Shown: positions 1 to 56,183 of the stretch, in pieces
How the letters are laid out: each line of letters starts with the position of its first letter
Numbering within the stretch: the first letter of the stretch is position 1
DNA from: Chloroflexota bacterium
GTDB taxonomy: Bacteria; Chloroflexota; Anaerolineae; Aggregatilineales; J027
DNA: 56,183 nt
Direction of reading: 5' to 3'
NCBI GenBank assembly: GCA_010092845.1
Contig: JAADYW010000098.1
Location: 1 to 56,183, forward strand
Translations under genes and position numbers: made by a program
Notes under the pieces: generated by a model
What the model was told of the DNA's origin: nothing
Database searches by the model: none
What the model saw: the letters and a program-made list of their open reading frames with translations, nothing else

Positions 1-1
1 G

Positions 2-349
2 CTCGCTACCGGCCTGGCTGCCTTCCATGCAGACCTGGGTGAGGACATGCAACGGGTAACGCTGGTCGTGATGAGTGAGTTTGGCCGGCGCCTGCAGGAA
101 AACGCCAATCGAGGGACCGATCATGGGCATGGCGGCGTCATGCTGGTGATGAGTGGCAATCTAGCTCAGGGCCCAATCTTTGCCAACTGGCCCGGCCTCG
201 AAGCGGGTAACCTGGACCGTGGTGATCTGGCGATCACCACCGACTACCGTGATGTACTGAGCGACATCCTGACGCAGCGTTTGAACGCACCTGACACAAG
301 CGCTGTTTTCCCCGGCTTCACTCCCCAACCGTTGGCGCTTTTCGGATAG
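2..349 (+). CDS. DUF1501 domain-containing protein, C-terminal fragment (5' end outside window)
   Basis: The frame is open from nt 2; LATGLAAFHADLGED precedes the first Met at 47. 'MSEFGRR...NANRGTDHGHGG' resembles the conserved sulfatase-like C-terminal core of DUF1501 proteins. Stop at 347-349. Confidence 0.6.
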   Translation, partial: LATGLAAFHADLGEDMQRVTLVVMSEFGRRLQENANRGTDHGHGGVMLVMSGNLAQGPIFANWPGLEAGNLDRGDLAITTDYRDVLSDILTQRLNAPDTSAVFPGFTPQPLALFG

Positions 350-380
350 CGCGTCTCTGCTTCCAGGATAGGTGCATTCT

Positions 381-411
381 GACGGGTAAGTCTCCTTGAG
401 GCTTGCCCGTC
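381..411. terminator. Hairpin between convergent genes (possible bidirectional terminator)
   Basis: gacgggtaag (381-390) pairs with cttgcccgtc (402-411), giving a 10-bp stem with one G-U and an 11-nt loop. It sits between the DUF1501 stop (349) and the xseB stop (415). There is no strong U-tract. Confidence 0.4.
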
Positions 412-414
412 TAG

Positions 415-642
415 CTATTCATCTAGCGGGATGTACTCGTCTCCGACAAGTTGTCGCACACGCAGCTCAGCGTTGTCCAGGAGCTTTGCACAGTGGGCCG
501 ATAGCTTCTGCCCTTTTTCGTACAAATCGAGGGATTGGTCCAGCGACAATCCGCCGCTCTCAAGCTTTTGCACAATATCTTCCAGTTGGGTATAGGCTGC
601 TTCGAAACTCAGGACGTCAATTTCCGGGTTGGGTGTGGTCAC
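415..642 (-). CDS. xseB: Exodeoxyribonuclease VII small subunit
   Basis: 75-aa protein. 'SFEAAYTQLEDIVQKLESGGLSLDQSLDLYEKGQKLSAHC' is the typical XseB helical hairpin, and size and composition fit the family. Confidence 0.85.
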   Translation of the reverse strand: MTTPNPEIDVLSFEAAYTQLEDIVQKLESGGLSLDQSLDLYEKGQKLSAHCAKLLDNAELRVRQLVGDEYIPLDE

Positions 643-736
643 TGCGATTTAGCTCCATAAGAAATCGGCATTTCAACACATAGTAACCCAAAACACCACA
701 AAATTCAGGGGACAGATTAGGCTGGGTATGATGTAC

Positions 737-742
737 TATAAT
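737..742 (+). promoter_or_regulatory. Candidate -10 box (TATAAT) for the DUF2085/DUF4126 operon
   Basis: A perfect TATAAT lies 31 nt upstream of the 773 start, in an AT-rich divergent intergenic region. I found no convincing -35 at 17-bp spacing; GGGACA at 709-714 is 22 bp away. Confidence 0.25.
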
Positions 743-772
743 AGCCAGCAGCGAAGCGTAGTATTGTGACGA

Positions 773-1639
773 ATGGTGAATCTGATGGAATACGAAGCCA
801 GCTCAACCACTACATCTCGGCCACATCATACTGCTGGCTATAGCCTGGTACTGATTGCTCTGGTGGTTAGCGCCGCTGTGCTGGTTATCGGTCCCTGGTT
901 GTTGTTGACCCCGGATGGCTTTCTCGGCAAACTCGATGCAGTTGGCTATGCGACCTGCCACCGCATCGCGGAACGTTCGTTCAGCGCTTATGATCGCCAG
1001 TTACCACTGTGCGCACGGTGCAGCGGAATCTACCTTGGCATGTGGACTGGGCTGGGGGTGATCGCAGCGACTGGCCGTTTGCGTGCCAGCCGCCTGCCGG
1101 ATTGGAAGATGGCGCTTGTCCTGGTGATGTTTGTCGCGATCCTGGGTGTGGATGGCCTCAATAGCTATTTTCACCTTTTCCCGGATTTTGATGATGGCCT
1201 CTACCAGCCAAATAACACCTTGCGCGTCACAACTGGCGCTTTCGTCGGCCTGGCGATGATCCATCTCTTGCTACCGACATTCAATGCGGCGGTATGGCGT
1301 GTCCAGGACCGCCGCCGAGCCCTTGAGGGTTGGCAAGATCTCGGGATCTATTGTGCCGCTGTCGCTGGGACCGTTCTGCTAACCCTGAGTGGTAGTTGGT
1401 TACTCCTTTATGTTTTCGGGATCATCAGCGCTTTGGGGATCTTGTTTGTGCTGACGTTGGTCAACAGTGTGATGTTTATTGCATTTCTGCGTCGCGACCG
1501 TACGTATCACCAGTGGGGGCAGTTGTGGCTACCTGCTCTCGCCGGATTGACGGCTGCCATTCTCCTTATTGGCGGGATGGATGCGATGCGTTTTGCATTG
1601 ACGGGTACCTGGGAAGGCTTCGTGTTCGGAACGGAGTAG
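773..1639 (+). CDS. DUF2085 family membrane protein
   Basis: Carries 'CHRIAERSF' and 'LCARCSGIYLG' Cys motifs typical of DUF2085, with multiple hydrophobic helices. Confidence 0.7.
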   Translation: MVNLMEYEASSTTTSRPHHTAGYSLVLIALVVSAAVLVIGPWLLLTPDGFLGKLDAVGYATCHRIAERSFSAYDRQLPLCARCSGIYLGMWTGLGVIAATGRLRASRLPDWKMALVLVMFVAILGVDGLNSYFHLFPDFDDGLYQPNNTLRVTTGAFVGLAMIHLLLPTFNAAVWRVQDRRRALEGWQDLGIYCAAVAGTVLLTLSGSWLLLYVFGIISALGILFVLTLVNSVMFIAFLRRDRTYHQWGQLWLPALAGLTAAILLIGGMDAMRFALTGTWEGFVFGTE

Positions 1640-1642
1640 AAG

Positions 1643-2230
1643 ATGGAAACCATAGCAACAGGTTTGGGGCTGTCATCCAGCGCTGGTTTGAACGCCTATC
1701 TCCCGCTCTTGATCTATAATCTGGGTGTTCGGTTTGATCTGATCCAGGCTGAAGGTCAGATCGCCGATACGCTTGCTTCCTGGCCGGCGTTGGGATTATT
1801 CGCTGTTTTGTTGATCATTGAGATGGCTGTCGATAAGGTGCCGGTCCTCGATAGTGGTAACGACATCATTAACACGGTTATTCGCCCGGTGGCTGGTGCG
1901 GCGCTTATGATTGCCAGCACGGGGGCGCTCCAAGACGAATTCAGCCCCGAGATGGTCCAACTCTTCAGCTTGATCTCGGGGGGGACATCGGCTGGCGGGG
2001 TACATGCAGTCAAAGCGCTGTCACGTCCACTGGTGACGGGAACAACGGGTGGGACCGGTAACATCCTGGTGAGTATCCTGGAGGATATTATCAGTTTGTT
2101 TGTCTCGCTCTTTGCGATCTTGTTGCCGTTTGTTATCGTCTTTCTGGGGATCAGTGTCGTGGTCCTGGCTTTCTGGTGGCTGTTTGAAATGCAGCGCCGT
2201 GATATGCTGGAGCGTCGGGGCTACCGGTGA
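1643..2230 (+). CDS. DUF4126 family membrane protein
   Basis: The 'GLSSSAGLNAYLPLL' N-terminus and Gly/Ala-rich TM helices resemble DUF4126. It starts 3 nt after the DUF2085 stop. Confidence 0.6.
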   Translation: METIATGLGLSSSAGLNAYLPLLIYNLGVRFDLIQAEGQIADTLASWPALGLFAVLLIIEMAVDKVPVLDSGNDIINTVIRPVAGAALMIASTGALQDEFSPEMVQLFSLISGGTSAGGVHAVKALSRPLVTGTTGGTGNILVSILEDIISLFVSLFAILLPFVIVFLGISVVVLAFWWLFEMQRRDMLERRGYR

Positions 2231-2260
2231 CCGCCAGGCTATGGCGACAACTTCACCTAC

Positions 2261-3067
2261 GTGCTTAACGATAAGGGACTCTACATGGATTTGCACGCAT
2301 TTGATAACCCGGAGTTGCTGTCAACCTTATTCTATCCACGCGCGGCAGATCCAAACCCCACGCGCGATGGCCGCATCATCGATGGTACGGTGGCGGTTGA
2401 GAAGGATGTCGTTATTGGTTATCGCCTTTTCAAGGTGCCTGAGTCGCGTGCTGTAATTATTCTCTATCATGGGAATGGCGAGATTGCGACTGACTACAAC
2501 ATGATTGCGCCCCTGTACCATGACATTCAATTGTCCCTGATGGTGGTTGATTTTCGTGGCTATGGGTGGAGTACTGGCCAGCCAACAGTATCGAGCCTGA
2601 TTGCGGATGTCGATCCCTTGCACAACGCGCTCGCGGAGATCATGACAGCATCCTTCCCAGATAATCCGTTCCTGTTGGTGATGGGACGCTCATTGGGGAG
2701 CGTGCCTGCCATTCATATGGCCTACGCCTATCCCAATACCTTCAAGGGGCTGATCATCGAGAGTGGTTTTGCGACACCGGACCCGCTGCTCGTACGCCGC
2801 GGCTTTAGCCCCGATTTCTACGGCGGTGGCGCTGACCCAATTGGCAACGAGCGCAAAATGACGACCTTATCTCTGCCACTGCTGGTTATTCATGGTGAGC
2901 AGGACCAGCTTATACCTGTTGCGCAAGGCCAGGCGCTGTTTGACGCCTCGCCAGCAGCTAACAAGCGTATCCTGCGCGTAGCGGGGGCGGGGCACAATAA
3001 CCTGCTGGTGTATGCCGACCGCTATTTCGCGGCTGTGGACACATTTGTGACCAACCTAGACGCGTGA
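2261..3067 (+). CDS. Alpha/beta hydrolase (BEM46/ABHD13-like serine hydrolase)
   Basis: Carries the 'YHGNGE' oxyanion region, nucleophile elbow 'GRSLGS', 'HGEQDQLIP' and 'GAGHNN' (the catalytic Asp and His regions). The start could instead be the Met at 2285. Confidence 0.7.
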   Translation: MLNDKGLYMDLHAFDNPELLSTLFYPRAADPNPTRDGRIIDGTVAVEKDVVIGYRLFKVPESRAVIILYHGNGEIATDYNMIAPLYHDIQLSLMVVDFRGYGWSTGQPTVSSLIADVDPLHNALAEIMTASFPDNPFLLVMGRSLGSVPAIHMAYAYPNTFKGLIIESGFATPDPLLVRRGFSPDFYGGGADPIGNERKMTTLSLPLLVIHGEQDQLIPVAQGQALFDASPAANKRILRVAGAGHNNLLVYADRYFAAVDTFVTNLDA

Positions 3068-3089
3068 CCCCGTTTCACAGCGCGCGGCG

Positions 3090-4019
3090 CTATCCAAACA
3101 GCAGAACGTGCAGGCCCCACGCTACAACATAAACCACTCCAAACCATTTGTGGAGGCGTGCTGTGCCCAGCAGTACCTGATGGAGTTCGCTGGCGTCCTC
3201 GCTTTGCGTGGCAATCCGTATCAGGCGCCATGCTTCAGGTACCAGAATCATTACTGAGAGCGTTGCTGCGGGGGCGATACCGGCCAGAACGAGGATTGGC
3301 GTCACGACAAATGCGCCTGCCGTCAGAAACACATATTCACCGCGGGCAAAGCGACGGCCAAAAATCGTCGCTAAGGTATATTTTTTCTCAACCCGATCCG
3401 CTTCCAGGTCGCGCAGATTATTGGCATGCAACAGATCGGCCACCAGGAACGCCACCGGCAATCCCCCCCAGATAGCGGCAGCGCTGACGGCCTCAGCCAT
3501 GACGAAGTAGGTGCCGATGACGATCAAAGGGCCCATAAACACAAAGACAGCAATCTCACCGAGTCCGATATAGGCCAGCGGATAGGGGCCGGCAGTGTAA
3601 AGCACGACCACCAGAACTGCTGCTATCCCGATATACAGCACAAGAGGACCGGTGACGGCTACGAAGTAGAGGCCGATGATTGTCCCAAGCGCCAGTGTGA
3701 TGCCGCCACCGACCAGGACCTGGCGGGGCGTAAGCAGGCCACGAGCGATAATCATGCCCAGGCCATGCGTTTTCTGCTTGTCGGAGCCTTTTGTGTAGTC
3801 GTAGTACTCATTAATCAGGTTGGCACTGATCTGCAGAAACAGGACGCCGATCAGCGCCAGCACCAGGTGCAATAGATGGAAATGGTCGTCCTGCCAGGCG
3901 ATAACGGCCCCCAGGGCAACCGGCACATAGGTGGCCGTCAGGCTACGGGGCCGAGATGCCTGATACCAGGCGTTGATCTGCTTTGGCCAGCGCGATGACG
4001 AAGGTATTGATGCGGGCAT
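3090..4019 (-). CDS. menA: 1,4-dihydroxy-2-naphthoate polyprenyltransferase (UbiA superfamily)
   Basis: Asp-rich motifs 'NEYYDYTKGSD' and 'NNLRDLEADRVEKKYTLA' are present, with about 8-9 TM helices. I prefer the ATG at 4019 (GAAGGA Shine-Dalgarno 5 nt upstream) over the track start at 4094, which would overlap the CheR gene by 56 nt. Confidence 0.7.
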   Translation of the reverse strand: MPASIPSSSRWPKQINAWYQASRPRSLTATYVPVALGAVIAWQDDHFHLLHLVLALIGVLFLQISANLINEYYDYTKGSDKQKTHGLGMIIARGLLTPRQVLVGGGITLALGTIIGLYFVAVTGPLVLYIGIAAVLVVVLYTAGPYPLAYIGLGEIAVFVFMGPLIVIGTYFVMAEAVSAAAIWGGLPVAFLVADLLHANNLRDLEADRVEKKYTLATIFGRRFARGEYVFLTAGAFVVTPILVLAGIAPAATLSVMILVPEAWRLIRIATQSEDASELHQVLLGTARLHKWFGVVYVVAWGLHVLLFG

Positions 4020-4038
4020 ATGTTCCTTCTGGATGAAT

Positions 4039-5457
4039 TCACTCAAGGCGATGATCAACAAGCGAAACCAGTTGCCCCGCAGTGACATCGGCAACGTCGC
4101 TCAGCCCGACATCGGGTGGAAGCGCGCGGGCCAGGCGATGAGCAGTTTGCCAGGCGCGTTGGGCACGCTGAGATTGTCCTTCCAACGCAAACAAATCACC
4201 GCTGAGCAAATGCGCCAGGGCGAAGTTGGGCCGGCAATAGATCGACGCCCGCAACGATGAGCGCGCCGCTTGCCAGTCGTTGGCTTGCAGATGGACAAGC
4301 GCCATGAGGTAATGTGCGTCAGGATAGAGCATATCGGCTTCCGTTGCTGCATGCAAGAACTCATGAGCTTCGGCTTGTTGTCCCAAGCCGATCAATACCG
4401 CCGCCATTAAACTGTACACGGGAGCACGGTTCCGTTGTTTGGCTGTCTCGAGAAGAGGTTGTAACAACCCCCTGGCTGCTTCCAGTTGGCCCCGCTGGAA
4501 CGTCCAGACGGCTTGCTGGTAAGCCGAAACAGCATGCTGTTCATCGCGGGGTTTTTCTGGGGACCAGGATACCGGATGCCGCAGCGCGTTTTGGTCTGTT
4601 GTGGCGCCCCCGTGGACACGACGTTTGCGATAAACAATCGTGTCGTTGATCCGCTGGAAGCGAAACATGGGACGTGTATGGCGCAGGCTTTCTACTGCAC
4701 TCAAAAACAGCCAGCCGTCCGGCTTTAGCGAATGAGCCAGGCGGGTCTCGGCGATTTCAGCGCCAGGACGTGTGAAGTAAATCAGCACATTCCGGCAGAT
4801 GATGAGGTCTTGTGGTTCATGGTGGCAATTAAGCAGGTTGCTGTGTTGAAAACGAACCAGCTTGCGCAAATGTGGCCGAATTTCGAAGAGCACCGGCTGC
4901 TCTTGCCGGTCTTGAGCTTGAACAGGTTTGAAATGCTGGTCTCGCAACTGTGGTGAGGTGTTACGAAATGACCAGTCTCGATAGCGCGCCACTCGGGCCA
5001 CATCCAACGCAACATCGTTGACATCAGTTGCGAGCACCTGAACATCCCAGCGGGCGTGGTTGGGAAGTAATTCGTCGATCAACATGGCCAATGAATACGC
5101 TTCTTCACCGGTAGCGCACCCAGCACTCCACAGGCGCAACGTGAGATCTTGCTGTTGACGCTTCAGCTGAATTAGCGCCGGTAGAACTTCCTGACGTAGG
5201 GCATTGATCTGGTCAGCATCCCGCATGAAGTAGGTTTCGCCAACCGTGAGTTCAGACAACAAATCTTGCCAGATACGCTCACGTTCATCTACGTTTTTCA
5301 GGGCGCTGATGTATTCTGCCGGGGCGCGGTAGGCTTGAGGATTGAAGCGGACGAATTCCATCAGGCGATTGCGTGAACGTCCAAACGTGTTAAGTCCTGT
5401 GCGCTCAGCGATCAGGTTCGAAAGGTGGTCCAGTTGATCAGACGTAAATTCAGGCAT
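4039..5457 (-). CDS. CheR-type SAM-dependent protein methyltransferase with C-terminal TPR-like repeats
   Basis: The 'LRLWSAGCATGEEAYSLAML' SAM-binding motif and 'IICRNVLIYF' are typical of CheR. The C-terminal ~170 aa consists of helical TPR-like repeats (AVSAYQQAVWTFQRGQLEAA..., ALVHLQANDWQAA...). Confidence 0.75.
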   Translation of the reverse strand: MPEFTSDQLDHLSNLIAERTGLNTFGRSRNRLMEFVRFNPQAYRAPAEYISALKNVDERERIWQDLLSELTVGETYFMRDADQINALRQEVLPALIQLKRQQQDLTLRLWSAGCATGEEAYSLAMLIDELLPNHARWDVQVLATDVNDVALDVARVARYRDWSFRNTSPQLRDQHFKPVQAQDRQEQPVLFEIRPHLRKLVRFQHSNLLNCHHEPQDLIICRNVLIYFTRPGAEIAETRLAHSLKPDGWLFLSAVESLRHTRPMFRFQRINDTIVYRKRRVHGGATTDQNALRHPVSWSPEKPRDEQHAVSAYQQAVWTFQRGQLEAARGLLQPLLETAKQRNRAPVYSLMAAVLIGLGQQAEAHEFLHAATEADMLYPDAHYLMALVHLQANDWQAARSSLRASIYCRPNFALAHLLSGDLFALEGQSQRAQRAWQTAHRLARALPPDVGLSDVADVTAGQLVSLVDHRLE

Positions 5458-5462
5458 TTCAC

Positions 5463-6416
5463 TTAATTATCAACTAGCGCACGATCAAAAAAGCCCACGA
5501 CTCGTTCTGCGTAGAGCTCCGGTGCGACATCAATGTAGTTACCATGCCCGGCGCCGGGTACGACCCACAGCTCGGCGTGAGGGGTCGCCGCCTCGGCTTG
5601 AAGACGACCTCCCGCCAGGCTACTTTCCTTTGAGCCATATATCAAGAGCACCGGTCGCGGACCGATCTGGTCGATGACATCGACTGGACTCAAGGTATCG
5701 AGGCTATTGCCAACGATCACCCGGTACGTCAGGCGAAAACTCCACCGGAAAGGTGTCACCAGCAGTGGCATATCCTGTTCGTAATCGTGAATCAGATCGT
5801 CCAGATCTGCATAGCCACCCTCGGCGACGACTGCTTTCAGGCTAGGATATCGTGCTGCCGCCATAATGGCCGTTGCGCCAGCCGATGAGAAGCCGTGAAT
5901 CCCTACACGGTCCATATCGATATCATTACGTGATCGCAGATAATCCAGAACATCGCCAACTTCCTGGACTTCGCCATGCCCCAGGCTCAATGGCCCCAGG
6001 CCAGCGCACCGGCGCGAATCGAAGGTCAGGACATTATAGCCACGCTGCATGAGGACACGAGCCTCTTTCAAGCGAGCTCCACGATCACCGCTGGTGGCCG
6101 GCGGAAAAATGACGGTGGCGCTATTGGTGCCGTGAACAAGATACCCCTCAAATGTGCCACCCGAATGCGCAGGAATCGTGATCTGCTCCCAACGATACGG
6201 CCCATAATCGCTGGGGGTTCTGCCACTGGTACGGCATGGCATATAGACCAGACTTGTTACGGTAAGCACGCCGGCCGCCACTGGAAGACACAACATTGCC
6301 GGTATGACCAGACTCCAGAAGAAACAGCCCAGCCGCAACCAGTATCTGCGCCCCCTCCGAGGGCGTTGCTCAACTGTGATCGATGCATGTGAATCAGTTT
6401 GCACTTGCATTCGCAT
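5463..6416 (-). CDS. Membrane-anchored alpha/beta hydrolase (dienelactone hydrolase / S9 peptidase-like)
   Basis: An N-terminal hydrophobic segment is followed by nucleophile elbow 'GIHGFSSAG' and 'VVPGAGHGN'. Its stop lies 5 nt upstream of the CheR-TPR start. Confidence 0.65.
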   Translation of the reverse strand: MRMQVQTDSHASITVEQRPRRGRRYWLRLGCFFWSLVIPAMLCLPVAAGVLTVTSLVYMPCRTSGRTPSDYGPYRWEQITIPAHSGGTFEGYLVHGTNSATVIFPPATSGDRGARLKEARVLMQRGYNVLTFDSRRCAGLGPLSLGHGEVQEVGDVLDYLRSRNDIDMDRVGIHGFSSAGATAIMAAARYPSLKAVVAEGGYADLDDLIHDYEQDMPLLVTPFRWSFRLTYRVIVGNSLDTLSPVDVIDQIGPRPVLLIYGSKESSLAGGRLQAEAATPHAELWVVPGAGHGNYIDVAPELYAERVVGFFDRALVDN

Positions 6417-6707
6417 GCCAGACTAGGCAATAATGGTCGTTACGGAAAGGGGCGATCTTATCTATGGAGCATACTTAAAAGCCCTGTTAGCCCTTAGCCT
6501 GATTATAGCGTGGAACCAAAACTAAGATTTCAAAAAACTTGTGAAATCGTCGTTATGACTGCTGATGATTGAGTAACTACTCTAAGCTTTACAGAGTTTC
6601 TTTAAGGTGTAGGACCCCCGAGTGGTATGGTGAATTGCCGCATCCTGACTACATTAACTGAATCAAACGATCGTGTGCGTAGGGTTCCAGTCGTTCAAAA
6701 TCTATGC

Positions 6708-6713
6708 TACAAT
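6708..6713 (+). promoter_or_regulatory. Candidate -10 box (TACAAT) upstream of rpoD
   Basis: TACAAT lies in the ~400-nt AT-rich region upstream of rpoD. The -35 match is poor (GTTCCA/TTCCAG). Confidence 0.2.
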
Positions 6714-6822
6714 TAGGCGTAATGTGAAAAACGATAATAGAGTTAGATTGACCCCACCAGGCTGCAAACGTGCTGATAAAATTCCGAAGACTTGATGTCC
6801 GTGCAGCAACGGAATTTCACAA

Positions 6823-8355
6823 GTGTGTGCTACATCGACCAAACAGAGGAGGCGAGATACGCCCGTGATCCAGGAACTCATGACCCGAGCAGATCAACGC
6901 GGCTTCGTTACGTTTGAGGACGTATTGGAAGTTCTAGAAGGTGAGAGTGAAGATGTCGCGGCGATCGAAGCCTTGTTAGATGAGCTAGACGAACTTGGAA
7001 TTGAGTTGCATCAGGATGAACATGCGCGCAATCGCACTGCCGATATGGATGACGGCTTCGAGCCTGAGACGATCCGTGATCCCGAAATTGGCGACATCAA
7101 CGCTGTCTCTGCTGATGATCCTGTAGGACTCTATTTTCGACAGATGGCCCAAGAGCCTCTCCTGACAGCCGAAGATGAGGTTACCCTGGCCCGACGAATC
7201 GAGCTCGGTAAAGCTGCGCAGGAACTTCAAGAGGATTTTGAAGCGCTCTTCCAGGGTATTCAAGAAGTCTGTACCTTGACCAAATCCCCGCAACGCTTAC
7301 AGCATAATCCGGAACTGCAGCAGGTGATGCTTGAGAAAAGCGAGGACGTTGCTGAGCGGTTCTATGTCTTCGATGAACTCCTCACGCTGGCCCACAGTGC
7401 GCGTGAGCTTGTCTGGGGCGACGATCATACCGAACAGATAGACTACTTCTATCGTAAGGTGGACGAGCTTGAGGTTCCCGTTCGGCAAGATTTCGAGTGG
7501 GTGGAGATGGCACGCGAACATCTTCGGCGCGGCGATCTATCCAATGGCCTTTTCAAGCCAGTTGGTTTCAAGGCTTCCCTGTCAATGATTAGCTATAGCA
7601 GTGATCTCACCACGATCTTCATCATTGATGGCCAGGCGGCGCGCGAGCATCTAGGACGCGCCAATACACGCCTGGTGGTGAGCATTGCAAAACGGTACAT
7701 GGGCCAGGGATTGCCGTTCCCGGATCTGATCCAGGAGGGCAACGTCGGGTTGATGCGTGCTGTCGACAAATACGATTATAAGCGTGGTAACCGCTTCAGC
7801 ACCTACGCGACGTGGTGGATACGGCAAGCAATCACCCGGGCCCTTGCCCAGAAAACCCGCACCATCCGTATCCCACTGCATATGACTGAGCGTATCCGCC
7901 AGATGTACCGCACCGCTCAATCCCTCGAACAAAGACTTGGCCGCCGGCCTACCCCCGAAGAAATTGCTATCGAAATGGAGATCCAGCCCGAAAACGTGCG
8001 CAGTATGATGGATGCCAGCCAGCATGCCATCGCGCTCGAGCGGCCAGTAGGTGATGATGGCGATAGCGAATTCGGCGATTTTATCGAAGACCAAGAGACT
8101 CCTAGTCCGGTTGAAGCGGCGACCCAGAACCTGCTTCAGGAAACCATCGAGGAAGTGCTCAGTGAACTAACGCCGCGCCAGAGCCACATTCTGCGCTTGC
8201 GGTTTGGCCTGGGCGGCGGCGAACCACATACCCTTGAGGAAATCGCCAATAAGTTCGGCCTTAGCAGGGAACGCATCCGGCAGCTTGAGAAGGAAGCCCT
8301 GCGGCGTTTGCGTCATCCCAGGCTTGCCCATAATCTGCGCGACTATCTGATATAA
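6823..8355 (+). CDS. rpoD: Primary RNA polymerase sigma-70 factor
   Basis: Region 2 reads 'DLIQEGNVGLMRAVDKYDYKRGNRFSTYATWWIRQAITRA'. Region 3 and region 4.2 ('TLEEIANKFGLSRERIRQLEKEALRRLR') are also present, along with an acidic region 1.1 and a long non-conserved spacer. The track start is GTG 6823. An in-frame GTG at 6865, preceded by GAGGAGG (6846-6852), is an equally plausible start. Confidence 0.9.
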   Translation: MCATSTKQRRRDTPVIQELMTRADQRGFVTFEDVLEVLEGESEDVAAIEALLDELDELGIELHQDEHARNRTADMDDGFEPETIRDPEIGDINAVSADDPVGLYFRQMAQEPLLTAEDEVTLARRIELGKAAQELQEDFEALFQGIQEVCTLTKSPQRLQHNPELQQVMLEKSEDVAERFYVFDELLTLAHSARELVWGDDHTEQIDYFYRKVDELEVPVRQDFEWVEMAREHLRRGDLSNGLFKPVGFKASLSMISYSSDLTTIFIIDGQAAREHLGRANTRLVVSIAKRYMGQGLPFPDLIQEGNVGLMRAVDKYDYKRGNRFSTYATWWIRQAITRALAQKTRTIRIPLHMTERIRQMYRTAQSLEQRLGRRPTPEEIAIEMEIQPENVRSMMDASQHAIALERPVGDDGDSEFGDFIEDQETPSPVEAATQNLLQETIEEVLSELTPRQSHILRLRFGLGGGEPHTLEEIANKFGLSRERIRQLEKEALRRLRHPRLAHNLRDYLI

Positions 8356-8387
8356 CTTGTATCGCGATGTACCTGTGCTAGCAAACA

Positions 8388-8412
8388 AGAGCCGGCTAAC
8401 CCCGGCTCTTTT
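8388..8412 (+). terminator. Rho-independent terminator of rpoD
   Basis: agagccgg (8388-8395) pairs with ccggctct (8402-8409) across a 6-nt loop, followed by TTTT. Confidence 0.7.
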
Positions 8413-8535
8413 CGTATCCTGGGCTGCGCCAGGAAGGAATTGCCACCTCACCTAATACCCAGAATATCGCGTAACCAGCCAGGCCTGCTACAATAAGATG
8501 GGTATCCTGAAGGCACTAAGAATCGATAGACGCGA

Positions 8536-8919
8536 ATGGAACAAGTGTTGCAAGACCTCCATGCCGGGCTGAACAATGCCTATATCCTCTTCAGTTTTTT
8601 GCTGGGAATATATGCCGCGGTGATCGCTGGCCGAAACATACCTATCAGTGGAAACTTCTGGGGGGCGATGTGGATGAACACAGGGCTGGCTGCCCTGGTC
8701 TTTGTTGTCTTGCTGGTGCTCGCGATACTAGGCGAGAACCCCAAACGCTTTGTATATTACTTGTATGCGTTGTACTTCGTGATAAGTTTGCCCGGGTTGT
8801 ATGCGGCTCTGGGCGGTGAGGATAATCGCCGGTCCGCACTCTGGTTTAGTGCAGTGTCTCTATTCAATGCTGGGGCTGCCTATCGCTCGGTGACGGTATT
8901 GATCGAACCCTGGGAATGA
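8536..8919 (+). CDS. Small integral membrane protein (about 4 TM), unknown function
   Basis: Four hydrophobic helices. Its stop overlaps the next gene's start by 4 nt (8916-8919). Confidence 0.5.
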   Translation: MEQVLQDLHAGLNNAYILFSFLLGIYAAVIAGRNIPISGNFWGAMWMNTGLAALVFVVLLVLAILGENPKRFVYYLYALYFVISLPGLYAALGGEDNRRSALWFSAVSLFNAGAAYRSVTVLIEPWE

Positions 8920-11564
8920 TATCGACAGATGATGATCCGCTCTTGCCATTTGCGATGCGCCTGATACTCACGCACAACAATGCCGATTTTGATGCCGTAG
9001 CTTCGCTCCTGGCGATGCACCGCCTTGACCCGACCGCAACGCCGGTTCTCCCGCAACGGTTGCATCGCAATGTACAGAACTTCCTTACGCTGTATGCCGG
9101 ATTGCTTGCGGCGCTCAGTCTCGAGGACATTGCCCAAGCCGAAGGCATCGAGTTTGCTTATTTGGTTGACAGCCAGAAATACCAGGCCTTGCCTCAGGTG
9201 GCTTCGGGCATCCCGGTCCACATTATTGATCACCATCCTGTGCAGGATGAGCTCCCCAAGCACTATACTTTCTCTGGCGAGCCAGTGGGTGCCACCACAA
9301 CCCTGTTGGTTGAACAGCTCCAGCAGGAGGATATCCTGGTTAATCCATTGGAGGCAACGTTGCTCTTGCTGGGAATCTATGAGGACACAGGAACACACAC
9401 TTATGGCGCGACAACCCCACGGGATGCGTATGCTGCTGGCTGGTTGCTGGAGCGGGGTGCGGACCTGAGTGTCGTCAGCGATTTTCTTTCACACTCGCTT
9501 GAAGATCGGCAATGGACAGTCTATGAGAAACTGCGCGAATCGGCGACGGTCTATGAGATTGAAGGCCACTCAATTCTGCTGGCAACGACAGTCTGCGAGG
9601 CTCATGTCGAGGGCATCGCTGCGGTTGCGCACCAACTGGCCAATCTTTACGAGCCGAGCGCGCTTATTATCCTGGTGCAGATGGGTGAGAATACCCAACT
9701 GGTGGCCCGGAGTAGCGCAGACGAGATTGATGTCGGTGAAATCGCGCGCCATTTCGGCGGTGGTGGGCATCGGCGCGCTGCGGCTGGATTGATCTATCAT
9801 CAGCCGCTGGCCCGTGTGTCAGAACAACTATTGGAATTGCTGCCGGAGGTTGTGCAGCCGAGTATTACTGTTGCTGAGTTGATGTCAAGTGGCCCGATTG
9901 AAACTATCAGTGCTGACGCCACTGTCAGCGAAGCCGCTCAGCAAATGCAGGTATCCGGGCACGAAGGCTATCCAGTCATGGCAGACAATCGTGTGGTGGG
10001 CCTGTTGACACGACGTGCAGTTGACCGCGCGATGAGCCATCACCTTGGGCACCAGCGCGTTGCTCAAGTGATGGAGGACGGCTATCAGGTCCATGTCAAG
10101 CCCAGCGATTCGTTAGAAATGCTCCGCCAGAAAATGATGAATCTGGGCTGGGGGCAGATGCCGGTTCTGGATGAGCACGAGAAGCTTATCGGAATCGTGA
10201 CCCGTACTGACCTGATCCGACGCTGGGAAAGCGGGCCGCGCAATTATCGCCAACGTCAGGATATTCTGCAGCGCTTGCAAAAGATGTTGCCCGCGGGTCT
10301 ATGGGATTTGCTGGCTTACATTGCCCAGGAATCGCAGCAACGGCGTCTTGATCTTTATCTTGTGGGTGGACTGGTACGCGATCTGCTTCTGGATGTACCC
10401 AACCTGGATATTGATTTCGTTGTCGAAGGCGACGCCATTGCGCTCGTCCAGAGCCTACATGAGAAATATGGAGGGGATATCCGTTATCATCTTCAGTTCG
10501 GCACGGCTAAATGGCTCCTCGACAAGCGCTTAGCACAGCGCCTCGGTATCACCTTCCATGATGACTGGCCAGAATTCATTGATTTTGCCACTGCCCGAGC
10601 TGAATTTTATAAGGCACCGACCGTTCTGCCTACCGTGCGCCAGAGCTCGATCAAGCAGGACCTGCACCGGCGCGATTTCACGATTAATAGCATGGCGTTG
10701 CGATTTTCTCCCGAGCCAATGGGCGAATTGATCGACTATTACAATGGCGAACGGGACTTGAACCAGAAGCAAATCCGGGTCCTGCATAGCCTGAGCTTTG
10801 TCGATGACCCCACTCGGATGATCCGGGCAGTACGTTTTGAGCAGCGTCTGGGGTTCCGTATTGAGCCGCGCACATTGAACCTGCTAGATGATGCTCTCCC
10901 TTTCCTGGACCGGGTCACTGGCGAGCGGATTCGCAACGAGATACGCTTGATATTGCGCGAACGTTCTCCCTTTAGCGCGTTTCAGCGCTTACAAGAGTTG
11001 GGCATCCTCGAGCAGATCCTGCCTCAATTGACGGTCGATCGCTGGTTTGAGGGGGCTTTGGGGGCATATCAGTATGCACGGGAGACCCCGCCGTGGCCTC
11101 TCGAAAGCGTGGATCATTGGTACTTAGGCCTATTTGGCTTGCTCACGGCGCGCCTGTCGCCAGACGAGCTGCAAGCTGTTGGCAATAGGCTATCTATCTC
11201 GCGTGCCCAGATGAAACTACTGCGTTCGATACGCGATGGCTATGCCTTTCTAGTGTCCATCGATCCGGTCGCACTACCCAGCAGCATCGTGAAGGAGCTA
11301 GAAGTTATGGATCCGGTGTGTTGGGTGGCGCTCTGGGCTGCGGCGCCAACAGCGCAGTTGCGCCGTTTGGTATTTAGCTTTGTGACAGAGTGGCGGCACA
11401 TCCGGCCATCCTACGATGGTAACCAATTGCAGGCGCTGGGCGTGAATCCTGGCCCACAGATGGGTCATATTCTTGATACCCTCAGAGACGCCTGGATCGA
11501 TGGCGCAATCAGCACCCGTGAAGCAGAGCGGCGCCTTCTACAGCAGTTGATAGAACAACAGTAG
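8916..11564 (+). CDS. DHH/DHHA1 phosphoesterase - CBS pair - CCA/poly(A) nucleotidyltransferase fusion protein
   Basis: The N-terminus carries 'HNNADFDAVAS' and 'IIDHH' (DHH motifs) and 'FGGGGHRRAAAG' (DHHA1). The middle holds two CBS-like units (VAELMSSGPIETIS..., VAQVMEDGYQVHV...GIVTRTDL). The C-terminus carries 'LYLVGGLVRDLLLDVPNLDIDFVV' and 'RRDFTINSMA', the class II nucleotidyltransferase head. Confidence 0.8.
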   Translation: MISTDDDPLLPFAMRLILTHNNADFDAVASLLAMHRLDPTATPVLPQRLHRNVQNFLTLYAGLLAALSLEDIAQAEGIEFAYLVDSQKYQALPQVASGIPVHIIDHHPVQDELPKHYTFSGEPVGATTTLLVEQLQQEDILVNPLEATLLLLGIYEDTGTHTYGATTPRDAYAAGWLLERGADLSVVSDFLSHSLEDRQWTVYEKLRESATVYEIEGHSILLATTVCEAHVEGIAAVAHQLANLYEPSALIILVQMGENTQLVARSSADEIDVGEIARHFGGGGHRRAAAGLIYHQPLARVSEQLLELLPEVVQPSITVAELMSSGPIETISADATVSEAAQQMQVSGHEGYPVMADNRVVGLLTRRAVDRAMSHHLGHQRVAQVMEDGYQVHVKPSDSLEMLRQKMMNLGWGQMPVLDEHEKLIGIVTRTDLIRRWESGPRNYRQRQDILQRLQKMLPAGLWDLLAYIAQESQQRRLDLYLVGGLVRDLLLDVPNLDIDFVVEGDAIALVQSLHEKYGGDIRYHLQFGTAKWLLDKRLAQRLGITFHDDWPEFIDFATARAEFYKAPTVLPTVRQSSIKQDLHRRDFTINSMALRFSPEPMGELIDYYNGERDLNQKQIRVLHSLSFVDDPTRMIRAVRFEQRLGFRIEPRTLNLLDDALPFLDRVTGERIRNEIRLILRERSPFSAFQRLQELGILEQILPQLTVDRWFEGALGAYQYARETPPWPLESVDHWYLGLFGLLTARLSPDELQAVGNRLSISRAQMKLLRSIRDGYAFLVSIDPVALPSSIVKELEVMDPVCWVALWAAAPTAQLRRLVFSFVTEWRHIRPSYDGNQLQALGVNPGPQMGHILDTLRDAWIDGAISTREAERRLLQQLIEQQ

Positions 11565-11581
11565 TGCGGTGATGGAGAGCA

Positions 11582-12133
11582 ATGGTCGAAGTATCGGAAT
11601 ATTTCCCTGGCCTCAAACTCACACTCGATGTTCGCTTCCGTCTGGCCACAAAGGAAGACTTGCCGTTATTGGAGTGGTATGGCCAATATACTCACTTCCG
11701 GCGGGTTTTTGCCAAGACCTTTCGTGAACAGCAGTTAGGATCCCGGGTTATGCTTGTGGCGGATTTGAATGGTTTTCCGGTTGGCCAGATTTTCATCCTG
11801 CTACATATGAACCAGGCGCGGGGCAACATGTACCCTAGAGCGGCGCGTCGGGGGTATCTGTACTCGCTACGGGTGATGGATCATCTTCAGGGAATGGGGA
11901 TTGGAACTCGCCTTATCCAGGAGGCGGAAAAAATCCTAAAGCACAGAGGTTTGCAATGGGCAATTATCTCCGTTGCCAAGAACAATTCACGGGCGCGCCA
12001 ACTCTACGAGCGGCTTGGCTACCGAGTCTATACCGAGAGTCCGGGTGTCTGGCAGTATATCAATCACCTTGGAAAAATAATAAAAATGCATGAACCGTCC
12101 TGGATGCTTGAAAAACGCCTGAAAAATGCTTAA
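11582..12133 (+). CDS. GNAT family N-acetyltransferase
   Basis: The acetyl-CoA binding motif 'LRVMDHLQGMGIGTRLI' and 'NSRARQLYERLGY' are typical of GNAT motifs A and B. Confidence 0.75.
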   Translation: MVEVSEYFPGLKLTLDVRFRLATKEDLPLLEWYGQYTHFRRVFAKTFREQQLGSRVMLVADLNGFPVGQIFILLHMNQARGNMYPRAARRGYLYSLRVMDHLQGMGIGTRLIQEAEKILKHRGLQWAIISVAKNNSRARQLYERLGYRVYTESPGVWQYINHLGKIIKMHEPSWMLEKRLKNA

Positions 12134-12216
12134 AATGACTCGTCTGTGGAAATAATAGTAAAATCCTATTGCTCTTGAATACAGTGTACAATTGTTCACT
12201 TATTGGAAAGAGAAGC

Positions 12217-12591
12217 ATGCGTCAGACAACAAGATCCCAGCAGACAACTGTCCGTGTCGTTCGATGGCGTGGCGGCCAACATCCTACCCTGGCTCTCATG
12301 AAGCAAAATCTGGAAAACCATGGTCTTCGTCCCTTCAAATGGTCGAAGCAGGCAAACTACCGATATGGCGTTCGCAGCCACGGGTACACCAAGTCCCTGT
12401 ATTGTGTAGAAGGCAGTGTCGAGATCTTTGTCCCAGAATCCCGGCAGCGAATAACCCTGCGGGTTGGGGATCGCGTCGATATTCCCAAAGGTGTCCGGCA
12501 TAGCATTACGGTTGGCCAGAATGGTGCAACCTGTCTGGAAGGGACACCGGCGCGCCACCGCCCGCGAGCCTTGGCAACCCAATCGTCCTGA
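12217..12591 (+). CDS. Cupin domain protein
   Basis: The segments 'YCVEGSVEIFV...GDRVDIPKGVRHS' look like cupin beta-barrel motifs. I prefer the ATG at 12217 over the TTG at 12169 given by the ORF track. Confidence 0.55.
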   Translation: MRQTTRSQQTTVRVVRWRGGQHPTLALMKQNLENHGLRPFKWSKQANYRYGVRSHGYTKSLYCVEGSVEIFVPESRQRITLRVGDRVDIPKGVRHSITVGQNGATCLEGTPARHRPRALATQSS

Positions 12592-12661
12592 CACAAACTA
12601 GCCATTTGAAGGCTACCCACTCTCTTTAACTATAGCCGTTACGAGAACCGCTGTGCAAAAG

Positions 12662-12690
12662 AAGAACCCTCGCAGGTGGTTCTTTTTTTG
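12662..12690 (+). terminator. Rho-independent terminator (A-tract upstream, so possibly bidirectional)
   Basis: agaacc (12663-12668) pairs with ggttct (12678-12683), followed by TTTTTT (12684-12689). An AAAAG run precedes the stem. Confidence 0.7.
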
Positions 12691-12744
12691 CAACCAGAAC
12701 TGTCAAGAAGCGTACAAGTACAGAGGCGCGACTACCTTTTCAAG

Positions 12745-12761
12745 TATGCTATGATAGCATA
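12745..12761. promoter_or_regulatory. Perfect 17-bp palindrome (candidate operator) in the promoter region of the lipoprotein/MFS operon
   Basis: tatgctat-g-atagcata has perfect 8+1+8 dyad symmetry and lies 42 nt upstream of the 12803 start. It overlaps -10-like hexamers TATGAT (12750-12755), and TACATT (12764-12769) lies just downstream. Confidence 0.4.
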
Positions 12762-12802
12762 GCTACATTGTCACGAGATGGAGCGAAGGGAATACAAAAA
12801 TC

Positions 12803-13540
12803 ATGCGACGCTCAGTGAAGCTCTGGAGTTTGTTGCTACTGATTGTGGTGATGGTGCTCGGCGCCTGTAATGGCGAGGACGGAGATGAAGAGAGCCCACC
12901 CGAGCCACAAGAACTGCTGACTGAAGCTGCTCAAAGCCTCAATGAGGCTGAGAGTTTCCGGCTGGGAATCCGGCACGAGGGTCCATCCACCGAAATCGAT
13001 GCTGGTGAGTTTGTGGTGATCTTCAACAATGCAACGGCGTTTTTCGTCAGCCCCGATCGCGTGTGGGCTAAGGTGAGTGTCGCAATTGGCGACTTAACGC
13101 AAGAGGTGGAGGTTATCGCTATTGAGGACCGTCAGTACATTAACAATTCATTCCTCACTGGCGGTGAATGGCAAGCAGAAGTCTTTGCCCAGGGTTTCCA
13201 ACCCTCTGATCTCCAATCTGATGAAAAGGGCATTGGCAGCGCCCTATTGAGCATGGATGATGCTGAACTGTTAGGGCGTGAGGAAATCGCGGGTGGGGTA
13301 GCCGTTTATCACCTGCGGGGTACCGTCGACGCCCAGAAAGTTCGATCTGTGACGGTCGGCCTCATGGCGAGTGACCAGGGTGCGATTGAGACGGAAGTCT
13401 ATATCCGCCGCGATGATACGCGCCGCGTGGCACGCATTGTTCTCAAAGAACCGACCGAAACCGATGAAGTCAAGATCTGGACGATTGATTTTGACTCTTA
13501 CAACCGGGACTTTGAGATCGAAGAACCTGATATCCCGTAA
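12803..13540 (+). CDS. Secreted lipoprotein, LppX/LprG (LolA-like) family candidate
   Basis: The signal peptide carries lipobox 'VLGAC'. It is a ~220-aa mature acidic beta-rich protein of LprG-like length and pattern, immediately followed by an MFS transporter as in the mycobacterial lprG-p55 pair. Confidence 0.5.
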   Translation: MRRSVKLWSLLLLIVVMVLGACNGEDGDEESPPEPQELLTEAAQSLNEAESFRLGIRHEGPSTEIDAGEFVVIFNNATAFFVSPDRVWAKVSVAIGDLTQEVEVIAIEDRQYINNSFLTGGEWQAEVFAQGFQPSDLQSDEKGIGSALLSMDDAELLGREEIAGGVAVYHLRGTVDAQKVRSVTVGLMASDQGAIETEVYIRRDDTRRVARIVLKEPTETDEVKIWTIDFDSYNRDFEIEEPDIP

Positions 13541-13604
13541 GCTCTCCTGCTGAAGCTGTTAACTCAGGCATCGCGTGGGTGTTGCTTCGCGAAAGGACGC
13601 TTGA

Positions 13605-15509
13605 TTGCGTATGACTAACACAGACCAGCCCGTTGTATCACGGCCCTGGATTATCCTCTTGCTCTTATGCTTGCCGGTATTCATTGGCTCGCTGGATTTG
13701 ACCATCGTCTCCGCGATTCTGCCGGAGGTTATCAACCAGCTGCGCCTGCCACTGGATACCAAGCTGGATGATGCTTCGTGGATGGTCAGCGGCTACTTGC
13801 TGGCCTATACCATCAGCATGACATTTATGGGCCGTATCTCGGATATGGTCGGGCGTCGCTGGGTCTACGTCGTCTGTCTCGTGGTGTTTGTCTTTGGCTC
13901 GTGGTTTGTCTCGATTGCACATACCTGGCCGACGGACTGGTACTTGCGTGTATATCGTTGGATTTATCCCAATCCGGACACGCATATTCCCCCGTCGCAG
14001 GAAATGCGCGAGCTTTACATGATTATCATGGGGCGCACGATCCAGGCCTTTGGCGCCGGGGCAATCGTGCCCGTGACGATGGCGATTGTCAGCGATATCT
14101 TTCCAGCCAATCGGCGTGCACGCCCATTGGGTCTGGTTGGGGCGATAGATACTTCCGGCTGGGTGCTGGGCCATCTGTATGGCGGCGCGATGGTCAAGTT
14201 CTTTGGCGTCGCGGGGAATGACATTGTGGCGTTTTTTGACCAATTCGGCATCAACATCGGGTATCCGGATTGGCGTACCTTGTTTCTGCTCAATATCCCT
14301 TTCAGTCTGATAGCTTTGGGTGTCGCATTATATGCATTGCGTGGTCCAGCCTTCAAAAACACATATCGGCGTGCACCGGGCTTGCTGTCTAGGTTGATCC
14401 ATCTCTTCCCGCTCATCCGTCCAGTCTTCGTATTCCTTCGGCCTCCATCTCGCAACGAAGAGGGTGCTCAAGCAAGTGAAGCCTCGTCTTCATCGATCCG
14501 ATTTGATTATCTGGGCGCAGCCCTGATCACTTTGGCATTGAGTGGCCTCAGTATTGCGCTGGGCAGTCTCAGCCCTGAGTCAGCATTTGGTGGCGGTACG
14601 GTGAGCTTTGATGAGCTGGCAAGCGCGGGTAACGGTAACGACACCAGTTTTGTGGTCCCGTTGCTGATTGCCTCCGCGATATCTTTTGTTGCGTTTATCT
14701 ACTGGGAACTGCATACCCGCTACCCGCTTATCGATCTGCGCCTTTTCCTGAAGCGCAATTACAGCTCCGCTGGATTTACCAACCTGTGTGTTGGGTTCAC
14801 CCTGGCGATAGGCCTGGTGAGCGTACCGCTGGTTATCAATCTTCGGGCCGATTCAAGCGCGCAGGAAGCTTTCCAGGATGCGGCGCTGGTGGCCGGTCTG
14901 GTCCTCTCTGGTTTGACGGTGCCAATGGCCCTAGCGGCGTTCCCTGGTGGGTGGCTTAGCGATCGCTTCGGCTACCGGAATGTGACAGTCACGGGTATGG
15001 GGCTGGCGATGGCAGGTTTCATCCTCTGCAGCCTGACGTGGACGGCTGACATTTCGCCCTGGATTATGGGCGGTGAGATGATTGTCATCGGCATTGGCCT
15101 GGGGTTGACGATGTCCCCGGTAGCAACGGCGCTGATTAACGAGGTCCGGGAAGGGGAGCGTGGCGTTTCGGCGGCCCTGGTGCTGATCTTGCGATTGGTT
15201 GGCATGACCCTGGCTATCTCGGGCATGACAAGCTATGCCCTCTATCGTGTTGAGCAGCGGATCAGCGCACTGGGTAGTTTTGATAATATCAGCGCGCGTC
15301 AGGATGCCTATATTGATGTCACGGTAGCCCAGGTCAATGAGTTGTTCCTAATTGGCGCTGGTGTTAGCCTATTGGCATTACTGGTTGCATTACGCTTGCA
15401 GGGTGGACGTGTCCATCCTGATACAGCTACAGCGGCGCGGGTCAGGCGCAAGGAGCATCGTTCCGGGCGCCCTCTTGATATCACTACGCCTGCCGAAGCA
15501 CACCGCTAG
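13605..15509 (+). CDS. MFS transporter (DHA2-like, 14-TM class) with extended loops
   Basis: Carries 'MGRISDMVGRRWVY' (MFS motif A) and many TM helices. Two long non-hydrophobic inserts are present (RVYRWIYPNPDTHIPPSQEMRE..., RPPSRNEEGAQASEASSSS...). Confidence 0.75.
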   Translation: MRMTNTDQPVVSRPWIILLLLCLPVFIGSLDLTIVSAILPEVINQLRLPLDTKLDDASWMVSGYLLAYTISMTFMGRISDMVGRRWVYVVCLVVFVFGSWFVSIAHTWPTDWYLRVYRWIYPNPDTHIPPSQEMRELYMIIMGRTIQAFGAGAIVPVTMAIVSDIFPANRRARPLGLVGAIDTSGWVLGHLYGGAMVKFFGVAGNDIVAFFDQFGINIGYPDWRTLFLLNIPFSLIALGVALYALRGPAFKNTYRRAPGLLSRLIHLFPLIRPVFVFLRPPSRNEEGAQASEASSSSIRFDYLGAALITLALSGLSIALGSLSPESAFGGGTVSFDELASAGNGNDTSFVVPLLIASAISFVAFIYWELHTRYPLIDLRLFLKRNYSSAGFTNLCVGFTLAIGLVSVPLVINLRADSSAQEAFQDAALVAGLVLSGLTVPMALAAFPGGWLSDRFGYRNVTVTGMGLAMAGFILCSLTWTADISPWIMGGEMIVIGIGLGLTMSPVATALINEVREGERGVSAALVLILRLVGMTLAISGMTSYALYRVEQRISALGSFDNISARQDAYIDVTVAQVNELFLIGAGVSLLALLVALRLQGGRVHPDTATAARVRRKEHRSGRPLDITTPAEAHR

Positions 15510-15539
15510 TTCATTCATCACCTGGAGAGTAGAGCTGCC

Positions 15540-16724
15540 ATGACCACTAACCTCGACCAACGTTTGCGCGAACACCTGGCCTATGCCTACGAGCACGCAC
15601 CTGCTGTGAAGGGCCTTTTTGAGCGTGCCGGCCTGACACTGGAAGCGATTCAGAGCGTTGCGGACCTCCCCAAGCTGCCGGTAACAAGCAAAGATCAGCT
15701 CACTGCGATGCAACAGCAGGATCCACCTTTTGGCGGGTGGCTTGGTGTGGCACCAAGCAGCCTGGACCGGATCTATCTATCCCCTGGCCCGATTTATGAT
15801 CCCTTTAGCATGGAGGATAAAGCGCTGGCTGATGATGCCATTGACGCCTTAAAACAGGTTGGCTTCAGTGCGGGGGATGTCGTGATCAACGCGTTTCTCT
15901 ATCATATGGTGCCCGCCGGGTTGTTGCTCGATGAAGTAGTGCGTCGCACCGGCGCTACTGTCGTGCCCTTGGGTCCGGGCAATACAGATGTCCATGTCAA
16001 AGTCATGCTCGATCTCAAAGCCAATGGCTATGTCGGGACCCCGAGTTTTCTGGCCATAGTTCTGGACAAAGCCGAGGAGATGGGCCTCCCGCGCGAAGCT
16101 GTAACACTTCAGAAGGCGTTTTTCACTGCCGAACCGTATCCACCTTCACTTCGCGCCCGCTTCGAGGAGGACTATGGTTTGAAGACCAGCCAGGCCTATG
16201 GCACAGCCGATCTGGGGGTTATCGCTTACGAAGTGCCAGGCGCAGAGGGGATGGTTCTGGCCGCCAATCAAGTCGTTGAGCTGGTTGATCCGGAAAGCGG
16301 GCAACGTGTTGAGGAAGGTACACCCGGCGAGGTTGTGGTAACCAAGTTCGATCGGACTTACCCCCTCGTGCGCTTCGGTACAGGTGATATGGCGATTGCC
16401 ATACCGGGCACCAACCGGCTGCTTGCCCTAGTGGGGCGTAGCGGCGAGGCGGTGAAAGTTCGGGGGATGTTCTTGCACCCCAATCAGCTCAAGTTTGTCC
16501 ATTCAATGTTCACAGGCCTGCAAGCCCTTCAGGCAGTCATCAGCCGCGAGGGCGCTCGCGATATTGTCACCGTGCGCGTTGTGAAGGCACCCGAAGGACA
16601 GGTCGAAGACGACCAACTTAAGGCGGCACTGCAACAGGCCGCCCGTCTGAATGTGAATGCAATTGAATGGGTGGATACGCTTGAGGATTCCCGCTTGATT
16701 GTCGACCAACGCACCTGGGACTAG
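15540..16724 (+). CDS. Phenylacetate-CoA ligase family (PaaK / F390 synthetase-like) adenylate-forming enzyme
   Basis: Its ~394-aa length and the segments 'LPVTSKDQL', 'FFTAEPY', 'QAYGTADLG' and 'RFGTGD' resemble the PaaK-like acyl-adenylate family. Confidence 0.55.
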   Translation: MTTNLDQRLREHLAYAYEHAPAVKGLFERAGLTLEAIQSVADLPKLPVTSKDQLTAMQQQDPPFGGWLGVAPSSLDRIYLSPGPIYDPFSMEDKALADDAIDALKQVGFSAGDVVINAFLYHMVPAGLLLDEVVRRTGATVVPLGPGNTDVHVKVMLDLKANGYVGTPSFLAIVLDKAEEMGLPREAVTLQKAFFTAEPYPPSLRARFEEDYGLKTSQAYGTADLGVIAYEVPGAEGMVLAANQVVELVDPESGQRVEEGTPGEVVVTKFDRTYPLVRFGTGDMAIAIPGTNRLLALVGRSGEAVKVRGMFLHPNQLKFVHSMFTGLQALQAVISREGARDIVTVRVVKAPEGQVEDDQLKAALQQAARLNVNAIEWVDTLEDSRLIVDQRTWD

Positions 16725-16756
16725 ATTCTACCAACAGGCGTAGGACGAAAATCAGA

Positions 16757-16786
16757 AGACGGCAACCGAAGGTGGGGTTGCCGTCT
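16757..16786. terminator. Bidirectional terminator hairpin between convergent genes
   Basis: agacggcaacc (16757-16767) pairs with ggttgccgtct (16776-16786), an 11-bp stem with an 8-nt loop. The minus-strand reading is followed by TTCTGATTTTCG. Confidence 0.6.
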
Positions 16787-16810
16787 CTTCATGCTAGGAA
16801 CGGAACGCTT

Positions 16811-18328
16811 CTATTGAACGATCGGCAGGTTGGCGGGTAGGCCTTGTTGGAGGTCATCTACCACGCGATACCATATCTTGTAGGTCCAGCCGCTGATCCG
16901 GTTGCCTGCGCGGTCGGTATAGTCCACTTTTATCCAGCGCCGGTCAGCGCTCTGGCCATAGACGGTGACGATATCGCCCCAGGGCACATAGCCAACGCGG
17001 GGACAATTGAAGGCAGGGCAAGTGCGGATTCGCATGTTGCCAACCGGGCGCGCTTGCATGATACCGGCGTCAGGGATCACATTACCGGCCGCATCAAGAA
17101 GCGGCAACGTATTGAAATTGCCACTAAACTGCAGCCAGCGCGCTGAAGCCCATCCCCGCGTACCATTCACATCCAGATAGGCCCAGTTGCCACCGGTATT
17201 CTGGCCCAGTACGGCATAGGTTTCGCCTTTGCGAATGCGCGTGATCCGTGTTGCGCTCACGGTGGGCTGCTGGCGTACGTTGAGCACCGACGCGGTTACT
17301 GTCCCGGTGACGCCCGTTGGCGAAGCCGGCACACCTGGTCCCGCTGGCTGTCCGTCAGTACCACTACCCGACCAGCTTACCCGTAAGAACGCCTCCGCGA
17401 CGAAATCCCTGTATTCCACTCGAACGGTGTGGGGGCCAGCCGTCAGTGAGATCGAGCCACGATAGACCTGTCCTTCAATATAGACCTCGGCTGAAGCAGT
17501 AACCGGCGTATCATCCACAAACACCGTCACCGTATCATCAGCCTCAGCCTCGAAGGTGATCACGCCATCCTGCAAGAAGTTCACCACGCTGGTGAAGCGG
17601 GCAGACCAGTTATCGGGTGTGATGCCTCCCAGCGGTGCGTTGAGACCCCAGTTAAGATTGAGAGGCCCGCCCGGCAGACTTGGACCGACGATCCCCGGGG
17701 GGGTGAGACTGGTATTGTTGAAATATTCAGCCGTCCATGGATTACCAACGCTAATGTCGCCGTTGGTGCTATCGTCGCCCGTGTCTCCAGTGAGCTGCCA
17801 GGCCAGCTTGATTTCGCCCGTGCCTGTGTATTTTGCGAACTCAAGCATCAGAGTAACCGTAGTATTGGCCGCGGGGACATTGTAATCTGCAGACGCTGAT
17901 TGCGTCGTGCTGACATCCGATCCCCAGGAGTTGATCGAGGTCAATTGCCCATTGATATACAGGCGGGCGCTGTCCTGAAAGGTCGCGGTGAAGCGATAGT
18001 TGCCCGATGTTACAAACGTCAGATTCGTGATGAGGCGCGCGGAATAGTTGTTGGGGCCAACACCGCCTACCGGGCTCCCCGTTCCCCAGTTGATTCCCTG
18101 GTTTAGCTGGGACGCACTCGTACATCCGATATAGGCGGTTGCCGTTAGATTGGTATCGTTGAAGAAAGTCGTATCCCACAACCCGCTTCCGCAACTGGGG
18201 CCACTCTGCGCGGCGGCTGATGGGGGTTGGATTATGGAACCTACAGGAACTCCACCCACTAGTTCCAGCACCATCATGAGACATAATGTGATTCCGAGCA
18301 GCCGTATCCGTTGTAGGTTCATGGTCAT
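16811..18328 (-). CDS. Secreted protein with two PA14-like domains and two bacterial SH3 domains
   Basis: It has an N-terminal signal peptide. Two PA14-type segments follow ('NNYSARLITNLTFVTSGNYRFTATFQDSARLYINGQL', 'DNWSARFTSVVNF...VFVDDTPV...VRVEYRDF'). Two SH3b-like segments complete it ('LNVRQQPTVSATRITRIRKGETYAVLG...WAYL', 'MRIRTCPAFNCPRVGYVPWGDIVTVYG...WIKV'). Confidence 0.7.
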   Translation of the reverse strand: MTMNLQRIRLLGITLCLMMVLELVGGVPVGSIIQPPSAAAQSGPSCGSGLWDTTFFNDTNLTATAYIGCTSASQLNQGINWGTGSPVGGVGPNNYSARLITNLTFVTSGNYRFTATFQDSARLYINGQLTSINSWGSDVSTTQSASADYNVPAANTTVTLMLEFAKYTGTGEIKLAWQLTGDTGDDSTNGDISVGNPWTAEYFNNTSLTPPGIVGPSLPGGPLNLNWGLNAPLGGITPDNWSARFTSVVNFLQDGVITFEAEADDTVTVFVDDTPVTASAEVYIEGQVYRGSISLTAGPHTVRVEYRDFVAEAFLRVSWSGSGTDGQPAGPGVPASPTGVTGTVTASVLNVRQQPTVSATRITRIRKGETYAVLGQNTGGNWAYLDVNGTRGWASARWLQFSGNFNTLPLLDAAGNVIPDAGIMQARPVGNMRIRTCPAFNCPRVGYVPWGDIVTVYGQSADRRWIKVDYTDRAGNRISGWTYKIWYRVVDDLQQGLPANLPIVQ

Positions 18329-18562
18329 AGCCTTTCTACAGAACCTTCAGCCTCCCCCTTATATCCAGGATTGCTCCATCATGCATCAGGTGTTGACCAC
18401 ATGAATGCGGCTTACCCATGCATACTCATCATACCATGCATTTGAGATGCCAGGGAATATAAAAGCTGTAAAGAAAGATAGAAGCCAGCAGGATTAACAG
18501 AATCCGAACAAGTGGATTTGCCGTGCCCGTATGCAAGCTAGCGCAGCGCTAGTTGATAAGGG

Positions 18563-18931
18563 CTATTCACCCAGGTAGCTTTTGACGACGGATAACAAAT
18601 CCGAGGTACTAATCGGTTTGGGTAGGTAGTTATCACACCCGGCTGCCAGGAAGCGTTCGCGGTCACCGCGCATTGCATTGGCTGTCAGTGCAATGACCGG
18701 TATGTCGGCTGTTTCGCGGAAAGACTTGATCATACGGGTGGCTTCGATTCCATCCAGACCAGGGATATTGATATCCATCAGGATCAGGTCCGGCATTTCC
18801 GACATTGCAAGCTCCACGCCGGTATGACCATCCTCGGCTTCCAGGACGGTATAGCCCTTCGCTGTCAGGATTTTCCGAACCAATCGCTTGTTGTGGAAGT
18901 TGTCTTCAACGTATAGGATTCGCTTGGACAT
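18563..18931 (-). CDS. Stand-alone response regulator receiver (CheY-like)
   Basis: Carries 'ILYVEDN', the phospho-acceptor region 'DLILMDINIPGLDG', 'VIALTANA' and 'YLPKPIS'. At 122 aa it has no output domain. Confidence 0.85.
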   Translation of the reverse strand: MSKRILYVEDNFHNKRLVRKILTAKGYTVLEAEDGHTGVELAMSEMPDLILMDINIPGLDGIEATRMIKSFRETADIPVIALTANAMRGDRERFLAAGCDNYLPKPISTSDLLSVVKSYLGE

Positions 18932-19030
18932 CGTGCTGACCCTTTTTCATGCTAGCAGTTACAGAATTTGATACTTCTTGAGACCAGAATAGACCCAACA
19001 GCGTCCTGACAGTTGTTGCTCGGATGGGCG

Positions 19031-21181
19031 TCATGACTTGCGTTTCTCGCGCACGACTGCATCGACGTGGGTTACGAGGGCCTGGCGATCCAGTGAAGCT
19101 TTCAACCATATCGAGCAGTTGTGCTCTTCAAAGGCTTGACGCTCCTCAGCCGATAGGTTCTTGGCGGTCATAACAACCACTGGGATGTTCTTGTAGCGTT
19201 CATCACCCTTGATAAGCTTCATCAGCGCAACGCCGTCCATGTCAGGCAACATGACATCCAGGACGATCAGACGGGGAAGGTGTTCCTCGAGCAGCTCCTG
19301 CGCTTCAGCAGCCGAATAGGCCTCATGGACGTTATACCGACGCGTTGCCTCCAGGATGCGCCGGACCAAACGTGCATCCCGCCGATTGTCATCAACAACG
19401 AGCACTGAGGAATGCCCAAGATTATCCAGAACCGTCTTTACCCCGTTCTCAACCCGCTCGATCGTGGTTTGAATCGAGGTTGATTGCGGCTTGGTTTCTT
19501 CATCGGTGCCCAGCGTCCGGACCACATGGTCCACCAGTTCGCGTGTGTTGAAATTTCCCTTTTGCCAGAGTGACGACACACTGGATTCGAGATAGGATCT
19601 TTCCTCCTGGGTCAGGGTCTTGGCCGAGACAACCACCGTCGGGATATCGCGCGTCTCGGGGTCACTCTTGAGGGCGGAAAGCAACTCAAACCCGTCCATG
19701 TCGGGCATGGTTAGGTCTGTCACCACCAGGTCCGGTTTGCGCTGCTTAACAAGGTCAAGGCCATCACGGGCATCATTGGCCTCAAAGACGCGGTAGTTCC
19801 GATGATTCTGGAGCAAACGCCGGATAAGTCGGCTGTCTTGAGGATTGTCATCGATGATGACTACCGTGGTTACCTGCTCATCAAGGTGGGCGAGGGCAGC
19901 ATCCAGTCCTTCTTGCATCTGACTGGTGAGGGTGGCTTCCTCGCGACCTTCTTCCTGACCAAGCTGCAAGTCCAGCACATATTGATCTTCCAGGACATGT
20001 TTCTCAGCGGGGAAGGTATGGCCAGAGCAATTGATCACCACCAGCTCATCCGGTTGGATGGTTCCATCGGCGACCATTTTCTCTAGCCCGGCGAATGCCA
20101 CCGACGTGGCTGGCTCCATGCTGTAGCCCTCGAGGCGGGCGATGCGGCGCATGGCGCGAAAGGCCTCACCGTCATTTACGGAGAGCATGGTCCCACCATT
20201 AGTCAGACATGCCTCACGCAGGACGGTGTAGCCTCTACCGGGGTCTCCTGTCGCCAGCACCGCGATGCGGGTGTGGGGGATGACGGGCTCTGCTACTTCC
20301 TTGTTCTCTTTCCAGGCCTGGACCATGGGCGAACAGCCTTCGACCTGGACAATGGCCAGGCGCGGAAGCTTATCGATTAAGCCCATGCGTTTCAATTCTT
20401 CGAAGCCGTGCCACACGGCAATGGGACCAATGCCACCGCTGACGGCCTGGATGTACCAATCAGGCGCCTGCCATTTGCCGTCTTCAGCAGGTTCCAGGCG
20501 TGCCAACTGTTCGGCGATCTCAAAGGCGATGGTTTTCATGCCGTCGTGGCTGGGGATACTGCGTGCGCCCATTTCGTAGAGCAACTTGCGGCGGGCCGCG
20601 AAGTCTTTGGCGACCTTCTTTGCCTGATCGTAGGTGCCAGCAATCTTCACAACCTCGGCGCCATAGAGACCCAGCTCGCGCAGTTTTTCGCTCGGCACCA
20701 TACTTGTAAGGAATATCCACAGCCGAATGCCCGCGCGGGCACAATAGGCCGCAAAAGCCGCCGCCTTGTTGCCGGTGGAGGCCAGGACGAACTCGTCGAT
20801 TTCTGCCTGTTTGATCGCCGCCACACCCAATACAGCCTGGCGATCTTTAAACGAGCCGGTAGGGCCCTGGCGTTCGTCCTTGATGTAAAGGCGATTGATA
20901 CCCAATTCTTTCTGCAAACGCGATGCACGCACCAGAGGCGACCAGCCTTCATCCATCGAGACATCGTGACCCGGATAGGATACGGGGAGAAGCTCCTCAT
21001 AGCGCCACAACGATGCATTGCGCTGGGGCATCTCGGTGGTCCAGGCTTTATGTGCGGTTTCATAGTCGTATTCAGCACGTAGCCAGGCCGACTCGCATTT
21101 CTCGCACGCGGTTTTCATTGGGTCAGGCGGCATTTCATGGCCACAATCACGACAAGTTATTTTTTTCAGCAGCGATGGCAT
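19031..21181 (-). CDS. Threonine-synthase-like PLP enzyme fused to two C-terminal receiver (REC) domains
   Basis: The N-terminus carries a Cys4 ribbon 'CRDCGHEMP...CEKCES', 'LWRYEELLP', the PLP-lysine motif 'PTGSFKDRQA' (K112), 'ASTGNKAAAFAAY' and 'AVSGGIG'. REC1 spans about aa 438-555 ('DLVVTDLTMPDMDG', 'VVVSAK'). REC2 spans about aa 592-710 ('RLIVLDVMLPDMDG', 'VVVMTAK'). Confidence 0.75.
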   Translation of the reverse strand: MPSLLKKITCRDCGHEMPPDPMKTACEKCESAWLRAEYDYETAHKAWTTEMPQRNASLWRYEELLPVSYPGHDVSMDEGWSPLVRASRLQKELGINRLYIKDERQGPTGSFKDRQAVLGVAAIKQAEIDEFVLASTGNKAAAFAAYCARAGIRLWIFLTSMVPSEKLRELGLYGAEVVKIAGTYDQAKKVAKDFAARRKLLYEMGARSIPSHDGMKTIAFEIAEQLARLEPAEDGKWQAPDWYIQAVSGGIGPIAVWHGFEELKRMGLIDKLPRLAIVQVEGCSPMVQAWKENKEVAEPVIPHTRIAVLATGDPGRGYTVLREACLTNGGTMLSVNDGEAFRAMRRIARLEGYSMEPATSVAFAGLEKMVADGTIQPDELVVINCSGHTFPAEKHVLEDQYVLDLQLGQEEGREEATLTSQMQEGLDAALAHLDEQVTTVVIIDDNPQDSRLIRRLLQNHRNYRVFEANDARDGLDLVKQRKPDLVVTDLTMPDMDGFELLSALKSDPETRDIPTVVVSAKTLTQEERSYLESSVSSLWQKGNFNTRELVDHVVRTLGTDEETKPQSTSIQTTIERVENGVKTVLDNLGHSSVLVVDDNRRDARLVRRILEATRRYNVHEAYSAAEAQELLEEHLPRLIVLDVMLPDMDGVALMKLIKGDERYKNIPVVVMTAKNLSAEERQAFEEHNCSIWLKASLDRQALVTHVDAVVREKRKS

Positions 21182-21434
21182 CGCCAGTTACTCCAGAATT
21201 GCATTCGGTCAATCAACAGTGCTACTCACCTTGTGCTCAACAACACTTCCCTGGGGGGTAGAAGATCAATTGCCGATTGTCTGCCACTTTCTCGCCACGA
21301 GACAGTCGCCGAATCAACAATGCGCTCCCAACCCGCCAGGTATCTCTTTACGATATTTTAATCTTAATTTCATTGTAAAGCAAATCTCTCGTGGCATTTT
21401 ACACAATTAGCTGCGTGAATTTTCCCTAAATGTT

Positions 21435-22097
21435 ATGGTATGTCCTCTGGATGGGGAGTGCTACGCTGTAAAGATATGTGCCGTTTACGGATCGAGATTT
21501 TGTGAGAAGTGTAAATTGAAGACGATATGTGTTTACTGCGGCTCAAGGGTCGGCACGCGGCCAGTGTATACGGCGGGTGCTGTCGGGCTGGGCAAAGCTC
21601 TCGTCGAGCGCGGGCTGAGCCTGGTCTATGGGGGTGGCAACATGGGTTTGATGAAGGTGATTGCCGATACCGTTCTGGTTGGTGGTGGCCATGTCACCGG
21701 TGTCATACCTGAAGCGCTCATCGCACGCGAAGGCGACCATAAGGGGTTGTCAGAGCAAATCACCGTCAAGACCATGCATGAGCGAAAGGCCTTGATGGCC
21801 GGGCGCGCCGATGCCTTTGTCGCGATGCCGGGGGGCTTTGGCACGCTTGAGGAACTCTTTGAGGCGATTACCTGGTTACAGCTCGGTATTCAAGCCAAAC
21901 CGGTGGCAGTCCTGAATCTTGACGGCTTCTATGACCCATTGCTGGCGATGATAGATCATGCGCATGTACAGGGATTCATCTCGAATGAGAATCGGCAACT
22001 GTTGATCTCGGGTGACACTCCTGCATCCGTCCTCGACCAACTCGAAGCTTTTGATGCCACATCGCATCGAGGCAAATGGAGTGGGCTTCAACCTTGA
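21435..22097 (+). CDS. LOG family protein (TIGR00730-type nucleotide 5'-monophosphate nucleosidase)
   Basis: Carries 'ICVYCGS', 'LVYGGGNMGLMG-like', 'PGGFGTLEEL' and 'KPVAVLNLDGFYD'. The true start may lie downstream of 21435, because the Cys-rich 25-aa leader is atypical. Confidence 0.8.
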   Translation: MVCPLDGECYAVKICAVYGSRFCEKCKLKTICVYCGSRVGTRPVYTAGAVGLGKALVERGLSLVYGGGNMGLMKVIADTVLVGGGHVTGVIPEALIAREGDHKGLSEQITVKTMHERKALMAGRADAFVAMPGGFGTLEELFEAITWLQLGIQAKPVAVLNLDGFYDPLLAMIDHAHVQGFISNENRQLLISGDTPASVLDQLEAFDATSHRGKWSGLQP

Positions 22098-22104
22098 TCA
22101 CAAG

Positions 22105-22953
22105 CTAGCCAGCGGGGAGGGGTGCATCTGGGCCCTGTTGGATAACCGCCAGCATCTGGGTCTGTAGGTGTGAGTTGCTGGCGATCATATCAACCTTACC
22201 CCGGCTCAATAAGCCATCCTGTCTACCCTTAAGATCACTCACGACGCCGCCAGCTTCCTGTACCAGCAGCAGCCCCGCCCAGAAATCCCACGGGCTGAGC
22301 TTCTGCTCCCAATAGCCGTCATAGCGGCCCGCCGCCACGTAGGCGAGATCCAGCGCTGCCGATCCCATCCGCCGGATGCCGCGCGTGCGGACCACGAAGT
22401 TCGCCCATTCAGATGTGTTGTTGCGTGTATCGGTCCATTTATCGTAGGGAAAACCGCTGGCGATCACACTCCGGGCCAGCATATCGGTATTCGAGACTTT
22501 GATCTGTTGGCCGTTAAGCATTGCCCCCTGAGCGCGGGCTGCGGCAAAGCACTCACCGCGCATCGGGTCATGGACTACGCCCACCAACGGAAACCCATCC
22601 AGGCCATTCAAGGCCATACTAATGGCGAAGTGGGGAATCCGGTGGGCGAAATTCGTGGTGCCATCAATAGGATCAATGTACCAGCGCAGTGCCGAGGCCT
22701 CGGTTGCATCATGAGCATAGCTGCCCCCTTCTTCACCCACAATCTGGTGATCGGGAAAAGCGGCCTGCAAACGTTTGACGATAAGTTGTTCTGAAGCACG
22801 GTCGGCTTCGGTGACCAGATCGGTAGCGGCCGACTTCAGTTCCATGGTATGCGGCCGGTCAAAGTAGTCTTGCAATAGTCTCCCGGCGGCACGCGCAATC
22901 TCAACCGTCTCATCGCGGATCGCGACCAGGTCCGTTTCCTGCAGGTTATCCAT
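22105..22953 (-). CDS. Inositol monophosphatase family protein (SuhB-like)
   Basis: Carries 'VGEEGG', 'WYIDPIDGTTNF' and 'GSAALDLAYVAAGRYDGYWE', the canonical IMPase motifs. Confidence 0.85.
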   Translation of the reverse strand: MDNLQETDLVAIRDETVEIARAAGRLLQDYFDRPHTMELKSAATDLVTEADRASEQLIVKRLQAAFPDHQIVGEEGGSYAHDATEASALRWYIDPIDGTTNFAHRIPHFAISMALNGLDGFPLVGVVHDPMRGECFAAARAQGAMLNGQQIKVSNTDMLARSVIASGFPYDKWTDTRNNTSEWANFVVRTRGIRRMGSAALDLAYVAAGRYDGYWEQKLSPWDFWAGLLLVQEAGGVVSDLKGRQDGLLSRGKVDMIASNSHLQTQMLAVIQQGPDAPLPAG

Positions 22954-22961
22954 GGGTGCAT

Positions 22962-24212
22962 TTACTGCTTTCTAAACGCGACTACGCTGGTAATGTGTGC
23001 TGTCTGAGGTGCAAAGTCGATTGGGTGAACGGCGTCCAGCCAGTATCCTGCCTGCTTGATGAGATATTTCGCATCTTGAGCGAGCTGATCTGGGTCATCG
23101 CTCACGTAGATCAGCACAGGAATCTGCAATGTCTTGAGGAGCTGGAGGAGCTTGAATGTCAAGCCCTGCGTGGGATCGAGGATAGCTGCGTAATACTCTG
23201 GCCATTCACCTGCTTCCACCAGTGCCCCCAGGACGGCATCGGTACGCCCTTCGATGATATCGACATTATCCAGATCCGCCAGATTGAATTCAGCATCGGT
23301 GGCGGCGGGTGGATAACTATCAACATAGGTCACGTGGCTCACCTGGGGCGCGATAAACGCCGAGAACGTGCCGATTCCTCCATAGAGATCGAAGACCATT
23401 TGCTCAGCCGTAGGTTCTACCAACGACACGATCAGCTCCACCAGTCGCTCGACCTGTGGCAAATTGGCACGATAGCTTACGCCGGCCGTAACGCGGAAAT
23501 CACGTCCGTGGATGCGATGGGTGATATGGGTGGCGCCGATCAAGTTGAAGGGCTCCTGGTAACCCAGGAGGAAGTTCAGCGAGGCCGGAATAGAGATCTC
23601 CAGCTCAGGCGGTGTTTCGTCCGCTGTCTGCAGCACGAGCATCCGCCGGCCCCAGCTATTGACCTGGGCCTGGAGCTTCGTCAGCGTATCGAGTGATAGA
23701 TCCAGGTCCGCTACCAACCCCATTATTTCGGGCTTGATGATATGGCATTCGTCAATGGCGATCGTGTTTTCGGGATTCGTTGCGGGAAAGCCGAGCCTGC
23801 CTTCGTCTGTGGGGACAAAGTCGGCGCTCACGTTGTAGGCCCAGCTTTCCGGGCTGGCCAACGCCATCTCGATAGGCACATCTTTGATACCAGTTGCTTC
23901 CTGAAGCGCGGAGGCCACGATATCTGTTTTGAGAGCAAGTTGTGCTGGATAGTCAATATGTTGCCATTGGCATCCGCCACACCGGCCCGGCCCAAAAAAG
24001 GGGCAGCGTGGTGTGATGCGATCACCTGATGCCGCCAGGAGGGTGATCCCATGGGCCAGAATACTGTCGTCAGCCTGACGGCGAACCGTCCGGGCCCGCA
24101 GAGATTCGCCGGGGATGGTATAGGGAACAAGGACCGTGTCGCCTTGATAATAGCCAATACCCTTCCCATCTGGGGCGATATCAGTGATCGTTATCTCAAA
24201 TTCATCTGCCAT
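22962..24212 (-). CDS. TRAM-domain 23S rRNA (uracil-5)-methyltransferase family protein (RumA/RlmD-like)
   Basis: It has a TRAM-like N-terminus, the Fe-S Cys cluster 'CPFFGPGRCGGCQWQH...C', the SAM motif 'VFDLYGGIGTFS' and 'VLIYVSDDP'. I prefer the ATG at 24212; the track start at 24296 overlaps the divergent gene. Confidence 0.75.
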   Translation of the reverse strand: MADEFEITITDIAPDGKGIGYYQGDTVLVPYTIPGESLRARTVRRQADDSILAHGITLLAASGDRITPRCPFFGPGRCGGCQWQHIDYPAQLALKTDIVASALQEATGIKDVPIEMALASPESWAYNVSADFVPTDEGRLGFPATNPENTIAIDECHIIKPEIMGLVADLDLSLDTLTKLQAQVNSWGRRMLVLQTADETPPELEISIPASLNFLLGYQEPFNLIGATHITHRIHGRDFRVTAGVSYRANLPQVERLVELIVSLVEPTAEQMVFDLYGGIGTFSAFIAPQVSHVTYVDSYPPAATDAEFNLADLDNVDIIEGRTDAVLGALVEAGEWPEYYAAILDPTQGLTFKLLQLLKTLQIPVLIYVSDDPDQLAQDAKYLIKQAGYWLDAVHPIDFAPQTAHITSVVAFRKQ

Positions 24213-24282
24213 ATGATTGACCTGAGCGGTATAATTAGTCGTTCTGAATGCAAGTTGACCATTTGCAGGATACCCCACTTCG

Positions 24283-24807
24283 ATGACGATTTCCAACCAT
24301 CCCCATCCCCGGCAACGGCTTCAAAGGCTGATCGGATGCTTTACTGTCAGCGGAATGCTACTCACCGTGCTGGGCGTTGCTGGTTTGCTGGTCCTGGGAA
24401 TTGGCTACGGACTTTTTCTGATGGTATTGATGGTCCCGTTCCTATTGGGTCTGGCGCTGCCGCTCTTTTTGCTGACCTCGCTGCATCCGTCGATTGCCGT
24501 GGAGGAGGGAGGGCTGCGCCTGCGACCGCTTGTCTTCGCTGAGACATATGTGGCCTGGGACAAGATCGAAGCGATGACACCGCATACCCTGGTGAAGCCG
24601 CCCCCACCCAGTAAGCTCCGGCGCAAGGCACAAACCGGCGTCATGTTCGTCGCAAGGCCGGGGGCCTTGCCTGCCCACTATCGTGTTGTGGGTATGCTCT
24701 CTGGGCATGGATTCAAGCCGGTTTTCGCCATTTCGGACCGGACACACCAGGATTACGAGCATCTCAAGCAGCAGATTGAACGGTATATAAAGAAAGGCAA
24801 TTCCTGA
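24283..24807 (+). CDS. Hypothetical membrane protein (2 TM plus small soluble domain)
   Basis: Two hydrophobic helices near the N-terminus are followed by a ~90-aa basic domain. I recognise no family motif, and the start is uncertain. Confidence 0.4.
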   Translation: MTISNHPHPRQRLQRLIGCFTVSGMLLTVLGVAGLLVLGIGYGLFLMVLMVPFLLGLALPLFLLTSLHPSIAVEEGGLRLRPLVFAETYVAWDKIEAMTPHTLVKPPPPSKLRRKAQTGVMFVARPGALPAHYRVVGMLSGHGFKPVFAISDRTHQDYEHLKQQIERYIKKGNS

Positions 24808-24810
24808 GAC

Positions 24811-26013
24811 ATGGCCCGCGTCTTGATGTTAACTCCCTATCTGCCTTATCCGCCGGTGAGTGGCGGGCGGAAAGGAACATTTGACCTGGTTGCATGGCTG
24901 GCGAAGCATGGCTATGAGGTCACGTTGGTTTGTTTTGGACGCCCTGAAGAACAGCAGTTTGATGTTTCACCAGTTTATGAACTATGCGAGATGATCGTGA
25001 TTGATCGGCCATCTAGCCCGAGCGTTACCCGTGCTGCCCTGATGACCCTGACCGGAATCCGTCCGATTACGATGCGACTGTATCACACACCTGAATACCA
25101 GGCGACAATTGCCCGCCTGCTGGACGAGCGCGCGTTTGATGTGATACACGTCGAGTCTTTCTACATGATGCAGCATATTCCTGCTGGCAATGAGGTGCCT
25201 ATTCTGATGTCGGAACCGGCGATCGAGCATGTCGTCTGGTGGCGCCATGCGAAGGTTGCCAACCCGATCCACCAGCGCCCTGGCATTGCAATTGAAGCGC
25301 TGAAGATGCGGCTATTTGAGCCGCGGGCCTGGGGACGGGCAGATATGATACGCGTGTTGTCGGATGTGGATGCAGAATATGTTCACCGTATGGTCCCAGG
25401 GGTGCCGACGAGGATTATCCCTCATGGGGTTGATGTTGAGTACTTTCATCGCGGGCCGGGTGATCGGGCTCACGCCAAAGCGATTTACGTTGGAGATTAT
25501 AAGTATTTCCCCAACGCGGATGCTGCCCGCTATTTCATCGAGAGCATCATGCCACACATCCGGGCTGAGTGCCCGGAGTTCGAGTTGGTCCTGGTTGGCA
25601 AAGACCCAACTCCGGCGATGGTGGCGGCGGGCAAAGACCCCAACTCGGGTGTGATTGTGACGGGTCTGGTAGATGACCTGCGGCCGTATTTGACTGAGGC
25701 AACCGTGTTTGTATGCCCTATCCGGAGCGGGAGTGGCATTCGCAACAAGTTGATGGAAGCTGCCGCCTGTGAACTACCAGTAGTCACGACGACGATCGGC
25801 AGCGAAGGGCTGAATCCGATTGATGGTGAGCATATGCTGCTCGCGGACACGCCCGAAGATTTTGCCAATGCTGTGCTGCGAGTGATAAACGACACGGCGC
25901 TGGCCGAACGACTGGCTCGGCAAAGCCGCAAGTGGGTGGTTTCGCAGTATAGTCATCACCACGGCGCGGCGGCCGTCGCCGTGGTCTATGATGAACTCCT
26001 AGATCGGCGCTAG
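24811..26013 (+). CDS. Glycosyltransferase family 4 (GT-B fold)
   Basis: The N-terminus 'LTPYLPYPPVSGGRKG' and C-terminus 'GSGIRNKLMEAAACELPVVTTTIGSEGL' (E-x7-E region) are typical of GT4. Its 3' end overlaps the convergent aminotransferase gene by 15 nt. Confidence 0.8.
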   Translation: MARVLMLTPYLPYPPVSGGRKGTFDLVAWLAKHGYEVTLVCFGRPEEQQFDVSPVYELCEMIVIDRPSSPSVTRAALMTLTGIRPITMRLYHTPEYQATIARLLDERAFDVIHVESFYMMQHIPAGNEVPILMSEPAIEHVVWWRHAKVANPIHQRPGIAIEALKMRLFEPRAWGRADMIRVLSDVDAEYVHRMVPGVPTRIIPHGVDVEYFHRGPGDRAHAKAIYVGDYKYFPNADAARYFIESIMPHIRAECPEFELVLVGKDPTPAMVAAGKDPNSGVIVTGLVDDLRPYLTEATVFVCPIRSGSGIRNKLMEAAACELPVVTTTIGSEGLNPIDGEHMLLADTPEDFANAVLRVINDTALAERLARQSRKWVVSQYSHHHGAAAVAVVYDELLDRR

Positions 26014-26826
26014 ATGTGCCTCGACCCAGGCATCATATCGATTAGCAAGCTGTTGTGTGTAAGGCCCGGGCTGGCCATTGCCAATCACTGTGGCATTGAT
26101 CCGGGTAATCGGTATGACCCCGCGGCTGCTACTGGTCAGGAACGTCTCATCGAGTTGTGGAAGTTGGGCCAGTCTCACTGCCGCCAATTTCACGGGCGTT
26201 ACCTCGGGGGCGATGGTCAGTGTAACCCGACGGGCAATACCATTCAATACCGTGTCATCCGGCGCCGTATACAGCACACCATCGACAACAGCGTAGAAAT
26301 TGCTGCCAAAGCCCTCTAGCAGGGCTTCTTGCTCATCAACAATAATGCATTCATAGGCGTCTGGCGCATGTTGCTGTTTGGCGGCGGCGCGTTGAGCCAT
26401 CCACTCGGTTAACTTCGCCTGGGGAGCCTCCCGCTGGATAGGCACCGTTGCCACCGCAACCCCCTTTTGGCGCAGCGCGGCCGGGATCGCTTCAAAAGGC
26501 TCTAGCGTGATGATCCGGTGGTCCGGGGCTTGACGCGGCACCGTAATCCGAAAACGCGCTTCTGGATAGCCCGCTTGCGCGATCAATTCGCGAAGCGCGC
26601 CACGTAACGCCGCGCGATCCAGTTGCAAAGGTATCTCTGCAATGCGCGCGGATTCCTCCATACGATCCAGGTGAGCATCCAACATAAGCTCCTGGTCGTG
26701 GTGAAAGGTGCGCGCCACCGAGTATACCCCTTCTGGCTCGTGCGTCGCGGCTTCGGCCAATGATTCCGCGGTATAGCCAACGGCTTCCAGTCCGTTAGGA
26801 GTGAGTAGGCCAATTGTAGTCGGCAT
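25999..26826 (-). CDS. Aminotransferase class IV family protein (D-amino-acid/branched-chain aminotransferase or ADC-lyase-like)
   Basis: Its length of 275 aa and the segments 'LDAHLDRMEESA', 'EGFGSNFYAVVDGVLYTAP...VLNGIARR' and 'ETFLTSSSRGVIPI' fit fold-type IV PLP enzymes. It starts 12 nt after the DUF2233 stop. Confidence 0.65.
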   Translation of the reverse strand: MPTTIGLLTPNGLEAVGYTAESLAEAATHEPEGVYSVARTFHHDQELMLDAHLDRMEESARIAEIPLQLDRAALRGALRELIAQAGYPEARFRITVPRQAPDHRIITLEPFEAIPAALRQKGVAVATVPIQREAPQAKLTEWMAQRAAAKQQHAPDAYECIIVDEQEALLEGFGSNFYAVVDGVLYTAPDDTVLNGIARRVTLTIAPEVTPVKLAAVRLAQLPQLDETFLTSSSRGVIPITRINATVIGNGQPGPYTQQLANRYDAWVEAHLAPI

Positions 26827-26838
26827 AGTGTAGGCAAC

Positions 26839-27678
26839 TCAACGTGGATAAACGGCTAAGATGATGGGCAAATCGCTGAACGCCGGGATCTCAACTGGCT
26901 CATTAGGATGGGTGACATACATGGCGGTCGATTTGCCACCGTCCAGCGCTACCGCCACATCGAGTTCCAGGCCGCTGCCGAGGAGCCAGTCTTGCAGTTC
27001 ATTGAAGGTGATGTGACCGAGGAGGCCGGTTGTCATCAACAGAATGTTACCCTGGCCGTCTTCGGCGACCAGCGTGCGGCGGGCAGGATCATCGAAGCCG
27101 GGGCCAGTTGCGGCTGCAATTCCCGGGCGCTCAACGAGTACGGGAAAGGCTTGAACAGCCTGGGCATAGAATTCGCCACGATAGGGCTCCTGAACCAACG
27201 ATCGCACCCGCACCGTGCCGCTCTGTTCAACCTGGAACATACCCCCATAGCCCGCTAGTGAAATGCCATAGGTCACGCCGTCTGCCACTACCAGCCCGAT
27301 GGCGTTATTGTCCTCGGTGAAGAAACTGGCGTTAACAAATACCAGGACTTCCTGGCCAAGAGCCGCTTGCCAGGCGAAGAAGCTATTACCATCTCCCGGG
27401 AGGTAGTGGACCCGAAACTGTACCTGTTCCGGGTCGATACGGACAACGTGCATCTCAAAATCCGGGCTGCTGGCGGTAGTGACCGCAAAAGCACGATAGT
27501 CTACGCCGGCTGCAACGGATACCCAGTCTGAGGTGGCTGGCATTTCGGCGGTTGGCGTATCCCCATCTGCCGCGGGACTTGGATCGTCCGCTAAACTGGC
27601 AGTACAGGCAATCGCTACACCTAGCAGCATGAGAAGCGCCAATACTACCGGGCCTTTGAGAGAGAATCGATCTGGCAT
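26839..27678 (-). CDS. Phosphodiester glycosidase family protein (DUF2233 / NAGPA-like), membrane-anchored or secreted
   Basis: The N-terminal anchor 'GPVVLALLMLLGVAIAC' and the C-terminal 'VAVALDGGKSTAMYV' resemble the DUF2233 signature. I prefer the ATG at 27678, 1 nt after the upstream stop; the track start at 27939 would overlap the VWA gene by 260 nt. Confidence 0.65.
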   Translation of the reverse strand: MPDRFSLKGPVVLALLMLLGVAIACTASLADDPSPAADGDTPTAEMPATSDWVSVAAGVDYRAFAVTTASSPDFEMHVVRIDPEQVQFRVHYLPGDGNSFFAWQAALGQEVLVFVNASFFTEDNNAIGLVVADGVTYGISLAGYGGMFQVEQSGTVRVRSLVQEPYRGEFYAQAVQAFPVLVERPGIAAATGPGFDDPARRTLVAEDGQGNILLMTTGLLGHITFNELQDWLLGSGLELDVAVALDGGKSTAMYVTHPNEPVEIPAFSDLPIILAVYPR

Positions 27679-27679
27679 A

Positions 27680-30616
27680 TTACGAGCGTTCCCGTTTCTT
27701 CTTGAGCAGTTGGGATGCGGTCGACTTATCCCCAGCGGCAGGGCGTGCTTTCGGCGGCTCACCCGGTTTGGGCACTTGCTTCTTATCCTGCTGGGATTCC
27801 GGCTTCGATGGCTGCTGGGGATGCTTTGCCTCGCTTCTGGTATGGCGGATGGCGGTTGCCGCCGGCGCAGGCTGAGCCGCATCGCCCTCAGCGCTGCCCG
27901 CTTCTCCCTGGGCACGCTGTTTGGCCCGCATGAGATCACTCATCCGCTCAGAGTACTCGGTCTCATCGTAGCGGCTTTCGCGCCGGCCGACCAGATTGAG
28001 GACTGTCTCGCGCATGCGTTCGAGATCGCTTTGATTGATGACCAGACGCCGGACCGCGATATCGACGACCAGCAACACTGCGGCCAGTCCTAACAGGTAT
28101 GGCCACAATGGGAGGGCAGCTTCCTCTTGTTCGAGGTTATGGACAAAGGCCGAGGCGGGATTCCCGGCCAGCGAGGAGCCATTTGTGGTGCGCGAGATCT
28201 GCTGCAAGAAGACAGCGTCTGGCTCATTGACCCGGTATTCAGGTGAATAGCTGAGGACCCAGCCCGTATTCTGCGCTACGGTCGCCTCGATGGGAGCATC
28301 TTCGCTGGTCCCGCCATAAACACGGATGAAATATGCGCCCTCATCTGTTGGCTTGAAGGAGGCCTCATAACGGCCTGGGGCCACCTGGTGGAACTGCGGT
28401 GAAACTGTCTCGCGTCCAGGCAAGACGATGGCCGCTTCGAGGTCCAGCGCATTGAGATAGTTGCCGCTGTTGTCGCGGGCATCAACCACCACCACGGAGT
28501 CTTCACCACGTTCCTCGACCCAGACGTCGAGATTGCTATCCGTTCCCTCCGTGATGGTCCAGCGCACAACCTGGTTCCAGAAACGGGTGTAGTCGCCCCA
28601 GCCATTCACCCAGTTAGTGCCCCAACGCAGAGTCGCGTCCGATGTGAAGGCCACCGAACGCCCCAGGCCATATTGCCAGGAGACCAGGATCGGATCTTCT
28701 TCGGGGCCTGTCATGATGACCGTGGCGGTCTCTTTGGGTGTTGTCGCTACATAGCCTAGCAGGGGCGGCATCGTGTTCAAATCCACACCGTCAATAATCG
28801 GGCTGGGAGCGGTAATGGCGGGGGTAAAGGGTTCTTCAAAGATATACGAACGGGTCGCCAGAACAGTCTCCGCTGAGAAGATGGCGGGAATGCTCTCAAC
28901 ATCTGAGGTTGCATGGAAATTCCCGCCACCGTGAGCAGCAACATCGCGCAGCCAGGGCGCATAGTCTTCGCCAATCGCTACCACTGAGGTGGTGATATCG
29001 AAGCTATCATGCATCCGGCCGACCATGGATGTGATACCCGACGGGTTCGCGCCACCATCAGTAAGCAAGATAATGTGCTTCAGAGTGGAGGGATCGCTGG
29101 GGAGGACGCTGTCGACAGCATTTAAGCCACCAAAGATATCCGTACCACCGCCGGCGCGCAAACTGCCGACCCGATCCTCGATCTGCTGGCGGTTAGCGGC
29201 ATCCCCGATTTCCTGAATGTCGACGACCCAGAAGGCCTGGTGGTCGAACGAGACGACGCCTGCCCGGTCGTAGTTGTTGAGGAAGTTCATCGACCGCAAG
29301 ACGGCTTCCTTGGCCAACTCCAGATTGGTGAATCCACTCGGCCCGGTGATCTCCATGGAGCCAGAGCGGTCAATCACGTAGACCATTGTGAGTTGGGGGA
29401 TGCGTTCCTGATCTTTGATACGCATTTCGACGGGTAATACGTCCTCGAGTTCCGTCTCAAAATAGCCACCGACACCGTAGCTGTCCGGTCCGCCGATAGC
29501 GATCAGGCCGCCTCCCAGGTCTCGCACGTAGATTTCGAGCAGTTCCATCCGACGCGGCGTCAGATCTGCCGCCGGGACATTGACCAGAATAACGCTGCGG
29601 TAGGTGCTGAGGGGCGCCAGCCCAAGCGGCATCTGAGCAGGAGTAACCACATCGAGAAGGAGACCGGCGTCCGTCAACGCGGCCTCGAGATACTGAGTCT
29701 CCGCTGGGTCATTGGCAACCACGAGAACGCGGGGCCGGCCAGATACCTGGGTAAACGCCGAGAGCTGGTTATTCTGTTGAAAACCCTCCGCGGTTATTGG
29801 TTCCAATAGAACGCGAAAATCCACGAACTGGGCCGAAGGGAATTCGAGTGGCCCAATGGCATACTGGGTCATCCCGGGGCGTAAGGTGACCTGTGCGGTG
29901 TGGATTGCTGAACCAGCCGCCAGGATCGTCAGGTTCGCATCTGTTGGGGAATCTCCCTTATTCTCAAGTGAAACAACCAGATCGAATGGCTCGTTCTCGC
30001 CGACCACGGAGGGAACACGGACGCTGTTGACCAGCACTTCGCGGTCACGCACGATACCGAAAGGGACATAGTCGATCTGGACATCAGTTGCTGCAGCGAG
30101 CTGCGAAGCGCGCACCGCATCCCCGACCGTTTCCAGACCGTCGCTGAGGATCACCATCCGTTTAGCGGCATCTGGCGGAAATAGCGCCAGGCCCAGCCGG
30201 ATCGCCTCCGCGATATCAGTGTTTAAACGCACCGGTTCGGATCCAATCTCGTTGAGGTTCACCAGAGCATCCATCGGGTGCTCGACCAGAGCATTGGAGC
30301 CGAAGAGCACAACCGCCGCTTGATCATCCTCGCCCATTTCATCAATGGCGCGGCGTACATATTCGAGCGCTTGGCGTTGGGAGGTCTCGTCCATGCTATC
30401 AGACACGTCCACCAGGAAGACCACCGCCAGCTTATCGGCTTCGCGGCGGATTTGCAGCCCGGCCAGCGCCAGGATCAGCGTCAGAATAAGGATGATCCGT
30501 ACTACCAGGGCAACCGTGTCGCGACGACGGCGGTAGGCCAGGCGTGGCCAGCCCAGGCGCATGAAAATCGGGATTAACAGGAGCAGCAGAAAAGCATCAG
30601 GGTTTGTAAAGCTCAT
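27680..30616 (-). CDS. Large membrane protein with two VWA domains and GATase1-like spacer modules (BatB-like)
   Basis: It has an N-terminal double-TM and two MIDAS motifs: 'FLVDVSDSMD' (aa 68-76) and 'YVIDRSGSME' (aa 413-422). Flavodoxin/GATase-like segments are present ('RVLVVANDP...LIAIGG'), with a C-terminal TM 'LWPYLLGLAAVLLVVDIAV' and a basic disordered tail. Confidence 0.75.
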   Translation of the reverse strand: MSFTNPDAFLLLLLIPIFMRLGWPRLAYRRRRDTVALVVRIILILTLILALAGLQIRREADKLAVVFLVDVSDSMDETSQRQALEYVRRAIDEMGEDDQAAVVLFGSNALVEHPMDALVNLNEIGSEPVRLNTDIAEAIRLGLALFPPDAAKRMVILSDGLETVGDAVRASQLAAATDVQIDYVPFGIVRDREVLVNSVRVPSVVGENEPFDLVVSLENKGDSPTDANLTILAAGSAIHTAQVTLRPGMTQYAIGPLEFPSAQFVDFRVLLEPITAEGFQQNNQLSAFTQVSGRPRVLVVANDPAETQYLEAALTDAGLLLDVVTPAQMPLGLAPLSTYRSVILVNVPAADLTPRRMELLEIYVRDLGGGLIAIGGPDSYGVGGYFETELEDVLPVEMRIKDQERIPQLTMVYVIDRSGSMEITGPSGFTNLELAKEAVLRSMNFLNNYDRAGVVSFDHQAFWVVDIQEIGDAANRQQIEDRVGSLRAGGGTDIFGGLNAVDSVLPSDPSTLKHIILLTDGGANPSGITSMVGRMHDSFDITTSVVAIGEDYAPWLRDVAAHGGGNFHATSDVESIPAIFSAETVLATRSYIFEEPFTPAITAPSPIIDGVDLNTMPPLLGYVATTPKETATVIMTGPEEDPILVSWQYGLGRSVAFTSDATLRWGTNWVNGWGDYTRFWNQVVRWTITEGTDSNLDVWVEERGEDSVVVVDARDNSGNYLNALDLEAAIVLPGRETVSPQFHQVAPGRYEASFKPTDEGAYFIRVYGGTSEDAPIEATVAQNTGWVLSYSPEYRVNEPDAVFLQQISRTTNGSSLAGNPASAFVHNLEQEEAALPLWPYLLGLAAVLLVVDIAVRRLVINQSDLERMRETVLNLVGRRESRYDETEYSERMSDLMRAKQRAQGEAGSAEGDAAQPAPAATAIRHTRSEAKHPQQPSKPESQQDKKQVPKPGEPPKARPAAGDKSTASQLLKKKRERS

Positions 30617-30619
30617 AGC

Positions 30620-32599
30620 CTATATCCTTTGCCACCAGCGCCGATTTTTGGGTCGGCGTTGGCGGCCTTGAAGGATTTGCGGAGAAACGGGTTTAGGTTT
30701 GCGATTGAGACTGCGATGGTAGTACCACCACTCGATTCCCAGGATGAGCAGGCCGGCCGAAACCAGGAGTGTCCACAGTTCACGGCGGCCAGTTTCTTCG
30801 CGCGTTGTGCTGGCGATGGTCGTCTCGCCTTCCTGAGTCTGGACGAGAATCTCCTCAACGGGTGTGATATTGCTTTCACCAGCATCAAACAGGTTAACCG
30901 CAAAGGCGTCACTTTGGACGACCTCCCCCTCGAGGAGCACCTCAACGTGGTAGAGACCAGGATCGGAGGTGTCAGCATAGATGACCTCTGGCGCGTCTTC
31001 AAGCTCGAGCGTCGTGTCATCGCCGCCGGGTGCCTCGATGCGAACGACATCAGCGTCAGTTGTCGGCCGGACGACAATTGCCTCACCAGGCGAGAGATTG
31101 TCATCATTGATCGCGCGCTGTGGCTGGTACCATTCGTTCAGCCGGGCCATCAGAATGGGCCAGGCAGGCTGGAGTGGCAGGTTAGAATCCTGGAGGGCGA
31201 AGGTAATCACCGCGATTTGGCGCCCATCAACCTCGCCGGCCAGGACGAGTGGATCGCCCTCGGTGGTCTCGAACAAGACTGTAGCCCAGTCGATGCGCTC
31301 AAGTGTCCGGATTTTGAGGATGTCGACATTGGCGAAGTCAACAAATCGCGTGCGTTCATCCTCGCGCAGAACGCCACCAGTGAGGGAGTCGATGGTGGTT
31401 GCATTGGTCTCGCCGGTGACCTCAAAGTAATTCGTGCTCTCTGGCGGATTGATAATGAGTAGGTCGGTATCGGGCAGTGACTGGTTGGGTAGCCAGCCAT
31501 CGAAGGCCACCAGATCGTAGTCGCCACTGGGTAGCCCGCGCTCCGGGGAAGCTATTGTTACGTTTATCCCTGGCAGGGTACTGAGGCCCAACTCCAGGAA
31601 AGTGTTACCCTCCGTCATGACCAGGACCTCACCGGTTGAGGCCTCCGCATTGACCGCATAGGCAGTGTTATCGTCGTCGAGGTGGTCGGGTACATCGACC
31701 CCACTACGCGGCGTGATAATGGCCTTGAGTTCCAGGAAATCTGGTGGCAGATCTTCGACGCTGACATCAACTACGGATCGGGCTGGTACTTCGCGGAACC
31801 GCGAGTCATAGAGATCGTCGTCAAGGCGGATCTGGAAGGTGACTTCGGTGTCGCGGTCGCCGAAGTTTGTTACCTGGGCAAAAAGCTGAGGTGCTTCACC
31901 GGGCAGAGCCCGTGTCGAGAGCGCGGTGATGGCGACGTTGTCGTCGTCCTCGCCGATCTTGACGTATCTCAATTCACCGGGTAACTCCGGCAAATCCGCT
32001 GGCAAGCCACCATCGCTCAGGATAACCACGCGCAGCGATTCCACACCGCGTGATCCCGCTGAAGCGAGGGTCAAAGCCGCAGACCAGTCCGCACTGCCTT
32101 TGCCGGGCTCAGCATCGTTGATTGCGTCGCGTAATACGCTGCGATCGCGCGAGGCGGCCGCCAGTACTTCGGGCACCGCTGCTACCCGGATGACTGTCAT
32201 CGTATCGTCGGCGCCGAGTGTATCGATGGTGTCCAATGCCAGATCACGTGCGGCTTCGAAGCGCGACGCGCCACCGACATCGGTGGCGTTCATGCTGGCC
32301 GAGGCATCGAGCAACAATACCACCCGTCCGGTGACAATGGTTTCAACTTCACGATATGGTCGAGCCAGGGCCAGGACCAGGGCCGCCAATATGAGTAACT
32401 GCAACAGCAGCAACAGATTAGGGCGTAGTTTTTGCCAGGGCGCATTGGCTTCGCGATCCCGCACGAGTTGTTGCCATAGGAACGTACTGGAAATCGGCTG
32501 GTCAGTCCGACGCAGGCGCAGCATATATAACAGGAAGATCGGCACAGCTAATGCGCTGAAACCTAACAACAATGGTGAAAGAAACCCAAATCCACTCAC
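30620..32599 (-). CDS. BatA-like protein: aerotolerance-regulator N-terminal double-TM domain plus VWA domain
   Basis: The 'FLSPLLLGFSALAVPIFLLYMLRLRR' N-terminus is typical of BatA_N. The MIDAS motif is 'VLLLDASASMN', and a C-terminal TM reads 'LWTLLVSAGLLILGIEWWYY'. Confidence 0.75.
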   Translation of the reverse strand: MSGFGFLSPLLLGFSALAVPIFLLYMLRLRRTDQPISSTFLWQQLVRDREANAPWQKLRPNLLLLLQLLILAALVLALARPYREVETIVTGRVVLLLDASASMNATDVGGASRFEAARDLALDTIDTLGADDTMTVIRVAAVPEVLAAASRDRSVLRDAINDAEPGKGSADWSAALTLASAGSRGVESLRVVILSDGGLPADLPELPGELRYVKIGEDDDNVAITALSTRALPGEAPQLFAQVTNFGDRDTEVTFQIRLDDDLYDSRFREVPARSVVDVSVEDLPPDFLELKAIITPRSGVDVPDHLDDDNTAYAVNAEASTGEVLVMTEGNTFLELGLSTLPGINVTIASPERGLPSGDYDLVAFDGWLPNQSLPDTDLLIINPPESTNYFEVTGETNATTIDSLTGGVLREDERTRFVDFANVDILKIRTLERIDWATVLFETTEGDPLVLAGEVDGRQIAVITFALQDSNLPLQPAWPILMARLNEWYQPQRAINDDNLSPGEAIVVRPTTDADVVRIEAPGGDDTTLELEDAPEVIYADTSDPGLYHVEVLLEGEVVQSDAFAVNLFDAGESNITPVEEILVQTQEGETTIASTTREETGRRELWTLLVSAGLLILGIEWWYYHRSLNRKPKPVSPQILQGRQRRPKNRRWWQRI

Positions 32600-32616
32600 A
32601 ATACGCCTCGCTCACA

Positions 32617-35271
32617 CTATTCTTCAACGATGATCTCGACTGGCAACCGTGCGTGATCTGCTCCATCCTCAGCCAGGATGCGCGCCAGGGTGTCGCTCTG
32701 GGGGTCGTATAAGCCCGCGATCAAATAGGCTGCCCCCTCATAATCTTCTACTCGAAAGGTCAAGCGATGGTTGTCTACAATCACCTCATCTGGTGCCCAG
32801 CCGGTCGTTGGGCGCTGGCCTGCGGCGGGGATCTGGTCACTCTGCGCCAATAGCCGGCCTGAAGTGTCCAGTAGTTGGACAAAGGCGACGTTAGATCGTT
32901 CTGTTGGGCCAGCTGCTCGCCAGATGAGTTCGACGGCGGGCGGGTCTTCAGATGATACGTTACTCGGGTTGAGGACCGTGGCGCCGACTAGCGTGCCAAT
33001 CTCGGGAAAGACGACGTCTAACGGTGTCTCATAGGCTGGGAGATCAAACTGGCGCGTGAGGCTGACTACATCGTAGGTGGCGATTTCGTGCCCGTTGACC
33101 TCGAGTCGGACTTTCTCGCCTGGTTCTGGCGGTAACTGAAAGCGATGCCAGCTTCGTTGGGGTTGGGACGGCGCTGCAAGTTTGACGGACTGCTCCTGAA
33201 CCCAATCGTCCCCAACCAGCGCTATGGTAGCTGTGGTCTCCGGAGATACGATCAACACGGTGACGTGCAGAGGTTGTGCGCTGTCCAGTGTTCCGGGCGC
33301 CCCAGCGTTATCCGAGACCAACTGGCTGCTAGCCGGCGCTTCGTCAAGTGGCGGTCCCGAAGCAACGATTGCGGTATCGGGGCGGTAGTTGACCCCTATC
33401 GGTGCGCCATCTGGTGACAAAACATCCAATCCGTGGGGAAACGTTTCACTGTAAACGCTTAGCGTCAGCGGATAGCCATCCTCAGGGGCGGCTGGCGGAA
33501 GTTGTAGGCGATGATAGGATGACACGGTGTCACCAGCAGCCATTTGGTCGGCCGGGACTTGCTCACGGTCTCGCAAAACGGCATCAACCTGCGAGAGCTC
33601 CCAGCCCAGGGAGTTGAGAAGCCGTACAACAGTATTCAACTGCTCGTCAGGGGTTTGGAGCAGTTCCCAACGGGACCGCACACAGATTTCCCCGGCGGAT
33701 GCGCTCATCCACCCCAGATCCTCTAGCCGGATGCGCTCATAGCGCGGCGCGGCTGGGATGGGCTGTAATACCGGCTTCGTGTCAAGGGTATAGGTCTGCG
33801 TGGCCAGGCCAAAGAAGGTTTGCTCGGCGCCGATTGACTGGCTGCCGCCGGCCAGAATGCATGGGTACATCCCGCGGGTATCCGCAGGTAACTGGAACCA
33901 GGTCAAGAACGCGACCTGAGAGGGACTCTCGGCCTCGATCAGGTCAGTGAGTGTTTCCAGAAGACGCCCTTCATCACTGTGGAGTGGGATGTTCACAAAA
34001 CGTGCCTGGATCCCCATCCTCGCGGCGTAATAGTCTTGCAGGGCCGGCTCACGGTCATAGGGCACCAATATTACGGCCTCGGGTGGCAGTGCCACGTAGT
34101 AATCCGCCAGCGCAGCAAAATCGTCGTGCTGGTAGCGCCGGGTACTCTGGATGGCGCTCAGGCTATCGACTGTCAGCCAGCCACCGGCAACCACCACGAG
34201 GGACAGGGTTGCTACGATGATGCGGCGACCAGCGATGGATTGCAACACTACGGCACCCCCCACGATCAAGAGCAGTGTGGCGGGTACGACTGCGATATAG
34301 TAACGCGGATGAAAGTCGATATTGGCTTGACGGAGCAGTACGGTGCTGAAGAGCGGGACCATCCCTGCCTGGGACAGGAGCAGCCAGGCACGCCGCGAAC
34401 GGTCAAGCACGAGCAGCGTCATCGCCGCCAGAATGGTCACAATGCCAGCCAGATCGAGAAGGAGGTGATCTGCGGTCTCTTGAAGCTGAGGCAAGGCTGG
34501 TAAGAAGTAGCTGTACCAGATATCCTGGACCAATGCGCTGCCCCATTGAGGTACTGTATTGAGGGGTGTGCCGGAGGGCGATTGTGTGCTCAGCCACGGA
34601 AGATAAGCCGCCACCATCAAGAGATGCAGCCAGAACCAATTCCAGAGGCGTCGCCAGTCCTGGCGGCTCAACCAGGCCAGGCCCATCGCTACGCTGAGCC
34701 AGACGACTACCGGCACGACCAGATTATGTGTGTACAATCCCAGAATCTCGACGACAAGAATCGCAGCCCAGAGCCGGCGCGGAATGATCTGTCCGTGGCG
34801 ATAGCGCAAGATCTGCTCCGCCAGGCCAAGCAGCATCAGGGCTACCAATGGGACAGCGACATAGGCGCGCACTTCCTGGCTATATTCCCAGAGCAGCGGC
34901 GAGATCGCAACCAGGGAGCCGGCAACCCCTCCAGCCGCAGGGCCGTACCAGCGCCGGGCGATTAGTAATGTCACCGCCACCGTCAGCAACCCGATCAGCA
35001 CCGATGCAAATCGGTAGGAAAAGGGAGTTTCCCCAGTCCCCAATCGCCACAGTATATGCCCCACAGCATAATAGACAACAGGTGTATTGTCGTCTGGCGT
35101 GTTAATCGGATCGTTTATGGCCCGGATTGACCAGCCTTCGTCGTGCCAGATCGACTCGGTGTTGAGTTGCCAGACACGCAGAGCAAACCCACCTAGCAGC
35201 ACGGCAATCGCCAGCACCAGGAAAAGGCGCTGGCCAGCATCATGCTGCCGAGTGGTGTGCGTATCGATCAC
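32617..35271 (-). CDS. GT-C fold glycosyltransferase, family 39 / ArnT-PMT-like, with ~470-aa extracytoplasmic C-terminal domain
   Basis: The first-loop 'SIWHDEGWS' (DE motif) is present, with about 11-13 TM helices in the first ~400 aa followed by a soluble C-terminal region. The GTG start at 35271 overlaps the DUF58 stop (GTGA). Confidence 0.7.
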   Translation of the reverse strand: MIDTHTTRQHDAGQRLFLVLAIAVLLGGFALRVWQLNTESIWHDEGWSIRAINDPINTPDDNTPVVYYAVGHILWRLGTGETPFSYRFASVLIGLLTVAVTLLIARRWYGPAAGGVAGSLVAISPLLWEYSQEVRAYVAVPLVALMLLGLAEQILRYRHGQIIPRRLWAAILVVEILGLYTHNLVVPVVVWLSVAMGLAWLSRQDWRRLWNWFWLHLLMVAAYLPWLSTQSPSGTPLNTVPQWGSALVQDIWYSYFLPALPQLQETADHLLLDLAGIVTILAAMTLLVLDRSRRAWLLLSQAGMVPLFSTVLLRQANIDFHPRYYIAVVPATLLLIVGGAVVLQSIAGRRIIVATLSLVVVAGGWLTVDSLSAIQSTRRYQHDDFAALADYYVALPPEAVILVPYDREPALQDYYAARMGIQARFVNIPLHSDEGRLLETLTDLIEAESPSQVAFLTWFQLPADTRGMYPCILAGGSQSIGAEQTFFGLATQTYTLDTKPVLQPIPAAPRYERIRLEDLGWMSASAGEICVRSRWELLQTPDEQLNTVVRLLNSLGWELSQVDAVLRDREQVPADQMAAGDTVSSYHRLQLPPAAPEDGYPLTLSVYSETFPHGLDVLSPDGAPIGVNYRPDTAIVASGPPLDEAPASSQLVSDNAGAPGTLDSAQPLHVTVLIVSPETTATIALVGDDWVQEQSVKLAAPSQPQRSWHRFQLPPEPGEKVRLEVNGHEIATYDVVSLTRQFDLPAYETPLDVVFPEIGTLVGATVLNPSNVSSEDPPAVELIWRAAGPTERSNVAFVQLLDTSGRLLAQSDQIPAAGQRPTTGWAPDEVIVDNHRLTFRVEDYEGAAYLIAGLYDPQSDTLARILAEDGADHARLPVEIIVEE

Positions 35272-36167
35272 CGTACCACCCCGAGACGACGTAGCTCGAA
35301 GAGGATCAGTTCCTCCCAGGGCATGCTGGTTTCGACTGTCACGTAGTGAATGCCCCGCTTGAGGCAGAAATCCCCGATTTCCTCGCGCCAGGCGGTGAGT
35401 CGTTGCTGGTAGAGTTCCAACATGGGCACGTCAATTGTTACCTCCTGCGGGACGCCCGTTTCAACATCGATGAGGCGCAGATCGCCGGTAATCTCCGGAT
35501 TGACCTCATCGGGGGCAAGTGGCTGGATCAACGCGACTTCAAAACCCCGTGATTGGAGTGCGGTCAGGCCATCGCGATAATCGGGAGACATCATATCGCT
35601 AAAGAGGATGCATAATCCTGGGCGCCTGGCACGCAATGCGTAGTCACGCAGCGAAACATCGAGTATGGTTTCCCCCCGCGTATAGAATTTCTCGAGATGT
35701 TGAAGCAAGCGCATGGTGTAGCCACGACCCCGATGAGGCCCCCAGCGTTGGTTCCCGCTCTGGCGGAGTGCAGTGACTTGTACCAGGTCGCCTGTCGACA
35801 GCGACAGATAGGCCAGGCCAGCCAAGACCCGCAGCGACCAGATGAACTTGTGCTGGGCACGCTCGCCCTGGCGTGGCCAATCCATGCTCGACGACGCATC
35901 GATCAGAAAATGGACGGCCAGATCCTCCTCTTCTTCGAGGAGTTTGATAAAAGGTCGCTCAAGACGCGCATAGATATTCCAATCAACGCGCCGCAAGTCG
36001 TCGCCTTTGACGTAGTCCCGATAGTCAGCAAACTCGATGCTGGTTCCGCGTTTGGTCGAGCGACGTTCACCTTTCATGGCGCCAGCACGCACCTGATTGG
36101 CCACCAGGGTCAGGTTTTCGAATTTGCGCAGTGTTCCAGGATCAAAGATTCGAAAAGGGGTGCTCAT
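35268..36167 (-). CDS. DUF58 domain protein (MoxR-associated VWA-like)
   Basis: 'FADYRDYVKGDDLRRVDWNIYARLERPFIKLLEEE' is the DUF58 signature. A MIDAS-like 'FLIDASSSMD' is also present. Confidence 0.85.
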   Translation of the reverse strand: MSTPFRIFDPGTLRKFENLTLVANQVRAGAMKGERRSTKRGTSIEFADYRDYVKGDDLRRVDWNIYARLERPFIKLLEEEEDLAVHFLIDASSSMDWPRQGERAQHKFIWSLRVLAGLAYLSLSTGDLVQVTALRQSGNQRWGPHRGRGYTMRLLQHLEKFYTRGETILDVSLRDYALRARRPGLCILFSDMMSPDYRDGLTALQSRGFEVALIQPLAPDEVNPEITGDLRLIDVETGVPQEVTIDVPMLELYQQRLTAWREEIGDFCLKRGIHYVTVETSMPWEELILFELRRLGVVR

Positions 36168-36184
36168 GATAACTGTCCTTAGGG

Positions 36185-37048
36185 CTAGAGGTCTTGGCGG
36201 CGAAAAATGACGACCGTGGCGGCGAGCAAGCCCAGGAGCCAGAGCGCCAGCGCAAATATCGAAGGGACAAGCGCGACTTCGAGCTCTTCTGAGATGAAAA
36301 CGGCGCCCTCGCCTGTGTTGATCCAGGCGGCGATATTATCAGCATGAAATGCTGGTACCAATACGAGCAGGTTATTGACCCAATCCCATTGAAAAATATC
36401 GGCTATGAGCGATAGGATGGGCGGAATACCCAGAAATTCTACCAGGGCGAAAAAGGTGCTCACCAGCACGCCAAAAAGGATCGAACGGGTCCAGATCGAA
36501 ATCAAAATGGCGATATTGGCCACCACCAGGAAGCTGGCCAGTCCCAGCGCAACATTGGCCAGCAGGTTGCCGGTGAAATCCGCCAACACAGCGGCGCTCA
36601 AGGCCGGTGGGTAGCCAGCACCTAGCAATAGGTTCATTGCCCCGAGGCTGATTACCAGCACCAGCATCATCACAGCGAAAGCAATCAGGATGACAATCGC
36701 CATAACCACATATTTTGCCAACAGCATTTTAATCCGGGTGTTTCCGGGGAGCACTGTCTTCCAGGTGCCATGCTGGTATTCACCCGCGAATACAGTGGCC
36801 ACAAAGCCCATCAACAACAGACGCCCCAACACGCTATTGAGCGCTTGCCACGGTCCTAACGCCGCATCCGTCCATCTGACGGGCGAATCAACATAGGCGG
36901 CCTGAGAGCCACTGCCCCGCGCGACAAAAGCCAGATAGATCAGTGTCACCATGCCGCAGGCCAGAAATGGCCATATCCAGATCAGGCATCCCATCAGAAT
37001 GCGATTGCCGGTGATCTTATGCCATTCTGCACGGAATAGCGCCATCAT
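36185..37048 (-). CDS. ABC-2 type transporter permease
   Basis: Six predicted TM helices and an ABC-2-like 'FRAEWHKITGNRIL' N-terminus. I prefer the ATG at 37048, which forms an ATGA overlap with the ATPase stop; the track start is GTG 37057. Confidence 0.65.
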   Translation of the reverse strand: MMALFRAEWHKITGNRILMGCLIWIWPFLACGMVTLIYLAFVARGSGSQAAYVDSPVRWTDAALGPWQALNSVLGRLLLMGFVATVFAGEYQHGTWKTVLPGNTRIKMLLAKYVVMAIVILIAFAVMMLVLVISLGAMNLLLGAGYPPALSAAVLADFTGNLLANVALGLASFLVVANIAILISIWTRSILFGVLVSTFFALVEFLGIPPILSLIADIFQWDWVNNLLVLVPAFHADNIAAWINTGEGAVFISEELEVALVPSIFALALWLLGLLAATVVIFRRQDL

Positions 37049-38001
37049 GCCTGCCACCCCTCCAGATTGCGCAATTGGGGGGATCCCGTCAGGGTGAAGA
37101 AGAAATCCTCCAGTGTTTGGCGCCGTTGGACGACTTGAAACACTTCTACATTGTGTTCGATCAGATGGCGTAGTATGGCCGGCGCTTCATCACGCGGGGC
37201 ATCGACGATGACCTTCCCATCCGCAGTCTGCTGGGCCGCCCAGCGCTCCTGGAGCAGTTCAAGCGTGCGATTAACCGGCGTGCTTTCAATCTCAAGCTGG
37301 GGCTTTTGGTCCAGTAGCTCTGCGATGGTGCCTTCGCGCAGAATACGGCCCTGATGTATGATCGCGACCGCGTCACAGATTTGCTGAACTTCACCCAATA
37401 GATGGCTGCTGAGAAAGACGGTTTTGCCATAGCGGTGGGCGAGATCGCGAATAAAAGTCCGCATTTCGCGTATGCCGGCCGGGTCCATGCCATTGGTTGG
37501 CTCATCCAGAATAATGAGATCCGGATCCTGGAGGAGGGCTGCTGCCAGGCCTAGCCGTTGGCGCATCCCGGTCGAGTATTTGCCCACCCGCACCATGGCC
37601 ACCTCGGCCAGGCCAACGAGATCAATGAGCCGTCTAGCGCGCTCCTCGTCTAGCCCGCCCTGGCTGCAACCAGCTACCCGCAGGTTGTCCCATCCAGTCA
37701 GGTAAGGGTAGAAGGCGGCGCCTTCTACCAGGGTGCCCACCTGGCGCAAAATCGCGGGATTCCCGCGCGGATCCTGGCCGAATATGGTCGCCTGCCCAGC
37801 AGTGGGGTGGATCAGATTGAGTAGCATGCGGATAGTCGTGGTTTTCCCTGCGCCATTTGGTCCCAGGAAGCCGAAAACCTGCTGCCCAGTCACTTGTAGA
37901 TTGATACCATCCACTGCCCTCTTCTGCTGGGTGCCACGGCCAAATACCTTGGTCAGGTTTTCGACCTGAATGATCGGACCATCCACCACGACAGGATACA
38001 C
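37045..38001 (-). CDS. ABC transporter ATP-binding protein (ABC-2 / CcmA-type)
   Basis: Walker A 'GPNGAGKTTT', signature 'YSTGMRQRLGLA', Walker B 'LIILDEPTNGMD' and H-loop 'SSHLL'. Confidence 0.85.
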   Translation of the reverse strand: MYPVVVDGPIIQVENLTKVFGRGTQQKRAVDGINLQVTGQQVFGFLGPNGAGKTTTIRMLLNLIHPTAGQATIFGQDPRGNPAILRQVGTLVEGAAFYPYLTGWDNLRVAGCSQGGLDEERARRLIDLVGLAEVAMVRVGKYSTGMRQRLGLAAALLQDPDLIILDEPTNGMDPAGIREMRTFIRDLAHRYGKTVFLSSHLLGEVQQICDAVAIIHQGRILREGTIAELLDQKPQLEIESTPVNRTLELLQERWAAQQTADGKVIVDAPRDEAPAILRHLIEHNVEVFQVVQRRQTLEDFFFTLTGSPQLRNLEGWQA

Positions 38002-38006
38002 TTCCC

Positions 38007-38600
38007 CTATGTCTTCTGTAGGGTTGCTTCAGACCGCAAAACAGGTAACATCTGAGCAGCGAGGCCCCATTGGAACAAACGGATCATTACCGCCAGGCGA
38101 AGCGCATTCTCAGCGTCAGGATCACGCACCGGGGTGAACAATTCTTCTAGCGTCTGCGCGCGCGCCGTGGCGGGCATGGCGGGCTGCCAGGTCTCGCTCA
38201 GGCGCCAGAAGGCAGCATATAGCTCCCAGGCCGCCGCAGCGTGTAAGGCGGCGAAATCCGTCTCCCACTGACGCACGAATTGGTAGGTGCTGAGGGTGTC
38301 GAGGGCCAGGCGAAAACCATCGGCGGTCAGATTCCACAAATTGGTCTTGCGGTTGGAGAAGATCTCCTCAGTGACATTGATGCCTGTCGAGGTGACAGCC
38401 AGGCCCGTGGCGATGACGGGAAACTGGCGTGTCCCGATCTTGCTCTGTACAGCGCTCAGATAGCGAAAGAAGTGCCCGGCCAGGTCGCGTGCAATGGGTG
38501 CTTCTGGATGGCGGCTGGCCAGTAAACCCGCATGCAGATGCCAGAGCCCTTCGGGCGATGGTTTTTCGAGCACCTGCTCCACTAGCAGTGTGAGGCCCAT
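38007..38600 (-). CDS. Hypothetical protein (197 aa), no recognisable family
   Basis: This ORF is wedged 2 nt after the MoxR stop and 5 nt before the ABC ATPase start. It is helical and Trp/Ala-rich, with no clear TM helices or motifs. The coding call rests on its tight packing in the operon. Confidence 0.5.
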   Translation of the reverse strand: MGLTLLVEQVLEKPSPEGLWHLHAGLLASRHPEAPIARDLAGHFFRYLSAVQSKIGTRQFPVIATGLAVTSTGINVTEEIFSNRKTNLWNLTADGFRLALDTLSTYQFVRQWETDFAALHAAAAWELYAAFWRLSETWQPAMPATARAQTLEELFTPVRDPDAENALRLAVMIRLFQWGLAAQMLPVLRSEATLQKT

Positions 38601-38602
38601 GG

Positions 38603-39604
38603 TTAGCCTTCCTGTCCTACCTTTTCGAGCATATCCTCAATAATCTGGTCGGCGGTAATGCCCTCTGCCTGGGCTTCGAAATTGAGCAAGAGACGGTGCC
38701 GGAAAACGGCCGCCGCGATCTGGCGGATATCGTCAAAGGCGACATTGTAGCGGCCTTCGAGAAGGGCATTGACTTTGGATCCCAGGATCAGCGCCTGGCC
38801 GCCGCGTGGGCTGGAGCCATAGCGTACATACTGTTTGACCATATCCGGTGCGTCGGGATATTCCGGGTGCGTCGAGACCACCAGCCGGGCCACATATTCA
38901 CTGACGTGCGAGGCAATCGGTACCTGTAGCGCCAGCTCGCCCATGGCGATAATCTGCTCCGCATCGACGACTGGTTCGGGCTCTGCTGCATATGAGCCTG
39001 TTGTCCGGTTGAAGATCTCGACCAACTCGTTGGCGTTGGGAAAGGTGACATCCACCTTGAACATGAAGCGGTCGAGCTGGGCCTCGGGCAGGGGATAGGT
39101 TCCCTCCATTTCAAGGGGGTTTTGCGTTGCCAGGACGAAGAACGGCGCCTCTAATTCATAGGTTTGATTGGCGACTGTGACACGCTTTTCCTGCATTGCT
39201 TCCAACAGGGCAGATTGGGTCTTGGGGGTCGCGCGGTTGATCTCATCGGCGAGCACCAGGTTGGCGAAAACGGGTCCGGCCTGGAACCGGAACTCGCGGC
39301 GACCGTCCTCGCGCTCTTCCAGGATGTCAGTTCCAACGATGTCGGCGGGCATCAAGTCCGGTGTGAACTGAATCCGGGCAAATTTGAGGTTCATCGCCTG
39401 GGCCAGCGTACGGATGAGCATGGTCTTGCCAAGCCCGGGCACACCTTCTAGCAAGGCATGACGGCCAGCGATAACGCAGATAAGAGCCTGGCGAATCAGA
39501 TCCGTCTGGCCAACAATCACCTTGCGGACTTGATCAACAATGGCCTGGGCACGTTCGGAGAACTCTTCGATGCTCATTTCGAGAGTCGGCGGTGCGTCTG
39601 TCAT
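38603..39604 (-). CDS. MoxR family AAA+ ATPase
   Basis: Carries Walker A 'GVPGLGKT', Walker B and sensor '[23 protein letters not shown]', 'FVLATQNP' and 'GSSPRG'. A GAAGGAG Shine-Dalgarno lies upstream. Confidence 0.9.
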
Positions 39605-39686
39605 GATCTACTCCTTCGCAATAACGGTCAACTGCACTAGGTCTACTTGATCGCCAGGGTTAGGGTTGGGTTCTGGCTATGCACCA

Positions 39687-41633
39687 CTAATCTTGAGGCT
39701 CAAGCGATGTGAAATAGGCGTGGATGTAGTCGCGTAGCCCAATCGGGATATAGTCGCTATCGAGTGCCTTCTGAACCTCACCCTGATATTGCTGGAAGAC
39801 ACGATCATACGGCACAACCGATTCACCGCTGAATTCATCGTTGAAGACTTCATTGATGGGATCACCCTCGTCCTCGGAGACTTCGCCACTGAGCGACATC
39901 TCCGAGTCCTCCCCACCGCTGTCACCAATCCGCTGGGGGGAGTAAACCGACTCGAAGTCGCGCATATCTTCATCGCCCGGATTGTTATTAATCTCTCCGG
40001 GGCCAGGCTGTTCGCCGGCACCGCCGGGTTGCTCCTCGGAGCCACTGGGGTTACCGGTATCGCCCGCACCTGAGGCACTGGCTTGCCCTTGCGAGGCCCC
40101 TGTCTGCTGCTGGGACTGTGAGGCCTGGCCCTGGCTACCTTGCTGGCTATCGCTATCGCCCTGGCCTTCACCGGGCTGTTGGCCGCCCTGCTGACCCTCC
40201 GCGGGCTGTCCTGGCTGCTGACCTTCTGTGTTCTCACCGGAGGGCTGTTGGCCTTCACTGCTCTCCCCGGATTCACCATTTTGCTGCTGTGTCTGTCCGG
40301 TTCCCTGCTGATTTTGGCCAGATTGTTGTTCCGTGCCCTGGCTTTCTTGCCCTTCGCCCTGTTGCGGTTGCTGGCCACCGGGCTGCTGTTGCCCAGGTTG
40401 TTGTTGCTCTTCGCTTCCGGATGCATCATCCTGAGTGGACTCGATCATCTCACGGCGGCTTTCGGCGACGTCGTCGGCGAGTTCTTCAGCCGCATCCGCC
40501 TGCGACTGATTCTGCTGGCCTTGCTCCCGCATTTGCTCAGCGGCTTCCTCTAGCGCCTCTTGGGCCTGCTGGGTATTGCCTTCGCGCAATGCCTCAGCCG
40601 CATCGCGCAGCGATTCGGCTAATTCTGGATCGGTTGATTCCAGAGCGTCTGCGGCCTCTTCGAGCTGGTCGGCCAACTCCTGGCGTTCTTCTTCAGAGAG
40701 GTTATCGAGATTGTCGGCCAGTTCTTCGGCTTCTTCAGCCGCCTGCTCCTGGTCGCGATTCTCCATTGCCTCACCGAGCTCGCTCGAAGGCTCGCTATTC
40801 TGCAGCGCGCTTCCGGCGTTTTCGAGCGCCTGCCGCTCATCACTGCTCATGCCATCCGTCGCCATCTCGCGGAGCTCTTGTTCGGCTTCGGATAGGGCGG
40901 CTACCGCCTCCGCTTCCGAGATCTCATCGCGTTCCAGGTTCTCGATGGCTTCGTCGATTGGCTCGGACAACTCCTGCTGTTGGGCTTCGCTTAGATCAGC
41001 ATTCTCGAGGACTTCCTCGCGGCTTCCTTCTAGCTCCTCGATGCGCTCGTCAATTTCACGATCAAGTGCTTGCTGAGCCAGAACCTGGTCAGTATAGGGG
41101 TTTTCAAAGAGCAACGAGCCCACGAAGACAATCAGCGATAGGACGAGGACGGCTACCTCTAGCCAGCGGACACGCAGGGGTAGAAGATGGGCCAGATTGA
41201 CCTTTTTCGCTGCGATGCGGGCATCCTCGATCTGGTGGGTCACGAAGACTTTCGGGGCAAAGAGCTGCCCAGAACCAAGTTCGAGGGCCGTGCTCATTCG
41301 CTCCTTCAACCCAAAGCGCCGGTCAAAATCCTGGGCAGAGAAATGCGTTTCCCGCGGCCAGAGCCACACCAGAACCAGCGACAGCACACCAGTCGCGGCA
41401 ATCGCGATGAGGCCGTTGCGTAGGATTTCTTCCGGCAGCAGCCAGGGACGCATGCGCGAGATGAACGTGATTATCAGGGCGATCAGCAGGCCGACAAGCA
41501 GCCCGCGCGGCACCCAGATCAGTGTTCTGGCCACGCGCAGGCGTGTGTTCCAGCGCTGCAAATACTCGCTCAGAACGGTATGACTGTCGAGAAGCAGTGA
41601 TTGGGTCTGGCCTTGCTTGATTACCCGCTGCAT
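39687..41633 (-). CDS. Membrane protein with acidic coiled-coil region and Gln/Gly/Glu/Ser-rich low-complexity region
   Basis: Three TM helices lie in the first ~190 aa. A strongly acidic helical region and then a Q/G/E/S-rich tract follow. The ordered C-terminus reads 'VVPYDRVFQQYQGEVQKALDSDYIPIGLRDYIHAYFTSL'. I prefer the ATG at 41633 (GAGGGA 9 nt upstream) over 41681. Confidence 0.6.
   Translation of the reverse strand: MQRVIKQGQTQSLLLDSHTVLSEYLQRWNTRLRVARTLIWVPRGLLVGLLIALIITFISRMRPWLLPEEILRNGLIAIAATGVLSLVLVWLWPRETHFSAQDFDRRFGLKERMSTALELGSGQLFAPKVFVTHQIEDARIAAKKVNLAHLLPLRVRWLEVAVLVLSLIVFVGSLLFENPYTDQVLAQQALDREIDERIEELEGSREEVLENADLSEAQQQELSEPIDEAIENLERDEISEAEAVAALSEAEQELREMATDGMSSDERQALENAGSALQNSEPSSELGEAMENRDQEQAAEEAEELADNLDNLSEEERQELADQLEEAADALESTDPELAESLRDAAEALREGNTQQAQEALEEAAEQMREQGQQNQSQADAAEELADDVAESRREMIESTQDDASGSEEQQQPGQQQPGGQQPQQGEGQESQGTEQQSGQNQQGTGQTQQQNGESGESSEGQQPSGENTEGQQPGQPAEGQQGGQQPGEGQGDSDSQQGSQGQASQSQQQTGASQGQASASGAGDTGNPSGSEEQPGGAGEQPGPGEINNNPGDEDMRDFESVYSPQRIGDSGGEDSEMSLSGEVSEDEGDPINEVFNDEFSGESVVPYDRVFQQYQGEVQKALDSDYIPIGLRDYIHAYFTSLEPQD
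39987..40421 (-). repeat. Low-complexity coding tract (imperfect EGQQP/GQQ-type repeats)
   Basis: Over aa 421-565 of the track ORF I count about 43 Gln in 145 residues. The rest is mostly G, E, S, P and T, with no Lys or Arg. This tract generates long spurious ORFs in other frames. Confidence 0.8.
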
Positions 41634-41714
41634 ATTGTATGTTCCCTCACCTAACGACGATGGTCTGCCTATAATACACAATCCACCGTATGAATGTTTG
41701 GAATCAATCCGTTC

Positions 41715-42638
41715 TTAATCGTCGATCCGTTTGAGAACCCACGTTGTACGCACAAAAATGACCGCTGATATGGCCAGATAGAGGATAGTGAAAATAATCC
41801 AGGGCGACGGCAGTGTAGCGGTGGTCCCATCAGTGAATTCGTGCTCGAAAGTGAAGATCTGCTGTTGGTTAATCAGCAAATCCTGAGAGATGAGCAGCGT
41901 GGTGAGCGGGTTCAAGCAGACGAAGAGGCCCTGTAGCAAAAGCAGCCCCCATTCTGCCGCTTTGCTGATCGCGTTGCGCTCGGCAGCAGCGCTGATCGAG
42001 AGCAACATGATTACAGCCATTGCGGTGCCAATGGCGATTGACATGGCCGTCACATAGGTCATGATATTCGCGCGCAGTGTCCGCCGCGAAAGCGATGAGA
42101 AATAGATCCCCAGCGTGCCCAGCAACGTGGCCGTGGCCAGCAGCGTAATGAAGGAAATATAGACTTCTGGAACATCGACACCGCCAAACAGGAAGGCGAT
42201 GCTCTGTAGAGGAATCGCCGCCAGTAGCAGGAGCACGACATATGCCAGCGCTGAAAAGAGCTTACCCCAGACGAGCGAACGCTCGGGAAGCAGCGTCGTT
42301 CGTAACAGGTCATAGGTCTGGTGCTCGTGCTCGCCGCTGATGGCACTGGCGGTAAAGGCAGGGGTGATGAAGGTCACTAGAAACAGCTCCATCGCTACTA
42401 CTGAGCTGAACAGCAAGCGCCCAACCGTGCCCCCGTCTACTTCACCCGTGGTGCTCAGGGAGGCTGAAGTGGTGGCCAGGTAGATGATAATGGTGAAGCC
42501 GCCCACAACGATCAGATAACCAGTCAGCACGACAAAGGCACGCGGGCCGCGCATACGCCCCCGGAGTTCCTTCAGTGCGACGGGATTGGACAATATAAGA
42601 TCCAGCGGGCTGCGTAGCCGGCGTCGCGTGGTCGCCAT
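41715..42638 (-). CDS. ABC-2 type transporter permease
   Basis: A basic N-terminus with 'NPVALKELRGRMRG' is followed by six TM helices. It starts 15 nt after the ATPase stop. Confidence 0.65.
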   Translation of the reverse strand: MATTRRRLRSPLDLILSNPVALKELRGRMRGPRAFVVLTGYLIVVGGFTIIIYLATTSASLSTTGEVDGGTVGRLLFSSVVAMELFLVTFITPAFTASAISGEHEHQTYDLLRTTLLPERSLVWGKLFSALAYVVLLLLAAIPLQSIAFLFGGVDVPEVYISFITLLATATLLGTLGIYFSSLSRRTLRANIMTYVTAMSIAIGTAMAVIMLLSISAAAERNAISKAAEWGLLLLQGLFVCLNPLTTLLISQDLLINQQQIFTFEHEFTDGTTATLPSPWIIFTILYLAISAVIFVRTTWVLKRIDD

Positions 42639-42653
42639 CAGTACTTCCTTTGC

Positions 42654-43706
42654 TTAGGTTACAATGCCTTTGGTGACCTTCATGAATACCGTTTCCAGGT
42701 TTGAGGATTCTTCAGCGAAATTGACCACTGGAATTGAGCGGGTGGTCAATGCCTGGAGCATCTCGCTAACACCGGTATCCTCTCCCGAAAACTCGATACG
42801 CAGACGCGGCTTGTTGTCCTCCGGGTCCAGCTCGGTGATACTCTGGATGTCCGGCAGTTGGGAAATCGCCTCTTTGGCCTCGTCGATCTGACCCAGTAAG
42901 GTCACAATGATGACACGATGCGGCATCAACTGCTTACGCATCTCTTTGATCGGTCCCTGGGCCACCATTTCGCCAGCCTCGATAATCCCGATATGGGTGC
43001 AGATCTCGCTCACATCCGCCAGGATGTGGGAGGAGAAGAAGATGGTCTTGTCCATCTTGGCCAGCTCGATCAATAGCTCGCGAATTTCAACCCTGGCGCG
43101 CGGATCCAGGCCAGATGCCGGCTCGTCGAGGATAAGGACCGATGGATCGTGAGCCAGTGTCCGCGCCAGGCAGAGGCGTTGCTTCATGCCGCGGCTGAGC
43201 TTGTCCACCATATCATCACGACGATGGCTGAGGTCGACAAGTTCCAGTAGATCACGGATCAGGCCGGGACGGTCGTTTTCAGGGATCTCATAACAGGCGG
43301 CAAAGAAATCTAGATACTCCCAGACCTTCATGTCCTCATAGACACCAAAGAAGTCCGGCATGTACCCGATCGAGCTGCGGACCTCTCGGGGCTGCTGAGT
43401 TACCGAAAAGCCGTTGACATAGGCCTCACCGGAGGTCGGACGCATGAGCGTCGTCAGGATTCGCATGGTGCTTGTCTTGCCGGCACCATTGGGCCCAACG
43501 AAGCCATAGATCGCCCCCCGGGGCACCTGCAGGTCCAGGTTGTTGACCGCGTGTAGCTTGCCATAACGCTTGTTGAGCGCCCGCGTTTCGATTATCAGAT
43601 CCGTTTCGTCAATGTCGACAGCGAACTTTGGTCCTTTAAGTGCTTCGGCGGCACTCATTTCTTCGATGCCCTCGGCTGGGGGGTTCATGGGCTCAGACAT
43701 TACCAA
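42654..43706 (-). CDS. ABC transporter ATP-binding protein (ABC-2 type, with C-terminal accessory domain)
   Basis: Carries Walker A 'GPNGAGKTST', signature 'LSRGMKQRLCLA', Walker B 'VLILDEPASGLD' and 'SSHIL'. About 100 extra C-terminal residues follow. Confidence 0.85.
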   Translation of the reverse strand: MVMSEPMNPPAEGIEEMSAAEALKGPKFAVDIDETDLIIETRALNKRYGKLHAVNNLDLQVPRGAIYGFVGPNGAGKTSTMRILTTLMRPTSGEAYVNGFSVTQQPREVRSSIGYMPDFFGVYEDMKVWEYLDFFAACYEIPENDRPGLIRDLLELVDLSHRRDDMVDKLSRGMKQRLCLARTLAHDPSVLILDEPASGLDPRARVEIRELLIELAKMDKTIFFSSHILADVSEICTHIGIIEAGEMVAQGPIKEMRKQLMPHRVIIVTLLGQIDEAKEAISQLPDIQSITELDPEDNKPRLRIEFSGEDTGVSEMLQALTTRSIPVVNFAEESSNLETVFMKVTKGIVT

Positions 43707-43724
43707 TTACTCCTTGAAAAACAC

Positions 43725-46244
43725 TCATCGGGTGTACATAACCGGTTCAACCAGTTCAACGAATACATCGGAAGCAGACTCATCTGCCGTGATTTGCACC
43801 AGTACGGCATTGCCGGGGCCCAGAAACGGCTCCGGTTGTTCGATCGAAACCATATTCTGGTCAAAGTCTAGCGCCAGTACCGTCCAATCCCCAGCTTTCC
43901 AGTCCCAAACCGCGAACTCGATCATGCGTCGATTGCCGGATATTTCAATGCGTAGGTCAAGCCGGTCAATGGGCTCTGTGCGGAGCGCTGATACTGGCAT
44001 AAAGCGGAACTGCAACTGGTCGGATGCGATCAGGCGTACCCCATATGGGGTGCGGTCCCGCGCATAGCCGTCGGGATCGACGAGGGTCCAGGTCATCATT
44101 CCAGGGGGAATGACATGGCGCTGGAAGCGAGCATCCATCTGGAGGCGAACGGGCAACTTGAAAATGTACAATGTTTCGTACTGGTTGTCCTGCGACGTGC
44201 CACGTAGCCGCGCGGAAAAGGGCGCTGCTTCAGACCAGGCAGCCACATAGACATCCCCGCCGCGTCCGCCGCTATAGTCGAATTCGTTATTGATAGCTGA
44301 CAGGAGAAGTGCCCGCCGGCGTATCTCGCGCTCACTATCGGTGCCACCCCGCGCCGCGCAATTGAAATCCTCTCTGAACATAATCTGGGCCATCGTCGCA
44401 TTGTAGCCACCGGCACTGCATTCGAGTGGGTCATAGAGGACACCCCCTGTCGAACGATTGCGGCGGCCACTGAAGCTCCGATATGTTGCGGCGGCGGCAT
44501 CGATTCGGTTACCCAGGGGCAACCACGTCGGTTCCTGGAGGCCAATCGCCAGCTTTGCCGTGCGCGTCTCGCCAGGAGCCAAAGTACCGATAAACTCAAA
44601 GCCATCTTTGGCCAAAACGACTGCATCTTGCAGTTCTTCCTCCATCGCATTGGTAAACTCAACATCTAGCATAACGTTCTCAGAAGCTGTCAGCGTCCAG
44701 GTTGCCTGACCTTCAATAGGAGGTGCGGGCACCGTTCCGCTGGTGGCAAAGCTGGCGATAATACCAGCGTCGACCGGCAGTTCAACGATCTGATAGCCGG
44801 CGTCCTGAACGACAGGGACCTCCGCGATCCCGGTATCGACGTCTTCGATGCCAGGAATGGTCCGCAGGGTCATTTCCCCTTCGATGGTCAAATCGTAGGT
44901 TGTGCGGCGTGGAGAGAAAACACCGACCAGTCCATCGACTTGGGCGACCTCACTTTCGGGCCAAACCTGAACGACCGCCAGGTGATTGACTGTCGCTGCA
45001 TTGCCGCGCAAGCTGAAGCCAGTAAAATAGGCGATAATTGTGAAAATCACGATGAAAACAGGCATTGTGAACCAGGCCAATTCTAGCCGCTTGAACTGCC
45101 GCAGAACCAGATAGTTGGCCGGCCCGATAAGCAGGATATAGACCCCCAGAAAGCCGAGCATCTGCAAGGCAGAAGGAAGGTCATAGCCGGTTACGATTCG
45201 CACGGCGTTGTTGGCTGAGGTCCAGTCTTCAAAGCCGTAGGACCAGCTTGGAAGTGGTGGCGCACTGATCACCAGCTCGAACCACAGGATGTCGCGTGCG
45301 GGATAAGCATTCAGCGGCGCGGTCAGCGGATCAACCGCGACGTAGTCAACAACGCCCGCGCCAAGCGTGTGCCGGATGACAAGGGGTGTATCATCCACCA
45401 TGACGAGCGTTTCTGCACCCGCACGCGGTGTGCTGGCTGTGATGACAAAGGCTTCGTCTTCACCAGCGACCAGCGTATCTGAGGGCCGACCCAAGAAGCG
45501 TCCTAATGAAGCCAGTGTCGTGACGGTATCGATTCCCTGGAGGTCAACGGGCAAAAGTGCATCCAGATCGTTCTGGGCAAACTGCCAGCGCGGCCCGCCA
45601 TGGACGATGAGGTGCCCGCCCGCATTGACCCAGGCTGCCAATGCTTCCTGCTGTCCGTCGGAAAACGTGCGATTGCCAATATCGAAGATGGTGATTACAT
45701 CGAGGGCGCGGAGCGCCTCGGCCTCATCCGGCAGGTCACGCACCAACCAATCAACCTGGTGGATTTGCCCTGAACCGAACTGGCGTCCGGTAACATCAAT
45801 CGTCCCCAGATCGGACTCGGTAATCACTGCGTGGAGAATATCCCGTGCCCTTAGCTGGTTTAGTTTGACAACTTCACTCTCAAGGACGCGCCCTTCGCGA
45901 TCTGTTAGTTCGACAGCGATCTCGGGGCGCCCATCTTCAAGCGAGACATAGATGAAGCGGGTGGGGTTGTTGCGCGAAACCGTGATCGGGGTTCGATAAA
46001 GCATATCCGTGTCGTCGCCAACATCCTGGGCGCGTACCTGCAAGAAGCCTCGAATATCGTCGCCAGTGTTGCGCACCGTTACCTGGACGGGTAGCCATTT
46101 TCCGGGCCGGAAGTACCCGCTGTAGCCAGCCCGTATGTCCAGTTCGATCTCGTCACTGTTCTGTGGGGGGGGGCTAAAGCCAAGCGTGCCTGCTAGCAGC
46201 AGCCCCCCTAGCACGATAATGAGCCATCGCATTGGCTTCTTCAC
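43725..46244 (-). CDS. Large envelope protein, unknown function (signal peptide, GATase1/DUF4350-like module, central TM hairpin)
   Basis: It has the signal-like 'KKPMRWLIIVLGGLLLAGTLG' and a flavodoxin-like 'VITIFDIGN...AWVNAGGHLIVHGG' segment. Central TM helices read 'MLGFLGVYILLIGPANYL' and 'FTMPVFIVIFTIIAYFTGF', followed by a long beta-rich C-terminal part. The start is ambiguous: GTG 46244 (GGGAGA 7 nt upstream), ATG 46232, or the track ATG at 46313. Confidence 0.55.
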   Translation of the reverse strand: MKKPMRWLIIVLGGLLLAGTLGFSPPPQNSDEIELDIRAGYSGYFRPGKWLPVQVTVRNTGDDIRGFLQVRAQDVGDDTDMLYRTPITVSRNNPTRFIYVSLEDGRPEIAVELTDREGRVLESEVVKLNQLRARDILHAVITESDLGTIDVTGRQFGSGQIHQVDWLVRDLPDEAEALRALDVITIFDIGNRTFSDGQQEALAAWVNAGGHLIVHGGPRWQFAQNDLDALLPVDLQGIDTVTTLASLGRFLGRPSDTLVAGEDEAFVITASTPRAGAETLVMVDDTPLVIRHTLGAGVVDYVAVDPLTAPLNAYPARDILWFELVISAPPLPSWSYGFEDWTSANNAVRIVTGYDLPSALQMLGFLGVYILLIGPANYLVLRQFKRLELAWFTMPVFIVIFTIIAYFTGFSLRGNAATVNHLAVVQVWPESEVAQVDGLVGVFSPRRTTYDLTIEGEMTLRTIPGIEDVDTGIAEVPVVQDAGYQIVELPVDAGIIASFATSGTVPAPPIEGQATWTLTASENVMLDVEFTNAMEEELQDAVVLAKDGFEFIGTLAPGETRTAKLAIGLQEPTWLPLGNRIDAAAATYRSFSGRRNRSTGGVLYDPLECSAGGYNATMAQIMFREDFNCAARGGTDSEREIRRRALLLSAINNEFDYSGGRGGDVYVAAWSEAAPFSARLRGTSQDNQYETLYIFKLPVRLQMDARFQRHVIPPGMMTWTLVDPDGYARDRTPYGVRLIASDQLQFRFMPVSALRTEPIDRLDLRIEISGNRRMIEFAVWDWKAGDWTVLALDFDQNMVSIEQPEPFLGPGNAVLVQITADESASDVFVELVEPVMYTR

Positions 46245-46470
46245 ACCAGAATCTCCCAATAATACTAAGCAAGCGTCCAGTCTGGTTACTGGGTTACGAT
46301 CACAAACTACCATATCAACCGATTTGTGCCCTTACACTCATTATAGACGCTGACCTGCCCAGCATCCTCACTGGATTCCAAAATTCTACTGTACCGTGTT
46401 GGGGTAATATGCTTGCTCCAGTGAGACAATCCGATACCAGTGGCCCGCCAAAACGCCTGATGAGCGTAGG

Positions 46471-48522
46471 CTAACCGTTTGGGGCCAGGGTCGGTGTGGC
46501 TGATGGAGGCTCAGTCGTCCCTGGTTGGTCCGGCCCTTGTGGAGGCTCTTCCTCCGGCGAAGGCTCTGTTATCTCAAGTGGTGGTAGCTCCTCGTCAGGT
46601 ATTATCTTCATCAACTCAGGATTGAAATCCTGACAATCGACTTGATCGAGCTGCACCCATCCGAAGAACACTCCTGGTAGATCCTCGGGAGAAGGTACAA
46701 TCCGCAACCACGCCGGATTGCTGGCGCGAGCATCGATCCGAACATTTAGATTACCAGGCAGCGTGCCAGCTTGTTCATAAGCCAAGGCCGGGCCACGAAA
46801 GACGTCTACTTCTGTTGAGGTACGGCATCTTGGATAGTCTACCGCAATTGAAATCGGTTCAGCGGTTTGCACATCATCGGGGCCAATTACCAGCAGGTTG
46901 AGATCGACCGGGTCGAGGGTCTCCAGCATGGGAACGTCGACAGTATAGCGCCCCGCGGTATCCGGGCCAACGGCGATACTCGCCTGATCCACGGTTAGCG
47001 CCTCGCTATTCAGGAATACGTCAGGTGGTGGGACATCCGTTGTTGAGCGTTGCCAGATAACCTCCCAATTGGCAATGATTTGCTGCCCGGCGAGATTTCT
47101 GTAGAGGACCTCCCCATCAGGAAAGGTCTGTGCCGTGAGCCTGGCCTGCGGGCGGACCAGCACGATGCGATTCTCCTCAGTTTCTTCAGATCCGTTAGTC
47201 GCCGTCAGGGTGAGAGTATAGCGTCCGGCTGAGGGCATATTGAGCGCATAGCCGCTCCCCACGTCGCCGGAGAGGGTATAGGTGTCAAAACGGGTTCCGT
47301 CGCGCCAGACACCAATGGTAAGCTCATCCGAATCCTGGGTTTCCCAGGAAAGCAAGACTGGTTCATCAATGAGAACGGTGCTCTCACTCAGTTCAAATTG
47401 AGTGATCAGTGGCGCCCGAGTTTCCGTATCGTCAGACGTGCCCAATATACTCATGAGCAATAAGAGCGCGACAGCGCCGACCAGGAGGAGACCTGGAATC
47501 ATAACGAACACAGCCCACAGCGGCAATAGGGGAACAACACGCACCTGACCACTTATCGGTGCCTGAAACGCCGCAGCATCGACTGAGTGGCTGATGATTG
47601 TATAGCGGTACGTTCGTGGTTGCCCCAGCCATATCCGGTCTCGCGGCAGCACGGTCCCGGAGATCGTCTGGCGCTGGCCCGGACCAAGGGTGACCGATGC
47701 CGGGTGTAGGGTGAACTTCAATGTGGCATCCGGGCTGTTTCCCGAGAAACGTAGATGTAAGGGACCATTGCCCTGATTGTGGACGTACATCTGAAAGGAT
47801 TGGTCCCCTTCGACTACCGGCGTCCCCATGACCGCTCCATAGCCACTGAACTGGAGGATTTGAAGCGTTGTTGAGAGTTCGACAGCGTTCTGAGGCGCTG
47901 ATTGAGGCGTAATCGTCACCGTAATGGGATATTTCCCGGGCTGAGTTTCTGGTCGGCGGAGCGGTTTGAAGTTGATGCCCACCTGCACTTCTTGATCCGG
48001 CGCGATCTCTGCTTCTGTCCGGTCTAGTCGGGCCCATTCTTTCGGGACGCCCTCAACTCGTATCTGAAAACGTTCGGCCTGGGCGGTTGTGTTCTTAATT
48101 CTGACGGTCGCTGCACCGTAGATGCCGGGGGTTACGGCGATATCAGGACCTTCCAGCTCAACCTTGAAGGTGTCAACTTCGTGTATCTGGGTGCTGGTTT
48201 GAAGCGTGAGGTCCAGCGGCTGAGCCGGGTGGTAGATCAGGCGTAGATCACCGATCTGGATTTCTTCGCCACCCCGCAGGATCCTTGGCTCATTGGCCTT
48301 CAGTCGAATACCATCAATATAGGTGCCATTGACGGACTCGAGGTCTTCAATAACAGCTTGCTGATCCTTTGGGGTCAGGGTTACATGATAGCGTGAGATC
48401 CCATGCCGATCTAGTACGACGTCGTTACCGACAGAGCGGCCAATCGCAACCACGTCCTTTTCTATGAAGAAATTCTCAATCGGGCCATCCGGGCTAGAGA
48501 TTTCCAAACGTCCGCGATACAT
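46471..48522 (-). CDS. FHA domain membrane protein
   Basis: The FHA signature reads 'VAIGRSVGNDVVLDRHGISRYHVTL...IEDLESVNGTYIDG'. Two Ig-like segments follow, then a single TM 'LLPLWAVFVMIPGLLLVGAVALLLLMSIL', about 300 aa of extracytoplasmic beta-rich region and a Pro/Glu-rich tail. I prefer the ATG at 48522 (AGAGGAAG upstream) over the track start at 48597. Confidence 0.75.
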   Translation of the reverse strand: MYRGRLEISSPDGPIENFFIEKDVVAIGRSVGNDVVLDRHGISRYHVTLTPKDQQAVIEDLESVNGTYIDGIRLKANEPRILRGGEEIQIGDLRLIYHPAQPLDLTLQTSTQIHEVDTFKVELEGPDIAVTPGIYGAATVRIKNTTAQAERFQIRVEGVPKEWARLDRTEAEIAPDQEVQVGINFKPLRRPETQPGKYPITVTITPQSAPQNAVELSTTLQILQFSGYGAVMGTPVVEGDQSFQMYVHNQGNGPLHLRFSGNSPDATLKFTLHPASVTLGPGQRQTISGTVLPRDRIWLGQPRTYRYTIISHSVDAAAFQAPISGQVRVVPLLPLWAVFVMIPGLLLVGAVALLLLMSILGTSDDTETRAPLITQFELSESTVLIDEPVLLSWETQDSDELTIGVWRDGTRFDTYTLSGDVGSGYALNMPSAGRYTLTLTATNGSEETEENRIVLVRPQARLTAQTFPDGEVLYRNLAGQQIIANWEVIWQRSTTDVPPPDVFLNSEALTVDQASIAVGPDTAGRYTVDVPMLETLDPVDLNLLVIGPDDVQTAEPISIAVDYPRCRTSTEVDVFRGPALAYEQAGTLPGNLNVRIDARASNPAWLRIVPSPEDLPGVFFGWVQLDQVDCQDFNPELMKIIPDEELPPLEITEPSPEEEPPQGPDQPGTTEPPSATPTLAPNG

Positions 48523-48623
48523 GAAACTTCCTCTCAGGCTTGGTATGGGGAACTCGATAGTACAAATAATATCGCTAAGGCACACGCTGAAACACAAAAA
48601 GCGTACCCCGAGTTCAGTAATCT

Positions 48624-48629
48624 ATTATA
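48624..48629 (-). promoter_or_regulatory. Candidate -10 box (TATAAT on minus strand) for the FHA-led cluster
   Basis: The reverse complement of attata (48624-48629) is TATAAT, about 100 nt upstream of the FHA start. The -35 is weak (GCGACT). Confidence 0.3.
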
Positions 48630-48631
48630 AC

Positions 48632-48672
48632 GGAAAAAATAACCGCAGTCGCTGACTGGCAGGACTGCGATT
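48632..48672 (-). terminator. Rho-independent terminator of the Opp-like operon
   Basis: On the minus-strand RNA, AAUCGCAGUC pairs with GACUGCGGUU, a 10-bp stem with one G-U. AUUUUUUCC follows the stem. The element lies 36 nt downstream of the permease stop. Confidence 0.7.
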
Positions 48673-48707
48673 ACTGGGTTTTCGTTTACTTGAGCGTGCG
48701 TAGCGTG

Positions 48708-50255
48708 TTAGTCGAAGCGGATCCGGGGGTCGAGCCAGGTGTAGATGACATCGACAAGGATATTACCGGCAATCAAGAAGACCGAATACAGCATCGTGAC
48801 GCCCATGATGGTGGTATAGTCTCGTGCCCCGACGCTGTCGATGAACGACTTGCCCAGACCGGGGATCAGGAAGATCAGCTCAACGACAAATGTGCCCGTG
48901 AGCAGCACCGCGAGCAAGGGGCCGAGAATAGTAGCCACCGGAATCAGCGAGTTCTTGAGCGCGTGCAGGTAGATCACCGTGCGCTCGCGGAGTCCCTTGG
49001 CGCGGGCAGTACGAATGTAGTCTTCGTTGAGAACCTGGAGCAAACTGGCGCGGGTCAGACGAGCAATACCGGCGCTCATGCCTGTTCCTAGCGCGATCGT
49101 TGGCAACACAAGGGCCGTCAGATGATCGCGGCTGAAGAACGGCTCGTCGACCCAAACCCCTCTTTGGGGTGTGGGTAGCCATCCTAACTCCACGGCGAAG
49201 ACAATAATGAGCAAAGGTGCCAGCACGATATTCGGCGTCGATTGCCCCAGCACTGCGAAGAAAGTCGCGATATAGTCGATGATGGAATTGTGATAGACGG
49301 CCGCAAGCACCCCGAGGGGAACACCCATCAAGAAGCCAAAGACAACCGCAACCACACCGATTTCCATCGAGACCGGCAGACGTTCGCTAATCTCGTCTGA
49401 TACTTGCCGGTTCTCCTGTAGCTCGGCGATATTCAACGACGGGCCGAAGTCCAGGTTCAGCACATTCCAGAAGTAGTTCCAGAACTGCGTGTCCAGCGGG
49501 TCAAGGCGAGTGACATCACCCGCCTGGTTAAAGGTCACGTTAACCGTACCGCCTCCTGTGCTACACTCCTGGCGCCGGGCGACAACAGCCCAACCGGGCC
49601 ATTGCTTATAGATGCGGCAGTCTTCGAGGTAGCTGTGCATGAGGTCGAGCGAACTATCGGTGCTGGTTGTATTGGTGAGCTCGTAACCAGTCGTTGCGAC
49701 CGTAGCGGCTGGCATCCCCGCCAGCAAGGTCGATACGCCACTAAGCGTATTGGTCGTATGTACCAGATCGGCATTCTCCTCGACCCATTCCCGGTATGGA
49801 TGTTCCTCATACTGGATATAAGTCTCGGTATCATCATCCCAGCGCCAGAGGTCGTATGTTCCAGTCAATTTGACCCCGGTTCCGTCAAGCTCGTCATAGA
49901 CGCCTTCTTCGAACTGACCATAGCCGCCCTTAACAAACGACTGCTTTCCATTGACGGTCTCTGGACCGTAGCCGTCGGTCGGTGTGTCAAAGAACAGGCT
50001 CTTGTTCAGGCCATACCGCTCCTCGAGCTGTTGCCGGATATGGTCTGGCATACGGCGCTGGTTGACAGTGTCAAACGGACCGCCTGGGATCGAGTGGCTG
50101 AGGCCAAATGTCACGACCATGATCGCGAACAGAACCGGTAACGCCGCCAGGATACGGCGTACCAGGAACTTCAACATACTGGGGCCACCCAGCAGCGAGA
50201 CAATGAAATTGATGATGCTCATGAAGAAACCAAATACTGCTTGCACTATTTGCAT
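48708..50255 (-). CDS. Oligopeptide/dipeptide-type ABC transporter permease (OppB/DppB-like) with ~170-aa extracytoplasmic insertion
   Basis: 'LKFLVRRILAALPVLF', 'LDFGPSL' and the EAA loop 'IRTARAKGLRERTVIYLHALKNSLIP' are canonical. An insert lies between TM1 and TM2 at about aa 88-255. An AGGGGGA Shine-Dalgarno 5-6 nt upstream supports the ATG at 50255; ATG 50177 is the alternative. Confidence 0.8.
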   Translation of the reverse strand: MQIVQAVFGFFMSIINFIVSLLGGPSMLKFLVRRILAALPVLFAIMVVTFGLSHSIPGGPFDTVNQRRMPDHIRQQLEERYGLNKSLFFDTPTDGYGPETVNGKQSFVKGGYGQFEEGVYDELDGTGVKLTGTYDLWRWDDDTETYIQYEEHPYREWVEENADLVHTTNTLSGVSTLLAGMPAATVATTGYELTNTTSTDSSLDLMHSYLEDCRIYKQWPGWAVVARRQECSTGGGTVNVTFNQAGDVTRLDPLDTQFWNYFWNVLNLDFGPSLNIAELQENRQVSDEISERLPVSMEIGVVAVVFGFLMGVPLGVLAAVYHNSIIDYIATFFAVLGQSTPNIVLAPLLIIVFAVELGWLPTPQRGVWVDEPFFSRDHLTALVLPTIALGTGMSAGIARLTRASLLQVLNEDYIRTARAKGLRERTVIYLHALKNSLIPVATILGPLLAVLLTGTFVVELIFLIPGLGKSFIDSVGARDYTTIMGVTMLYSVFLIAGNILVDVIYTWLDPRIRFD

Positions 50256-50344
50256 ATAGTCCCCCTAATCCATTACAACGTTGTTGATTCTTGCCACCAG
50301 GGGTGAGGGAAAGGGACTCACCCCTGGTCGACGCTTCGTAGCCA

Positions 50345-52462
50345 TCATCCACCTAGCAGGTGAAATGGATTACGGCGGCTAACGACTTCTTGGAGATCAT
50401 CGGCCTCTAGCCAGCCAGATGTCTCTTCACCGTCAATGTCGGTGCAGGTAATCTCGTACCAGATTCGGAAGCCCAGGCGGCGCAAAGCTTTGGCTTGGAA
50501 AACCGCATCGCTGACTGTGGCTTCGGTAAAGAGGGCGCATTGGCCAGCGGCTTCGGATACCTTACTGGTCGTCTGAAGAAGCTCGTAGCCTTCCTGCGCT
50601 TCGCGCCCTGCGGTTGAGGGCTCCATAAACCAGATTGAGTTACCCAGGATGAAGTCCGTGCCGTTGGGCAAGAAAATGTCCTCTATCCAACCGGTGCTCT
50701 CGCCGCAGGTTACCTGATAGAAGATACGATCGTTACTTGAGTTGACGTTCTGGAGCTCAACAACGGTGCCGCTTGGACATTCACCAATGATGTTGCCTTC
50801 AACAGCAACCTCAGGGACCTCAGTTAGCGGCACGGGCAGATATCCTCTAGCCCGTTCGATCTCGTCAGCATCCGCGGCAGCTTCTTCGCCCTCGGTCACT
50901 TCGGCATCTTCTTCATCGGCCTCAGCTTCGGTCTCAACCTGACCGAGTTCCTCGTCGCCGACTACCATAGCATTCGTGCCGACTGGATAGGGGATCTCCA
51001 GGAGCGGGGTCTGCTCTGTCCATCCGATGTAGTCACCGCACTGGATGCGATAGTAGGGCGTCAGTTGTTGTGGGGTATCACCCTCGGCCTCAGGTTCGCC
51101 TATAGAGATAGTTGTGAACCCTGATGTGGTAAGGGTCTGATTGGCCTCACAAGTGCCGAGAACCTGATTGTCGTCACCAGAAACGCGCGGCTCTGCCGTA
51201 AGCTCCACCGGTGCAAGTTCTGGTTTCACGATACCAAGTCCATCTTGGGCGGGAAGAATCAGGGGGCCAAAGATGCGGTCCTCTGTGACCCAGCCACGGT
51301 TTTGAGCACAGTTAATCTGGTACCAGATCGTCTGCTCGCCCGTGCGTTCCTCTACCGCTGAGATGTCAACCACATCGACAACCTGATCAACATCGCACAT
51401 TGTTGTCGGTGGTAGCGCCGGGTTGGGGTCTGTTGAGACCATAAAGGGCTGGCCTTCGCGCAGCGGTTCACCACGGGCACCCACAGGGCGAGTCAATGCA
51501 CTCTGACCCCGCTCAAACCGGACTGGCCCGGCCAGGCGTTCACCAGTAGCCCAGCCAACATTTCCCGAACAGGCCACGAGGTAGAACGTGCGCGCTGGAT
51601 CAGGGCCAAGGTTAACGGTGATGCCGCTTACCTCTGTTAAGTCTTCAACTGCAGCCAGATCGGCTGTGATATCTGCCCACTGTCCGCTATCGACGATTTC
51701 ACGAACGAGGGTTACTTCCTGTCCACTTGTCGTGTTGGCTTTGAGGAATATCACAAAGTTTCGGGCGTTACGTGGTACGAATACCCGCGCGCTGAGTGTG
51801 CTGTATTGGCTCCAATCCTGCGGAGTATCGAAACTGGTCTGGATGGTCGCAAGCCAGGTCCCCGGCTGGAAGTCTGTCGTAATTTCCAGGACACCGGTTG
51901 TATTTGTCGCGTCGATTGGCTCTTCACCCTCGGCTGGCTCGGCACGCAGCTCATTAAAATCAACATTTTGCGCTCGCTGGACTTCTTGCCCAGCATTCAA
52001 GCTATCTTCTGTCTGGACCAGCGTCCAGGCGTCGTCTTCACTCTCAAAGTCAAACAGCGGCTGACCTGTTGGTTCCTCGCCCTCGGCGGGTGCGGCTATC
52101 AGGCTGAGGTCGTCCACATAGACGCTGCCCCTGAAGCTATTGAACTCATGGCCAATGTAAAGGATCTCAAGTGATGAACCATACTCGCAGGACCCACTGG
52201 CATTCCGTACGCCCGACAGCAGATCTTCCGGTAGTTCAGTAATGAAGAAAAACGGTTGTTCTGGATTCTGCGGCTCTGGGGCGAGTGCCAGCTCGTTTTT
52301 ACTGAAGCGGGACGGGTGCGTGTCCTCATCAGGTGTTGGCAAGAATGTTGGCGAGGGCGGGACTTCCGTCAAGCCGGGCAGCCACAAAGGATTATCTGAG
52401 TAGCATGCCATTGATGCAATCACGAGGATCACCAATACAAGAAACGGTTTTTTGAGTTGCAC
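50345..52462 (-). CDS. Secreted or lipo-protein with a CBM-like beta-sandwich and 4-5 Cys-paired SH3-like repeats
   Basis: The signal peptide ends in 'IASMAC'. A mid region ('DAWTLVQ...TWLATIQTSF...DWSQYSTLSARVFVP...FVIFLK') resembles a carbohydrate-binding beta-sandwich. The repeated motif is C-x(20-35)-[FWY]Y-x-[IV]-x-C-x(3-9)-GW, described in the repeat feature. Confidence 0.6.
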   Translation of the reverse strand: MQLKKPFLVLVILVIASMACYSDNPLWLPGLTEVPPSPTFLPTPDEDTHPSRFSKNELALAPEPQNPEQPFFFITELPEDLLSGVRNASGSCEYGSSLEILYIGHEFNSFRGSVYVDDLSLIAAPAEGEEPTGQPLFDFESEDDAWTLVQTEDSLNAGQEVQRAQNVDFNELRAEPAEGEEPIDATNTTGVLEITTDFQPGTWLATIQTSFDTPQDWSQYSTLSARVFVPRNARNFVIFLKANTTSGQEVTLVREIVDSGQWADITADLAAVEDLTEVSGITVNLGPDPARTFYLVACSGNVGWATGERLAGPVRFERGQSALTRPVGARGEPLREGQPFMVSTDPNPALPPTTMCDVDQVVDVVDISAVEERTGEQTIWYQINCAQNRGWVTEDRIFGPLILPAQDGLGIVKPELAPVELTAEPRVSGDDNQVLGTCEANQTLTTSGFTTISIGEPEAEGDTPQQLTPYYRIQCGDYIGWTEQTPLLEIPYPVGTNAMVVGDEELGQVETEAEADEEDAEVTEGEEAAADADEIERARGYLPVPLTEVPEVAVEGNIIGECPSGTVVELQNVNSSNDRIFYQVTCGESTGWIEDIFLPNGTDFILGNSIWFMEPSTAGREAQEGYELLQTTSKVSEAAGQCALFTEATVSDAVFQAKALRRLGFRIWYEITCTDIDGEETSGWLEADDLQEVVSRRNPFHLLGG
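50378..51595 (-). repeat. Protein-level tandem repeats (SH3-like, two conserved Cys each)
   Basis: The repeat cores are 'FYLVACSGNVGWATGERL', 'IWYQINCAQNRGWVTEDRI', 'YYRIQCGDYIGWTEQTPL', 'IFYQVTCGESTGWIEDIF' and 'IWYEITCTDIDGEETSGWLEADDL'. In four of the five an upstream Cys precedes the core (MCDVDQ, GTCEAN, GECPSG, GQCALF). Confidence 0.7.
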
Positions 52463-52557
52463 GTAAGAATCTCCTGCGCTAATGCACTGGCCTGGTACAG
52501 CCTCAAACTCCTTGGCGCACCAGGCACACTATCAATTCAGGTCTATCAAGATCGCCT

Positions 52558-53718
52558 TTAGACCTTGCCACGGAGGCGCGGGTCAAGTGCGTCGCGCAAG
52601 CCATCACCAAAGAAGTTGAAGGCTAGGGTCAAGGCAACAAGCGCGATGCTGGGTACCAGCACAATGTGCCGGTTTGAGAACAACCCACCTTGCTGACGGA
52701 TACGACTGATCATTTCGCCCCAACTAGGTACGCCGGGTTGGACGCCAAGTCCAATGAAGCTCAGGAAGGCTTCGGTGAAGATATAGCCCGGGATTGCCAG
52801 AGTCTCGGCTACCAGCAGTGGACCGATGACGTTGGGAAGCAGATGCACAAAAATGATGCGCCGGTCGCTCGCGCCAACCGCACGGGCAGCCTCTACAAAC
52901 TCCTTCTCACGGTAGGAAAGCACCTGGCCACGCGCCAGACGCGCCATACCGATCCAACTGAGTAAGCCAATCGCAATGAAGAGGAAGAAGAGGCCCCCCA
53001 TTGATTTGTCCAAGCCGACAACGAAACCGACAATGCCTTCGCTATCACTATACTCTCGGGAAATCTCGCGGAAGTACACTTGCATCAGGATGATAATCAC
53101 CAGGCCGGGGATACCATACAGGAAGTCGACGAAACGCATCATGACGTTATCCAGCCGGCCGCCATAGTACCCTGAGATCACACCGTAGATAATGCCAACA
53201 ATGAGGCTGACTGTCGAGCCAGTTACGGCGACAGCGAGTGACACCTGCGAGCCATATACGGTCTGTGACAACCAATCCTTACCCTGAGAGTCGCCACCAA
53301 GCAGGTAACACCATTGGCGTTGTTCCAGATCTTCCTCAGTGAGATCAGGTCGGCCACATTTGTCCGAGAAACGTAGTTGTTCCTCGGGGCTGAGGTACGC
53401 GCACCACTGTTCATCGCGATCCAGGTTATCTCGGGCACAGTGCCCAGGATCTGGCCAGGCGTCCACGCCTTCCCATCCAGTCGGGTTAATGGTATGGGTA
53501 GCGCGATACCCGCGTGCGTGATCGAGCAAACCGACCTGTGTCCAGATGCCGGCAGTCAATGCCATGAACAGAAAGAACAAGATCACAAAGAACGCCACCA
53601 CCGAAGCTTTGTTGTGGCGAAATTGCCGTAGAGCATCTCCCATTGGGGAGGAGTGCTTCTGGCTTATTGACTCATCATCAATTAGTTGTACAGGCTTTGA
53701 TTCATTTGATTCGGCCAT
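52558..53718 (-). CDS. Oligopeptide/dipeptide-type ABC transporter permease (OppC/DppC-like) with four-Cys extracytoplasmic loop
   Basis: Carries 'LLGGDSQGKDWLSQTVYGSQVSL' and the EAA loop 'FVEAARAVGASDRRIIFVHLLPN'. The enlarged TM1-TM2 loop holds Cys94, Cys106, Cys121 and Cys137. Confidence 0.8.
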   Translation of the reverse strand: MAESNESKPVQLIDDESISQKHSSPMGDALRQFRHNKASVVAFFVILFFLFMALTAGIWTQVGLLDHARGYRATHTINPTGWEGVDAWPDPGHCARDNLDRDEQWCAYLSPEEQLRFSDKCGRPDLTEEDLEQRQWCYLLGGDSQGKDWLSQTVYGSQVSLAVAVTGSTVSLIVGIIYGVISGYYGGRLDNVMMRFVDFLYGIPGLVIIILMQVYFREISREYSDSEGIVGFVVGLDKSMGGLFFLFIAIGLLSWIGMARLARGQVLSYREKEFVEAARAVGASDRRIIFVHLLPNVIGPLLVAETLAIPGYIFTEAFLSFIGLGVQPGVPSWGEMISRIRQQGGLFSNRHIVLVPSIALVALTLAFNFFGDGLRDALDPRLRGKV

Positions 53719-53799
53719 AAACGATCTCCTCTATGTACTTACCATCCGCATTACAGCACCTCAAGTATATTTTTGGAACAGGTGTATCGCGTCGTTTTT

Positions 53800-53875
53800 A
53801 GCCTTTGCTTTTCTACTGCCAGTAGTAGGCAAAGGTTCAACTCTAGGCCCTCCGCAATCAGCTGCTGAGCTGATT
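53800..53875 (-). other. Two stable hairpins in the 197-nt oppF-oppC intergenic spacer
   Basis: Hairpin 1 (53800-53837) pairs cctttgc with gcaaagg, with an inner ctact/agtag stem. Hairpin 2 (53856-53875) pairs aatcagct with agctgatt across a 4-nt loop. Neither has a U-tract in the direction of transcription. Confidence 0.45.
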
Positions 53876-53915
53876 AGCGCGATAGCCGCAACGTAACGCT
53901 ACGCCAATCACTGCT

Positions 53916-54956
53916 TTATGTTACGCGGTGACAGGCAACCCAATGCTCGGGCAGGATTTCGATCAAATCGGGCTCCAACTCGTGACAGACATCGACCGCA
54001 ACTGGGCAGCGCGTATTGAAGTTGCAGCCAACCGGCGGATTGGCCGGGCTTGGTAGGTCGCCCTTCAGAATAATGCGCTGGCGGCTGTCTTCCACGTTGG
54101 GGTCAGGTACGGGCACGGCGGAAAGGAGCGCCTGAGTATACGGATGTAACGGATTGGTGTAAAGCTCTTCGCTTTCAGCGAGCTCAACGATCTTGCCCAG
54201 GTACATCACGGCTACGCGGTCGCAGATATGGCGGACCATACTCAAGTCGTGGGCAATGAACAGATAGGTCAATCCCAGGTCCGCCTGAAGCTGTTCGAGG
54301 AGATTCACAACCTGAGCTTGAATGGATACGTCAAGGGCCGAAATCGGCTCGTCACAAACTATAAACGATGGATCGAGCGCCAGCGCGCGGGCAATACCAA
54401 TACGTTGACGCTGGCCCCCGGAAAACTCGTGCGGATAGCGGTCTGCGAAGTACGGGTTAAGCCCGACCAGCTCGAGAAGGTCAGCCACGCGTTTTTCCCG
54501 GCTCTTGCTGTCGCCAATGCCATGGACCAGAAGCGGCTCAGCTACGATGCGTTGGACGGTCATACGCGGGTTGAGAGAGGCATAAGGGTCCTGGAAGATG
54601 ATCTGCATCTCGCGACGCATCTCACGCAATTTGTTGCCCTTAAGCGTGGTCAGTTCGACGCCTTCATATTCGACCAAACCCTCTGTAGCCCGATGCAGTT
54701 GCAGGATCGTCCGGCCTGTAGTGGACTTCCCGCAGCCACTTTCCCCCACTAGGCCCAGGGTCTCACCACGGTAGATGTCGAAGTTCAGACCATCTACAGC
54801 TTTGACGGCCGCAACCTCACGGCTGAATATAAAGCCCGATTTGATGGGGAAGTGTTTTCTTAGCCCCCGTACTTTTAACAGAACGTCTTTGCCTGAATGT
54901 TTATCTACACCAGCCACATCTGGGCTGGTTTGCTCAGTATGAATTGCTGTTGTCAT
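53916..54956 (-). CDS. Oligopeptide/dipeptide ABC transporter ATP-binding protein (OppF/DppF-like)
   Basis: Carries Walker A 'GESGCGKST', signature '[12 protein letters not shown]' and Walker B '[12 protein letters not shown]'. The C-terminal oligopeptide-transporter domain reads '[12 protein letters not shown]...CNFNTRCP'. Confidence 0.9.
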
Positions 54957-55038
54957 ATAACCTTATCCCACGAAGACACCCAGGAGTGCGCCACAAATGA
55001 CGCCTCTAATGACGATAAATACTACTTCATGTAAAGCG

Positions 55039-56046
55039 CTAGACGACCATTTCTGGACGGGTTTTTTCTGCTGTGCGTACATCTACCCAGCATGCAGCCA
55101 GGTGCTCACCATTGCCATCGGCCACAGGCTCCAGCGGTGTCATATGATCATTACATTTGCTGATTACGTATGGGCAGCGGGGTGCAAAGGGACACCCTTT
55201 GGGAAGTGTCTGCAAATCCGGGGGAGACCCCAGAATAGACGAAAGCTTCTGGTTCTTTTTGTCTAGCCGTGGTAGTGAAGCCAGCAACCCCTGGGTATAG
55301 GGATGGCGTGTATCGTGGAAGATCTGCTTCACGGGGCCACGCTCAACGATGTAGCCAGCATACATAACCTGGAGGGTATCCGCTAGGCCGGCGACCACCG
55401 CCAGGTCATGCGTAATCCAGATCATCGACATGCCGATTTTATCGCGCAGACGGCGCACCAGCTCGAGGATTTGCGCCTGGATGGTCACATCCAAGGCAGT
55501 GGTTGGCTCGTCGGCGATAAGCAATTGAGGGTTACAGGAGAGAGCCATCGCGATCATCGCACGTTGGCGCATCCCGCCGGAGAATTGATGGGGATAGTCG
55601 TTCAAACGACGATCTGCCAGAGGGATACCGACCATCGACAGCAATTCAGTTGCGCGGTGTCGTGCCTGGTCATTGTCCATGCCGAGGTGCAGCTTTAAAG
55701 CCTCTGTAATCTGCCGGCCAATAGTCAGGACAGGATTAAGCGATGTCATGGGATCCTGGAACACCATCGCGATCTCGGCACCACGGACTAGCCGCATTTC
55801 ATCACGTGACAGCTTCAGCAGACTGCGGTCGCGAAATGTCACCTCACCTTCAATTACCGCGGGTGGTCGGGGAAGCAGCCCCATGATTGCAAGTGAATGG
55901 ACACTCTTGCCGCAGCCGCTTTCGCCCACAACACCCAGGGTCTCACCTTCGTGCAGGTTGTAGGACACGCCATTAACGGCATAAACCGTGTTCTGCTCCA
56001 TCTCGAAGCGGACCTTCAGGTCTTTTACTTCCATCAAGACGTTCAA
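55039..56046 (-). CDS. Oligopeptide/dipeptide ABC transporter ATP-binding protein (OppD/DppD-like)
   Basis: Carries Walker A 'GESGCGKS', signature '[12 protein letters not shown]', Walker B '[12 protein letters not shown]', '[12 protein letters not shown]' and 'CPFAPRCP'. Confidence 0.9.
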
Positions 56047-56183
56047 AAGACCGTGTCTCCTTCCAGTTCTAAGTTCAAATAACCCTAGTTTGAGCGCGAA
56101 TTTGTGAGATTTTAAGCGAACTCATGGGAGTTTGCAATATTTCCGCACCCGCCGGCTTATTTGATTACGACACACTTCTAGTA

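Follow-up and report, generated by a model that had tools for sequence, protein, structure and literature searches.

The MoxR/DUF58/VWA operon of this Chloroflexota bacterium lies within a genuine, closely spaced gene cluster that recurs across many Chloroflexota. With a probability of about 0.5, the nine genes at positions 26839-39604 and their neighbours constitute a single layered envelope system, conserved in Anaerolineae-type Chloroflexota and transcribed as one unit, that works by the inferred mechanism set out below. The window is the whole of contig JAADYW010000098.1 (assembly GCA_010092845.1), 56,183 nt in length.

The sequence-only reading had described nine consecutive minus-strand CDSs, and all nine open reading frames are present exactly where it placed them. 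The start/stop overlaps at 37045-37048 (ATGA) and 35268-35271 (GTGA) are also as described, and the remaining gaps in the nine-gene set measure 2 nt (between the MoxR and 197-aa genes), 5, 17, 17, 3 and 1 nt, so that spacing within the set runs from -4 nt (overlap) to +17 nt. The ends assigned to the unit were too narrow on both sides. The packed conserved unit spans about 25999-46313: a class IV aminotransferase gene lies 12 nt beyond the 3' end, and four further conserved genes lie upstream of MoxR, out to 46313. Searches of the window for RNA elements and tRNAs found none. The genes, listed from the upstream end, are as follows.

46471..48597, minus strand: FHA-domain membrane protein with Ig-like domains, 708 aa (FHA 57.7 bits), 157 nt upstream of the unit
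43725..46313, minus strand: 862-aa membrane protein, DUF7408-like, first gene of the conserved cluster
42654..43706, minus strand: ABC ATPase 1, DrrA/GldA-like (ABC_tran 102.7 bits, with DrrA1-3_C)
41715..42638, minus strand: ABC-2 permease 1, weakly GldF-like (GldF 35 bits; ABC2_membrane_2 and ABC2_membrane_3 below cut-off)
39687..41681, minus strand: 664-aa acidic protein with three TM segments (from sequence and TM scan)
38603..39604, minus strand: MoxR AAA+ ATPase, cytoplasmic (AAA_3 218.9 bits, AAA_lid_2 60.8 bits)
38007..38600, minus strand: 197-aa orphan, cytoplasmic, found in GT-C-containing clusters only
37045..38001, minus strand: ABC ATPase 2, a paralogue of ATPase 1 (ABC_tran 95.7 bits)
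36185..37048, minus strand: ABC-2 permease 2, its ATG at 37048 overlapping the ATPase 2 stop
35268..36167, minus strand: DUF58 protein (PF01882), cytoplasmic, VWA-like (95.3 bits against a cut-off of 23.4)
32617..35271, minus strand: GT-C-fold glycosyltransferase, ArnT/PMT-like, 884 aa, its GTG start overlapping the DUF58 stop
30620..32599, minus strand: BatA_N (double-TM) and VWA protein, 659 aa (BatA 63.2 bits, VWA_2 50.5 bits)
27680..30616, minus strand: double-VWA membrane protein, 978 aa (VWA_2 88.8 bits over two stretches, VWA 80.1, GATase1_like 69.2, weak Filamin)
26839..27678, minus strand: membrane-anchored protein with a NAGPA/DUF2233 phosphodiester glycosidase domain, 279 aa (NAGPA, PF09992, 55.8 bits against a cut-off of 25)
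25999..26826, minus strand: class IV (D-amino-acid/branched-chain type) aminotransferase (Aminotran_4 127.4 bits)

Most of the proposed family assignments withstood profile searches. MoxR, the ABC ATPase, DUF58, the BatA_N-VWA protein, the double-VWA protein and NAGPA all pass Pfam, whereas the 884-aa GT39/ArnT-like protein has no full-length match, PMT_2 and permease 2 fall under their cut-offs, and the GT-C assignment is based on fold, invariant motifs and homologues. MoxR passes the cut-offs of both AAA_3 (27) and AAA_lid_2 (22.7). The BatA-VWA protein exceeds those of BatA (25.9) and VWA_2 (27), and also matches TIGR02226 at 25.7 bits, above its cut-off of 23.05. The label "Bat-like" is appropriate for MoxR, DUF58, BatA and the second VWA protein, but not for the operon as a whole, which has no BatC-, BatD- or BatE-type protein; in Pfam searches none of the 15 cluster genes matched these families (TPR, BatD, SH3/TPR).

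All four DxSxS MIDAS motifs originally noticed are present. DASSS lies at residue 90 of DUF58, where D-x-S-x-S is conserved in the tallied orthologues (51 of 55 aligned), and DASAS lies at residue 98 of the BatA-VWA protein and is conserved in 47 of 48 orthologues. The double-VWA protein carries DVSDS at residue 70 and DRSGS at residue 416, both conserved, the latter in 41 of 43 orthologues. This protein is composed of two N-terminal TM segments, a VWA domain, a spacer domain, a second VWA domain, a GATase1_like domain, a filamin-like Ig domain and a C-terminal TM segment, and its residues 1-348 are homologous to the BatA-VWA protein (hhalign). The loop between TM1 and TM2 of the BatA-VWA protein is arginine-rich and nearly invariant.

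The VWA domains of the cluster are predicted to face outward, based on the positive-inside rule and on Borrelia BB0173, whose BatA-type VWA domain was found experimentally to be periplasmic (PMC5700661). The TM scan found no TM segment in MoxR, DUF58 or the 197-aa protein. MoxR-driven maturation of the VWA proteins, as originally proposed, is therefore untenable in the form of a direct action on VWA domains, because MoxR and DUF58 lack TM segments and the VWA domains are predicted to lie outside.

The module upstream of MoxR begins with the 862-aa protein, which has an N-terminal anchor and two central TM segments and keeps its upstream position in 32 of 36 loci. It reaches 24.3 bits against DUF7408, under the cut-off, and its homologues bear PF24157, PF14258 (DUF4350) and PF06283 (ThuA), the last two being GATase1/flavodoxin-like and GldG-like domains. 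An hhalign comparison matches its residues 69-260 with residues 206-400 of the double-VWA protein at a probability of 77%, and GATase1-like domains recur in three cluster proteins. ABC ATPase 1 matches TIGR01188 at 256.7 bits and GldA at 241.9 bits, both below the equivalog cut-offs, and orthologues of permease 1 in two other loci (L001 and L085) match PF12679. The 664-aa protein starts with three TM segments, continues in a long, acidic low-complexity region rich in E, Q and G, and has a conserved motif at its C-terminal end; none of 24 orthologues gave a meaningful Pfam match. It accompanies the DUF7408-ABC-ABC2 module even where MoxR is missing (L085). The idea that it is of the DUF4175/TIGR02302 type found no Pfam or NCBIfam support among these orthologues and was dropped. 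Two further candidate MIDAS motifs, DASGS (664-aa protein) and DESAS (862-aa protein), are not conserved and were set aside as chance matches. The gene for the FHA protein adjoins the cluster likewise in one close relative (L084), with a 21-nt gap. Its product is possibly a regulator and may belong to the unit.

The 884-aa protein is a GT-C enzyme, as judged from its modelled fold, its invariant motifs and its PMT_2-matching homologues. The full-length protein has no Pfam match, and its N-terminal 392 aa score 18.5 bits against PMT_2 (cut-off 26.1); 17 of 36 homologues match PMT_2 at E <= 0.01, the best at 1.5e-6. Searches of the PDB with the single sequence and with a profile returned nothing, and fold comparison alone succeeded. 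The AlphaFold (AF2) model (pLDDT 90.8) comprises about 11 TM segments and, outside the cytoplasm, a ~500-aa C-terminal part that combines an alpha/beta domain with Ig-like sandwiches. The top Foldseek matches are ArnT structures 5f15 and 5ezm (5f15 with E 3.7e-9 and a TM-score to target of 0.56), followed by STT3, AglB, PglB, ALG12, DPY19, AftA and Pmt4. Residues W42-H43-D44-E45, in the first external loop after TM1, are invariant in 36 sequences, as are YTHNL and DFHPRY, and WHDE[GAS] is found in 47 of 49 in-cluster copies. With the modelled GT-C fold, the invariant HDE motif and the other invariant polar residues, the enzyme looks active. The conserved cluster encodes neither a polyprenyl-phosphate sugar synthase (GT2) nor a small flippase.

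In the second ABC/ABC-2 pair, ATPase 2 aligns to ATPase 1 with an hhalign probability of 100% and scores 183 bits against the GldA model. Permease 2 reaches 26.9-27.0 bits against ABC2_membrane_2 (cut-off 27.2), and among its 22 aligned orthologues 12 match ABC2_membrane_4 and nine ABC2_membrane_2 at E <= 0.01. For the 197-aa protein just 20 homologues were found, and no match in Pfam or NCBIfam; its AF2 model is an entirely alpha-helical bundle of moderate confidence (pLDDT 76.8), with no PDB fold match at E < 0.1. The ~230-aa lipoprotein ORF located before MoxR in relatives is not a homologue of it. The likeliest start of the NAGPA gene is ATG 27678, and the resulting 279 aa agree with homologues of 264-280 aa; the protein has an N-terminal TM segment, and a sequence search of the PDB found no match for it. 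The sugar-phosphate loop DGGGS has been reported as strictly invariant in NAGPA (PMC13474241). The loop reads DGGKS here and DGG[RK]S in 33 of 36 orthologues, so that the Asp, both leading Gly residues and the Ser are retained. The aminotransferase gene is a conserved neighbour in 30 of 36 loci and may belong to the functional unit; its product reached no NCBIfam equivalog.

The arrangement is not unique to this genome. Of 80 loci examined in other species of Chloroflexota, ~45 keep the gene order, with 34-53% identity in the GT-C protein, in Aggregatilineales, Thermoflexus, Ardenticatenia-labelled MAGs and Aggregatilinea lenta. Over 49 genomes the median gaps are 3 nt from GT-C to BatA, -8 nt from ATPase to permease of the second pair, and -4 nt from the double-VWA gene to NAGPA. 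An independent metagenome scan seeded with the BatA-VWA protein retrieved many sister clusters without GT-C, including ones in which DUF58 directly adjoins BatA-VWA. GT-C-less clusters retain the order DUF7408-ABC-ABC2-664aa-MoxR-DUF58-BatA-VWA2 (L101, L104, L121, L130, L131, L149, L157). Only GT-C loci carry the second ABC-2 pair and the 197-aa protein (37/42, versus 0/19 GT-C-less loci; Fisher p = 1.4e-11, with loci counted irrespective of phylogeny). ATPase 2 taken by itself is present in 32 of 36 GT-C clusters and in none of the 19 without GT-C. Five loci have GT-C without the added pair and the 197-aa protein (L056, L063, L078, L083, L109).

These comparisons resolve the cluster into two layers. 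The ancestral layer comprises the GldG-like DUF7408/DUF4350 protein, an ABC ATPase and ABC-2 permease, the acidic 3-TM protein, MoxR, DUF58 and two BatA-type proteins with VWA and GATase1-like domains predicted to face outward. In the added layer, which belongs to the lineage of the window, GT-C was inserted between DUF58 and BatA-VWA, and ABC-2 pair 2 and the 197-aa protein came later. The sequence-only reading held that the operon had recruited a glycosyltransferase, an exporter and a phosphodiester glycosidase. Recruitment is borne out by the GT-C-less sisters and the locus counts for GT-C and one ABC-2 pair; the other pair, with its DUF4350/GldG-like partner, is ancestral as judged from gene content. 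NAGPA was not recruited together with GT-C, because it also follows GT-C-less clusters (L114-L117).

It is plausible that the cluster is coupled to glycosylation, or to the export and trimming of a polymer. In the mechanism favoured here, MoxR and DUF58 would act from the cytoplasm on the arginine-rich BatA_N loop and on cytoplasmic tails, and their action would govern how the external VWA scaffold assembles or which conformation it takes. With a polyprenyl-phosphate sugar as donor, the GT-C enzyme would glycosylate a target outside the cytoplasm that its Ig-like C-terminal domain binds; this target may be the VWA ectodomains, or a wall polymer bound by them. The GT-C-dependent ABC-2 pair 2 may supply or export the lipid-linked substrate, and the NAGPA-type enzyme may trim a sugar-1-phosphate linkage outside the cell. 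A point against this explanation is that everything past gene content and order is inferred. Other points against it are the lack of a GT2 synthase and a small flippase in the cluster, the NAGPA loop that departs from DGGGS, the unrelated genes at the DUF58/BatA junction of other lineages, and the size of the GT-C family with its paralogues elsewhere. The specific proposal that GT-C is a dedicated modifier of the MoxR/BatA/VWA machine, glycosylating the MIDAS-VWA scaffold or its ligand with a lipid-linked sugar from ABC-2 pair 2, is rather unlikely. No GT-C-specific domain or insertion was found in BatA-VWA, double-VWA or DUF58, where a lead to an acceptor site was sought, apart from a few group-specific residues such as T133 of BatA-VWA; no acceptor site is therefore evident in the VWA proteins.

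The lack of an acceptor-specific feature in the VWA proteins would suit a wall-glycopolymer module, in which GT-C, ABC-2 pair 2 and NAGPA carry out lipid-linked glycan export, external extension or ligation, and phosphodiester trimming, while the MoxR/VWA proteins merely scaffold or position it and are themselves unglycosylated. The restriction of pair 2 to GT-C clusters, the retained catalytic Asp of NAGPA, and the large Ig/CBM-like external domain of GT-C, as in polysaccharide-acting GT-C enzymes (the fold matches include AftA and AftB), are consistent with this pathway. However, NAGPA occurs without GT-C, the cluster encodes no initiating or cytoplasmic polymer-building glycosyltransferases, and the permeases are of the ABC2_membrane_2/4 (GldF/NosY-like) type and not of recognised Wzm or TagG models. 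The pathway is the best-surviving alternative, and a doubtful one.

Unlikely is a machine for adhesion or surface translocation, in which both ABC-2 systems would be GldAFG/NosDFY-like mechanotransducers and not exporters, MoxR would be a second motor, external VWA/MIDAS adhesins would be moved or tensioned in filamentous Chloroflexota, and GT-C would merely decorate the adhesins. For both ATPases GldA ranks second among the NCBIfam models (after DrrA), GldF is the sole model matched by permease 1, DUF4350 is GldG-like (PMC5898192), and the three GATase1-like domains and the adjoining FHA-domain membrane protein also fit such a machine. Yet the Gld scores are far below the equivalog cut-offs (GldA 241.9 and 183 bits against 402.6; GldF 35 against 288.5), and other gliding genes are absent.

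Slightly less probable still is that the genes are neighbours with no joint function, GT-C and ABC-2 having been inserted at a permissive operon junction and carried along by lineage-specific synteny. In other lineages unrelated inserts (PDDEXK_3, MFS, BNR propeller, FGE-sulfatase, S1) occupy the same DUF58/BatA junction, and position alone is therefore no proof of function. The GT-C family is also large, with 3005 representatives at E <= 1e-30 and paralogues outside the cluster. However, free-standing ~860-aa GT-C paralogues are nested inside the in-cluster copies in an NJ tree, and the in-cluster position is therefore ancestral for that family. The insertion has moreover persisted in no fewer than 49 species-level genomes, at identities as low as 34% and with start/stop overlaps on both sides, and ABC-2 pair 2 is strictly GT-C-dependent. 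A role in conflict or defence, as in MoxR-vWA ternary systems, was suggested by a 51.7-bit match of MoxR to bpMoxR. It is effectively refuted by the far higher AAA_3 score (218.9 bits), by the absence of beta-propeller and effector domains in Pfam searches, and by PADLOC, which matched no model save P-loop noise on MoxR; the stable, chromosomal core character of the cluster also speaks against it.

Operons of the MoxR/DUF58/BatA-VWA kind occur very widely, and envelope and stress phenotypes are associated with them. To our knowledge, no molecular function is known for them, BatI included. The layered envelope system favoured here forms a natural series: the core, the core with GT-C, and the core with GT-C, ABC-2 pair 2 and the 197-aa protein. 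As a comparative-genomic hypothesis, the series points to extracytoplasmic glycosylation as an optional part of the system. If GT-C were a dedicated modifier, GT-C-positive and GT-C-negative variants of an otherwise identical cluster would provide the first biochemical handle on what is assembled by Bat/MoxR-VWA envelope systems. Aggregatilinea lenta, which we take to be a cultured isolate, has the full 13-14-gene array. The type of MoxR/VWA system and the DUF4350-MoxR-vWA link were already known; the Chloroflexota system has gained a membrane GT-C of its own and a second ABC-2 transporter. A literature search found no paper joining MoxR, DUF58 and a GT-C or ABC-2 arrangement.

Individual components resemble several known families. 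Like GldA/GldF/GldG, the cluster combines a DrrA/GldA-like ATPase, an ABC-2 permease and a large external GATase1-like partner; its scores fall short of the Gld equivalogs, its hosts are not Bacteroidota, T9SS genes are absent, and the GldG model itself gave no match, the link to GldG being made solely through the DUF4350 domain of the homologues. The GT-C protein has the GT-C TM fold of ArnT, PMT and Emb-Aft enzymes, and like them bears an acidic DE motif in its first external loop as well as an extracytoplasmic C-terminal domain, but differs in its sub-threshold PMT_2 score, in a ~500-aa alpha/beta and multi-Ig C-terminal part without PDB counterpart, and in its location inside a MoxR/VWA operon. 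The NAGPA protein, like other NAGPA/DUF2233 glycosidases, has a Pfam domain well above cut-off and the sugar-phosphate-loop Asp, and is membrane-anchored and extracytoplasmic; its loop is DGG[K/R]S and not DGGGS.

At the level of the operon, the closest features are shared with BatI-type (Bacteroides aerotolerance) operons (Bacteroides fragilis, Borrelia bb0170-0176, Leptospira, Rhizobium RL3499-3502), namely a MoxR of the AAA_3 type, a cytoplasmic DUF58 protein, a BatA_N double-TM protein with an outward MIDAS VWA domain, and a second membrane VWA protein. Unlike BatI, the Chloroflexota unit has no BatC, BatD or BatE, carries GT-C in the DUF58/BatA junction, and adds two ABC/ABC-2 pairs, GldG-like and GATase1-like domains, the acidic 3-TM protein and NAGPA. 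The DUF4350 (arCOG01314, GldG-like)-MoxR (COG0714)-vWA neighbourhood was predicted to encode a secretion or membrane-remodelling complex (Makarova, Galperin, Koonin 2015, PMC5898192). PF14258 is present in homologues of the 862-aa protein, and MoxR and three VWA-type proteins are encoded in the same array. Both systems have a membrane-anchored extracellular flavodoxin/GATase1-like protein, MoxR, and vWA proteins with Ig-like domains in one predicted operon, whereas the published neighbourhood is archaeal and lacks the ABC ATPase, ABC-2 permease, BatA_N, GT-C and NAGPA. The ancestral layer of the Chloroflexota cluster is the bacterial counterpart of this neighbourhood. In Chloroflexota the ABC-2 transporter genes themselves adjoin the gene for the GldG-like protein, and the 2015 prediction thereby gains a specific ATP-driven membrane module.

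The minus-strand gene cluster at about 25999-46313 is conserved, clearly beyond what chance would give, and its variants in relatives form a natural, informative series that differs in gene content. The sequence-only reading had recognized nine of its genes, from moxR to the gene for a DUF2233 phosphodiester glycosidase (NAGPA), at 26839-39604. The coordinates of all nine minus-strand ORFs were confirmed, as were the start/stop overlaps (ATGA at 37045-37048 and GTGA at 35268-35271). The remaining intergenic gaps within the array are 2, 5, 17, 17, 3, and 1 nt. Because ORF calling took the longest frame, some overlaps are overestimated. The NAGPA gene most plausibly starts at the ATG at 27678; the resulting 279 aa fits the homologue lengths of 264-280 aa. 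Four further same-strand genes upstream of moxR complete the cluster, and a class IV aminotransferase is encoded 12 nt after NAGPA.

Genes upstream of moxR: the four that complete the cluster, followed by the FHA gene.
39687-41681, minus strand: 664-aa 3-TM protein containing a long acidic stretch rich in E/Q/G
41715-42638, minus strand: ABC-2 permease 1
42654-43706, minus strand: ABC ATPase 1, DrrA/GldA-like
43725-46313, minus strand: 862-aa DUF7408-domain membrane protein
46471-48597, minus strand: FHA-domain protein (one TM, Ig-like domains); next gene upstream of the cluster

In homologues of the 862-aa protein, DUF4350 or ThuA is found, both GATase1/flavodoxin-like domains. The FHA gene is separated from the cluster by 157 nt in the window and by 21 nt in the close relative L084 (8009-9979), where it occupies the same position. 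The FHA protein could place the system under Ser/Thr-kinase control. At the other end, the aminotransferase gene is convergent with a GT4 glycosyltransferase gene (24811-26013, plus strand) that overlaps its 3' end by 15 nt. The best model for the GT4 protein is TIGR03087 of the PEP-CTERM/XrtA system (208 bits, below cut-off), and the gene is not kept in the synteny of relatives. Across 25500-45000, sigma-70-like consensus sites number 19 on both strands versus 8.7 +/- 2.8 in shuffled sequence.

Pfam searches, which had been proposed as a check, back most of the family assignments. MoxR matches AAA_3 (218.9 bits) and AAA_lid_2, the ATPase of the second ABC/ABC-2 pair matches ABC_tran (95.7 bits), and the DUF58 protein and NAGPA match their families with 95.3 and 55.8 bits, respectively. 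The 659-aa BatA-VWA protein contains BatA_N (63.2 bits) and VWA_2 (50.5 bits), and the 978-aa double-VWA protein contains two VWA domains, GATase1_like (69.2 bits), and a filamin-type Ig region with a weak match. All four DxSxS motifs that had been claimed are present and are kept in orthologues (e.g., DASAS in 47/48 and DRSGS in 41/43). ABC-2 permease 2 of the window is marginal (cut-off 27.2 bits, score 26.9-27.0); among 22 aligned orthologues, 12 match ABC2_membrane_4 and nine match ABC2_membrane_2. No family was found in Pfam or NCBIfam for the 197-aa protein.

The 884-aa protein (GT-C) had been called GT39/ArnT-like, which holds at the fold level but is below threshold in Pfam. The full-length protein has no Pfam or NCBIfam match; the sole signal is PMT_2, at 18.5 bits against a cut-off of 26.1, from the N-terminal 392 aa scanned alone. 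PDB searches with the sequence and with a profile were empty. However, the best fold match of the AlphaFold2 model (mean pLDDT 90.8) is ArnT (5f15, E 3.7e-9, TM-score to target 0.56), followed by STT3, AglB, PglB, ALG12, DPY19, AftA, and Pmt4. The more than 200 full-length homologues are exclusively from Chloroflexota, and PMT_2 is matched by 17/36 homologues. In the alignment W-H-D-E is invariant directly after TM1, as are YTHNL and DFHPRY. The model has approximately 11 TM helices followed by a part of about 500 aa, in which several Ig-like sandwiches accompany an alpha/beta domain, that should lie outside the cytoplasm. This architecture belongs to a large family not limited to the MoxR/VWA operon, since searching 1.84 billion representatives with a profile returned 3005 proteins with E <= 1e-30.

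The GT-C-seeded synteny scan, which used one genome per species and assigned genes by tblastn and ORFs, yielded 80 loci. All are from Chloroflexota, labelled Anaerolineae, Aggregatilineales, Thermoflexus, or Ardenticatenia, plus Aggregatilinea lenta. Gene order is kept in approximately 45 of the 80 and is thus not unique to the window genome. The shared 5' half reads DUF7408 - ABC - ABC2 - 664aa - (lipoprotein ORF of about 230 aa) - MoxR - (197aa) - (ABC - ABC2), and the 3' half reads DUF58 - GT-C - BatA-VWA - double VWA - (NAGPA) - aminotransferase. Junctions are tight across loci; for most gene pairs, the median gap falls between -8 and +15 nt.

Gene presence in GT-C-seeded loci that span the MoxR to double-VWA genes (n=36).
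GT-C: 36/36 loci
Second ABC/ABC-2 pair: 32/36 loci
197-aa gene: 21/36 loci
NAGPA: 32/36 loci
Aminotransferase: 30/36 loci

The lipoprotein-like ORF (approximately 210-250 aa) lies between the acidic 3-TM gene and moxR in most relatives (L001 4899-5591, L005 5323-6048, and about 30 others) and is missing from the window and its closest relatives. The encoded protein combines a signal peptide containing a lipobox Cys with a linker rich in Pro and Thr. It shares no homology with the 197-aa protein.

About 21 of the GT-C-seeded loci are paralogues elsewhere in the genome, often as tandem genes for proteins of about 620 and 860 aa, and the sequences indicate that the family expanded in Anaerolineae. 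Tandem free-standing paralogues without MoxR context occur in L002, L013, L014, L015, L017, L022, L050, and L061, with up to four in L050. In a neighbor-joining tree (no support values), the free-standing paralogues of about 860 aa are nested within the in-cluster copies, which suggests that the in-cluster position is ancestral for this family.

Because the first locus set was retrieved via GT-C, a single metagenome scan, whose loci are without taxonomy, was seeded with a BatA-VWA alignment. GT-C is present in only 6-8 of the 36 metagenome loci that contain both DUF58 and BatA-VWA. DUF58 immediately adjoins BatA-VWA in 14/36; the remainder have unrelated genes at this junction (PDDEXK_3, MFS, BNR/sortilin propellers, FGE-sulfatase, S1, and HIT), and by gene content the junction is tolerant of insertions. 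The PDDEXK_3 nuclease-superfamily ORFs are small and occur in GT-C-less loci (L101 9496-9918, L117 9414-9953, and L122 9394-9945). The order DUF7408-ABC-ABC2-664aa-MoxR-DUF58-BatA-VWA-double VWA is retained in GT-C-less loci L101, L104, L121, L130, L131, L149, and L157. Additions in the MoxR-DUF58 interval (second ABC/ABC-2 pair, 197-aa gene) are present in 37/42 GT-C-containing loci versus 0/19 GT-C-less loci that show this interval (Fisher p = 1.4e-11, a statistic that ignores shared ancestry). GT-C occurs without either addition in L056, L063, L078, L083, and L109. A MoxR-free standalone DUF7408-ABC-ABC2-523aa module is present in L085, and DUF7408-ABC pairs also occur.

Judged by gene content, the cluster has a layered structure, with a core of eight genes encoding the GldG-like protein, ABC, ABC-2, the acidic TM protein, MoxR, DUF58, BatA-VWA, and double VWA. 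In the lineage of the window, this core gained GT-C, and then a second ABC-2 pair and a small cytoplasmic protein, both contingent on GT-C. The recruitment proposed from the sequence alone thus stands for GT-C, the second ABC-2 pair, and the 197-aa gene, and the original interpretation as a whole finds partial support. The recruitment does not extend to NAGPA, which with the aminotransferase also lies behind some GT-C-less clusters (L114-L117), or to ABC-2 transport as such, which belongs to the core.

A TM scan found no TM segments in MoxR, DUF58, the 197-aa protein, or either ATPase. In BatA-VWA and double VWA, the inter-TM loop near the N-terminus is Arg-rich and nearly invariant (LYMLRLRR...REANAPWQ); the VWA domains are predicted to face outward because of this loop (positive-inside rule). 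An outward VWA topology was shown experimentally for a Borrelia BatA-type protein (PMC5700661). The two VWA proteins are homologous over approximately 350 residues (hhalign probability 96%), and similarity (hhalign probability 77%) was also found between the part of double VWA that follows its first VWA domain and residues 69-260 of the DUF7408 protein. ATPases 1 and 2 are paralogues (hhalign). Residue 133 of BatA-VWA (30620-32599, minus strand; T133, DDTMT) is Thr in >90% of GT-C-containing clusters, with Val predominating in those that lack GT-C; it is a lead to a candidate GT-C-related site.

From these data we infer a mechanism. MoxR and DUF58 probably act from the cytoplasm, governing how an external MIDAS/VWA and GATase1-like scaffold is assembled or which conformation it takes. 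Control would be exerted via the BatA_N loop and the cytoplasmic tails, because these are the sole parts of the VWA proteins reachable from the cytoplasm. MoxR and DUF58 would work jointly with the GldAFG-like ABC-2 module. In the window lineage, GT-C would transfer a sugar from a lipid-linked donor onto an external acceptor, and the lipid-linked substrate would most obviously be supplied or exported by the second ABC-2 pair, which depends on GT-C. The predicted role of NAGPA is extracellular cleavage of a sugar-1-phosphate linkage. No domain or insertion that could mark an acceptor site sets the VWA proteins of GT-C-containing clusters apart, and the cluster contains no donor-synthesis gene. 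NAGPA is anchored at its N-terminus and has the loop DGGKS at residue 246 of 279 aa, and DGG[RK]S is found in 33/36 orthologues. DGGGS was reported as strictly invariant with a catalytic Asp in a 2026 structural paper (PMC13474241). The added positive charge in the cluster NAGPA loop is at a phosphate-contacting position.

Two fusions of separate note are encoded elsewhere in the window. A 716-aa protein of unusual architecture (19031-21181, minus strand) is a fusion of a PALP (PLP-dependent) enzyme domain and two receiver domains of the response-regulator type. An 882-aa protein (8916-11564, plus strand) combines DHH/DHHA1, CBS, and a poly(A) polymerase/CCA-adding head domain.

A reading of the cluster as a defence system is not supported by PADLOC, and its scores with the GldA/GldF models are far under the equivalog cut-offs. 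The earlier description as Bat-like is partly correct: MoxR, DUF58, BatA, and a second VWA protein are common to the cluster and BatI-type operons, whereas BatC, BatD, and BatE of the latter are all absent. As had been supposed, a literature search found no published precedent for GT-C or this ABC-2 arrangement inside a MoxR/DUF58/VWA operon. The Chloroflexota cluster is a variant, not seen before in the literature found, of a known but poorly understood kind of system. A GldG-like DUF4350 protein is associated with MoxR and vWA in archaea and some bacteria, in a predicted secretion or membrane-remodelling complex (PMC5898192). The Chloroflexota core fits this DUF4350-MoxR-vWA description, and what it has in addition is the ABC-2 transporter itself.
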